This document shows positions 1 through 30,460 of a stretch of DNA of 30,460 bases, piece after piece. The position numbers and the translations under genes are program-made. Where the stretch lies: assembly GCA_964607495.1 (NCBI GenBank), contig CAZSKV010000751.1, forward strand, positions 1-30,460, given 5' to 3'. Within the stretch, counting starts at the first letter, position 1. Each line of letters begins with the position of its first letter. Origin of the DNA: an uncultured candidatus Brocadiaceae bacterium (GTDB taxonomy: Bacteria; Planctomycetota; UBA1135; UBA2386). Under the pieces are notes generated by a model. That model saw only the letters and a program-made list of their open reading frames with translations. It ran no database searches and had not been told where the DNA came from.

Positions 1-1
1 G

Positions 2-277
2 CGCCGCGTGCAGGTCGAGGTCACGGCAAGCCTGTCGCGCGTCGATCCGGACTCCTACTTCCGGATCAGCATCCGCAATGCGACCGCGTCCCGGCATGAC
101 ACCGTCGTCGAGCAGGCGCCAGGTGGCACCGGAATGGGGACGTGGTCGTTCACGCTCGCGAGCCTTGCCCACGTCGACCGCGACACGCAGATCGAGCTAG
201 AGATCATCGGCGACTGGAGCCCGGGCGCGCGCGCCGAGCTCGCGATCGATGCGGTGCGCGTCACGGCTTCCTACTGA
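2..277 (+). CDS. 3' end of a gene truncated by the window start; hypothetical protein, beta-strand-rich C-terminal domain
   Basis: Frame is open from base 2 to TGA at 275-277. Codon usage is GC3-rich, the sequence is protein-like with alternating hydrophobic residues (YFRISIRN, WSFTL, IELEII, AIDAVRVTASY), and the end overlaps the convergent gene by 7 nt. Confidence 0.65.
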   Translation, partial: RRVQVEVTASLSRVDPDSYFRISIRNATASRHDTVVEQAPGGTGMGTWSFTLASLAHVDRDTQIELEIIGDWSPGARAELAIDAVRVTASY

Positions 278-1299
278 CGCCCGAGCAGCACCTGCGCGTG
301 CGCGATGCCGCCGACCTGCTCGACGACGACCAGGTAGGTCACCCATTCCGGAGCCTCCGCCGCGCAGCGTTGCGCCAGCTCCTGCGCCGCGGAGTCCGAG
401 GCAAAGGTGACGACGCCGTCGACCGCAGGCACGGTCGCGGACACCGAACCGAAGGGCGTGAACCAGCGCAGCGCGAACTTCCCTTCGCGATTGCCGACCT
501 CCGCGCGGGGCACCCCCCCCGCCGGGAGCGTGATGCGCCAGGGCTCGGCACCCGGCCTGCTCGTGGGAGCTGCCGCCGGCGCGAGGGGCTCGACCTCCGG
601 GCCGGCGAGGCGGGCCCCGCCATGGCCGAGCGCGCGCAGGGTCTGTTCCTCCACGCCCCCGGGCTCGACGCGGAACACATCGACCGCATCGTGCGCGTGG
701 GGCGGGCGCAACGACCAGAGCAGGTCGCGCTCTTGCGCCTTGGGCAGACGCTCCTTGGTCGCCAGGTAGACGCGCTGCTGCGCGAGGCCGAGCAATGCCT
801 CACGCAGCGCGACCAGGGTCGTGATCTCGCTCGTCGCCGCGAGCGCCTGCCGGCGCTGCACCACGATCGGCAAGGTCACGACCAGGCCGCCGGCCACCAG
901 GCTGACCAGGCCGCGCTCGCGCAGGAGCCGTGCCGCGACGAGCCCGACCACCACCGACCCGGGCACCCAGGCCAGGGTGAGCGCAGGCTCGATCCGGAAC
1001 GCGACGTCGACCCATCCCGCGAGGCAGCTGGCGAGCACGGCGCCGACGACGCAACCAAAACCACCGGCCGCCGCGCGCAGGCGCGCAACGCGCAGGACGA
1101 TCCAGAGCGTCAGGACCCCGGCGAGGCCCCGGCACACGCAGCGGCCGAGCGGCAGGTCGGACCAGGCCGGTTGCGCCAGCGCGGCGGATGGCAAGCCCGG
1201 GGCGAGCAGCCGCGGCCCCTCGGTCAGGGCCATGGTCGCGAGGATCGCGAGTACTGCCATCAGGGCCGCCACCATCGGCTTGTCACCGCCTGGTTTCAT
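271..1299 (-). CDS. Hypothetical membrane protein (342 aa), paralog B; several N-terminal TM helices plus a soluble C-terminal domain
   Basis: Start chosen at ATG 1299 (MKPGGDKP) because it forms an ATGA overlap with the stop of the upstream paralog at 1296. Has hydrophobic helices and is colinear with 1296-2327 (RERGLVS, LGLAQQRVYLAT, SLRPPH, FRVEPGGVEEQ, SRP..WRIT, TPFGSV, GVVTF). Confidence 0.8.
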   Translation of the reverse strand: MKPGGDKPMVAALMAVLAILATMALTEGPRLLAPGLPSAALAQPAWSDLPLGRCVCRGLAGVLTLWIVLRVARLRAAAGGFGCVVGAVLASCLAGWVDVAFRIEPALTLAWVPGSVVVGLVAARLLRERGLVSLVAGGLVVTLPIVVQRRQALAATSEITTLVALREALLGLAQQRVYLATKERLPKAQERDLLWSLRPPHAHDAVDVFRVEPGGVEEQTLRALGHGGARLAGPEVEPLAPAAAPTSRPGAEPWRITLPAGGVPRAEVGNREGKFALRWFTPFGSVSATVPAVDGVVTFASDSAAQELAQRCAAEAPEWVTYLVVVEQVGGIAHAQVLLGRQ

Positions 1300-2327
1300 C
1301 GCCGCACCGCGTGGCTCCAAGCCCCGCCATGTTCCGCCTCGACCAGGATCAGCATCGCGATGCCGCCCCGCTCGTGCCGCGAGTACTCACCCGCGAGCCG
1401 GTGCGCGGTCGAGCCCGGCGTGAAGGCGACTACGCCGGCTTGTGCCCGCACCAGCTCGGCGACCGCACCGAAGGGCGTCACCGCGCGCAGCGTGAACGGC
1501 CCGGCCGCGGCACCGACTTCGACGCGCGGCAGCCCTTGCTCGTCGCGAGTGATCCGCCAGTCGGCCGCGGCCGGCCTCGAGCCGGCCGGCGGCTGCGGTG
1601 CGATCACGGTGATCCGTCCGCGCGCGAGCAGGAGGCCGGGGTAGCCGAGATAGGCCAACCACTGCTCTTCGGCGCTGCCGGGTTCGACCTGGAACAGGTC
1701 GATCGGCGCCGGAACGTGCGGCGGCCGCAGGCTGCGCAGGAACCACACGCCGACCCGCGGGTGCACCAGATCCCGGGTCGCGACGTACAGGCGTGGCTGG
1801 CCGAGCCCGAGTACGGCCGCGCGGGCCTGCGCGAAGGCTCGCCGTGCCGTCGTCGTGCGCAACGCCTCGCTGCCCACCGACACCAACAACAGGCCGAGGA
1901 GCACTGCGCCCAGGACGATGCTCACAATCCCACGCTCACGCACGAGACACGCGGTGCCAACGCCGAGCCCGGCGGCGAGCACACCCCCGAGCGGGAGCTG
2001 GGCGCAGCTCGGGGCGAGGCCGCCGTGCGGGACCATCAGCAGCGTCGCGACCAGCGCGCCGACCACCAGGCCGAACGCGCCGCTCCTCTCCCAGAGCCGC
2101 CGCACGCCACAGATCAGCAGCGCAACCCCGGAGCCGACCAGGAAGCCCGGCAGTGCCCGCTGCAGCAGCGCGCCGGGCGTCGGCAACGAACCCGGCGGAT
2201 AGACCCATGGTTCCGGCGTGAGCATGGCCGGAACCTCGACCCCAACCTGCGTGAGCAGGACCAACCCCAGCGCAATCAGCAACGGGAGTGCTCGCCGAGA
2301 GTTGTGTTCGCTGCGCTCCTCTTGCAT
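1296..2327 (-). CDS. Hypothetical membrane protein (343 aa), paralog A
   Basis: Real C-terminal part of the 1296..3905 ORF, starting [25 protein letters not shown] at ATG 2327. Has hydrophobic segments and motifs colinear with paralog B (RERGIVS, LGLGQPRLYVAT, SLRPPH, FQVEPGSAEEQ, SRP..WRIT, TPFGAV, GVVAF). Confidence 0.8.
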   Translation of the reverse strand: MQEERSEHNSRRALPLLIALGLVLLTQVGVEVPAMLTPEPWVYPPGSLPTPGALLQRALPGFLVGSGVALLICGVRRLWERSGAFGLVVGALVATLLMVPHGGLAPSCAQLPLGGVLAAGLGVGTACLVRERGIVSIVLGAVLLGLLLVSVGSEALRTTTARRAFAQARAAVLGLGQPRLYVATRDLVHPRVGVWFLRSLRPPHVPAPIDLFQVEPGSAEEQWLAYLGYPGLLLARGRITVIAPQPPAGSRPAAADWRITRDEQGLPRVEVGAAAGPFTLRAVTPFGAVAELVRAQAGVVAFTPGSTAHRLAGEYSRHERGGIAMLILVEAEHGGAWSHAVRR

Positions 2328-2377
2328 GGTAAGGCGCGAATGCCGCCGGGATCGTATCGACCACCACCGCGGAACGA
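2251..2377. repeat. 127-bp direct repeat, copy 1
   Basis: Matches 6027-6153 without gaps (offset 3776) with 5 mismatches. The 117-bp core 2261-2377 has 3 mismatches. It contains the back-to-back ATGs at 2327(-) and 2340(+). Confidence 0.97.
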
Positions 2378-2441
2378 AGCGCGGCCGGCGCTGCTGGCGA
2401 GCCAGGTCGAGCTGGTGCTGCGCCTGCCTCCCGAACCGACC

Positions 2442-4124
2442 ATGATCGTCCTGGTGCGGATCGTCCTGGTCGTGTGCCTGGCCGTCGTGGCCTCCCTGCG
2501 GGCGCAGGGCGGGCGCGCACATCGCGTCGACGTCTGTGTCTACGGCGCCAGTTCGGCGGGCGTCATCGCGGCGATCGAGTGTGCGCAGCGTGGGCTGTCG
2601 GTGCTGCTCGTCGACTGCGACCACTGGGTTGGTGGCCTCACGACGTCGGGCCTCGGTGCGACCGACGTCGGCAACCAGGCCGCGATCGGCGGCCGCGCCC
2701 GCGAGTTCTACCGGCGGCTGCGGAGCCACTACGACCGGCCCGAGGCCTGGACCCGCGAACGGCGTGAGGACTTCCACGGACGCGGCCACGAGCCGCGCAG
2801 CGACGCGGCGTGGACGTTCGAACCGAGCGTGGCCTCGGCGACGTTCGCGGCGATGCTTGCCGAGGCGAAGGTGCGGCCGCTGGCGGCGCGGCTCGATCGT
2901 TCTCCCGGCGGCCTGCAGAAGGACGGCGCGCGGCTCACATCGATGCGGCTCGAGGGCGGTGACCTCGTCGCGGCGCGCCTGTTCCTCGACTGCTCGTACG
3001 AGGGCGACCTGCTCGACGCGGCGGGTTGCGCGTTCAGGGTCGGTCGCGAGGCGAACGCGAAGTACGGCGAGACCCTCAACGGCGTGCAGACGCAGAATGC
3101 GACCAAGCACCAGTTCACCGGCGCGGTCGATCCGTACGTCGTACCCGGCGATCCGGCCAGCGGGCTGTTGCCCGGCATCCAGCCGGGCGAACCCGGTGCG
3201 GAGGGCGCCGCGGATGCCCGGATACAGGCGTACTGCTACCGCTTGTGCACGACCGACGATCCCGCCAACCGTGTGCCGTGGACGAAGCCGGACGGTTACG
3301 ACCCACGCGACTACGAGGTGCTGCTGCGCCACTTCGAGGCCGGCAGCACACTGGCGCCGTGGCATCCGACCGTCCTGCCGAACCGGAAGACCGACACCAA
3401 CAACCACGGTGCGTTCTCGACCGACTGGATCGGCGGCAACCACGACTGGCCGACCGCCGACTACGCGACGCGCGAACGGCTGGCCGCGGCGCATCGGCGC
3501 TACCAGCAGGGTCTGTTGTGGACGCTGGCGAACGACAAGCGGGTGCCGGCCAGGGTGCAAGCGGAGTTTCGCCGCTACGGGCTGACGCAGGACGAGTTCC
3601 CGGCGACCGGCGGCTGGCCGCCGCTGCTGTACGTGCGCGAGGGGCGCCGTCTGGTCGGAGCCGCAGTCGTCACCGAACACCACTGCACGGGGCGCGAGGT
3701 GGCGCCCGATCCGGTCGGCATGGGCGCGTACGCGATGGACAGCCACAACGTGCAGCGTTACGCCGATGGGCACGGGCACGTCCGCAACGAAGGCGACGTG
3801 CAAGTGCGGGTGCCGGCACCCTATGGCATCGCCTACGGGGCCCTGGTGCCGCAGCGCGCGCACGCACAGAACCTGCTGGTGCCGGTGTGCTGCAGCGCGA
3901 GTCACATCGCCTACGGCTCGATCCGCATGGAGCCGGTGTTCATGGTGCTCGGGCAGTCGGCTGCGATCGCCGGGGCGTTGGCGCTCGAGCGGGGCCTCGC
4001 GGTGCAGGATGTGCCGTTCGACGAATTGCGCGCGCGCCTGCTCGCGGCGGGGCAGGTGCTGGCATGGCCGGTGGCCAGGGCCGGCGCATCCGGCAAGCAG
4101 GCCCGCGCGGTCAGACCGGGCTGA
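2442..4124 (+). CDS. FAD-dependent oxidoreductase (FAD_oxidored/PF12831-like), probably exported; 560 aa
   Basis: Rossmann motif [65 protein letters not shown]. Signal-peptide-like start [21 protein letters not shown]. An in-frame alternative ATG lies at 2340 inside the repeat. Confidence 0.9.
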
Positions 4125-5838
4125 TCGGTGGCTGCGCCGATGCCGGGTCGATCCAGCGCTGCACCATCTTCCGCAGCCCGTCCAGCGTCACGGGCTTGGT
4201 CAGGAAGTCGTTCATGCCGGCTTCGCGGCAGCGCGCTTCGTCGGTGGCCGCCGCATGGGCCGTGAACGCAATGATCGGAGTGGTGTGCCCGGCTCGGCGG
4301 ATGGTCGCCGCGGTGGCCAGCCCGTCCATCACCGGCATCTGGCAGTCCATGAACACGAGATCGAAGGCGGCGGGGGCGAAGCGGGCAAGCGCCTCGGTGC
4401 CGTCGCTGGCGGTCGTCACCTCGCAGCCGACCTTCTCCAACATCTTCGTCGCCACGCGCCGGTTGACCGCGCTGTCCTCGACCAACAGGATGCGCGGACG
4501 GGCGCTGCACGCCAGAGCCGCCGCGGGCGCAGCGGCCGGCAACGCGGATGCCGCCGCGGCCGCATCGAACTCGACGGAGATGCGGAACAGCGCCCCGGTG
4601 CCCGACGGGGCGGCCGTGCAGCAGATCGTGCCGCCCATCGCGTGGACGATCTCGCGGCTGATCGCGAGACCCAGGCCAGCACCGCCGTGCCGGCGGGCGT
4701 AGCTGTCGTCGCCTTGCACGAACGGCTGGAAGATGCGCTCGCGCTGTTCCTCGGGCACACCGCAGCCCGTGTCCTCGACCTCCAGGACCACCGCGACCTT
4801 GCCGCCCTGGCCGGCGGCCCGCGCGCGCATCGTGATCTGACCGCGCTGCGTGAACTTCAGCGCATTGCCGATCAGGTTCAGCAGCACCTGGCGCAGTCGG
4901 GCGCGATCGCCGAGCACTCGCAGGGTGCCGCCCACGGATTCGCTGCAGAGGTCGATGCCATGCTGACTCGCCTGGATCCGGAACAACGCCATCATGTCGT
5001 GCAGCAACTCGTCGAGGCAGAAGGGTGCAGGCACGAGCCGCAGTTCGCCTGCCTCGATGCGTGCCAGGTCCAGCACGTCCTCGATCAGGGACAGGAGTAC
5101 GTGCCCTGACCAGCCGATCGTGTCCAGCAGTTCACGCTGCACATCGTCGAGCGCCGAGTCCTCGAGCAGCGCCGCGCTGCCGAGGATGCCGTTCAGAGGG
5201 GTCCTGATCTCATGGCTGATGTTGGCCAGGAACCGCGACTTGGCCTCGTTGGCGTTCGCGAGCTTGCGCTGCGACTCTGCGAAGCGGTCGAACACGCGCT
5301 GCCGCTCGAGCTCGCTCGAGATCGCGCTCGCGAGGATCAGCATCAATTCGACCAACGTCGACACCGACTCCGGCGGGATCGGCCTGACGTCGAGGATCGC
5401 GATCAGGCCCAGGGGTTTCCCGGCGCAGTCGAAGGTAGGAGCGCCGATGTAGCTCTCGATCCCCATCTGCACCAGCAGCTCGTCCTGCGGGAACTGCGCC
5501 TGCACGTTCGACGGGTAGCAGCACACCCGCCGGTCCACCACCGTCTCGCATGGCGTACCGCGCAGGTCGTACTCGAGTGCGGGAGCCAGGTGGTCTCCGG
5601 CCCACATCGCCAACGACACCGCCCGCCATTCCTCGGCTCGGAGCCGGCCGATCATCACGTGCCGCACGCCGAGCGCCTGCGCCACGGCGCGCACCATGGT
5701 GTCGAGGTAGTCCTGCCCGGAGCGGAAGACACTCTGGCTCAGGATCTCGGCGAGCGCCCGGAACGGCGATGGCTGGTCGGTTGGCCGGCCGAAGCACGTC
5801 CCAGTGGGCCCTGTCGTGGCGGGAACTGCATGCCGCAT
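4111..5838 (-). CDS. Soluble hybrid sensor histidine kinase: GAF-HisKA-HATPase_c-REC; 575 aa
   Basis: H-box [19 protein letters not shown]-box [15 protein letters not shown]1 DTGCGV, G2 GAGLGLAIS, receiver LLVEDSAVN...[13 protein letters not shown]...FLTKP. N-terminal GAF ([12 protein letters not shown]...[18 protein letters not shown]). No TM helix. Start is uncertain; ATG 5838 is preceded by GGGGAGG. Confidence 0.93.
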
Positions 5839-5878
5839 CCTCCCCGTGATCGGACGGCACGGCGTACCTGCTTGAACC

Positions 5879-6103
5879 TCACGCCATCGGCCCGCGGCGC
5901 TGCGGCTGTGGGTGCGGGCTGCAGGTCGCGCCGGCAACGCACTCCGGGGCGCCAAAGCCACGATTCCACGCCTCGCGCCACGACTCCAAACGCAGCTGGC
6001 GACCTGGCAACAGCATCGCGGCAGGGGTGAGCACGCCCAACCCCAGCGCAATCAGCAACGGGGGTGCTCGCCGAGAGTTGTGTTCGCTGCGCTCCTCTTG
6101 CAT
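5879..6103 (-). pseudogene. 74-codon remnant: duplicated 5' end of paralog A running into unrelated sequence
   Basis: Begins [26 protein letters not shown] (paralog A: [26 protein letters not shown]). Similarity stops at the repeat boundary (6027), and the rest is not protein-like. Confidence 0.7.
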
Positions 6104-6153
6104 GGTTAGGCGCGAATGCCGCCGGGATCGTATCGACCACCGCCGCGGAACGA
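6027..6153. repeat. 127-bp direct repeat, copy 2
   Basis: Matches 2251-2377 with 5 mismatches. It contains ATG 6103(-) and the ATG 6116(+) of the first YfhO-type gene. Confidence 0.97.
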
Positions 6154-8656
6154 GCAGCTGCACGCGCTGCTGCTCGCGGCTCTGTGCGCGCTGCTCTTCC
6201 TCGGCAAGTCCGTGTGGCCCGGCTACGCCCTCGTGCCCTTTCCCCCGGAAGCGCACGAACCGTTGCTGCAGGAAGCGCTCGCGCGCGGCATGCCGCTCGA
6301 GCAGATCCTGGTCGGCAACTCGAGCCTCGGCGACAAGTACAACCAGTCGCTCGCGTGGGACCGCATCCAGCAGGACGCCTTGCGCGCGGGCAGCCTGCGC
6401 CTGTGGTCGCGCGAGCTCGGCGGGGGCGCGCCGTTCGTGCCGCAGATGGGCCAGATCTACCAACCCTGGAACCTGCTGCTGCTCGCGATCCCGGCCGCAG
6501 GCATCTACGGCCTGTGGTTCCTGCTGCACCAGATCGTGTTCGGATGGCTGACTTACCGCTTCTTCCGCCGGATCGGTCTCGCGCACGCGAGCGCCCTGGT
6601 CGGCCTCGTCTGCGCGGTGCTCGGACTCTGGCTGCAGGCGCGCGTGCACCACAACGTGATCGTGTCGGCCGCGTTGCCCTGCTTTGGCATCCTGGCCGCG
6701 GTCCATGCGCTCGTGCAGCATGGCGAACGTGCGCCGGCGGTCGGGCGTCTCGCGCTCGGCCTCGGCATCGCGTGGCTCGGCGGCTTCCCGCCGACCGCCT
6801 TGCAGGAGACGCTGCTGGCACTCGCCTACGCCGGTGTGCTGGCGTGCTCGGCCCCGAAGCCGGAGCGGGGCGCGCGCCTGCTGCGCGTCGCGATCGGGGT
6901 AGGACTCGGCGGCGCGCTCGCGGCCGCGCAGATGGTCCCGGTGCTCCTGGCTGCGGCCGAGTCCTCGCGAACCGCCGCCGACTCGCCTCAGCTCCTCCAC
7001 CTGCTGCACGCACGCGCCCTGCAACCGGCCCACCTGCTGGGCGCGATCTGGCCTGATCTGCTGCACTGGCCGGCCGAGACCTTCTACGGCCGGATCGACG
7101 CCGTGCGCTACGCGTGGGCCGCGCTCGGCCTGACACCGACCGTGATGCAGGCCGAGTTCAACTTCGCCGAGACCGCGTTCGGGATCTCCGTCCCCGGGCT
7201 CGCCTTCGCGCTGCTCGGGCTCGCCGCGCGCCCCCGCCGCGAGGCGCTCTTCTTCGGCGGCGCCTTGCTGCTCGGGATCGGTCTCGCGAGCGCATGGCCC
7301 GGGTTCTCGGGCGCCACGCGGCTCTTGCCCGGCGGGCGCGCGGGTGACCTCAAGCGCTACCTGTTCACGGCCGCGATCGCGCTCGCGGTGCTCGCCGCGC
7401 TCGGATGCGAGCGCTGGCGCGCGCGTGGTCCAGGCCGGCTGGTGCCCGCCCTCGTGGCCGCGGTCCTCGCCGCCTCGGCTGCGTTGCTGACCCTGCATCT
7501 GCGCGATGCCCGCGGCGTGCAGGAGCTGTACGCGCAGTGGCTCGCGCCGCTGCACGGCGCCACGGCCGAGATGTTCCACGCCGGCGTCGCGCAGAGTCCG
7601 AGCGAAGCCGCGGCCAACACCACCCACCTGCGGGCGACCTTCGCGCGCGCGGCGATCAGCGCCGCGCTGACGCTCGGCGTGCTGTTCTGGCGCAGCCGCT
7701 GGAGCCTCGGGATCGGGATCGCGGCGATCGCAATCGAGTTGCTGCACGCCGGGTCCGGAACGCGCATCGCGGTCGACCGGCGGCGGGTCGAGACGCCGCC
7801 GCAGGTGCTGCAGCCGGTCCTCGCCGATCCCGCCGGCGGCCGCTTGCAGCGCCTGTGCGCGCCAGCGGATCAGGGCCGCCGCTCGCCCTACCTGCCGCCG
7901 AACCTCGCGGCCTACTACGGCATCGCCGACCTTGCGGCCTACAACCCGCAGCCCAAGCAGCGGATGGAGCAGCTCTTCCTCGCGCTCGAGCCGGACGAAC
8001 CCGGCAAGGCGAGCGTCGTGTTCGGCGGCGCGGGGGTGAACCTGTTGCGCAAGCCGGCGAGCGCCACGCACCGCCTGCTCGATCTGCTCGCCTGCCGCTG
8101 GCTGCTGACCGGCGGACCCGTGGCCGCGTCCGGGCTCGTCGACCGCACGCCGGCCGGCGCGCCCCCGCCACACCGCCTCTACGAGCGGACCACGGCGATG
8201 CCGCTCGCGACCTTCGTGACCAGGACGCGCGTGGTCCCGGCCGCGACCGAACGCCTGGCCCTGCTCGGGTCTCCCGCCCATGACCCATCCACGACGATCG
8301 TGCTCGAGGACCTGCGCGCGCCGACGCCGCCGCCGCTCGCGTCCGCCGAGGCCGAGGCCGCGATCCTGTGGACCGCGCGCGAGTCCGAGCGCAGCGCCCT
8401 TCGGGTCCGCACCAAGGCCGCCGGCTATCTGCGCCTGGCCGACCCCTACGACGCGGGTTGGGTCGCGACCGTCGACGGCAAGGTCACGCCGGTCCACTGC
8501 GTCGACCACTACCTGCAGGGCGTCTACCTGCGCCCCGGCGAGCACGAGGTCGAGCTGCGTTACGCGGCGTGGTTCGTGCGCGCGCCCCAGCACCTGTCGC
8601 TCGTGGCCCTGCTGGTGTCGCTCTGGCTCGTACGCCGAAAGAGGAGCGATCGATGA
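6116..8656 (+). CDS. YfhO-family (GT-C fold) membrane glycosyltransferase-like protein 1; 846 aa
   Basis: Many TM helices, N-terminal LWSRELGGGAPF..QMGQIYQPWNLLL, and YfhO-type C-terminus GYLRLADPYDAGWVATVDGK..PV..VDHYLQGVYLRPGEHEVELRY plus a terminal TM helix. Confidence 0.85.
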   Translation: MPPGSYRPPPRNEQLHALLLAALCALLFLGKSVWPGYALVPFPPEAHEPLLQEALARGMPLEQILVGNSSLGDKYNQSLAWDRIQQDALRAGSLRLWSRELGGGAPFVPQMGQIYQPWNLLLLAIPAAGIYGLWFLLHQIVFGWLTYRFFRRIGLAHASALVGLVCAVLGLWLQARVHHNVIVSAALPCFGILAAVHALVQHGERAPAVGRLALGLGIAWLGGFPPTALQETLLALAYAGVLACSAPKPERGARLLRVAIGVGLGGALAAAQMVPVLLAAAESSRTAADSPQLLHLLHARALQPAHLLGAIWPDLLHWPAETFYGRIDAVRYAWAALGLTPTVMQAEFNFAETAFGISVPGLAFALLGLAARPRREALFFGGALLLGIGLASAWPGFSGATRLLPGGRAGDLKRYLFTAAIALAVLAALGCERWRARGPGRLVPALVAAVLAASAALLTLHLRDARGVQELYAQWLAPLHGATAEMFHAGVAQSPSEAAANTTHLRATFARAAISAALTLGVLFWRSRWSLGIGIAAIAIELLHAGSGTRIAVDRRRVETPPQVLQPVLADPAGGRLQRLCAPADQGRRSPYLPPNLAAYYGIADLAAYNPQPKQRMEQLFLALEPDEPGKASVVFGGAGVNLLRKPASATHRLLDLLACRWLLTGGPVAASGLVDRTPAGAPPPHRLYERTTAMPLATFVTRTRVVPAATERLALLGSPAHDPSTTIVLEDLRAPTPPPLASAEAEAAILWTARESERSALRVRTKAAGYLRLADPYDAGWVATVDGKVTPVHCVDHYLQGVYLRPGEHEVELRYAAWFVRAPQHLSLVALLVSLWLVRRKRSDR

Positions 8657-11238
8657 GGCACTTGCCGCGGCACTCGCTGCTCTGCCTGCTCGCGCTCGCG
8701 CTCGCGCCGCTGCTGCTCTTCGGCCCCTGCGTGGTCGGCGCGCGCAGCTACGTGCCGTTCGACCTCGCGCAGTGGCCGCCGATCGCGACGCAGCTCCAGC
8801 CCGAGCAGCTCGCGGCGATCACGGCCGGTCAGAACTCCGACGTCAGCGAAGTGCCGTTCACGTTCCTGCCCGAGCTGGTGTTCGCGAACCAGCAGTTGCA
8901 GCAGGGGCGCCTGCCGGAGTGGAACCCGTTCGCGCGCGCCGGCGCCCCCCTGCTCGCGACCTCGGTCGTCGGCCTGCTCTATCCGCCGAACTGGCTGTTC
9001 CTGCTGACGGGCAACCCGCTGCGCGGCCTCGCGTTCGGCGCCTGGTTCGCGCTCGCCGCGGCCGGGCTGCTGACCTTCGGACTCCTGCGCCGCCTCGGCC
9101 ACGTCCCCGCGATCGCGCTCTTCGGTGGCCTCGCGTTCCAGCTCTCGGCGACCCTGAGTGCGAACGCGCACTTCTACCAGCGCCTCAATGCCCTGGTGTG
9201 GCTGCCCGGCATGCTCTGGGCGATCGCGGCGATCGCGCGCGGCAACCACCGTGGCCGCATCGGCCTCGCGCTCGCGACCGGCCTGACCTGGACCGCGGGT
9301 TTCGCCCCCTACGCGGCGCCGGCCACCGGCGTCGCCGGACTCTTCGCGCTGCAGCAGATGCTGCAGACCGCGCGCTGGGACGGGCTCGCCGGCGCCGCGC
9401 GCACGGCGCGCGCGTGCGCGCTGGGGTTCCTGCTCGGCTTCGGCCTCGCGGCCGTGCAGCTGCTGCCGATGTTCGCGTTCTTCCCTGAGTCGAACCGCGA
9501 TCCGCACCCCAGCCTCGACGCGATCGCGAACCAGGCCTTCGATCCCCTCGGTGTGCTCGGCTACCTGCTGCCCGACGTGTTCGGCCACTCGACCGCCACC
9601 CAGGGTCTGCCGTACGAGAAGTCGCCCCTGGTCTGGTGGCTGTTCTCCCGCGCGAGCTGGGTCGACGGCAGACCCTTCACGCCGAACTACAACCTGATCG
9701 AGTACGCGGTGTTCCCCGGCACGCTCGTGCTCGTGCTCGCATGGCTCGGCTGCTGGGTGCGCGGCGCCCGCGACCGGCTCTTCGCCGCCGGCACCTGGCT
9801 GCTGCTGCTCGTGCTCGCGAGCGGTAGCGCGCTCGTGGCGCCGCTCTTCCAGCTGCCCGGCTTCGCGAGCCTGTCGCCGATGCGCTGCGTCGGCCCGGCC
9901 GCCATGCTGGTCGTGCTGCTCGCCGCGCGCGGGCTGGCGCCCGGCCCGCGCCAGCTCGCACCGCAGCTGGTGCGCGGCACCGGCCTGCTGGCCCTCGGCC
10001 TGGGGGCACTCTGCCTGCTGGGCGGGTGGTGGCTCACGCGCGCCGAGCCGCGCGAACTGCTCGCGCGGATCGCCCCGGCGATCGCCGCGCACTACCTGCC
10101 CCGCCTGCCGTCGGCGTCGCCTGCCGAGGTCATGCGCCTGCTCGAACCCTTCGCGGCGGCCGGCCACGAGCGGCTGGTCGGCGGCCTGATCCGTGGCGCC
10201 ATGGGACTCTGGCTGGCCGCGGTCTGGTTGCTGCTCGCCGCCCGCGCCGCCGGCGTGCCGTTGCGGCACAAGCTGCTGCTCGCCTACGCAATCGGCGCGA
10301 CCGTGGCCGAACTGGTCGCCTACGGCGCGCCACTCAACCACGGCCGCATGCTGCACGAACCGCGCGACACGCCCGTGCACGCGTTCCTGCGCGCCGAGCG
10401 CGACGCCAGTCGCGAGCGCGGCGGGGTGACCGTGGCGCGCGCCGGCCAGACGCTCGAGGACGGTGTGCCGCGCGCGGTCCTGCCGCTGCAGCTGCCGCCC
10501 TGCACGCTGGTGCCCGAGGGCATCCGCGACCTCAACATCTACACCTTCGTCGACGGCAAGTCGCATCGCCTCTTCGAGCGCCTCTATGGCGCGGCGCACA
10601 TGGTGCGCACCTACTGGCCGCTGGCACTCCTCGACGACGAGCGGCTCGCGCTGCCGCTCTTCGATCTCTTCGGCCTGCGCTTCCTGCTCGCCACCCAGCC
10701 CTTGCTGCACGCCGGCCGCAAGGTCGGTCCCACCTGGAAGGGGCCCGGCGGCGAGTTCTTTGTCTACGAGCGCCCGCGCGCGCTGCCGCGCGCGTTCGTG
10801 GTCGGCGACTTCAGGGAGCTCCCCGACGAGACGGCGGTCGTCGAGGCCATGGTGCGCAGCGACTTCGCGCCCGACCGCGTGGCCCTGCTGCTGCCTGCCG
10901 ACCAGCGGCGCATCGCCGACCACGCGATCTGGCCGGACGCCGGAAAGCGCAAGGTGCGCTTCACGCTCGACACGAACAACCACATCCACCTGCAGGTCGA
11001 CGCCGGCCCTCCCGGGCTGCTCGTACTCGCCGACGCGTACTTCTCCGGCTGGAGCGCGACGGTGAACGACCTACCGGCACCCGTCGTGCGCGGCAACCTG
11101 TTCTGCCGGCTCGTGCCGATCCCCGAAGACGAGTGCCGCGTGCGCCTGCGCTACGCGACGCCGTGGTTGGGCCCGGGCCTCGGGATCAGCGTGCTGGCGC
11201 TGCTCGCGCTCCTGCTGCTCGGTCGCCGCCGGAGCTGA
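8653..11238 (+). CDS. YfhO-family (GT-C fold) membrane glycosyltransferase-like protein 2; 861 aa
   Basis: ATG 8653 overlaps the previous stop (ATGA), with RBS GAGGAG at 8641. Motifs [16 protein letters not shown]...[10 protein letters not shown] and C-terminal [31 protein letters not shown]......VRLRY plus a TM helix. Confidence 0.85.
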
Positions 11239-11280
11239 GACGGAGTCAGGATCTTCGCTCGCCGAACCGGGACGATTGCC

Positions 11281-11292
11281 TACGATCCCGGC
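11281..11292 (+). promoter_or_regulatory. Candidate sigma70-type -10 element (TACGAT) upstream of the ior operon
   Basis: TANNNT hexamer in the 88-bp intergenic gap, 40 nt before ATG 11327. The same 12-mer TACGATCCCGGC occurs on the minus strand in both repeat copies. Confidence 0.4.
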
Positions 11293-11326
11293 CATCCGTC
11301 CCAAGCCTCCGGCCAGAGCCACTCCC

Positions 11327-11797
11327 ATGCCCCTTGAACTCACGGTGAACGGCAAACTCGTCGCGGTCGACGCCGACCCGTCGACCCCTCTGCTCTGGGT
11401 GTTGCGCGACCATCTGCGCCTGCTCGGCACGAAGTACGGCTGCGGCATGGCCCAGTGCGGCGCCTGCACGGTGCACGTCGACGGCACCGCGGTGCGCGCC
11501 TGTGTCGTGCCGGTGGCCACGCTGGCCGGCAAGCAGATCACGACCATCGAGGGCCTCGAGGGTCGCGCCGCCGCCGCCCTGCGCCAGGCGTGGACCGAGC
11601 TCGACGTCCCGCAGTGCGGCTACTGCCAGACCGGGCAGCTGATGAGCGCGGCCGTGCTGCTGCGCGAGCAGCCGCAGCCCTCCGATGCGGACATCGATGC
11701 CTGCATGGCCGGGAATGCGTGCCGCTGCGCGACCTACGTGCGCATCCGCGCCGCGATCCACCGCGCGGCCGTGGTGGCGAAGGCAGGCAAGCCATGA
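11327..11797 (+). CDS. iorA: (2Fe-2S)-binding small subunit of a molybdenum hydroxylase (IorA/CoxS family); 156 aa
   Basis: [20 protein letters not shown]...RAC and QCGYCQTGQ...NACRCATY cysteine motifs. Start [10 protein letters not shown]. Confidence 0.93.
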
Positions 11798-13950
11798 GCC
11801 ACGACCCGGGCCTGTCGCGCCGCAGCTTCCTGCGCGTGTCCGCCGCCGCCGGCGGCGGCCTGCTGCTCGCGTTCCGCCTGCCAGCCGCCCCGCGCGCGGC
11901 GGCCGCCCCGGCCCCGGCAGCCGATTTCGCGCCGAACGCATTCGTGCGCATCGCCGGCGACGGCCGCGTGACCGTGATCGTCAACAAGTCCGAGATGGGC
12001 CAGGGCATCAGCACCTCGCTGACCATGGTCGTGGCCGAGGAGCTCGACGCCGACTGGAGCCGCGTCGGCTTCGAGTTCGCCCCGGTCGATCCCGTCTACG
12101 CGCATCCGGGCTACGGCATCCAGATGACGGGTGGCAGCACGAGCACGATGGGGATGACCGAGCCGATGCGCCGGGCCGGGGCAACGGCCCGCGCCCTGCT
12201 CGTCGCCGCCGCGGCCCAGGAGTGGAAGGTCCCCGCCGCCGAGTGTCGGACCGAGAACAGCGCCGTCGTGCACGGCCCGAGCGGCAAGCGCGCCGGCTAC
12301 GGCGAGCTCGCGGCGACTGCCGCCACCCTGCCCGTGCCGGCCGAGGTCCCGCTCAAGGATCCGCGGCACTTCCGCCTGATCGGCAAGTCGACGCACCGGC
12401 TCGACACGCCGGCGAAGGTCGCGGGCACCGCCGTGTTCGGGCTCGACGTCCACCTGCCTGGGATGCTGACCGCGGTCGTTGCACACCCACCGACCTTCGG
12501 CGGCGTCGCGAAGTCCTGGGACGACCGCGCGACGCTCCAGGTCCGCGGCGTGAAGGCCGTCGTCGACGTCGGCAGCGGCGTGGCCGTCGTCGCCGAGAGC
12601 TTCTGGGCGGCGAAGCTGGGTCGCGATCGCCTGCAGATCGAGTGGGACCACGGTGCCAACGCCAAGGTGTCGAGCAGCGTCCTGCGCGCGTCCTATGCGC
12701 AGCTCGCGCGCACGCCTGGCAGGATCGCGCGCAAGACCGGGGACGCGGCCGCGGCCGCGCGCGCGGCCGCGCGCACGCTCGACGCCGAGTACGAGCTCCC
12801 CTACCTCGCGCACGCGGCGATGGAGCCCTTGAACTGCACGGTCGACCTGCGCCCCGACGCGTGCGAGATCTGGGCCGGCACCCAGTTCCAGACCGTCGAC
12901 CAGGCGGCCGCCGCCGGCGTGCTCGGCTTGCCGCCCGCCAAGGTGAAGCTGCACACGACCTTCCTCGGCGGCGGCTTCGGCCGGCGCGCGAACCCGGCGT
13001 CGGACTACATCGTCGAGGCCGCGAAGATCGCCAAGGCCGTGCGGGCGCCGCTCAAGCTGGTCTGGACCCGCGAGGACGACATGCGCTCGGGCTACTACCG
13101 CCCGATGTGGCACAGCAGGATCACGGCCGCGCTTGACGCCTCCGGTGCGATCACGGCTTGGACGCACACGATCGTCGGCCAGTCGATCATCGAAGGCACG
13201 CCCTTCGCGTCGTTCCTGATCAAGGACGGCATCGACGGCACCTCGGTCGAGGGCGCCGAGGACCTGCCCTACGCGATCCCGAACCTGCAGGTCGATCTGC
13301 ACACGACCGCGGTCCCGGTCCCCACGCTCTGGTGGCGATCGGTCGGCCACTCGCACACGGCGTTCGTCGTCGAGAGCTTCCTCGACGAGGTCGCGCACGC
13401 GGCGGGCACCGACCCGGTCGCGCTGCGCCGGCAGCTGCTCGCCGGCAAGGAACGCCACCTCGGGGTGCTCGAGCTGGCTGCCGCCCGGTCCGGCTACGGC
13501 AAGCCGCTGCCCGAGGGCCGCGCGCACGGCTTCGCGCTGCACTTCTCGTTCCACACCTACGTCGCGATCGTGCTGGAGGTCTCGCTCGAGAACGGCTGGC
13601 CGCGCGTGCACAAGGCCACCTGTGCGGTCGACTGCGGCCAGACGATCAACCCCGACACGGTCATGGCCCAGCTCGAAGGCGCCGTCGGCTTCGCGCTGAG
13701 TGCGGCGCTCTACAGCGAGATCACGCTGCAGGACGGTCGCGTGCAACAGTCGAACTTCCACGACTACCGGCTGTTGCGCATCCACGAGATGCCTGCGGTC
13801 GAGGTGCACCTGGTGCCGAGCGGCGCTCCGCCGACCGGCGTCGGCGAACCCGGCGTGCCGCCGGTCGCGCCGGCGCTCGGCAACGCGCTGTTCCGGCTCA
13901 CCGGCAAGCGCATCCGCCGCCTGCCGATCCGGCCGGAGGATCTGCGATGA
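11794..13950 (+). CDS. iorB: Molybdopterin-binding subunit, isoquinoline 1-oxidoreductase beta (IorB)-like, with Tat signal; 718 aa; actual substrate unknown
   Basis: ATGA-coupled to iorA. Twin-arginine signal [58 protein letters not shown]. Confidence 0.93.
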
Positions 13951-14543
13951 TGCGCGCGCTCGCGTTGGCCGCGGCGGCAGCCGCGGCGATGTTGACTTGC
14001 CAGTGCGGCACGGCAGGCGCCGCTCCCGCAGCGTCCGCACACAGTGCCAGCGCCTGGCGCACGGTCTATGCCGTGCTGCAGCACGCGCGCTGCAAGAACT
14101 GCCATCCGGCTGGCCGCGTGCCCTTGCAGGGCGATGACAGCCGCGTGCACGGCCAGAACGTGCAAGGCGGTCCGGACGGGAAGGGGCGCTTCGCGATGCG
14201 CTGCGTGAACTGCCACCTCGAAGCGAATGCGCCCGGACCGAACCAGCCGCCCGGCGCGCCGAACTGGCACCTGCCGGCCGCCGCGACGCCGCTGGTGTTC
14301 GAGGGCAGGAGCCCGGCCGAGCTCGCGCGCCAGCTCGCGGACCCGGAGCAGAACGGCGGGCGCACGATGGCGCAGTTGCTCGAGCACGTGAGCACGGACC
14401 CGCTCGTGCTCTGGGGCTGGAATCCCGGCGAAGGCCGGGCTCCGGTTCCCGTCCCGCACGCCGCGTTCGTGGCGGCGATGCGCGCCTGGATCGAGGGTGG
14501 GTGCAGGATTCCGGACGAGCCCGCGGCCGGCGGTCAGCGATAG
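13947..14543 (+). CDS. Exported di-heme c-type cytochrome, third gene of the ior operon; 198 aa
   Basis: ATGA-coupled to iorB, Ala-rich signal peptide, two CXXCH motifs (CKNCH, CVNCH), C-terminal [11 protein letters not shown]. Confidence 0.85.
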
Positions 14544-16402
14544 GCCGCGAGGTAGCCCTCGAGTTCCGCCTTCGCCGAGAAGTTCTCCCGCACGCGGCCG
14601 TGCCCCCCGGCGCGCAGCCTGGTCACGAGCGCCGAATCCCCGAGCACGCGCGCGATCGCCCGCGCGCCGCTCTCACGGGTCGCGTAGAGCAACCCGCTCT
14701 CGCCGTCGGTGATCACCGCTCTGGCTGCTGCCGTTTCGCGGGCCACCGCGGGGATGCCGAGGGCCAGCGCCTCGAGCAGTGCGTTCGACAAGCCCTCGCG
14801 CTCGCTCGCGTGCAACGAGACGGCAGCCGTCGCGAGGAGCTGCAGCGTCGCCTCGCGCGGCATGGCCCCGGCGTGGCGGGCCCAACTCCGCGCCGCGAAC
14901 CAGGGTGCAGGATCGAGGTTCGGGTCGAGCACGGGTCCGACCAGCACGTAGCGCAGGTCCGGCACCAGTTCCCGGGTCCGATCGACGAGGTGCAGGCACT
15001 CGGGGAAGCCCTTCTCGGCGCGGACTCCGGCGATCTGCACCAGCAGCGCGGGTGCCGGAGCGGGCACGAGTTCGGGCACGACGACGCCGTGCGGGACCAC
15101 GCGGATCCGACCCACAGCTCCGGGGGCGACCGCCTCGAGCCGCTGCCGCTGCGCATCCGTCAACACGGTGATCACGCGCGCACGCGCGATCGTCGCGAGC
15201 ACCGCGTCGCGGCCCGGGCCTGAGCCCTCGAGCTCGTCGAGATCGGTGCCGCGGAACGACAGGACCAGCGGCAGGCCGTGCGCCCCTGCGAGCGCGGCCC
15301 CGAGCGGACCGGCGCGCATGGCCTGGATCGCGTGCACGACGGCGATCCCCGCCGGCAGCTCGGGCGGGACCTGCGGCTGCTCCGCCGCGACCACCGGCGC
15401 GGGCACGTCGCAACCTTCCTGCAGCAGCGCATGGCGCAGCCGGGCCGCGGAGACGCTGTTGCCACGGTTGGCGTCGAGCGCGAAGGGCACCACGAGCTGC
15501 ACGGCCGGACGCCGTGGCGCCTTGCCGAGCGCCATCTCCAGGATCGCATTCGCGAACAGCCGGTCGCCACGGTCGCGCGGGTAGAGGCCGGGCGCGGAGT
15601 TGACCTCGGCGACCTGCACCGAGCCATCCTCGGCTTCGAGCAGATCGACGCTGCCGTGGCCGAGATCGCAGCTCGTGAGCGCCTGATCGGCCAGCGCACG
15701 CAGCGCGGCGTCACAGCGTGCCTCCTCCCAGGGTCCGCCGTAGCGCGGGTTGGTGCGGAACTCGTCGTGGCTCGCGAACAGCCGGTAGGCGCGCGCGTAG
15801 CCGCCGCGCACCAGGGCGATGGTCAGCGAGCACCGGTGGCGCACGTAGTGCTGCACCAGCAGGAGCTCCGCCGGCCGCAGCTGGTGCGCCTGGGTCAGCG
15901 CCGCGCGCAGCGCCGAGGCATCGGCGCACTTCTGCACGCCCATCCCGCCCCAGCCGAAGGGGTGCTTGAGCACGACCGGATAGCCGCCGATGCCCTCGAC
16001 TAGCGCTTCCAGATCCCCCGGCGGCAGTGGCCCGGCACGCAACGCGAACGACGCCGGCACCGGCAGGCCGGCCGCCGCGAACGCGGCGAAGCTCTGCACC
16101 TTGTCCTCGGCCAGCGCGACGCCCCGCGCCGACACCAGCGTCCGGAGGCCCGCGGCATCCAGCGCGCGCAGCGCACTCTCGACGGTCCACAGGTCGTGGC
16201 TGTCGCGGATGTCCGCGCGCGGCAGCACGACCTCGTCGGCGGCGAGGCCGAACACGCCCTTGCCCGGCACCAGGCGCAGCTGCGCGATCTCGACCACCCG
16301 CGCGCGGTACCCGAGCCAGCGCGCACAGGCGAGCAGCAGCTCGTTGCTCTTGGCATCGGCCGCATTGCCGTGCGGCGAGGAGTTGAGGATCGCGAGACGC
16401 AT
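14534..16402 (-). CDS. Fusion: N-terminal RimK/LysX-type ATP-grasp ligase plus C-terminal GT4 (GT-B) glycosyltransferase; 622 aa
   Basis: ATP-grasp: EDKVQSF...[38 protein letters not shown]...[10 protein letters not shown]4: [50 protein letters not shown]. One continuous frame. Start chosen at MRLAILNSS (16402). Confidence 0.85.
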
Positions 16403-16550
16403 GCGGCCTGCGTGCGGATCCAACAGCGCGCCATGGTGCTGCGGCAAGGCCTCGCTGCAGAAGCTGCGCGGCCGTTCGGCGCCAGTCGCGACGCCCTCGC
16501 CGGCGTCCGCTCGCGAGCTGGGTGCAGGCAGCGGGCAGGCACCCTGGGGG

Positions 16551-16578
16551 TTGCACCCTTCCAGAATAGGTCTAAGCT
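16551..16578 (+). promoter_or_regulatory. Putative sigma70-type promoter of the blaI-like operon
   Basis: TTGCAC (16551-56), 16 bp, TAAGCT (16573-78) in an AT-rich island; RBS AAAGGA at about 16610 before ATG 16626. Confidence 0.6.
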
Positions 16579-16596
16579 TAGTCAACTAAGCGTAGA
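16571..16596. promoter_or_regulatory. 26-bp palindromic operator, probable BlaI-family binding site
   Basis: TCTAAGCTTAGT-CA-ACTAAGCGTAGA: 12-bp arms with 11/12 complementarity and a 2-bp spacer. It overlaps the -10 element directly upstream of a BlaI/MecI/CopY repressor gene, a family known to autoregulate through such dyads. Confidence 0.8.
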
Positions 16597-16625
16597 GCAC
16601 CCAGGTACGAAAGGACGACTCACCG

Positions 16626-17036
16626 ATGCCAGGCAAGGAGCTCCCCGAACCGACCGAGCGCGAACTGCAGATCCTGAAGGTGCTCTGGGACCGCGGCGAA
16701 GCGAGCGTGCACGCGGTCTACCTGGCCCTGCGCGACGATCTCGGCATCGTGCAGAACACCGTGCAGGCGTTCCTGCGCACGATGGAGGCGAAGGGGCTCG
16801 TGACCCACCGCACGGTCGGCAGGACCTTTCTCTACCGGCCGCGGCTCGAACGCGAACATGCCGCGCGGCGCCGGGTCTCGAACGTGCTCGAGCGGGTATT
16901 CGACGGGGCGCTGGACGAGCTCGTCGCCCATGCGCTCTCCGTGCGCTCGCCGAGCGTGGAGGAACTGTCCCGCCTGCGCGCGATGATCGACGAGCTCGAG
17001 ACCGACGCACGCAGCGGCCGGAGGCCACGGCGATGA
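16626..17036 (+). CDS. BlaI/MecI/CopY family transcriptional repressor; 136 aa
   Basis: PTERELQILKVLWDRGEASV...NTVQAFLRTMEAKGLV.....GRTFLYRP...VLERVFDG, followed by a coupled M56 peptidase gene. Confidence 0.93.
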   Translation: MPGKELPEPTERELQILKVLWDRGEASVHAVYLALRDDLGIVQNTVQAFLRTMEAKGLVTHRTVGRTFLYRPRLEREHAARRRVSNVLERVFDGALDELVAHALSVRSPSVEELSRLRAMIDELETDARSGRRPRR

Positions 17037-18733
17037 GCGAGCTCCTGGCCGTGCTCGAGGCGGCTGCGCCCAGGGCGCTGCTCGGCAGCAGCCTGCTGCT
17101 CGGACTGGGCCTGCTGGTCGCCGGCTGCTGCAAGGAGCCCTTGCATCGCCAACGCGCCGCGGAGTGTGCGACCGCGAGCACGCTCGTATGGCTGCTGCTC
17201 GTGCTGTTGCCGCTGCCGGCCCCGCTGCCGGCCCAGGTCGCGCCGGCGGGACCGGCAGCACCTGCCGCGGCGAGGCCGGCGGAGAGGCGCTCCGCCGACC
17301 TCGCATGGCTCCTGCAGGCCCGCGAGGCCGAGCTCGCCGCGATCGGGGCGGAGCTGCCGCAGGCCCCCGCACCGGCTCCGAAACCGGCGCCGACGCCGAC
17401 TGACTGGATCCACCTGGGCGTCCGCGTCTGGCTCGCCGGCTGCGCCCTGGGCCTCGCCTGGCTCGGCCTCGGCGTGGTCGTGCTCGCGCGCCTGGTGCGC
17501 CATGCCAGACCCATGGCCGGCATGCCGCAGGTGCTGGTCAGCCGCCGCGCGCACCAGCCGTTCTGTTGCTGGTTCGGTCGCGACCGGATCGTGCTGCCTG
17601 CCGCGCTCTGCACCGCCGCGGCCGCCGAACGCCTGCAGGCCGTGCTGGACCACGAGCAGGCCCACCTCGCGCAGCGCGACCCGCGTGGCCGCGTGCTCTT
17701 CGCGCTGGCTCTGCCGCTGCTGGTCCTGCATCCCTGCTACTGGCTCTTGCGGCGCACTGCGTTCCGCTCTGCCGAGCTCGTGGCCGACGAGCTGGCAGCC
17801 ACCCGCACGAGCCGCGCGCGCTATGCGCGCGCGATGATCGATCTCGCCGCTGTGGCGACCAGCCGCACGCCCTGGCTGCTGCCCGCGACACCGGCATTCC
17901 GTGGCCGTTCCGAGTTCTACCGGAGGATGAAGATGTTGCTGCAGAGACAAGAGCGTCTGGTTGTCCGTTGTGCCCCGATCCGCCGTGCCGCCCACGCGGC
18001 CCTGGCCCTGCTCGCGCTCGCCGCCCTGACCGCGGGCACCAACGGGATGCGCGCCCAGGAGCAGGATCCAGCTCCGGCCGAAGCCCGGCATGCGCGCCTG
18101 GTGCAGGAACGCGACGCGCTGCAGGCGCAGATCGCGGAACTGCGCGCCGCGGTCGCGAAGCTGCAGCGCGAGCGCGAAGCGCAGGTCACGCATCGCCAGG
18201 CCGCCGCAGAGGCGGCGCAGGCCGCCGCGAAGCAGAAGGCGCTCGACGACCCTTTGCGCGCCGACGCCGCCCGCGCCGAGGCCAATCCGCTCGCGCAGCT
18301 GCTCCTCGCGCAGCGCGCCGCCGAGCGGAACAGGGGCCTGGCGGAGGTGATGGACAAGATCACGGGCGAACATCCGGCATACACCCAGGCCCGCGTGCAG
18401 GCCGCCGGATCCGACGTGCTCGGGCTGGTCACGCGCGCGATCGATCTGGACGGCGAGGTCACGCTCGCGAAGGAACGCCTGGGCCATCTCGAGGCCAGGG
18501 TCGCCGCCGGCGCCGCTTCCCAGGACGACGTGCTCGAGGCCAAGGTCCGGCTGAAGACCGCCACCAAGAAGCGGGATGTCGTGCGCACAGCGCTCGAGAC
18601 CGAGCAGAATGCCTGCGAGCACGAGATCCAGGCCGAGATGAAGCGCCTCGAGAAGGACCCGGAGTCCGCGGACGTGCGGGCTCGGCTGATCCGGCTCAAG
18701 GGCAAGCTGACCGCGATCCAGCAGGCCCGCTGA
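17033..18733 (+). CDS. M56 family (BlaR1/MecR1-like) metallopeptidase with a coiled-coil C-terminal region; 566 aa
   Basis: ATGA-coupled to the repressor. N-terminal TM helices, PFCCWFGRDRIVLP, HEXXH motif VLDHEQAHLAQRD, ELVADELA, RRMKMLL, then a TM/signal-like segment and an Ala/Gln/Glu-rich helical tail. Confidence 0.9.
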   Translation: MSELLAVLEAAAPRALLGSSLLLGLGLLVAGCCKEPLHRQRAAECATASTLVWLLLVLLPLPAPLPAQVAPAGPAAPAAARPAERRSADLAWLLQAREAELAAIGAELPQAPAPAPKPAPTPTDWIHLGVRVWLAGCALGLAWLGLGVVVLARLVRHARPMAGMPQVLVSRRAHQPFCCWFGRDRIVLPAALCTAAAAERLQAVLDHEQAHLAQRDPRGRVLFALALPLLVLHPCYWLLRRTAFRSAELVADELAATRTSRARYARAMIDLAAVATSRTPWLLPATPAFRGRSEFYRRMKMLLQRQERLVVRCAPIRRAAHAALALLALAALTAGTNGMRAQEQDPAPAEARHARLVQERDALQAQIAELRAAVAKLQREREAQVTHRQAAAEAAQAAAKQKALDDPLRADAARAEANPLAQLLLAQRAAERNRGLAEVMDKITGEHPAYTQARVQAAGSDVLGLVTRAIDLDGEVTLAKERLGHLEARVAAGAASQDDVLEAKVRLKTATKKRDVVRTALETEQNACEHEIQAEMKRLEKDPESADVRARLIRLKGKLTAIQQAR

Positions 18734-18763
18734 ACCCCGCGCCGCGCCGCCCGGGACCGCATC

Positions 18764-19192
18764 ATGGCCACGAAGCGGAAGCCACCCACGAAGCCGTCGG
18801 GTCCGCAGGAGGTCGCCGCGTTCCTCGCGCGGCTCGACCATCCGCTGCGGCCGACCTTGGAGGCGGTGCGGGCGCTGGTGCTCGGCGTCGACCGGGGGAT
18901 CACCGAGCACATCAAGTGGAACGCGCCGAGCTTCTGCATCGACGGCGAGGACCGCGTGACCTGCCACCTGCACCGCAAGCGCTACCTCCTGATCGTGTTC
19001 CACAAGGGGGCGAAGGCGAAGGAGAGGCACGGGGGCGGACCCTTCTTCACGGACGACACCGGCCTCCTGCAGTGGCTCTCGGACGACCGGGCGATCGTCA
19101 CGCTGCACAGCCGCGACGAGTTCGCGGCGAAGCAGGCCGCGCTGCGGAAGGTCGTGAAGACCTGGATCTCGCGGACGCGTGGGCGCAGCTGA
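18764..19192 (+). CDS. DUF1801 (YdhG-like) domain protein; 142 aa
   Basis: VAAFLARLDHPLR....AVRALV....ITEHIKWNAPSF pattern. Confidence 0.8.
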   Translation: MATKRKPPTKPSGPQEVAAFLARLDHPLRPTLEAVRALVLGVDRGITEHIKWNAPSFCIDGEDRVTCHLHRKRYLLIVFHKGAKAKERHGGGPFFTDDTGLLQWLSDDRAIVTLHSRDEFAAKQAALRKVVKTWISRTRGRS

Positions 19193-19230
19193 GGCCGTGA
19201 GCCCGGTCCTTCAGGCGCGCGCTGCTGCGG

Positions 19231-19902
19231 TCAGCGCTGCAGTGCCCGGAACGACACCGCGGCGACCCCCAGCGCGGCGAGGCGCTCGGGCAGCCGCGCG
19301 GCCAGCAGCGCGCGAAACTCGGCCTCGCGCTGCCGCTTGTAGGTGAGGCGCTCGTCGCCGTCGAACACCTCGGCGGGATGGCACATGAGTTCGGTCGTGC
19401 CCGGGCCGAGCGTGCGGCAGAGCGCGACGAGCCGCGCGCCGCGCAGCGCGCAGCGCGCGGCGACGCTGCCCACGAAGTGCTCGGGACACGCGACCCCGAG
19501 GCGGCGCAGCTCGCGCCGGACGCGGGCATTGGGCGCGCGCATCGGCAACTGCTGCGTCGCGAGCACCTGCAGCACGGCGCGGTGATCGCGGTGGGTCTGC
19601 TTGTGCGTGTCGAGATGATCCGGCGGCGCCCCGACCAGCTCGGAAAAGCGCGCGAGCTGGCGCTGCAGCCGGCCCATGAGCTCGCGCGGGTCGTAGTGCA
19701 CGAGATCGCGCGTGAAATCGACGTGCAGGCCGATCCCGACCGCCGGCGCGACGGCGCGGAGCTCGCCGATCGCGGCCGCGGTCGCACGTTCGGCCAGGAC
19801 CGACACGCTGGTCACGACGCCCAGTGCCGCCAGCGCGCGGATGCCCCGGTCGATCCCGGGCGACAGGCCGTAGTCGTCGGCGTTGACGATCAGGCGTTTC
19901 AT
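19231..19902 (-). CDS. YdjC/ChbG/HpnK-family carbohydrate deacetylase; 223 aa
   Basis: MKRLIVNADDYGLSPGIDRGI, VTSVSV, GIGLHVD, PDHLDTH, TTELMCHP, R..E. ATGA-coupled to the methyltransferase. Confidence 0.88.
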   Translation of the reverse strand: MKRLIVNADDYGLSPGIDRGIRALAALGVVTSVSVLAERATAAAIGELRAVAPAVGIGLHVDFTRDLVHYDPRELMGRLQRQLARFSELVGAPPDHLDTHKQTHRDHRAVLQVLATQQLPMRAPNARVRRELRRLGVACPEHFVGSVAARCALRGARLVALCRTLGPGTTELMCHPAEVFDGDERLTYKRQREAEFRALLAARLPERLAALGVAAVSFRALQR

Positions 19903-20600
19903 CGCCGCCGGGCCTCGAGCACGCGGCCCCGCCAGACCAGGCACGCCCCGTGCTGCCAGACCTGCGCGTCCCCGCGGGCGGCGCGTGCCAGCAGGTGCGC
20001 GAGCAGCTGCGGGTCGCCGCCCGCGTAGCTCGCGGTCGCGACCCAACGCCAACGCTCGGCGAGCGTGCGCCAGACGAAGCGACGCGAGAGCGCGCGCTCG
20101 ACGAGCGCGGGGTCCGCGAGCGAATGGTGGTAGAGCAACAGCCTGCCGCCGGGCACGAGCCGCTCCGCCGCCTCCGCGCACAGGGTCTGCAGGTGCAGCG
20201 TGCCGTCCTCGCCCGCGGCGTAGCGCAGGTCGAACTCGTGCGGCGCCGGCTTCTGTGGCGGGACCGCCACGACCAGATCGAGGCGCTGGTCCGGCGGCAA
20301 CGGTGCGAGCCACGATCCCTGGCAGGTCGTGACCGCGGCCTGGTTCTCGCCCGCCGCGCCACGCAGCAGTGCGAGCGCGCGCGCATCCACGTCCGTGGCC
20401 CAGACTGGTCCTGCGCACAGACGCGCGGCGAGCAGCGCGAGGACCCCGGTGCCGCAGCCGGCTTCGCAGACACGGGCCCCTGGCGGCACGCGCAGTTGGC
20501 GGGCCACGAAGCGGGTCGCCTGATCGGAGCCGTGCTGGTCGTCGCGCCACTCGACGAGCTGCTGCCCGGCGAGCCGCAGCGTGCGGCGCACGAAGTCCAT
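19899..20600 (-). CDS. Class I SAM-dependent methyltransferase, HemK/PrmC-like; 233 aa
   Basis: Motif I VCEAGCGTGVLAL, WATDVD, DLVVAVPPQ (NPPY-like motif IV), AAGEDG, LVPGGRLLL. Start overlaps the upstream stop (TGATG). Confidence 0.85.
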   Translation of the reverse strand: MDFVRRTLRLAGQQLVEWRDDQHGSDQATRFVARQLRVPPGARVCEAGCGTGVLALLAARLCAGPVWATDVDARALALLRGAAGENQAAVTTCQGSWLAPLPPDQRLDLVVAVPPQKPAPHEFDLRYAAGEDGTLHLQTLCAEAAERLVPGGRLLLYHHSLADPALVERALSRRFVWRTLAERWRWVATASYAGGDPQLLAHLLARAARGDAQVWQHGACLVWRGRVLEARRR

Positions 20601-21319
20601 CACGCGTCCCCGCGCACGGCGGACTGCTCGAGGATCATGATCTTCTGCCAGATCTTGCCCGAGAGGCCGGTCGTCAGGTGCGCGACGTCGTCGACCGCGT
20701 CGAGCACCACCGGATCGTTGAAGCCCTGCACGTAGAGCGCCGCGAGGTTGCCGATCAACGTCAGCATCTCCGAGCAGTAGTCGAGGTAGCGCGTGGTCTC
20801 CGCCGCACTGAGCCGGCGCTCGCCGCGGGAGCCTTCCGGGGGCTCGGTGCTGGCGATGGGCCCGGGATCCTTGTGCATCTGGTGCAGGTCGATGATGTGC
20901 GCCATCGCGCGCAGTTCGTGGATCGCGTCGAGCGCCTTGTTGCGCTTCAGGCGGCGCTCGAGCGTGATCAGCGTCAACACGCCGGCGCCAAGGAAGAAGG
21001 CCGACCCCAGCACGGCCTCGACCGTCTGCAGCAGCTCGGCGAGGTTCAGTACCTCGGTCGAATGGCGGCGGTCGGCGAACCACTCGCGCAGGTAGAGCCC
21101 GACCAGCACCACGCTCGTGAGCAGCAGCAACGCCACGAGCACCCGCAGCACCAGGTTCGGGCGCAAGATCGCGCCGATCCGCTGCTCGGCGCGCTCCGCG
21201 GTCGCCGCCACTTCGGCCGCGACCGAGGCCAACCCGGCGTCCGGGAAGCTCAACCGCACGCGGGCATGCAGCCGCCGGATGGTCTGCGTGATCTTCTCGG
21301 GGTGCAGGTGCTCGTACAC
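20600..21319 (-). CDS. Conserved-looking hypothetical membrane protein with 2 TM helices; about 239 aa
   Basis: Protein-like sequence with strongly patterned blocks (HELRAMAHIIDLHQMHKDP, RYLDYCSEMLTLIGNLAALY, LTTGLSGKIWQKIMIL). GTG start at 21319 is a guess. Confidence 0.8.
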   Translation of the reverse strand: MYEHLHPEKITQTIRRLHARVRLSFPDAGLASVAAEVAATAERAEQRIGAILRPNLVLRVLVALLLLTSVVLVGLYLREWFADRRHSTEVLNLAELLQTVEAVLGSAFFLGAGVLTLITLERRLKRNKALDAIHELRAMAHIIDLHQMHKDPGPIASTEPPEGSRGERRLSAAETTRYLDYCSEMLTLIGNLAALYVQGFNDPVVLDAVDDVAHLTTGLSGKIWQKIMILEQSAVRGDA

Positions 21320-21417
21320 GGCCGCGGGATGATGGCGGAAGCCGGGAGCGCGCGCCAACAGGACCCCGCCACGCTGGAGCCGCCGCCTCGGTCCGCCTAT
21401 CCTGCGCACTTCCTGCC

Positions 21418-22161
21418 GTGGCCGAACGAACGCTGATCCTGATCCCCGCCTGCAACGAGGAAGGCCGCCTGGCCTGCGTCCTCGACGCGGTCGCGGCCCA
21501 GGGTCTCGCGGCCGACGTCCTCGTGCTGGACGACGGCAGCCGCGACGGCACGGCGAGCGAGGCGCGGCGCCGCGGCGCGATCGTGGTCTCGCACCCCTTC
21601 AACCTCGGCTACGGCTCCGCGCTGCACACCGGCTACCACTATGCGCGCAGGCACGGCTACACGCGGCTCGTGCAGATGGACGCCGACGGCCAGCACGACC
21701 CGCGCTCGCTGCCGGCGCTGCTCGACGGCCTCGAGCGCGGTGCCGACGTCGTCGTCGGTTCGCGCTACCTGGCCGGCTCCGCGCCGCCGACCTCGTTCGC
21801 GCGCCGCGCCGGCTCCCGCCTCTTCGCCTGGATCGTGTCCCGTTGGACCGGCACGCGGATCACCGACCCGACTTCGGGCTTCCAGGCGCTGTCGGGGCGT
21901 GCGCTCGAGTTCCTGGCCCAGGACCACTTCCCCGAGGACTATCCCGACGCCGACGTGCTGATCATGCTGCACCGCGAGGGCATGCGCCTGCTCGAGGTGC
22001 CGGTGCAGATGCATGCGCGCCTGAGCGGCCTGTCGATGCATCGCGGTGGCCGTGCCGCCTACTACGCCTACAAGATGCTGCTCACGCTCGCGCTCCTGCG
22101 CGTGCGCCGCAAGTCCCCGTTCCGCTCCGGCACCTTGACGCCGCTCCCCTCCGCCCGCTGA
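21418..22161 (+). CDS. GT2 family glycosyltransferase (DPM1-like polyprenol-phosphate glycosyltransferase); 247 aa
   Basis: LILIPACNEE, VLDDGSRDGT, HPFNLGYGSAL, QMDADGQHDP, DVVVGSRY, ITDPTSGFQA, LLEVPVQM. A TATCCT -10 candidate lies at 21398-21403. Confidence 0.92.
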   Translation: MAERTLILIPACNEEGRLACVLDAVAAQGLAADVLVLDDGSRDGTASEARRRGAIVVSHPFNLGYGSALHTGYHYARRHGYTRLVQMDADGQHDPRSLPALLDGLERGADVVVGSRYLAGSAPPTSFARRAGSRLFAWIVSRWTGTRITDPTSGFQALSGRALEFLAQDHFPEDYPDADVLIMLHREGMRLLEVPVQMHARLSGLSMHRGGRAAYYAYKMLLTLALLRVRRKSPFRSGTLTPLPSAR

Positions 22162-22163
22162 CC

Positions 22164-22598
22164 ATGCCGACCCAAGCCCTCCCCGAACGCCAGGCATTGG
22201 TCGCGGTGCTGCTCGCGCTGGCGATGCTGATCGTCGTCGTCGAACTCGTGCGCAAGCGCAAGCTGCGCGAGGAGTACTCGTTCCTGTGGGTCGGGACCGC
22301 GCTCGCACTGCTGGTGCTCGCGGTCTGGAGCGATTCGCTGACCTGGTTCCAGCAGCTGATCGGCGCAGCCGTGCCGACCTCGGCGTTGTTCTTCGGCGGA
22401 CTCGTGTTCCTGATGCTCGTCGCCCTGCAGTTCTCGGTCCGCATCTCCAAGGAGTCGTTCCGGCAGAAGACGATGGCACAGCGCACCGCCCTGCTCGAGC
22501 GCGAGGTCGACGAACTCCGCGCGCGGATCGACGAACTCGAGGCCGAGCGCAAGGGGCGCGCCGCTCCTCCCCGCCGCGAGGCCGGCAGTGCCTCCTGA
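22164..22598 (+). CDS. DUF2304 family membrane protein; 144 aa
   Basis: VVELVRKRKLREEYSFLW, 3 TM helices, FSVRIS...LAQR.ALLE coiled-coil tail. Typical position right after a GT2 gene. Confidence 0.85.
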   Translation: MPTQALPERQALVAVLLALAMLIVVVELVRKRKLREEYSFLWVGTALALLVLAVWSDSLTWFQQLIGAAVPTSALFFGGLVFLMLVALQFSVRISKESFRQKTMAQRTALLEREVDELRARIDELEAERKGRAAPPRREAGSAS

Positions 22599-23100
22599 TT
22601 TCGCGGCCTTGCTCGCCACCGAATTCCGGCGGCGGCTGCTCGGCGAATACGTACCGCGGATCCGCCACTGCGCAGGCCTGCTGAGCGAGAGCCAGGCCTG
22701 GCAGAAGCCGGCACCGGGCGGCAATTCGCTCGGCAACCTGCTGCTGCACCTCGAAGGCAACGTCCGCCAGTGGATCCTCGGCGAGATCGGCGGCGAGATC
22801 GGCGGCGAGATCGACGGGCGCGACCGGGCGGCCGAGTTCGCGGCCGTGGCCGCGACCGCGCCCGCGCCGATCCCGGCACTCCTGCTGCGCCTGGAGACGA
22901 CCGTGAGCCGGGCCTGCACGCTGGTGGACGGCCTGTCCGAAGCGCAACTGCGCACGCGGCAGGTGTTCCAAGGCCGTTACTCCGAGACCTGGTTCTCGGC
23001 GATCGTGCACGTGCTCGAACACTTCTCCGGGCACGCCGGGCAGATCTACTTCTGGACCAAGGCGCTGACCGGCAAGGACCTGAAGTTCTACGACCTATGA
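22588..23100 (+). CDS. DinB/DUF1572-family protein; 170 aa
   Basis: NSLGNLLLHLEGNVRQWI, RDRAAEF, HVLEHFSGHAGQI (DinB His triad). GTG start overlaps the DUF2304 gene end. Confidence 0.85.
   Translation: MPPDFAALLATEFRRRLLGEYVPRIRHCAGLLSESQAWQKPAPGGNSLGNLLLHLEGNVRQWILGEIGGEIGGEIDGRDRAAEFAAVAATAPAPIPALLLRLETTVSRACTLVDGLSEAQLRTRQVFQGRYSETWFSAIVHVLEHFSGHAGQIYFWTKALTGKDLKFYDL
22780..22815 (+). repeat. 3 x 12-bp in-frame tandem repeat (GGCGAGATCGGC x2 + GGCGAGATCGAC) encoding GEIG-GEIG-GEID
   Basis: Read directly from the sequence. Confidence 0.9.
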
Positions 23101-24629
23101 GCCTCGACCTGTCGTTTCTCGAGTCGCTGGGCATCACCCGCGAGCACTCGGCTGCATATGCCGGCACCTGGCTGAAGACGAGCGGCGCGCTCGTGACCGT
23201 GTCCACGCCGATCACCGGTGAGGTGATCGGCAGCGTGCGCGTCGCGACGGCCAAGGAGTACGAACAGGTCTCCGCGGCCGCGCATGCCGCGTTCCTGCGC
23301 TGGCGCGAGGTGCCGGCGCCGCGGCGCGGCGAGCTCGTGCGCCAGATCGGCAACCTGTTGCGCGAGCACAAGGACCAGCTCGGGCGGCTGGTGACGCTCG
23401 AGACCGGCAAGCTCCTCGAGGAGGGCAAGGGCGAGGTGCAGGAGTGCATCGACATCGCCGACTACGCGCTCGGGCTGTCGCGCCAACTCTTCGGCCTGAC
23501 GATCAAGTCGGAGCGGCCCAAGCACGCGATGCGCGAGACCTGGCACCCGCTGGGCACGGTCGGCGTGATCACCGCCTTCAATTTTCCGGTCGCCGTGTGG
23601 GCCTGGAACGCGATGCTCGCACTGGTCTGCGGCGACGCCGTGCTGTGGAAGCCGTCGCGGCGCACGCCGCTCTCGGCGATCGCGATCACGAAGCTCGCGG
23701 CGCGCGTGCTCGAGCCGCTGGGCTTCGGCGCGCTCGCCGCCATGGTGCTCGGCCCCGACGACACGGTCGGCGGCGCGCTGCTCGACGACCACCGCGTGCC
23801 CCTGGTCTCCGCCACCGGCAGCACCCGCGTCGGCCGTCTCGTCGCGCAGCGGGTCGGCGTGCGGCTCGGTCGCACGCTGCTCGAGCTCGGCGGCAACAAC
23901 GGGATCATCGTGCTCGACGACGCCGACCTCGACATGGCGACCCGCGCGATCGTGTTCGGCGCGGTCGGCACGGCCGGCCAGCGCTGCACGACGACGCGCC
24001 GCCTGCTCGTGCAGCAGGGCGTGGTCGAGCCGCTCACGGCGCGGCTCGTGCAGGCCTACGCGCAGGTGCGGATCGGCAACCCGCTCGAAGCGGGCACGCT
24101 CATGGGGCCGCTGATCGATGCCGCCGCGGTAACGAGCTACGAACGGGCGATCGCCGCGGCGCAGGCCGAAGGCGGCAAGGTGCTCTGCGGCGGGCGGCGC
24201 GCCCAGGTCGCGCCGGCCCTGCAACATGGCTTCTACGTCGAGCCGACGCTCGTGCGCAGCCAGCGCCAGTCGGCGATCGTCTGCGAGGAGACCTTCGCGC
24301 CGATCTGCTACCTGCTCGAGGTGCAGGATCTCGACGCCGCGCTCGCGCTGCACAACGCGGTGCCGCAAGGCCTGTCGTCGGCGATCTTCACGCTGAACGT
24401 GCGCGCGGCCGAGCGCTTCCTGGCCGAAGCCGGCTCCGATTGCGGGATCGCCAACGTGAACATCGGCACGTCGGGCGCCGAGATCGGCGGCGCGTTCGGC
24501 GGCGAGAAGGAGACCGGCGGCGGACGCGAGTCGGGCAGCGACGCGTGGAAGTCCTACATGCGCCGGCAGACCAGCACCGTGAACTGGGGCAGCGACCTGC
24601 CGCTCGCCCAGGGCATCCGGTTCGGGTGA
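23097..24629 (+). CDS. Aldehyde dehydrogenase, ALDH7/antiquitin-like (alpha-aminoadipic semialdehyde / P6C dehydrogenase type); 510 aa
   Basis: ATGA-coupled. EGKGEVQECIDIADYALGLSRQL, GVITAFNFPVAVWAWN, SATGST, LELGGNN, catalytic GTAGQRCTT, EETFAP, NIGTSGAEIGGAFGGEKETGGGRESGSDAWK.YMRRQT. Confidence 0.93.
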   Translation: MSLDLSFLESLGITREHSAAYAGTWLKTSGALVTVSTPITGEVIGSVRVATAKEYEQVSAAAHAAFLRWREVPAPRRGELVRQIGNLLREHKDQLGRLVTLETGKLLEEGKGEVQECIDIADYALGLSRQLFGLTIKSERPKHAMRETWHPLGTVGVITAFNFPVAVWAWNAMLALVCGDAVLWKPSRRTPLSAIAITKLAARVLEPLGFGALAAMVLGPDDTVGGALLDDHRVPLVSATGSTRVGRLVAQRVGVRLGRTLLELGGNNGIIVLDDADLDMATRAIVFGAVGTAGQRCTTTRRLLVQQGVVEPLTARLVQAYAQVRIGNPLEAGTLMGPLIDAAAVTSYERAIAAAQAEGGKVLCGGRRAQVAPALQHGFYVEPTLVRSQRQSAIVCEETFAPICYLLEVQDLDAALALHNAVPQGLSSAIFTLNVRAAERFLAEAGSDCGIANVNIGTSGAEIGGAFGGEKETGGGRESGSDAWKSYMRRQTSTVNWGSDLPLAQGIRFG

Positions 24630-24634
24630 CCGCC

Positions 24635-25264
24635 ATGCGCCTCGACCACCTGCTCGCCAACAACAAGGCGTGGGCCGCGCGTATCGAGCGCGAGCACCCG
24701 GGGTTCTTCGCCGGCCTCGTGGCCCAGCAGTCGCCGCAGTACCTGTGGATCGGCTGCTCCGACTCGCGCGTGCCCGCGAACCAGATCGTCGGCCTGCCGC
24801 CCGGTGAGCTCTTCGTGCACCGCAACGTCGCGAACGTGGTCAGCAACACCGACTTCAACGTGCTCTCGGTGCTGCAGTATGCGATCGAAGTGCTGAAGGT
24901 GCAGCACGTGATCGTCTGCGGCCACTACGGCTGCGGCGGCATCCGCGCCGCGCTCTCGAAGCAGACCTTCGGCCTGATCGACAACTGGCTGAGCGGCATC
25001 AAGGACATCTACGCCGCGCACCGCGGGCGCTTCGCGCAGATCGCGCAGGAGTCGGCCCGCACCGACCTGCTCTGCGAACTCAACGTCAAGAGCCAGGTCC
25101 GCCACGTCTGCCACACGACGATCGTGCAGAACGCCTGGCAGCGCGGGCAGCCGCTGCGCGTCCACGGCTGGGTCTACGACCTCGAGGACGGCTTGTTGCG
25201 GGACCTCGGCGTGACCACCGAGGGCCCGGAACAGCTGGCGGAGATCTATCGCTACGAGCAGTGA
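24635..25264 (+). CDS. can: Beta-class carbonic anhydrase; 209 aa
   Basis: QSPQYLWIGCSDSRVPA, GELFVHRNVANVV, VCGHYGCGGI, LCELNV, VHGWVYDLEDGLL. Confidence 0.95.
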   Translation: MRLDHLLANNKAWAARIEREHPGFFAGLVAQQSPQYLWIGCSDSRVPANQIVGLPPGELFVHRNVANVVSNTDFNVLSVLQYAIEVLKVQHVIVCGHYGCGGIRAALSKQTFGLIDNWLSGIKDIYAAHRGRFAQIAQESARTDLLCELNVKSQVRHVCHTTIVQNAWQRGQPLRVHGWVYDLEDGLLRDLGVTTEGPEQLAEIYRYEQ

Positions 25265-25270
25265 CCCGGC

Positions 25271-26179
25271 TCAGTAGCCGATCACCCACTCCACGCCGTT
25301 CGTCATCGACAGGTCCGGCAGCACGACCACGAAGGCTTGCATGTCGAACTGGAACGAGATCAGCGCCTTGTCGTTCGGGATCGGCAGGTTGATCGGCGTC
25401 GCGCCGACGGGCAGGGTGCCGGGCACCGGGATCGTCGCGAAGATCGGTGGCGCGACCAGCAGCGTGCCACCGAGGAAGGGCAGGCTGCCGCGCTGGCCGG
25501 CGAGCGCGAGCAACGCACCGCTGTTGACCGCATGCGACTGCGTGAGGGAGAGCGTCGCGGTCTGGCCGAAGATCGGCCGGGCCGTCGTGTTGAGGGTCGG
25601 CGCGGGCGCCGAGCCGGCTCCGAATCCAGTGCCATAGTTGATCGCGGACGACTGGCCCGCGACGAAGACCTCGACGCGCGCGATCGAGGCCGAGCCCTCC
25701 GACGAGTAGGCCGCGTTGCCGCCGGTCGTGACGATGTTGGTCTGCGTGAGGAATCGCATCAGGGTGATCGGATTGCCGAGCACGTTGCTCGCGTATGCGC
25801 CGGCGCCGTACGAGCTGCGCATGGTGGACGTGTCGCCACAGCCGCCGAGCACGCCGATGTAGTCACCGGCATTGAAGATCAGCGAGCAGGGGATCACGAC
25901 GTTGCTCGGCTGGCCGACCTTGTAGAAAACCTGCGTGCCGGAACCGGTCGCCGGGTAGGCCGGTGGCGGCGCGGTCATCTTGAAGACCTCGACGTTCTGC
26001 AGGCCGTGCTTCGTCTCGTCCGGGACCCGCAGGCCGGTCACGACGATCGCGACGGGGGTCTGGAAGTAGAACCCGCGCGTCGCGTTTGCCGACGAGAACG
26101 TGCTCGTGAAGTTGGGAAGCGGGATCTGGGCAACAACGGGGCTGACCAGGGTCAGCGCGAACAGGATGGGGATTCGCAT
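25271..26179 (-). CDS. Secreted beta-rich hypothetical protein with a distinctive C-terminal domain; 302 aa
   Basis: Signal peptide MRIPILFALTLVSPVVAQ, Thr/Ser/Gly-rich body, C-terminal block P.FGQTATLSL...LPIPNDKALI.FQFDMQA....SMTNGVEWVIGY. Confidence 0.85.
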   Translation of the reverse strand: MRIPILFALTLVSPVVAQIPLPNFTSTFSSANATRGFYFQTPVAIVVTGLRVPDETKHGLQNVEVFKMTAPPPAYPATGSGTQVFYKVGQPSNVVIPCSLIFNAGDYIGVLGGCGDTSTMRSSYGAGAYASNVLGNPITLMRFLTQTNIVTTGGNAAYSSEGSASIARVEVFVAGQSSAINYGTGFGAGSAPAPTLNTTARPIFGQTATLSLTQSHAVNSGALLALAGQRGSLPFLGGTLLVAPPIFATIPVPGTLPVGATPINLPIPNDKALISFQFDMQAFVVVLPDLSMTNGVEWVIGY

Positions 26180-26253
26180 GGGTGGTTCTGGGGACAAGGG
26201 AACAGACGAGAGACGCGGCATGGTCACGCCTGTCGGTCCATCTGTCACCCCCC

Positions 26254-27351
26254 CTACCGTTTCTGCAAGAGCTCGAGCAGCGCTGAATCGCCCGGTCGCA
26301 GATGCCAGAACAGGAGTTCGGGCCCGCTGCCGGCCCGTGTGAACATGTCCTGCCCTTCGGGAAACGCCGGCCGGACCGTCGTGAACCCGGCGTGTGCTGT
26401 CGGCCAGGGCAGGAGCAGCGCGCGCGGATCGCGCGCCTGCGGGGGTTTCCGCGCGTGCCGCAGCGACCACGGCCGTGTCGGCGCCTGGATCTCGCCGTCG
26501 ATCGCCGCGAGCTGGCGCGCGAGGCGCGCGCCGTTCTGGCGCTGGATCTCGTCCGGCACGCGCGCGCCGGTCTCCGGGACCAGGGCCGCAAGCTGGATCG
26601 CGACCACGAACGCGAGCACGAAGCGCAGCAGCAGGTCGCGTGGCGTGAGTCCCGCGCACGCGCGGTTCCAGCCGCGGATGCCGACCGCCGCGTAGCAGGC
26701 GAGGAGCGCGTAGAACGGCTCGAACCAGAGCAGGCCGAAGGGCGATGCCAGGGCCAGGACACAGCCCGGCAGCAGGCAGCGGCCGGGTCCACCGCGACCC
26801 GCTGCGAACCAGCCGACGAGCGCGAGGCCGAGCAGTCCCGCGAGCGGGACGAAGCAGAGATCGATCCAGGCCAGCTCGCCGCGCGGAATCCCGGGACGCG
26901 GCAGGCAGGCCGGGGCGATCAGCGCGAGCCCGATCGCCAGCACGAGCAGGGCGAGCGCCTTCCGCTCGGTCCAGAGGAACTCGGCCAGCAGCAGGCAGGT
27001 GCAGGCGAGGGCGCCGCCGCCGCAGAGGTCCCCGGAGGCCGGACGCTGTCCGAGGCTGGCGGCGAAGAGCCCGGCGGCGATCACGCCCGACGCCGGCCCG
27101 GTGACCGCCCCCGCGAGCCGTGAGAGCAGATAGCAGCTCGTGAGCGTCGCGGCGACGGAGAGCAGGCGCAGATCCGTGAACCCGGAGAAGAGCGACCAGG
27201 GCCAGACCACCGCCCAGAGCTCCTCGCGCACGTCGAGCGCGTCGGGGTAGACGTGCCGCTGCCAGGCCTGGAACAGGAAGCAGAGGCCGAGCGCGAGCGA
27301 ACCGGCGCTCGTCAGCCACAGCACGACCTGGCTCTCATACCTGGCCTTCAT
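26254..27351 (-). CDS. Polytopic membrane protein, possibly a degenerate ArnT/PMT-like (GT-C) protein; 365 aa
   Basis: About 8-9 hydrophobic helices. The segment LRLLSVAATLTSCYLLSRLAGAVTGPASGVIAAGLFAAS resembles the PMT/ArnT helix pair. Soluble C-terminal tail. Confidence 0.6.
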   Translation of the reverse strand: MKARYESQVVLWLTSAGSLALGLCFLFQAWQRHVYPDALDVREELWAVVWPWSLFSGFTDLRLLSVAATLTSCYLLSRLAGAVTGPASGVIAAGLFAASLGQRPASGDLCGGGALACTCLLLAEFLWTERKALALLVLAIGLALIAPACLPRPGIPRGELAWIDLCFVPLAGLLGLALVGWFAAGRGGPGRCLLPGCVLALASPFGLLWFEPFYALLACYAAVGIRGWNRACAGLTPRDLLLRFVLAFVVAIQLAALVPETGARVPDEIQRQNGARLARQLAAIDGEIQAPTRPWSLRHARKPPQARDPRALLLPWPTAHAGFTTVRPAFPEGQDMFTRAGSGPELLFWHLRPGDSALLELLQKR

Positions 27352-27381
27352 CGGTGGGCGCAGCTAACCTGCGTGCGCCTC

Positions 27382-28314
27382 GTGGTCAAAGAACTCTTTC
27401 GCGTCCAGGTGCCCGCGACGTGTGCCCATCTGGGGCCCGGCTATGCGGTGCTCGGCGTCGCCCTGAACCTGACGCTCGACGTGCGCGTGCACGAGAGCCA
27501 GCAGGAGGGTTACACGGTCGAAGTCGGCGGCTCGGGGCCGGCGGCCCGGCTCGATCCCCGCCACGATCCCCTGCTGCGAGGCTTCCATGCCGCGCTCGAG
27601 CTGACCAAGACCAAGCCTCCGCCGGGCCTGCGCTTCGTGACCGTGAACGACATCCCGCCGGCCGCCGGACTCGGCTCGGCGACGGCGCTCTACGCCGCCG
27701 GGCTCGCCGCCGGGGCCAAGCTCGCGCGGCGGCCGGTGACGGTCGACGAAGTGCTCGACCAGCTCGCGCGCCTGGGCGGCGATCCCGCGCATGGCGCCGC
27801 GGCGCTGCAGGGCGGGCTCGCCGCCGCGTGCATGGTGTCGGCACCCGACGAGCACGCGCGCTACCGGGCTTGCGGCTACCCGCTGCACTCTGCGTGGCGG
27901 TTCGTCGTGGCGTTGCCCGACGCGCATGTCGGCGCCGCCGACGCCCAGCGGATCCTGCCGGCGACGCTGCCACACGCCGTCGCGTCGCGCACGAGCGGGC
28001 GTCTGCTCGGACTGCTGCGCGCGCTGGCCGAGGGCAACGAAGAGCTCGCCGCGCGCTGTCTGCGCGACGAGGTGCACGTGCCGTTCCGGCGCAAGCTCGT
28101 GCCCGGCATGGAAGGGGCCCTGCAGGCCGCTCTGACCGCCGGCGCTTGCGGCAGCACGATCGCCGGGCACGGTCCCGGGATCGTCGCCTTGACCACGCAG
28201 GGCAAGGTCTGTCCGGCGATCGCCGTGGCGATGCAGCAGGCGTTCAGTGCAGCGGGCATCCAGGCGACGACCAGGACTTTGGAATCGACAACACGCGGCG
28301 CCTTGGCGCCGTGA
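27382..28314 (+). CDS. Homoserine kinase (ThrB)-like GHMP-family protein with substituted catalytic motifs; about 310 aa
   Basis: VQVPATCAHLGPGYAVLGVAL, IPPAAGLGSATA, DEVHVPFRRKLVPG, IAGHGPG are colinear with ThrB. Start is GTG 27382 or 27373; a TAACCT -10 candidate lies at 27365-70. Confidence 0.8.
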   Translation: MVKELFRVQVPATCAHLGPGYAVLGVALNLTLDVRVHESQQEGYTVEVGGSGPAARLDPRHDPLLRGFHAALELTKTKPPPGLRFVTVNDIPPAAGLGSATALYAAGLAAGAKLARRPVTVDEVLDQLARLGGDPAHGAAALQGGLAAACMVSAPDEHARYRACGYPLHSAWRFVVALPDAHVGAADAQRILPATLPHAVASRTSGRLLGLLRALAEGNEELAARCLRDEVHVPFRRKLVPGMEGALQAALTAGACGSTIAGHGPGIVALTTQGKVCPAIAVAMQQAFSAAGIQATTRTLESTTRGALAP

Positions 28315-28320
28315 TCGACC

Positions 28321-29742
28321 ATGAACCGGGCATTCATCCTAGTAACTTTGTACGCGGTACTTCCTGCACAGGATTTCGGCCCGGTGCGCGAGCAGATCGT
28401 GGCGGGGATCGGAGCGGAACAGGCCCCCGCGTGCACGGTCACGGTCTGGCAGGATGGACGCATCGCCTGGGCCGAGGGCTTCGGCCTGGCGGACCGCGAG
28501 CGACGGATTCCGGCGACGGCCGACACGATCTACCGCCTGGCCTCGATCACCAAGCCGCTCGTCGCCACCGCGATCCTGCATCTGTGCGACGCGGGCAAGC
28601 TCGCGCTCGATACGAAGGTCAACACGCTGTTGCCAGGCAGCAAGCTGCAGCGTGACGAGGTGTCGGTCGCCCATCTGCTGAGCCACACGTCGGGGATGCC
28701 GGTGCACTACACGTTCTTCTATGCCGGCACGGCACCTTGGAGCCTCGACACGGCGATCGCGCGCTACGGGTTCTCACGGCGCGAGCCCGGCGCGAGGTTC
28801 GAGTACAGCAACCTCGGCTACGGCATCCTCGGACATCTGCTGGCGTTGCGCAGCGGCAGCGCCTGGGACGAATACTTGAACCGCGCCGTGTTCGCCCCGC
28901 TCGGCATGGCGCACACGAGTGCGAGAGTGGCCAAGGCGCACGAGCGCGACGCCGCCGTGCCCTATCGCAAGGACGCCGGCGGGCGCTTCCAGCCGCTGCC
29001 GGACTACGACTTCGACCACCCCGGCGCGTCGGCACTGTGGAGCACGGGGGCGGATCTGGTGCGCTTCGCGCGGATGTTCTGGGAGGACGGTGCGCCGGTG
29101 CTGCGCGCGGCCTCGGCGAAGGCCATGATCCAGCAGCAGGCGACGGCCGGGCCCAACGGCCGGGGCTACGGCTTCGGCTGGTTCATCGAAACCGTGCATG
29201 GCGAGCGTTGCTTCAGCCACACGGGCGGCATGCCGGGTGTGGCGACGCTGCTGCGCGCGTTCCCCGGCCGCAAGATCGCCTATGCCGTGCTCACGAACAC
29301 GAGCGATGGCGCGCTGCGCAACGCCGTGGACGCGCACCTCCAGCGGCGAATCCTGCAGGCGGAGTCGCGGCCGTCACGTCCGGCGAGCCGCCGCAGCGAG
29401 ACCGTGGCCAGCGAGCGGATGCACGGCTCCTGGGTCGGCCGCATCCACCACCACGAGGGGCCCGTCGAGGTGCGGGTGCAGTGCAGCCAGGACAAGGTGC
29501 GGCTCTGGACCGGCCCGGGCGCTGGCACCGAACGCGGCGTGAGCGAGTTCCGCATCCCGGCGCCCGAGGAGTGGGCGTTCTCCAGCGAGATGCTGCTCGG
29601 GAGCGTCCCCGGCTACTTCGGCGTCCCCAAGCTCGAGTTCGGACTCCAGCTCATCGGTGAGCGGATCGAGGGGATCTGCGTCGCCAAGGCCGAGGGCTAC
29701 TTCGCCCTGTCGCACCGCGTCGAGCTGACGCGGCGCGACTAG
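28321..29742 (+). CDS. Serine hydrolase, beta-lactamase class C/AmpC-like family, with signal-like N-terminus; 473 aa
   Basis: SXXK (YRLASITKP), LLSHTSG, PGARFEYSNLGYGILG (YXN), FSHTGGMPG (HTG). Confidence 0.9.
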   Translation: MNRAFILVTLYAVLPAQDFGPVREQIVAGIGAEQAPACTVTVWQDGRIAWAEGFGLADRERRIPATADTIYRLASITKPLVATAILHLCDAGKLALDTKVNTLLPGSKLQRDEVSVAHLLSHTSGMPVHYTFFYAGTAPWSLDTAIARYGFSRREPGARFEYSNLGYGILGHLLALRSGSAWDEYLNRAVFAPLGMAHTSARVAKAHERDAAVPYRKDAGGRFQPLPDYDFDHPGASALWSTGADLVRFARMFWEDGAPVLRAASAKAMIQQQATAGPNGRGYGFGWFIETVHGERCFSHTGGMPGVATLLRAFPGRKIAYAVLTNTSDGALRNAVDAHLQRRILQAESRPSRPASRRSETVASERMHGSWVGRIHHHEGPVEVRVQCSQDKVRLWTGPGAGTERGVSEFRIPAPEEWAFSSEMLLGSVPGYFGVPKLEFGLQLIGERIEGICVAKAEGYFALSHRVELTRRD

Positions 29743-29773
29743 GGAAGCAATCCTGATAGAAAAGTACGCGGTA

Positions 29774-30460
29774 CTAGTTGGTGATCTTGAACTGGTGGTC
29801 GTTCGAGATCGCGCCGATGCTCAGGGGCTTGCTGCCGTCGATCGTGAAACCGGCGGCGAAGACCTGCAGGCCGACGAGGCCCGCGTCGTTCGGGATGGGC
29901 AGCGACACCACGCCTTCGGGCTGTGCGGCCGTCAACATGCCGCCGAAGCCAGCGCCCAGCGAGGCGACGAGCAGCGGGTCGATCGAGAGCGGGATCGCGC
30001 GACCACCACCGAGCGGCACGCCGGCGTTGCCCAGCGAGAGGCCGAACACGTAGGGAGTCGGGTTGCCGCCGACGAGCGGCGCGGCCAGCGTCATCTTGTA
30101 GGTCGTGCCGATCTTCGGCGTGGTCGTCGGGTCGGCGAGCACGACCGAGTCGAAGAACGAGAAGTTGTCCATCTCGGCGGTGTTGTAGCCGTCACAGCCG
30201 ACCAGGCCGGAGTTGAGGGTCGTGGCCGCCGCGAAGGGACGCGCCGGCGTGCTGACCTCGTACACCCCGTCCTTGTTGCCATCGAGCTGGCCCCAGCAGG
30301 TCCGGCCCTTGACGATCAGCCGCACGCGCGCAGCGAGCGTGTTGATGCCCGTGGTGACCGCCGTGGCTCCACCCGGTCGCTCGTACATCCAGAGCGTGTT
30401 GTAGAAGCCGTTGCCGACCGAGCTGTTGTCCTGCAGCTTGATCATCACGAGGCCGTTCTC
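29774..30460 (-). CDS. 3' part of a probable secreted protein (5' end outside window) with a C-terminal domain like that of 25271-26179
   Basis: Frame is open to the window edge. Beta-sandwich-like segment (GCDGYNTAEMDNFSF) followed by PKIGTTYKMTL...SLPIPNDAGLVGLQVFAAGF...AISNDHQFKITN. Confidence 0.8.
   Translation of the reverse strand, partial: ENGLVMIKLQDNSSVGNGFYNTLWMYERPGGATAVTTGINTLAARVRLIVKGRTCWGQLDGNKDGVYEVSTPARPFAAATTLNSGLVGCDGYNTAEMDNFSFFDSVVLADPTTTPKIGTTYKMTLAAPLVGGNPTPYVFGLSLGNAGVPLGGGRAIPLSIDPLLVASLGAGFGGMLTAAQPEGVVSLPIPNDAGLVGLQVFAAGFTIDGSKPLSIGAISNDHQFKITN

Follow-up and report, generated by a model that had tools for sequence, protein, structure and literature searches.

A probable insertion with long target duplication at a head-to-head gene junction in a Planctomycetota genome

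Insertions with long target duplication are a described class of rearrangement. The inserts are flanked by repeats of 46-423 bp and carry no mobility genes, and gene fusion at the junction has been reported (PMC2853133). The class is also treated in Nobusato et al. (2000, Gene 259:99) and PMC3457768. The cargo of the cases published so far is restriction-modification systems, and it has been proposed that the insertions are linked to double-strand breaks made by these systems (PMC2853133). Our locus matches this class best (Nobusato 2000; Furuta 2010), here with cargo other than a restriction-modification system.

As in the published insertions, a few kb of genes (3.65 kb, i.e., <20 kb) are inserted without a transposase, an integrase or other mobility genes. 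The repeats (127 bp, i.e., >30 bp) are far longer than transposon target duplications. The repeated sequence corresponds to a single-copy target in insert-free genomes (here relatives at about 50% amino acid identity), and genes are fused at a junction, here a YfhO start, the remnant of a PMT_2 gene and an oxidoreductase gene in one frame. Unlike in the published cases, an oxidoreductase and a histidine kinase take the place of a restriction-modification system as cargo, and a remnant of the donor's neighbouring gene is visible. The host also differs, a Planctomycetota MAG, and the empty site comes from distant relatives and not from a conspecific strain. Restriction-modification cargo is typical of the published cases and served as a criterion in screening for them; we therefore take it to reflect the search and not the rearrangement.

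Other known systems resemble the locus in part. Integration of a prophage or island can duplicate a gene end, for example, phage 21 and e14 in icd (about 165 bp) or islands that target tRNA genes. There, as here, a direct repeat of >100 bp with few mismatches keeps the interrupted gene intact. However, those repeats are att sites of a discrete element with its own recombinase, whereas our locus shows neither, and it preserves two gene starts instead of one gene end. Cis-mobilisable elements (CIMEs), such as those of the Streptococcus ICESt family, are flanked by att sites that a cognate ICE of the same species group also uses. They too hold cargo between direct repeats without an integrase of their own, but we found no cognate element or site usage here. 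Finally, most descriptions of microhomology-mediated (FoSTeS/MMBIR-type) template switching and homology-facilitated illegitimate recombination come from eukaryotes or from transformation experiments. These processes would explain a patchwork of two donors, tight joints without filler and a target that is re-copied at the point of re-entry.

The duplicated junction

The window, i.e., the whole stretch of 30,460 nucleotides that we analysed, contains a direct repeat flanked by resident genes:

271 to 1299, minus strand: paralog B, 342 aa, 38% identical to paralog A and immediately downstream of it
1296 to 2327, minus strand: paralog A, a 343-aa membrane protein of no Pfam family; resident gene on the left side of the junction, starting in the left repeat copy
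2251 to 2377, no strand assigned: left repeat copy, with 26 functional codons of paralog A (2251-2327), a 12-nt spacer and 13 relic codons of YfhO-1 (2340-2377)
6027 to 6153, no strand assigned: right repeat copy, with relic codons 1-26 of paralog A (6027-6103), a 12-nt spacer and the first 13 functional codons of YfhO-1 (6116-6153)
6116 to 8656, plus strand: YfhO-1 (PF09586), 846 aa, intact; resident gene on the right side of the junction, starting in the right repeat copy
8653 to 11238, plus strand: YfhO-2, tandem paralogue of YfhO-1; the pair in this order is conserved across Planctomycetota MAGs

Re-alignment reproduces the repeat as the preliminary description gave it: two ungapped copies in the same orientation, identical at 122 of 127 positions and 3776 bp apart. 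Nothing else in the window is comparable. The next-best two-copy direct repeats are at most 51 nt long and at most about 86% identical, and hence the 127-bp pair is not a product of chance. A repeat search lengthens the pair to 146 nt (2251-2396 and 6027-6172, 92% identity), but the added 19 nt agree at only 13 positions, and those next to the left copy align to the 3' end of a PMT_2 gene. Hence, the real repeat unit is 127 nt long. Past either end of it there is no homology, with local alignments of the flanks scoring at the means of shuffled sequence. This sharp stop on both sides led us to reject a tandem segmental duplication. Within the window and within contig L009 of a close relative, the 127-mer occurs twice each, and its core has no match in JGI metagenome contigs or IMG/VR.

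Each copy holds divergent start codons 12 nt apart (CAT, which is ATG on the minus strand, then 12 nt, then ATG on the plus strand), and thus the back-to-back start region that had been noted before is present in both. Paralog A had been called intact in the left copy and YfhO-1 in the right copy, and GC3 phase and Pfam agree with these gene calls. Relative to the left copy, the right copy carries three fixed nonsynonymous changes (L14P, V23G, L24V), and it is the same in the window and in L009 (0/127 differences). The relic YfhO half of the left copy varies between strains (ACC or GTC at 2365-2367). The longest blocks of perfect identity between the copies measure 43 and 34 nt in the window and 79 nt in the strain from the ENA assemblies described below.

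In relatives, a PMT_2 gene occupies the position of paralog B. A Fer2-MoCoBD block has also been gained beside YfhO-2.

Composition of the insert

The DNA between the repeat copies consists of the following parts, the last of which extends into the right copy:

2378 to 2441, plus strand: PMT_2 glycosyltransferase remnant, the decayed last ~21 codons; left end of the insert
2442 to 4124, plus strand: FAD-dependent oxidoreductase (FADox, PF12831); native start MIVLV..., native stop lost
4111 to 5838, minus strand: hybrid histidine kinase (GAF-HisKA-HATPase_c-REC), convergent with FADox with a 14-nt overlap
5839 to 5884, no strand assigned: leader upstream of the kinase, common to both strains with 4/46 differences between them
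5885 to 6021, no strand assigned: 137-nt segment of the window strain only, absent from L002 and L009, ending 5 nt from the right repeat copy
5879 to 6103, minus strand: relic 74-codon ORF of no family, opened by the duplicated paralog A start at the leftward ATG of the right copy (6103)

The PMT_2 remnant is 91-92% identical across 34-37 nt to the 3' ends of the PMT_2 genes of L081 and L084 (LASQVELVLRLP vs LASQFELVLHLP...). An internal deletion of 41 nt between (A/G)CCTGCC repeats brings the YfhO ATG at 2340 in frame with FADox, and this rightward ATG of the left copy now reads into the oxidoreductase. Between strains, 8 of the 64 positions of the remnant differ, which is at least the neutral rate. 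FADox homologues are 548-556 aa long, 82-84% identical and end in ...AWPVPxxxxGK*. The gene in the window lacks this native stop and runs on for 8 extra codons, antisense to the 3' end of the kinase gene. In L081-L084 and L165-L168 FADox lies in an operon of PMT_2, FADox and a TraB/GumN-like gene without a kinase, an arrangement conserved in at least five other lineages.

FADox and the kinase meet tail-to-tail, with the kinase stop 10 nt past the last native FADox codon. Only one full-length relative of the kinase (67% identical) exists among 1.84 billion representatives, and JGI contigs contain no close one. The 137-nt segment has no detectable relatives. Past codon 27, the 74-codon ORF is unrelated to paralog A and differs between strains. 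This ORF and the 594-aa oxidoreductase call should be treated as scar products, and not as a real gene and a real N-terminus without evidence.

The preliminary description saw no integrase or transposase, and this holds across 30 kb: no gene in the window has an integrase, transposase, recombinase or phage Pfam match. The window also contains no tRNA, no terminal inverted repeats pair the insert ends, and PADLOC reports no defence match beyond weak receiver-domain matches. Two classes of mobile element fit poorly. An IS, composite transposon or MITE is contradicted by the lack of inverted repeats at the insert ends, a duplication of 127 bp instead of <15 bp and the missing transposase. For a site-specific integrative element or CIME, there is no recombinase in the window, and 70 related junctions include no occupied or duplicated one. 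Such an element would also be a discrete unit whose ends stay constant in more than one context, which does not fit a left end made of a PMT_2 remnant, FADox relatives that sit in an operon without the kinase, and a kinase without a close JGI relative. The insert is probably a fixed chromosomal scar and not an active mobile element; its excision by homologous recombination is no more than a formal possibility.

Empty and occupied junctions

In six other Planctomycetota lineages a homologue of paralog A abuts YfhO-1/YfhO-2 head-to-head with nothing in between. The uninterrupted order, with paralog A reading leftward and YfhO-1 and YfhO-2 rightward, is found in L003-L007 and in the GTDB MAG loci L013, L022, L030, L038 and L054. 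Hence, the empty site that the preliminary description predicted does exist, in relatives at about 50% amino acid identity. L003-L007 carry a 345-aa homologue of paralog A (MQDTRSEHN...) 4 nt from YfhO (..GSYGPPSLRDQL..). In five of the loci with the empty arrangement, PMT_2 lies directly downstream of paralog A. FADox or an adjacent histidine kinase occurs at none of 69 GTDB YfhO loci, and a junction duplication or an oxidoreductase or kinase at the junction at none of 70 YfhO loci. The empty arrangement in distant lineages and the absence of duplication from all 70 loci support the original claim of a derived insertion into a divergent junction, which was duplicated.

The nearest insert-free genomes are only about 50% identical to ours in the amino acid sequences of paralog A and YfhO-1. 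This precludes a base-by-base alignment of the target and leaves any microhomology at the junctions unreadable. What matches in these relatives are motifs and architecture as well as short nucleotide runs (GTTGTGTTCGCT..CTGCATGG). Around the A-YfhO core, synteny differs greatly between the window and L003.

The same junctions are present in independent assemblies of the ENA samples ERZ27258500, 501, 503 and 512. L009 contains both junctions, L008, L010 and L011 the left one and L002 the right one; the insert is present in 5/5 close-relative contigs that cover a junction. Contig L008 stops 6 nt past the 127-nt core. The ENA contigs represent one population, 0.1-0.4% apart and 2-3% from the window, and the carriers of the structure amount to two independent lineages only, the window and the ENA population (four samples). 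Since both carry the insert and have three fixed differences between left and right copy in common, the insertion predates their split. An outcome in which all relatives carry the cassette and none shows an empty site had been named beforehand as speaking against an insertion. Half of it was found: all close relatives are occupied, but empty sites occur in relatives at about 50% amino acid identity.

Origin and meaning of the insertion

With a probability of about 0.75, we think that the locus goes back to a single, ancient event, a duplicative insertion with long target duplication into a conserved head-to-head start junction. The target would have been a cluster in a Planctomycetota lineage in which paralog A (followed by PMT_2) reads leftward and YfhO-1 and YfhO-2 read rightward. 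About 3.65 kb of ordinary chromosomal DNA would have been joined into the junction. A first donor piece would have supplied the last ~60-100 nt of a PMT_2 gene together with FADox, the next gene in the conserved operon, and a second piece the hybrid histidine kinase with its leader, fused tail-to-tail to FADox. The 127 bp between two entry points (26 codons of paralog A, the 12-nt spacer and 13 codons of YfhO-1) would have been copied to both sides. The starts of paralog A and YfhO-1 are both intact. The two genes probably also retain their proximal upstream control DNA, and each incoming gene would face outward into a copy of the opposite start/promoter side. Afterwards the dead halves would have decayed, the A half in the right copy by three substitutions and the YfhO half in the left copy by variable ones; the PMT_2 remnant would have lost 41 nt through a microhomology deletion, and the 137-nt indel would have arisen beside the right copy. 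The pieces may have been joined when a break whose two ends were staggered by 127 nt was repaired, or by replication template switching via two donor loci with re-entry 127 nt behind the exit point.

It is also conceivable, but unlikely, that the locus was built in several steps. FADox and the kinase could have arrived separately, or the junction could have been duplicated in tandem and its inner part then replaced by recombination with another allele, a pathway described in PMC3457768. The insert does hold at least two donor pieces, and the 41-nt deletion and the 137-nt indel are evidence of later changes. The region is also prone to rearrangement, as shown by the synteny differences between the window and L003 and by the gain of Fer2-MoCoBD next to YfhO-2. 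However, we saw no intermediate (a duplicated junction without insert or a single cargo gene), the cargo genes are joined stop-to-stop without filler, and the homology that a larger tandem duplication would leave outside the 127 nt is missing.

Improbable, too, is a non-autonomous integrative element (CIME-like or a decayed islet) whose copies are attL and attR, made by a recombinase encoded elsewhere, and which could excise as a 3776-bp circle. Direct repeats do bracket a small set of genes without its own recombinase, the perfect blocks of 43 and 34 nt (79 nt in the ENA strain) would permit RecA-mediated excision, and the end of L008 6 nt past the core could hint at a graph branch. Yet the insert edges are a gene remnant and anonymous leader DNA instead of a discrete element end, and the cargo combines a gene taken from a conserved housekeeping-type operon with a kinase unrelated to it. 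The junction has no other occupant or duplication in 70 loci, JGI metagenome contigs and IMG/VR lack the core, and no tRNA serves as target. Moreover, the copies have fixed differences in both lineages, and all close relatives carry the insert. The trans-mobilised cargo cassette that can still excise, as the preliminary description proposed, is not supported by these observations: its left edge lies inside the PMT_2 remnant, the cargo is joined stop-to-stop, the FADox operon lacks the kinase, terminal inverted repeats are missing, 0/70 YfhO loci are duplicated, and the insert with its three differences is common to both lineages.

Very improbable is the reverse polarity, in which paralog A, FADox, kinase and YfhO formed the ancestral order and a deletion between the repeats gave the tight junction of the relatives. 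Deletion between direct repeats is easy, and the empty arrangement is found only in distant relatives. However, head-to-head junctions with the same N-terminal motifs occur in six lineages of deeper divergence, the PMT_2 remnant shows that FADox originates from another operon, conserved in at least five lineages, and a pre-existing 127-bp repeat without a source would be needed. An assembly chimera or collapsed repeat is hardly credible even for a window from a metagenome-type assembly, as four further samples, assembled independently, yielded both junctions and the copies differ at 4-5 positions, while de Bruijn artefacts do not yield divergent repeats.

An insertion with long target duplication at this locus extends the class to cargo other than restriction-modification systems and to Planctomycetota, which makes it less plausible that breaks from these systems are a prerequisite. 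The locus would be a cleanly resolved natural example of bacterial gene gain without mobile elements: one can still read the donor operon, the target junction, all three novel joints and the decay that came after. It would also show how an insertion can enter an intergenic gap of 12 nt with neither neighbour disabled, when the head-to-head start region is duplicated.

One could also speculate that the 127 bp form a minimal bidirectional start/promoter module, although we regard this as doubtful. Its duplication might have let the insertion survive, kept paralog A and YfhO-1 expressed, and wired the oxidoreductase to the YfhO start and the kinase to the A-side promoter; the arrangement may even be functional. 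If true, promoterless chromosomal fragments stitched together by template switching could become expressed genes without the machinery of mobile elements, and insertion with long target duplication would be a general process that does not require restriction-modification systems. A promoter role is suggested by the geometry and by the 0/127 strain differences in the repeat, an invariance that the first 150 nt of YfhO-1 nearly match (1/147).

Repeat pair and gene layout

Our results bear out the repeat pair noticed in the preliminary description: positions 2251-2377 and 6027-6153 are identical at 122 of 127 sites, ungapped and 3776 bp apart (repeat search, MAFFT and direct count). The repeat search extends the match to 146 nt, with only 13 of the final 19 nt identical. 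Beyond 127/146 nt no homology was found at the DNA or protein level, and the flanks, when aligned locally, score as shuffled sequences do on average. Hence, the repeat ends are sharp. All other two-copy repeats in the window measure at most 51 nt and reach no more than about 86% identity. Genes in the window (G+C about 72%) were called from third-position GC phase and then checked against Pfam. Each copy contains divergent start codons 12 nt apart, at 2327/2340 (left) and 6103/6116 (right), and the following genes meet at the two copies:

1296-2327, minus strand: paralog A, a membrane protein of 343 aa without a Pfam family; its start lies inside the left copy
2340-4124: ORF of an FAD oxidoreductase (FADox, PF12831), between the copies; the Pfam domain begins at residue 64
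4111-5838, minus strand: hybrid histidine kinase (GAF-HisKA-HATPase-REC), convergent with FADox, between the copies
5879-6103, minus strand: 74-codon ORF running out of the right copy
6116-8656, plus strand: YfhO-1 (PF09586), with its start inside the right copy; YfhO-2 comes next

Ancestral junction and origin of the inserted DNA

The nearest other YfhO-1 homologues come from Planctomycetota MAGs and are about 50% identical. In these relatives we find the empty-site arrangement that a duplicated divergent junction, as proposed in the preliminary description, would lead one to expect. In loci L003-L007, a 345-aa homologue of paralog A (MQDTRSEHNVERRAL...) is divergent to a YfhO gene (..IRGSYGPPSLRDQL..) only 4 nt away, with YfhO-2 following. 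When 69 GTDB loci were searched with an iterated profile, the same uninterrupted head-to-head pair appeared in L013, L022, L030, L038 and L054, and in five of the lineages with this pair a PMT_2 gene lies immediately downstream of A. FADox or an adjacent kinase occurs in none of the 69 GTDB loci, and a duplicated junction in none of 70 loci. Hence, the ancestral order is (PMT_2 <-) A <- -> YfhO-1 -> YfhO-2, and the insertion in the window lineage is derived, which supports the proposed insertion with duplication of the junction.

Paralogs A and B (271-2327) belong to a fast-evolving, Pfam-less family of membrane proteins of about 345 aa with a conserved N-terminal motif, M-[QA]-x3-4-[SRQA]-E-x-N (RSEHN in the window and L003). 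Where detectable, the family stands head-to-head with the YfhO pair (L003 8959-9996; junctions in L013, L022, L030, L038 and L054). The exception is P0002 on L001 (ERZ27258510, 3.9 kb), which is 50% identical to paralog A and its sole other detectable relative in a set of 5.8 billion proteins. P0002 lies downstream of an MBOAT acyltransferase and not head-to-head with YfhO; hence, the family has a second context too. Since a PMT_2 GT-C glycosyltransferase follows the A-family gene in most relatives, the family probably belongs to a conserved cluster for envelope glycosylation.

Homologues of FADox measure 548-556 aa and reach 84% identity. The order PMT_2 -> FADox -> TraB/GumN-like recurs in eight loci that represent at least five lineages, and the PMT_2 stop overlaps the FADox start. 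Window positions 2378-2441 correspond to the 3' end of this FADox-linked PMT_2: over 34-37 nt, 91-92% of the nucleotides are identical (peptide LASQVELVLRLP versus LASQFELVLHLPCWVGPKDESLFVYLPKQP and stop in PMT_2). This alignment puts the left breakpoint at 2377/2378 and the duplicated unit at 127 nt, not 146. Between (A/G)CCTGCC repeats the remnant has lost 41 nt, and this deletion explains why the ORF opened by the relic YfhO ATG continues into FADox in frame; the true FADox start is most likely 2442. One could also argue that the remnant stems from the A-linked PMT_2 of the relatives. We reject this, because 10 of 12 residues match the FADox-linked and not the A-linked gene. The remnant differs between strains at 8 of 64 positions, compared to 2-8% at fourfold sites, and is thus decaying.

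At its other end, FADox terminates in relatives with ...AWPVPxxxxGK and a stop. In the window this stop is lost, and the frame runs on for 8 codons in the antisense of the kinase 3' end; the stop of the kinase follows 10 nt past the last native FADox codon. Among 1.84 billion representatives the kinase has one full-length relative, 67% identical, which the retrieved loci do not contain. JGI contigs contain no close kinase relatives, just generic hybrid kinases with 35-47% identity.

Relatives carrying the insert

Cluster look-ups and contig retrieval yielded five ENA contigs with 97-98% identity to the window. Both junctions are present in L009, the left one in L008, L010 and L011, and the right one in L002. 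The five contigs do not represent five strains: at 0.1-0.4% divergence they form one population. Hence, the insert is present in each of the two independent lineages, this population and the window.

Three differences between the left and right copies (window 2258, 2260 and 2287) are common to both lineages. All are non-synonymous and fall in that half of the right copy which derives from paralog A and is dead; a comparison with an outgroup at one of these positions showed agreement with the left copy (RRAL). In the left copy, in turn, it is the dead YfhO half that differs from strain to strain. Three things follow from these patterns. First, the duplication is older than the strain split. Second, the copies are not undergoing homogenisation. 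Third, the repeat is no assembly artefact. The right copy shows 0/127 differences between strains, against about 7-10 predicted from the local fourfold rate. This would suit a role as control DNA but is suggestive only, since the following 147 nt of YfhO-1 are nearly invariant too.

The window strain has a 137-nt segment without coding signal (5885-6021), which ends 5 nt short of the right copy and is missing from L002 and L009. Neither blastn nor tblastx found an origin for it or for the kinase leader. It is either insertion filler deleted in one lineage or a later small insertion.

Fourfold-site divergence between window 1-10760 and L009 is uneven: 2-4% over B, A, FADox and the kinase and about 8% over the two YfhO genes, with local maxima around 7400-7800 and 9600-10200, suggesting that the strains have recombined in a mosaic fashion. 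The sliding divergence profile is heterogeneous and shows no clear break at the junction, such as a switch in recombination would leave. The assembly of sample ERZ27258512 stops 6 nt beyond the 127-nt core and restarts about 280 nt on (position 1 is window 2383 in L008 and 2662 in L002). Both the hypervariable remnant of PMT_2 and the beginning of FADox fall into this gap, which could reflect strain micro-heterogeneity or a graph branch.

Mechanism, mobility and neighbouring genes

A 12-nt intergenic gap is occupied by a patchwork composed of at least two pieces of chromosomal DNA, with 127 bp of target duplicated. This structure fits insertion with long target duplication, first reported by Nobusato et al. 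2000 (as cited in PMC2853133). Such inserts span a few kb, lack mobility genes and occasionally create a gene fusion at the joint; the direct repeats on either side are 46-423 bp long and correspond to a target present in single copy (PMC2853133). The published cases carry restriction-modification genes, whereas the window insert does not. We regard the rearrangement as a further, well-resolved case of this known kind. The joining could have occurred by repair of a widely staggered break, or by template switching that took in two donors and re-entered 127 nt upstream; an alternative route, through tandem duplication and recombination, has also been discussed (PMC3457768).

The resident genes A and YfhO-1 each retain their 5' end, and both new genes point outward, into the opposite half of a repeat copy. 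The promoters of A and YfhO-1 would have to sit within each other's coding starts. The duplication may have kept the proximal control DNA of both and given start signals to the incoming genes. A scan of 2000-6400 for sigma-70 promoters and terminators returned no sites and is uninformative for this phylum.

The suggestion that the cassette is still mobile, trans-mobilised and excisable as a 3776-bp circle finds no support. The insert has no terminal inverted repeats and is not distinguishable from its surroundings in base composition, the window contains no tRNA, recombinase or transposase, and the 127-mer core has no match in JGI metagenome contigs or IMG/VR. Leaving aside excision products, none of the hallmarks of att-flanked integrative elements, CIMEs or transposons is present.

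Next to the conserved core, another block in the window also looks like a gain specific to the lineage, the second one. It comprises three genes (11276-14543; Fer2, molybdopterin-binding MoCoBD_1/2 with a TAT signal, and small cytochrome-like) between YfhO-2 and a RimK-glycosyltransferase gene (14534-16585, minus strand), and is also found in L002. In L003 just a SpoU methylase separates YfhO-2 from a gene with the RimK-glycosyltransferase Pfam architecture, hence this reading. Further along, 16626-18733 encodes a BlaI/MecI-type repressor (Penicillinase_R) followed by a BlaR1-like M56 peptidase sensor, and 28321-29742 a serine beta-lactamase-family protein. A 12-nt tandem array (GGCGAGATCGGC, about 4-5 units, 22761-22829) within a DinB_2-family gene (22588-23100) encodes a GEIG repeat.

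Follow-up and report, generated by a model that had tools for sequence, protein, structure and literature searches.

The chemistry of GlcNAc glycosides in bacteria often passes through a free amine. In Nod-factor tailoring, NodB acts as deacetylase, NodS as N-methyltransferase and NodA as N-acyltransferase; in hopanoid biosynthesis, HpnK, a member of the YdjC family, deacetylates a GlcNAc glycoside. Amide ligases such as RimK, LysX, CofF and MptN normally place an amino acid such as L-Glu or aminoadipate on a carboxylate of the substrate and not on a sugar amine, RimK acting on S6 and LysX on LysW. SenB is, to our knowledge, the only known Se-glycosyltransferase. It uses UDP-GlcNAc among other UDP-sugars as donor and selenophosphate as acceptor; the selenophosphate pocket consists of N20, H58, R61, T83, T85 and R155, and K158 is needed for Se-P cleavage (PMC10891094). 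In the synthesis of bacillithiol and N-methyl-bacillithiol, the GT4 enzyme BshA, with UDP-GlcNAc as donor and L-malate as acceptor, works alongside the deacetylase BshB, the ligase BshC and the methyltransferase NmbA (PMC6282198). In Campylobacter jejuni capsule synthesis, Cj1438 carries an N-terminal GT2 domain and a C-terminal TupA-like ATP-grasp amidoligase in one polypeptide (PMC11800379).

The window, meaning the whole stretch of 30,460 nucleotides that was analysed, contains a gene in which a RimK-type ATP-grasp ligase is joined to a GT4 glycosyltransferase. Genes for a YdjC-type deacetylase and a methyltransferase lie 2.8 kb from it. The features are:

14534..16402, minus strand: RimK-type ATP-grasp ligase/GT4 glycosyltransferase fusion, 622 aa plus stop (ORF, Pfam, NCBIfam, homologues P0002-P0007)
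15518..16402, minus strand: ATP-grasp domain, aa 1-295 (PF08443, TIGR00768, alignment A2, Foldseek)
14537..15508, minus strand: compact GT4 (GT-B) domain, aa 299-622, about 322 aa (Pfam, NCBIfam, Foldseek)
16626..19192, plus strand: block interrupting the cassette, made up of the next three genes, which are not cassette members
16626-17036, plus strand: BlaI-type repressor (PF03965)
17033-18733, plus strand: BlaR1/M56 peptidase-like protein (PF05569)
18764-19192, plus strand: DUF1801 protein (PF08818)
19231..19902, minus strand: YdjC/ChbG/HpnK-family carbohydrate deacetylase, 223 aa (motifs NADDYG, GLHVD and HLDTHKQTH; PF04794, 121 bits)
19899..20600, minus strand: class I SAM methyltransferase (MTS/PrmA/HemK-like), 233 aa (motif I GCGTG, motif IV VPPQKP)

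The ATP-grasp/GT4 ORF is a genuine and very rare natural fusion. It lies in a frame of 683 codons without a stop (14534..16585, minus strand), from which the Met codon at 16402 yields 622 aa. This Met is the start in all five full-length homologues aligned; an upstream TTG at 16585 was discarded as start, since every homologue aligns from the Met at 16402. The frame has a coding-like composition (GC3 0.89 against GC2 0.53). The original prediction had described a single frame holding complete RimK-type ATP-grasp and GT4 domains, with a junction near 15530. The ORF, the Pfam matches and colinear homologues bear out the first point, the motifs it quoted for both halves are present in the translation, and the junction falls close by, near aa 295-300 (nt ~15503-15517). 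Five to six independent full-length fusion clusters were identified (JGI, ENA, Logan, NCBI MAGs), colinear across a short linker. Three Planctomycetota MAGs (GTDB) match the fusion over its full length; L008 is split (P0032), and for L006/L007 the match is one of alignment span. In the split relatives (L086, L168, L169, L171, L177), the ligase and glycosyltransferase genes adjoin, mostly with a 4-nt overlap, and a one-base error could in principle fuse such genes. However, an assembly or sequencing error that joined two neighbours at the junction has a negligible likelihood and was rejected as the origin of the fusion: the colinear arrangement recurs in at least five independent samples or assemblers, the linker keeping its length and the parts that flank it being 44-52% identical, and no break in codon composition is seen on crossing the junction.

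The contexts of relatives were taken from an exhaustive representative search and contig look-ups. The fusion accounts for 5-6 clusters among billions of proteins, and the whole cassette family described below for tens of 50%-identity clusters among 1.84 billion representatives. When the ATP-grasp half alone was compared with 5.8 billion proteins, a search whose sensitivity is bounded by the word-index limit, three weak matches were returned. A metagenome scan with alignment A1 added one partial fusion (L088), the rest being generic RimK-like genes.

In the ATP-grasp half, the RimK family PF08443 matches aa 98-274 (E 4.8e-14; 52.8 bits, gathering cut-off 21). The motifs AEDK (K101), VVLKHP (K146), FRTN (215-218) and VD...EVNSAPG (D253, E266, N268) include the ATP/Mg2+ catalytic residues K101, K146, R216/N218, D253 and E266/N268, which are conserved across alignments A1-A3. 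With a predicted model as query (pLDDT 81.6), Foldseek matches the three-domain ATP-grasp fold of RimK 5zct (E 1e-19, TM 0.81), LysX 3vpd and ArgX 3vpb, at target-normalised TM values of 0.80-0.84. The score for TIGR00768 (rimK_fam) does not reach the family threshold (97.5 bits against 143.4), and the equivalogs are also below their cut-offs: LysX 60 against 276, RimK PRK10446 46 against 331, MptN 44 against 350 and CofF 22 against 300. Thus, RimK, LysX, ArgX, CofF and MptN share the fold and the ATP/Mg motifs and provide the best HMM and PDB matches of aa 1-295, whereas the window ligase has a signature of its own, with SPxGNxAD (S9, G12, D16) and R62-x-D64-x-R66 in the N-terminal part and a GWGGxG loop (150-155), as defined by residues invariant in alignment A2. 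The company it keeps is also different. Ligases of this type are always linked to YdjC and GT4, and no S6, LysW or cofactor genes were found beside the cassette in any context examined (L001-L008, L086, L168, L169, L171).

The glycosyltransferase half matches Glycos_transf_1 (PF00534) at aa 452-597 (E 1.5e-13; 51.1 bits, gathering cut-off 26.4), as well as Glyco_trans_1_4, Glyco_trans_1_2 and Glyco_transf_4 (PF13692, PF13524, PF13439). Its motifs are a 10-residue stretch at 313-322 with GN at 314-315, SFRGTDL (382-388) with GTD at 385-387, VRAEKG (460-465) with the R461/K464 pair, and a 14-residue stretch at 531-544 with the EX7E glutamates E536 and E544. In NCBIfam, the uncharacterised family NF038229, named 'GPMC system family 4 glycosyltransferase', ranks first (155.1 bits, cut-off 400), followed by SenB TIGR04348 (55.1, cut-off 300); BshA TIGR03999 scores 36.1 (cut-off 273.7), and MshA (TIGR03449) is absent from the best 25 of the 48 families matched by the fusion protein at E<=0.1. 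No equivalog cut-off is reached, and donor and acceptor are therefore not readable from family membership. NF038229 is the top curated family for every glycosyltransferase partner examined (155-353 bits). Among PDB entries, BshA is the best match by sequence (5d00, 2jjm, 3mbo; E 1e-17) and SenB 8jjn_A the best by fold (Foldseek E 4.5e-16, TM 0.81, 25% identity). The N-terminal half of the domain gave no PDB match as a single sequence; as a 14-sequence profile, its top match is SenB. The original description of this half as SenB-like therefore stands for the fold, the N-terminal profile and the second-best NCBIfam family, but the nearest curated family is NF038229. In a set of 14 sequences only, R313 and R384 appear to covary with the RimK-type partner, a pattern that may be phylogenetic.

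The fusion had at first been taken for an orphan gene. This view was abandoned, as two partner genes sit in the window and the same set is conserved in relatives: the fusion belongs to a conserved cassette composed of methyltransferase, YdjC, RimK-type ATP-grasp and GT4. The window YdjC is 50-58% identical to the YdjC genes that immediately precede the L001 and L005 fusions (tblastn), and in NCBIfam it matches chitin disaccharide deacetylase and HpnK, both under cut-off. The methyltransferase gene overlaps the YdjC start by 4 nt, and its product is 57% identical to the one encoded upstream of YdjC in L001/L007 (tblastn); it matches PF05175 (MTS, 47 bits) and PF06325 (PrmA), and xPPQ(K/T)P is conserved in alignment A4. 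Catalytic motifs are intact in all four cassette proteins or domains. In the window, the three genes are all on the minus strand in the same order as in relatives, with the 2.6-kb opposite-strand block between YdjC and the fusion. This block is found within the cassette in this genome only, the cassette being contiguous in L001-L008, L086, L168, L169 and L171; it splits the window cassette into two transcription units, so co-expression is not assured.

In L001-L008, L086, L168 and L171, the fusion or the split pair is immediately preceded by the methyltransferase and YdjC genes. Elsewhere, the functions are joined differently. In group B, a Ddl-like ATP-grasp/methyltransferase fusion is followed by YdjC and the glycosyltransferase (L011, L014, L017, L018); a methyltransferase/YdjC fusion precedes the glycosyltransferase in L012; and YdjC is followed by a glycosyltransferase/methyltransferase fusion, P0059, in L173-175. 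There are thus at least four different pairwise fusions among the four functions, across phyla. Because these fusions are independent and tie the functions together, they constitute unusually strong comparative evidence that the four functions would serve one shared pathway. In groups A' and B, the cassette is a self-contained unit amid unrelated neighbours, a situation that fits synthesis from common metabolites over a step in a polysaccharide assembly line. Thiol or redox genes occur near some loci (AhpC in L087 and L013, MsrA in L011, PIG-L and homogentisate genes in L171), too sparsely to count as evidence.

On the basis of gene content and sequence, we tentatively envisage that the cassette specifies one pathway to a soluble N-modified glucosaminide, through GlcNAc transfer, deacetylation, N-methylation and amide ligation, and we give this proposal somewhat less than an even chance. 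The original prediction had suggested a bifunctional enzyme that makes an aminoacylated or peptidyl glycoside or modifies an envelope component; the data are compatible with this suggestion, which the present proposal makes more specific. The GT4 domain would use UDP-GlcNAc as donor and place GlcNAc on a small anionic acceptor, bound in a pocket that would correspond by homology to the selenophosphate site of SenB and be akin to the site where BshA binds its acceptor. An N-acetylated sugar substrate is implied by the obligately linked YdjC deacetylase, which would strip the N-acetyl group to leave the free amine of glucosamine. The methyltransferase, with its xPPQ motif of the amino-methyltransferase type, would N-methylate an amine. 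The ATP-grasp enzyme would activate a carboxylate as acyl-phosphate and form an amide bond with an amino acid, either on the sugar amine or on a carboxylate of the aglycone; since RimK-like enzymes normally target carboxylates, the site of ligation is uncertain. The last two steps might occur in either order, and the ligase might even act ahead of the glycosyltransferase. The predicted product would carry an aminoacyl group, an N-methyl group or both. One could further imagine that it is a new low-molecular-weight glucosaminide cofactor, a thiol or a seleno- or thio-sugar derivative functionally analogous to N-methyl-bacillithiol. Such a cofactor could come from non-orthologous enzymes in members of Planctomycetota, Acidobacteriota, Nitrospirota and deltaproteobacterial lineages. 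We regard this extension as unlikely. The rarity of the cassette argues against the core redox buffer of a whole phylum and makes a specialised metabolite or a surface decoration likelier than a core cofactor.

A surface role is the subject of a different reading, which we hold to be doubtful but well worth weighing: the cassette may build or tailor one sugar of a lipid-linked or polymeric surface glycan, GlcNAc being added, deacetylated, N-methylated and N-aminoacylated. In a variant of this reading, a neighbouring uronic acid would be amidated in place of the N-aminoacylation. Such a pathway would be reminiscent of O-antigen and capsule sugars that bear amino acids and of the Cj1438 amidoligase, and capsule synthesis does offer a precedent for a glycosyltransferase/ATP-grasp fusion (PMC11800379). 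In L001/L007, a PMT_2 (GT-C) gene begins 66 bp past the fusion on the same strand and is followed by three YfhO-like genes; the window contains two YfhO-like genes (6113-11235), as well as a polyprenyl-phosphate glycosyltransferase-like GT2 with DUF2304 at 21418-22595. A WcaJ-type undecaprenyl-phosphate glucose phosphotransferase gene lies directly upstream on the same strand in L168 (431 bits, cut-off 410), and the YdjC/glycosyltransferase pair of L009 comes after PEP-CTERM/EPS-associated genes. However, YfhO-like neighbours are limited to Planctomycetota loci (the window and L001/L007), so their proximity could be incidental, and no flippase, polymerase or extra glycosyltransferase is consistently linked to the cassette. 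Group B and several group A' cassettes are found amid unrelated housekeeping genes, and the glycosyltransferase, at about 320 aa and with its anion pocket, belongs with compact enzymes of the SenB kind rather than with those that use lipid acceptors. Far less probable is a pathway acting on a protein, in which the RimK-like half would add amino acids to the C-terminal end of a protein or carrier peptide, the PrmA/PrmC-like enzyme would methylate this target and the glycosyltransferase would glycosylate it. Although the nearest characterised relatives of the ligase (RimK, LysX, ArgX) target protein C-termini, and PrmC and PrmA, to which the methyltransferase is closest, modify proteins too, a small carrier or substrate ORF is not a conserved neighbour of the cassette in the loci examined. 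Moreover, the group B ligase is Ddl-like, not RimK-like, yet its partners are unchanged, and a protein target would not agree with a carbohydrate deacetylase that is always present or with a glycosyltransferase of the SenB/BshA-like, small-acceptor type.

Selenium or sulfur chemistry was also considered. The glycosyltransferase would couple UDP-GlcNAc to selenophosphate or thiophosphate, and the resulting 1-seleno- or 1-thio-sugar would be deacetylated, methylated and amidated to a methyl-selenosugar-like or thiosugar product. SenB being the nearest solved structure and the top of the N-terminal profile speaks for this, as does the selenophosphate site: of the six pocket residues and K158, five are identical in the window enzyme (N315, R363, T386, R461, K464), several of the seven being generic to GT4. 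R461 and K464 are generic diphosphate-binding residues of GT4 enzymes, and two pocket positions are changed (H58 to Q360, T83 to R384). The EGGAHV sugar-binding motif of SenB (E231, H235) is replaced by an ordinary GT4 11-residue stretch, in which the glutamate is kept (E536) and H235 becomes N540; a regular expression for EGG[AS]H matched none of the 150 best relatives and none of 153 related proteins in all. By tblastn, neither the window nor the loci of fusion relatives gave a match to SelD, YedF or cysteine desulfurase, and none of these is among the annotated ORFs of the window. Searching all loci for SelD, YedF and SclA gave matches in L087 only, where, downstream of a split ATP-grasp/GT4 pair of this family and in the same orientation, come YedF (183 bits against a cut-off of 110), a cysteine desulfurase/SclA-like enzyme, SelD (356 bits against 125) and a peroxiredoxin. 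This is one of about 20 distinct contexts, and the nearest kin of the L087 ligase (L168, L169) have no selenium genes in their visible flanks. The window had originally been said to lack senA, senC and selD: the tblastn result upholds this for selD, and no candidate for senA or senC occurs among the annotated ORFs. Altogether, these data make the selenium or sulfur reading quite improbable.

If the soluble-glucosaminide model is true, familiar enzyme folds would make up an uncharacterised small pathway to a new modified glucosamine compound, and the logic known from bacillithiol and mycothiol, GlcNAc transfer followed by deacetylation and ligation, would extend to new enzyme families and phyla. 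It would also provide a function for the curated 'GPMC system' GT4 clade, the sister group of SenB. The system lends itself directly to testing, as it needs three or four proteins, all soluble, and substrates that are common, with LC-MS as read-out.

The window glycosyltransferase scores best against the GPMC GT4 family of the Geobacter/Pelobacter type, yet below its 400-bit cut-off. Near-members in Desulfuromonadales MAGs, such as that of L029 (353 bits), are under this value as well. In these GPMC-like loci a YdjC gene precedes the glycosyltransferase too (L016, L019, L021, L029), whereas ATP-grasp and methyltransferase genes are missing within 8-10 kb, and their enzymes read LTGTD and TGN at the positions of FRGTD and RGN in the window enzyme. 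Their flanks yielded no more GPMC-named families, and a literature search gave no match for 'GPMC system' or for the combination of YdjC, ATP-grasp and glycosyltransferase. SenB (PDB 8jjn, 8fbx, 8k5u) is likewise a compact GT-B protein, about 320-330 aa long, with the same GN..(T/S)A.R, GTD and R...K motifs, and most of its selenophosphate-pocket residues are kept. The window enzyme differs in lacking EGGAHV, in having Arg for T83, in its HMM score (55 against 300) and in its fusion to ATP-grasp and linkage to YdjC and methyltransferase, with no senA, senC or selD seen nearby. We know of no SenB fused to an ATP-grasp domain or linked to YdjC and methyltransferase.

With Nod-factor tailoring and the HpnI/HpnK system, the proposed pathway would share the passage from a GlcNAc glycoside to a free amine and then to N-methylation or N-acylation. 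The HpnK HMM matches the YdjC partners, but all other steps use different enzyme families, and no nod or hpn genes are nearby. A characterised protein of this architecture had not been known to the original prediction. Cj1438 does combine a glycosyltransferase with an ATP-grasp amide ligase, its domains acting on the same glycan (PMC11800379); however, the window fusion has the reverse order, RimK-type then GT4, and belongs to other families (Pfam), while Cj1438 includes a further domain in the middle and is not partnered by YdjC or a methyltransferase. The resemblance is one of analogy, not homology. As for bacillithiol and mycothiol, the glycosyltransferase half finds its best sequence match in the PDB in BshA, yet the BshA HMM gives 36 against 274; the cassette deacetylase is of the YdjC and not the LmbE/PIG-L type, the ligase is an ATP-grasp enzyme and not BshC or MshC, and the methyltransferase is MTS/PrmA-like. 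In spite of these differences in enzyme family, the cassette would bring together the same four chemical functions as the bacillithiol/N-methyl-bacillithiol pathway and its mycothiol counterpart, MshA-D (PMC6282198).

The minus strand is open from 16585 to 14534, and translation from the Met codon at 16402, where the alignment of all full-length homologues starts, yields a 622-aa protein. Translation and Pfam searches bore out the prediction of a single ORF with an ATP-grasp and a GT4 domain; its coordinates, 14534-16402, proved exact and all the motifs originally quoted were found in the protein. The RimK-like ATP-grasp domain (PF08443, residues 98-274, E 4.8e-14) and the GT4 domain (PF00534, residues 452-597, E 1.5e-13) score above gathering, as do the further GT4 matches PF13692 and PF13524; PF13439 falls below. 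For a window of 72% G+C, the codon composition (GC3 0.89 vs GC2 0.53) is as expected of genuine coding sequence.

A search of 5.8 billion clustered proteins identified the same two-domain Pfam architecture in four other full-length proteins (44-50% identity, 100% coverage). Scanned exhaustively with HMMER, 1.84 billion representatives yielded six full-length fusion clusters in total, below which ranked stand-alone relatives of each half, separately. Three loci match the query full-length among GTDB species representatives, all in Planctomycetota MAGs, which makes a planctomycete the probable source of the window, although the nearest is only 45% identical; locus L008 is split (P0032). The JGI metagenomes added just one fusion, a partial one. 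A short linker, (G)xxARRPxVxLVVPF, joins the halves in five fusion sequences, which align colinearly through it and stem from independently assembled JGI, ENA, Logan and NCBI data. In split relatives, where ligase and GT are two genes (L086, L168, L169, L171 and L177), these genes adjoin, mostly with a 4-nt overlap. The fusion is thus a natural, if very rare, merger of two translationally coupled neighbors. An assembly or sequencing artefact at the junction, which the original prediction had named among its grounds for refutation, is hardly credible: it was rejected because independent assemblies read colinearly through the linker and the two genes are adjacent in split relatives.

Pfam, motifs and fold place the protein in the ATP-grasp/RimK-like and GT4 superfamilies. 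Its scores fall short of all the curated equivalog cut-offs examined (RimK, LysX, MptN, CofF, SenB, GPMC and BshA), and it is best assigned to none of these families. Among HMMs, rimK_fam (97.5 bits against a cut-off of 143) and LysX fit the ATP-grasp half best, and its best PDB matches by sequence and fold are RimK, LysX and ArgX (TM 0.80-0.84). ATP/Mg residues are intact, and the alignment reveals an invariant signature specific to the ligase subfamily (S9, G12, D16, R62, D64, R66, E99 and W151-G-G).

At about 322 aa, the GT half is compact. Among curated families it scores highest with NF038229, the uncharacterised "GPMC system family 4 glycosyltransferase" (155 bits against a cut-off of 400); SenB (55 bits) and BshA (36 bits) come next, a ranking that holds in all partner GTs examined. 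By sequence, the solved structures that match it best are those of BshA enzymes (E 1e-17); by fold, using an AlphaFold model of pLDDT 81.6 built from five sequences only, the best match is SenB (8jjn_A; E 4.5e-16, TM 0.81, 25% identity). A profile of the N-terminal half also puts SenB first, with BshA just behind. Through this profile alignment, published SenB residues (PMC10891094) were mapped onto the window protein: N20 to N315, T23 to S318, H58 to Q360, R61 to R363, T83 to R384, T85 to T386, R155 to R461, K158 to K464, E231 to E536 and H235 to N540. Position 360, Gln here, is His in most relatives. Judging from this alignment, a small anion-binding acceptor pocket appears largely kept; the EGGAHV motif of SenB is absent. 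GTs partnered with a RimK-type ligase have Arg at 313 and 384 (RGN, RGTD), positions taken by T, S, A or G in the other GTs; those of Desulfuromonadales read LTGTD, like SenB. In this small sample, the R313/R384 pairing hints at a more anionic acceptor.

Gene context that the original prediction missed supplied two further partners. In every relative with visible flanks, a YdjC-family deacetylase precedes the fusion or split pair on the same strand, and an MTS/PrmA-type methyltransferase usually precedes YdjC; in many cases the stop codon of one gene overlaps the start of the next. Searches with tblastn and Pfam located both genes in the window:

19899-20600, minus strand: methyltransferase (57% identity to relatives by tblastn; PF05175, 47 bits)
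19231-19902, minus strand: YdjC deacetylase (50-58% identity to relatives by tblastn; PF04794, 121 bits)
16626-19192, plus strand, between YdjC and the fusion: inserted block with a BlaI-type repressor (PF03965), a BlaR1/M56 peptidase-like protein and DUF1801

The first two overlap by 4 nt, in the same strand and order as in relatives. The YdjC partner keeps the DD/H motifs of its family; YdjC partners score best with chitin-disaccharide deacetylase and HpnK. The methyltransferase carries GCGTG, and its motif IV is conserved in the alignment as xPPQ(K/T)P, a type known from methyltransferases of amino groups, the (D/N)PP(Y/F) class. The 2.6-kb opposite-strand block parts the fusion from these genes in this genome only, whereas the cassette is contiguous in all relatives. 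Its BlaR1/M56-like protein has a long coiled C-terminal region, and blaI diverges from the fusion, sharing with it a 223-bp intergenic region (16403-16625).

The four functions also occur in other arrangements; among all the gene contexts, many lie on short contigs. A Ddl-like ATP-grasp fused to the methyltransferase precedes YdjC and GT4 in L011, L014, L017 and L018 (Syntrophorhabdus, deltaproteobacterial and Acidobacteriota MAGs); a methyltransferase-YdjC fusion precedes GT4 in L012, another Planctomycetota MAG; YdjC precedes a GT4-methyltransferase fusion in P0059 and L173-175 (groundwater contigs); and L177 has the order ATP-grasp, GT4, methyltransferase. Desulfuromonadales, Nitrospirota and others have a minimal YdjC-GT4 pair, with no ATP-grasp found within 8-10 kb. 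Examples of the fusions are:

L011 7432-9135: Ddl-like ATP-grasp fused to methyltransferase, 567 aa
L012 5471-7021: methyltransferase fused to YdjC, about 506 aa
P0059, L173 1069-2994: GT4 fused to methyltransferase, 641 aa

That four functions are joined pairwise in four different ways is strong comparative evidence that the enzymes act in one pathway. The nested arrangements suggest a pathway extended by modules, from a deacetylated glycoside core to methylation and finally to ligation. In P0114 (739 aa), a GT4 of this clade (residues 389-692) follows about 385 residues devoid of Pfam matches, which may be yet another partner domain.

Homology, motifs, predicted structure and gene neighborhood lead us to favor, tentatively and with somewhat less than even confidence, a four-step route to a glucosaminide. 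The GT domain would move GlcNAc from UDP-GlcNAc onto a small anionic acceptor, YdjC would expose the 2-amino group, the methyltransferase would N-methylate an amine and the ATP-grasp would form an amide with an amino acid. Since L012 and L173-175 combine methyltransferase, YdjC and GT4 without any ligase, the methyltransferase probably does not depend on the ligase for its substrate, the simplest candidate being the glucosamine amine. Alternatively, the ligase might act first, making the acceptor. With either order two of the three multi-step fusions join consecutive steps, so fusions do not fix the order of steps.

Some relatives carry additional genes. In L171 (5677-13763), a deacetylase of the PIG-L/LmbE family (that of BshB, MshB and Mca) lies directly upstream of the methyltransferase, YdjC, ATP-grasp and GT4 genes; downstream come a gene of the fumarylacetoacetate hydrolase family (PF01557 FAA_hydrolase), one resembling homogentisate dioxygenase (PF20510 HgmA_N only) and, further on, DoxX and an MBL-fold hydrolase. 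The homogentisate pathway normally requires a thiol-dependent isomerase. An HDAC-family deacetylase (PF00850) replaces PIG-L upstream of the methyltransferase in L002, L003 and L007. L029 (8330-11931, a Desulfuromonas MAG) has an ApaH-like metallophosphoesterase, then YdjC and GT4, then a 371-aa protein matching no family; in L169 (2878-4002) a 374-aa MBL-fold hydrolase follows the cassette. The flanking protein of L029 or L169 could supply the pathway with a phosphatase or a hydrolase.

We also envisaged that the cassette decorates an envelope glycan. PMT_2 and three YfhO-like genes come right after the fusion in L001 and L007, the upstream genes include a WcaJ-type phosphotransferase in L168 and EPS genes in L009, and Cj1438 offers a precedent. 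The window itself contains:

6113-8653 and 8653-11235, plus strand: tandem YfhO-like (GT-C type) membrane proteins
21418-22161 and 22164-22595, plus strand: polyprenyl-phosphate glycosyltransferase-like GT2 (best match PpgS) and its customary DUF2304 partner

Together, these genes are predicted to make up a three-part system for extracytoplasmic glycosylation. However, elsewhere the cassette stands self-contained amid unrelated genes, and its GT is of the small-acceptor type; we consider envelope decoration rather unlikely. The structural kinship with SenB could instead point to seleno- or thio-sugar chemistry. In L087 (213-5846), genes downstream of the split pair and on its strand encode YedF, a cysteine desulfurase resembling TIGR01977/SclA, a SelD that carries a Se/S-carrier domain at its N-terminus, and a peroxiredoxin (AhpC/TSA); the ligase is 29% identical to the window ligase half, and the contig begins just upstream of the pair. 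This is the sole selenium-linked context found, such genes being absent by tblastn from the window and every other locus, which makes SenB-like chemistry distinctly improbable. Less probable still is that the cassette serves to modify a protein.

Other genes of the window include:

11327-14543, plus strand: molybdenum hydroxylase operon
11327-11797, plus strand: 2Fe-2S subunit
11788-13950, plus strand: TAT-signal MoCo-binding subunit
13947-14543, plus strand: 198-aa protein with two CxxCH motifs

The CxxCH-protein gene converges on the fusion, their 3' ends overlapping by 10 nt (14534-14543). Also present, with spans 4111-5841 (minus), 2442-4121, 23097-25261 and 27385-29739 (all plus), are a GAF-HisKA-HATPase-receiver hybrid histidine kinase, an FAD_oxidored family protein, an aldehyde dehydrogenase, a beta-carbonic anhydrase, a GHMP kinase (homoserine kinase-like) and a beta-lactamase-fold serine hydrolase; none is obviously connected with the cassette.

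A literature search found no mention of the methyltransferase/YdjC/ATP-grasp/GT4 gene combination. The original prediction knew of no characterised protein of this kind; one GT/ATP-grasp fusion, Cj1438, has in fact been characterised, with a GT2 domain and a TupA-like ligase in the opposite order (PMC11800379), and its likeness to the window fusion is to be taken as analogy only. The chemical logic of the proposed four-step route is also that of bacillithiol, N-methyl-bacillithiol and mycothiol (PMC6282198), and of NodB/NodS/NodA, with other enzyme families. In conclusion, both the folds and the proposed pathway logic are well known; what is uncharacterised is the set of enzymes, their fusion and the product.

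Follow-up and report, generated by a model that had tools for sequence, protein, structure and literature searches.

Introduction

The closest described system for the protein reported here is homoserine kinase, ThrB (TIGR00191; PDB 1FWK/1H72, 5WAT, 4P52, 6CYZ). In ThrB, Glu130 is the Mg2+ ligand and His138 (His139 in E. coli) the catalytic residue; Asp23 is a ligand of the substrate alpha-ammonium group, and Arg235 binds the carboxylate. Krishna and colleagues reportedly identified, in 2001, the side chains of Asn17, Asp23, Asn141, Arg235 and the lid residues Thr183 and Arg187 as those in contact with homoserine (ThrB residue numbers are those of the M. jannaschii protein). Mevalonate kinase, galactokinase and IspE carry their catalytic Asp at the helix-start position where ThrB has Asn141. 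L-threonine kinase PduX and similar GHMP kinases have a ThrB-like scaffold with an altered small-acceptor pocket. Beta-RFAP synthase and ForT are PRPP-dependent transferases of the GHMP fold that no longer carry out ATP-dependent phosphorylation; in structure, homoserine kinase is their nearest relative. In the mammalian hydroxylysine route, hydroxylysine kinase (HYKK) is followed by a phospho-lyase and then by ALDH7A1. Strict conservation of the catalytic His of ThrB and of the side chains in contact with homoserine extends from archaea to eukaryotes (PMC4460637).

We analyzed a ThrB-like protein encoded in a stretch of DNA of 30,460 nucleotides, the whole of which is called the window below. 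It shares with ThrB the two-domain GHMP fold (TM 0.84), a similar length, the glycine-rich motif II, motif III, Arg235 and the D..H.P.R segment. In contrast to ThrB, it scores below the equivalog cut-off, has Asp23, the second P-loop Ser, Glu130, His138, Asp140 and Asn141 replaced, and belongs to a family with an invariant D-x-R-H-D loop, no thr-gene context and a pairing with an ALDH7-type dehydrogenase. With PduX, the likeness is one of principle only, namely an acceptor pocket changed on a ThrB-like GHMP scaffold; the window protein matched no such NCBIfam model, and no cobalamin or pdu context was found around its gene. His137 of the window protein lies at what we take to be the catalytic-Asp site of mevalonate kinase, galactokinase and IspE, but the residue is His and not Asp, and in overall sequence the protein resembles ThrB far more. 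That the GHMP scaffold can change its function radically is seen in beta-RFAP synthase and ForT, but the TM of the window model to ForT was only 0.68, and the protein matched no family model for these enzymes. The HYKK route is a functional analogy only, with a small-molecule kinase upstream of the same type of dehydrogenase; the HYKK fold is unrelated (aminoglycoside-phosphotransferase type), and no phospho-lyase gene was seen near the family.

Predicted fold and ThrB ancestry

The ThrB-like gene (Table 1) starts with GTG, ends with TGA (28312-28314), and its frame is intact. An alternative GTG start at 27373 would lengthen the product to 313 aa, matching P0001 (313 aa, 98% identical). Both domains of the GHMP kinase superfamily were recognized by Pfam above the cut-offs (PF00288, 35 bits; PF08544, 23.2 bits), and the two-domain arrangement was also seen in the AF2 model.

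Table 1. Features of the window in and around the ThrB-like gene.
Feature	Coordinates	Strand	Basis or remark
DinB_2/DUF1572-family gene	22414..23100	+	Pfam; stop overlaps dehydrogenase start (ATGA)
ALDH7-type L-piperideine-6-carboxylate / alpha-aminoadipate-semialdehyde dehydrogenase	23097..24629	+	NF050084; PDB matches
Window-specific insertion between dehydrogenase and ThrB-like gene	24650..27351		Three genes
Beta-carbonic anhydrase, in insertion	24650..25264	+	Pfam Pro_CA
Two unannotated genes, in insertion	25271..26230 and 26254..27351	-	No Pfam match
ThrB-like GHMP-fold gene, 310 aa	27382..28314	+	ORF and translation; Pfam GHMP_kinases_N and GHMP_kinases_C
Motif I, ATCAHLGPGYAVL, H16 at Asn17 position, A22 at Asp23 position	27415..27453	+	HMMER alignment: ANLGPGFD to AHLGPGYA
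Family-specific invariant loop D58-P-R60-H61-D62	27553..27567	+	Replaces canonical '..N' (Asn62) nucleotide-side loop
Motif II phosphate-binding loop, IPPAAGLGSATA	27652..27687	+	Glycines kept; second Ser of GLGSS replaced
LGGDPAHG replacing lEGHpDNv	27772..27795	+	E130 to G132, H138 to D134, D140 to A136, N141 to H137
Lid-helix end and LP..LPH segment, QRILPATLPH	27946..27975	+	R190 nearly invariant; Arg187 column variable
DEVHVPFR, D..H.P.R motif with Arg236 (= Arg235) and His232	28066..28089	+	HMMER alignment
Motif III, AGHGP (canonical SGAGP)	28162..28176	+	G262, G264, P265 invariant
Beta-lactamase-family serine hydrolase	28321..29742	+	Pfam Beta-lactamase; starts 7 nt past ThrB-like stop

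ThrB was the best match in both NCBIfam and the PDB. The score against the NCBIfam thrB model TIGR00191 was 154.6 bits, which is below the equivalog cut-off of 168.25, and the other NCBIfam matches, to IspE, mevalonate-kinase and shikimate-kinase models, were weak. Foldseek aligned the AF2 model (pLDDT 89) to the ThrB structures 4p52 and 5wat with a TM of 0.84. The next-best structural match was IspE (TM 0.73), and ForT (TM 0.68) as well as mevalonate kinase and galactokinase structures were also found. Judged from these profile matches and the predicted structure, the window protein is ThrB-derived and closest to homoserine kinase.

The GC3 of the gene (0.83) was similar to that of the neighboring genes. 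Short metatranscriptome contigs cover positions 27386-27826, and the gene recurs in more than 20 independent metagenomes from activated sludge and bioreactors. Because of this recurrence and the metatranscriptome contigs, we do not regard the sequence as an error.

Remodeled active site

In order to compare active-site residues, the window protein was aligned by HMMER to the solved ThrBs 5wat, 6cyz and 3hul, and residues were counted in 353 canonical ThrBs and in 112 family members, the latter all from Planctomycetota MAGs. Eight columns that are 96-100% conserved in the ThrBs were replaced, and the replacements were 83-100% conserved in the family. With the same replaced set conserved in 112 relatives, the substitutions are not drift.

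The equivalent of Arg235 (Arg236) was the sole homoserine-contacting residue to be fully kept (112/112 in the family, 353/353 in canonical ThrBs). The Asn17 column, N in 352 of the 353 ThrBs, contained N in 65 and H in 45 of the 112 family members, with H16 in the window. Asp23, equally conserved in ThrBs (352/353), was replaced by Gly in 101 and by Ala in 6 family members, including the window (A22). At the lid, the Thr183 column had T in 84 of 112 family members and A in the window, and the Arg187 column (R in 351 of 353 ThrBs) was variable in the family (K47/R29/H13/V10/Q7), with Q in the window; the adjacent R190 was found in 111 of 112. The lid region of the AF2 model had a pLDDT of 58-66, as expected for a mobile lid. 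The residues E130, H138, D140 and N141 were present in 349, 352, 340 and 344 of the 353 ThrBs, respectively. At these positions, the 112 family members had G132 (109), D134 (93, with T134 in 17), A136 (100) and H137 (all 112). The window protein and its family thus lack the complete homoserine-contact set of ThrB (Asp23 and Asn141 are lost, Arg235 is fully kept), and they also lack the Mg2+ ligand Glu130 and the catalytic His138.

The phosphate-binding loop was only partly intact. Of the superfamily pattern P-x-x-x-G-L-G-S-S-A-A, P92, G96, L97 and G98 were conserved in the family, G96 and G98 being invariant, and S or T was present at position 99. The second Ser of GLGSS, found in all 353 canonical ThrBs, was replaced by Ala in the window and was I42/N29/V10/S8/T8 among the 112 family members. 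Motif III, [ST]-G-[SA]-G-P in the superfamily, kept G262, G264 and P265 without exception, with His as the middle residue (H263) in 87 of 112. This residue co-varied with residue 134: the combination D134-H263 occurred in 85 of 93 proteins with D134, and T134-A263 in 17 of 17 with T134. In the D..H.P.R motif, H232 was present in 110 of 112. The family-specific D-x-R-H-D loop had D58, R60 and H61 in 112 of 112 members each and D62 in 109, whereas R and H were found at the respective columns in 1% and 3% of canonical ThrBs.

A sequence-only reading of the window had proposed a homoserine-kinase fold in an intact, full-length frame that was not simple decay, with no thrA or thrC nearby. All of this was borne out, by the Pfam GHMP domains and the TM of 0.84 to ThrB structures, by the recurrence of the substitutions in 112 relatives, and by negative tblastn searches in the window and 834 kb of related loci. 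The replacements that it listed (ANLGPGFD to AHLGPGYA, EGHPDN to GGDPAH, SGAGP to AGHGP) were seen in the alignments to solved ThrBs and, as a conserved set in the homologues, are not unique to the window sequence; the D..H.P.R motif that it found is kept as DEVHVPFR. The statement that the ATP-binding loop remains holds for GLGS, but not for the second Ser. We reject the idea that three new His residues form a metal or catalytic site, because only one of them is invariant (H137, 112/112); H263 is found in 87 of 112, and position 16 is His in 45 and Asn in 65. The invariant H61 and its D-P-R-H-D loop had been overlooked.

Family distribution and origin

Homologues were identified in the protein database (55) and among GTDB species representatives (51). 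All were from Planctomycetota MAGs and all had the family motifs; identity among the 112 homologues was 40-60%. None of 43 family members reached the level of the thrB equivalog cut-off (equivalent E-value), family scores being 120-161 bits. The sister proteins P0062 (195.6 bits), P0088 (203.3 bits) and P0060 (177.8 bits) pass TIGR00191. A profile search separated the family, at 247 bits or more, from a canonical plateau at 202 bits or less. In a neighbor-joining tree, the family was monophyletic, with a stem branch about 6 times as long as the median internal branch, and its sisters were P0088, P0062 and P0060, Planctomycetota ThrBs with canonical motifs that already tolerate D140E and N141A. 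At the level of sequence, we can show that a thrB-type pocket was remodeled once and in a concerted manner in one uncultured Planctomycetota lineage, and that the new pocket has been conserved since.

In a sister genome, thrB and a dehydrogenase of the type found beside the family (see below) lie 6 kb apart on opposite strands, and this dehydrogenase branches outside all those of family-bearing loci. The branching fits a single orthologous transition, and by its position the family appears to descend from the thrB of the lineage. A tblastn search with E. coli ThrB and five canonical ThrBs found no second ThrB-type gene in 57 loci (834 kb of family-bearing sequence). A profile search for canonical ThrB and a sister-clade search identified no canonical ThrB on family-bearing contigs among the best 120 of about 8000 matches. 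With E. coli ThrA and ThrC as tblastn queries, neither gene was detected in the window or the 57 loci (834 kb).

Automatic annotation labels the family proteins 'homoserine kinase' or 'hypothetical'. In the literature, we found no description of such a ThrB-like family in Planctomycetota, no link between P6C dehydrogenase and homoserine kinase, and no report of missing thrB or threonine auxotrophy in OM190. One family member carried the label CL500-15; this clade is assigned to the OM190 class.

Association with an ALDH7-type dehydrogenase

The dehydrogenase gene upstream of the ThrB-like gene encodes an ALDH7 / piperideine-6-carboxylate dehydrogenase according to NCBIfam (NF050084, 762.9 bits, cut-off 730) and the PDB, where the best matches were Pcd (6rtr), antiquitin and ALDH7A1 with 520-611 bits and the next ALDH class followed at 244. 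De novo clustering of neighboring ORFs identified this dehydrogenase as the only widely conserved neighbor of the family. In 31 of 57 loci, an orthologue (60-71% identity) directly precedes the family gene in the same orientation, separated from it by 3-170 bp; a further 11 loci have one at a distance of up to 4.5 kb. The link is broken or interrupted in about one third of the loci, including the window, in which the dehydrogenase lies 2.7 kb upstream with opposite-strand genes between. The DinB_2/DUF1572 gene belongs to an upstream block that is present only in some lineages. The pair was kept in 15 loci without this DinB/GT2 block and in 11 loci with it, and so outlasts its surroundings. The tight, operon-like pairing with the lysine-catabolic dehydrogenase was specific to the remodeled family. 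No PLP enzyme, phospho-lyase, lysine dehydrogenase or aminotransferase was found in any of the family neighborhoods examined.

Proposed function and alternatives

The swapped conserved residues and the usual position right behind a lysine-breakdown dehydrogenase suggest that the protein probably has a new, uncharacterised job, and most likely it is no longer a canonical homoserine kinase. Our tentative preference, at slightly less than an even chance, is that the protein is a kinase descended from ThrB that acts on a different acceptor and is linked to the ALDH7-type dehydrogenase. In such an enzyme, the glycine-rich loop would probably still bind the nucleotide triphosphate, and the phosphoryl group would pass to a different acceptor, in a remodeled pocket that has kept Arg236, the counterpart of the carboxylate-binding Arg235, and the glycines that bind phosphate. 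The invariant His137 could act as general base or as hydrogen-bond partner of the acceptor oxygen. Metal and substrate contacts may have been taken over by the D-x-R-H-D loop, possibly together with Asp134, and the pair Asp134-His263 may link the helix structurally to motif III. From the gene order, we infer that the enzyme works with the upstream piperideine-6-carboxylate/aminoadipate-semialdehyde dehydrogenase. If it does, its acceptor would be a hydroxy compound of lysine- or aminoadipate-related metabolism that has a carboxylate group and is longer than or differently substituted from homoserine; 5-hydroxylysine and 6-hydroxynorleucine are possible candidates, but naming them is a guess. 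Counting against this reading are the lack of a pathway-completing partner enzyme in all the neighborhoods, the interruption of the dehydrogenase link in about one third of the loci, and the combined loss of Glu130 and the P-loop Ser, which makes it conceivable that the protein is no kinase.

The protein may instead still be the homoserine kinase of its lineage, a rewired orthologue in which Asp134 or the D-x-R-H-D loop makes the amino-group and Mg2+ contacts and His137 replaces His138. We consider this less likely, though a serious possibility. The sister group consists of canonical-motif ThrBs of related Planctomycetota that already tolerate D140E and N141A, the sister genome has thrB no more than 6 kb from the same type of dehydrogenase, which branches outside the family-bearing ones, ThrB models are by far the best matches, and the family has kept R235, most T183, H198 and H232. 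Each locus has a single copy, and the lack of a second ThrB-type gene in 834 kb, together with the positional descent from thrB, means that the organisms may depend on the family gene for threonine synthesis; the absence of canonical ThrB from family-bearing contigs among the best 120 of about 8000 matches points weakly the same way. To our knowledge, however, a joint replacement of Asp23, Glu130, His138, Asn141 and the P-loop Ser under the same reaction is unprecedented. These residues are 97-100% conserved in the 353 ThrBs and strictly conserved across domains (PMC4460637). Asp134 is not a universal compensating residue because it is Thr in 17 members, the loci have no thr-pathway context, and it is the remodeled family alone that is tightly paired with a lysine-catabolic dehydrogenase.

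Loss of kinase activity, leaving a ligand-binding or regulatory pseudoenzyme or a GHMP-fold enzyme with another phosphorylated co-substrate (compare PRPP in beta-RFAP synthase and ForT), appears improbable to us. The change of Glu130 to Gly in 109 of 112 members and the loss of the second Ser of GLGSS would agree with it, as would the existence of GHMP-fold PRPP transferases with homoserine kinases as nearest structural relatives and the appearance of ForT among the structural matches. However, no NCBIfam RFAP-synthase model matched at E <= 1, and ThrB structures matched far better than ForT (TM 0.84 vs 0.68). The polar and invariant new pocket residues, together with the kept phosphate-loop glycines, motif III and Arg anchor, suggest catalysis rather than loss of function. 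The sequence-only reading had offered a pseudokinase or a GHMP kinase with a new substrate. The latter is better supported, by 112 homologues and scores below the thrB cut-off, and the former is unlikely: the protein has indeed lost Glu130 as Mg ligand and the second Ser of the P-loop, but R235, motif III and the glycine-rich phosphate loop do not vary across the family, and strong constraint acts on the new polar residues. There is practically no probability left that the gene is a thrB in decay, that sequencing or assembly introduced an error, or that this one sequence has drifted neutrally. Nothing beyond the unusual residues themselves speaks for any of these, and they are already refuted by the intact frame, the 98%-identical copy elsewhere, the same substitutions in 112 homologues, the more than 20 independent metagenomes with metatranscriptome contigs, and a GC3 like that of the neighboring genes.

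A further-reaching version of the changed-acceptor kinase, which we regard as unlikely, is that a class-level Planctomycetota lineage turned its only GHMP-type thrB into an enzyme of new chemistry, with a His-based mechanism and relocated metal and substrate ligands, forming with the aminoadipate-semialdehyde dehydrogenase a two-gene unit of an undescribed bacterial lysine, hydroxylysine or aminoadipate route. If so, threonine would be made in these bacteria via an unrecognised or non-orthologous homoserine kinase.

Because the family is automatically labeled 'homoserine kinase' or 'hypothetical', threonine biosynthesis may be attributed to this uncultured lineage, or denied to it, in error when its metabolism is reconstructed. 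With a new acceptor, the few GHMP specificities would be joined by one more, and a near-universal pocket would be shown to have been re-tooled in one series of steps, with partly changed sisters (D140E, N141A) still extant. Should the protein be a homoserine kinase after all, Asp23, Glu130, His138 and Asn141 could no longer be regarded as indispensable for the reaction. The conserved pairing with the ALDH7-type dehydrogenase is a concrete lead to an undescribed pathway step.

Other neighboring genes

The three insertion genes of the window were found in none of the other loci compared. The serine hydrolase may be co-transcribed with the ThrB-like gene in the window; it is present in only 2 of 57 loci and is not a conserved neighbor. 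ORF clustering also identified lineage-restricted neighbors, namely QueA, GT2, DUF2304, DinB, a Tricorn-like protein, ThiE and a Kef-type antiporter. A His_biosynth gene, divergently upstream in loci L008 and L010, was considered as a partner and rejected because only about 3 loci carry one. Two flanking secreted proteins share only a 23-residue motif (E 0.002).

Family membership and fold of the ThrB-like protein

The ThrB-like gene of the window had been read from sequence alone as encoding a full-length homoserine kinase (ThrB) fold with systematically replaced active-site residues. The frame is indeed intact over its full length, and decay and sequencing error were excluded. A second in-frame GTG at 27373 agrees with a 313-residue database protein that is 98% identical to the window protein. 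Pfam detected both GHMP kinase domains, and the top NCBIfam model was thrB (TIGR00191), although the score of 154.6 bits did not reach the curated cut-off of 168.25. The closest solved structures were all homoserine kinases (best 5wat, E 3.7e-25, HMMER). An AlphaFold2 model built with 43 homologues was confident (pLDDT 89, pTM 0.88) except at residues 51-53 and in the lid, at about 181-200. In Foldseek searches, ThrB structures (TM 0.84) ranked above IspE (0.73), mevalonate kinase and galactokinase (about 0.7), and ForT (0.68).

The HMMER alignments to solved homoserine kinases displayed the motif replacements as originally listed: ANLGPGFD to AHLGPGYA, EGHPDN to GGDPAH, and SGAGP to AGHGP. 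The D..H.P.R motif was kept, as claimed, in the form DEVHVPFR. The ATP-binding loop, also said to remain, is not fully canonical, having lost the second Ser of GLGSS, and a new, invariant loop (D58-P-R60-H61-D62) had been missed. Taken together, the alignments, the confident model and the structural match to ThrB confirm a remodelled ThrB-like protein.

A word-indexed protein search returned 55 homologues with 40-60% identity to the window protein; those with a named source come from Planctomycetota metagenome-assembled genomes (MAGs) and are titled "homoserine kinase" or "hypothetical protein". Scanning one genome per GTDB species identified 51 loci, all with the family motifs and all from MAGs labelled Planctomycetota or obviously mislabelled. 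One family-bearing MAG is labelled CL500-15, a clade placed within the uncultured OM190 class (PMC5607371). Public labels are inconsistent (e.g. database proteins P0033, P0018, P0045, P0050 and P0364), with "homoserine kinase" in JGI and some NCBI records and "hypothetical protein" elsewhere; members with either label all fall under the TIGR00191 cut-off. No dedicated model matching the family was found in Pfam or NCBIfam, and no description of it in the literature. ThrB itself is known; new is a ThrB-like subfamily that is divergent and confined to one clade, and that combines a remodelled active site and a conserved ALDH7 partner with a so far putative function.

More than 20 metagenomes from activated sludge, bioreactors and wastewater contained 31-mers of the gene. 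In three metatranscriptome runs from sludge, short contigs covered 27386-27826 with 0-1 mismatch; they indicate presence rather than expression level, and DNA carry-over is possible.

Active-site residues across the family

The alignment comprised 112 distinct members of the family, 353 canonical ThrBs, E. coli ThrB and M. jannaschii homoserine kinase, the latter checked against PDB 1fwk (paper numbering is deposited numbering + 4). The remodelled set is conserved across the 112 members.

Residues at active-site positions (M. jannaschii paper numbering)
Position	Canonical (of 353)	Family (of 112)
Asn17	N 352	N 65, H 45
Asp23	D 352	G 101, A 6
Second P-loop Ser	S 353	I, N, V, A
Glu130	E 349	G 109
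His138	H 352	D 93, T 17
Asp140	D 340	A 100
Asn141	N 344	H 112
Thr183	T 353	T 84, A 14
Arg187	R 351	variable, invariant R190 adjacent
Arg235	R 353	R 112

According to the T. brucei homoserine kinase paper (PMC4460637), the catalytic His and all five side chains that contact homoserine show strict conservation from archaea through to eukaryotes, so that the family stands clearly apart. It is a ThrB-derived GHMP-fold family under purifying selection that retains the phosphate-binding glycines and the carboxylate-anchoring Arg, with different conserved residues at the substrate-amine, metal and reaction-centre positions. Family-specific invariants include D58, R60, H61, D62, G132, H137, W172, R190, R203 and E230.

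Of the three new His residues proposed to form a site, H137 alone is family-defining. At position 16, 45 members have His and 65 have Asn, and H263 co-varies with D134. Residues 134 (27781-27783) and 263 (28168-28170) pair as D134 with H263 in 85 of 93 cases and as T134 with A263 in 17 of 17, suggesting that the GGDPAH helix and the motif III loop touch each other directly.

Relation to canonical ThrB

When 1.84 billion representatives were searched exhaustively with a profile, a gap separated full-length family members (247-474 bits) from the canonical ThrB plateau, which starts at about 202 bits. Two of the intermediate scorers, P0060 and P0062, as well as P0088, have canonical motifs. These three reach 178-203 bits on TIGR00191, above its cut-off, compared with 120-161 bits for the family (0 of 43 at cut-off level). 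A neighbour-joining tree of 123 sequences placed them as the sister group of a monophyletic family, on a stem about six times as long as the median internal branch.

All three sister sequences are from MAGs, and a Planctomycetota label applies to two of them, P0088 and close relatives of P0062. Two remodelled positions already deviate in them, with EGHPEN in P0060 (D140E) and EGHREA in the P0062 lineage (D140E and N141A). These ThrBs, the closest ones with canonical motifs, may be intermediates. P0062 lies at 10001-10942 of its locus. In its genome, the orthologue of the dehydrogenase that neighbours the family genes lies 6 kb away from thrB and on the other strand, and this copy branches outside all family-bearing genomes in the dehydrogenase tree. 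Both observations fit one remodelling event, undergone by the thrB-type gene of a single Planctomycetota lineage.

Genomic neighbourhood

The claim that no thrA or thrC lies nearby was extended: neither thrA/hom nor thrC nor a further gene of ThrB type was found in the window or across 834 kb of related loci. The only conserved neighbour encodes an ALDH7-type L-piperideine-6-carboxylate/alpha-aminoadipate-semialdehyde dehydrogenase. The window copy scored 762.9 bits on NF050084 (cut-off 730), and its nearest solved relatives were Pcd, antiquitin and ALDH7A1 (520-611 bits; next ALDH class 244). In 31 of 57 loci an orthologue (60-71% identity) immediately precedes the ThrB-like gene in the same orientation, separated from it by 3-170 bp; in 11 more, including the window, the distance is 0.8-4.5 kb. 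De novo clustering of neighbouring ORFs yielded no other widespread neighbour and nothing conserved downstream.

Some lineages have a larger block of QueA, GT2, DUF2304, DinB and dehydrogenase. Among adjacent pairs with sufficient upstream sequence, DinB adjoined the dehydrogenase in 11 and was absent there in 15. The dehydrogenase-kinase pair thus outlasts the block, and the pairing is more than block inertia, but it is not obligatory. Two distant lineages of the family (loci L008, 9156-9881, and L010, 9184-9888) carry, in place of the dehydrogenase, a divergently oriented His_biosynth (PF00977) gene immediately before the ThrB-like gene; only about three loci have this arrangement. In the window, the stop codon of a DinB_2-family gene overlaps the dehydrogenase start (ATGA, 23097-23100), suggesting translational coupling.

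Possible function

The protein is probably still a phosphotransferase. His137 occupies what we take, from published structural comparisons, to be the catalytic Asp position of other GHMP kinases, and could act as a base or hydrogen-bonding residue. The lost acidic ligands may be substituted by the D-x-R-H-D loop, perhaps together with Asp134, and replacement of Asp23 by Gly would remove the alpha-ammonium contact and enlarge the pocket. The acceptor may be tied to the chemistry of the neighbouring dehydrogenase; 5-hydroxylysine or 6-hydroxynorleucine would be guesses. No phospho-lyase or other pathway partner was found nearby.

The main competing explanation, somewhat less likely, is that the protein is still the homoserine kinase of its lineage, with a rewired site. 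Its orthologue-like descent and the lack of another ThrB-type gene in the available sequence favour this. Two database searches, read over the best 120 of about 8000 hits, showed no canonical ThrB on family-bearing contigs, which is weak negative evidence. Against this explanation speaks how many residues are replaced and how universal they are in ThrBs. Loss of Glu130 and of the P-loop Ser leaves a non-kinase or pseudoenzyme as a low-probability reading.

Other features of the window

Coordinates of features in the window
Feature	Position	Strand	Remark
Tandem large membrane proteins (two)	6116-8656, 8368-11238		weak YfhO-family matches
RimK-like ATP-grasp fused to group-1 glycosyltransferase domain	14534-16585	-	683 aa
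BlaI/Penicillinase_R-type repressor	16596-17036
Insertion between dehydrogenase and ThrB-like gene	24650-27351		beta-carbonic anhydrase, two minus-strand unannotated genes
Unannotated proteins (two)	25271-26230, 29774-30448	-, -	common C-terminal motif LPIPND..L
ThrB-like gene	27382-28314	+	uninterrupted ORF, 310 codons, GTG start
Beta-lactamase-family serine hydrolase	28321-29742		begins 7 nt past ThrB-like stop

The three inserted genes are absent from all 56 related loci. One of the two on the minus strand may encode a secreted protein; the other encodes a multi-pass membrane protein. The annotated start of the membrane gene (27351) is 22-31 nt from the ThrB-like start, so either start may be misplaced. 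The serine hydrolase, with weak class C/AmpH/D-aminopeptidase likeness far under every cut-off, is no conserved neighbour of the family.

The ORFs of the tandem membrane proteins overlap, so their starts need refinement. A BlaR1-like sensor was expected after the repressor, but the long ORFs at about 17000-19200 gave no Pfam match in the frames tried. The similarity around LPIPND..L spans only 23 residues (E 0.002) and may reflect a sorting or anchoring signal, or chance.
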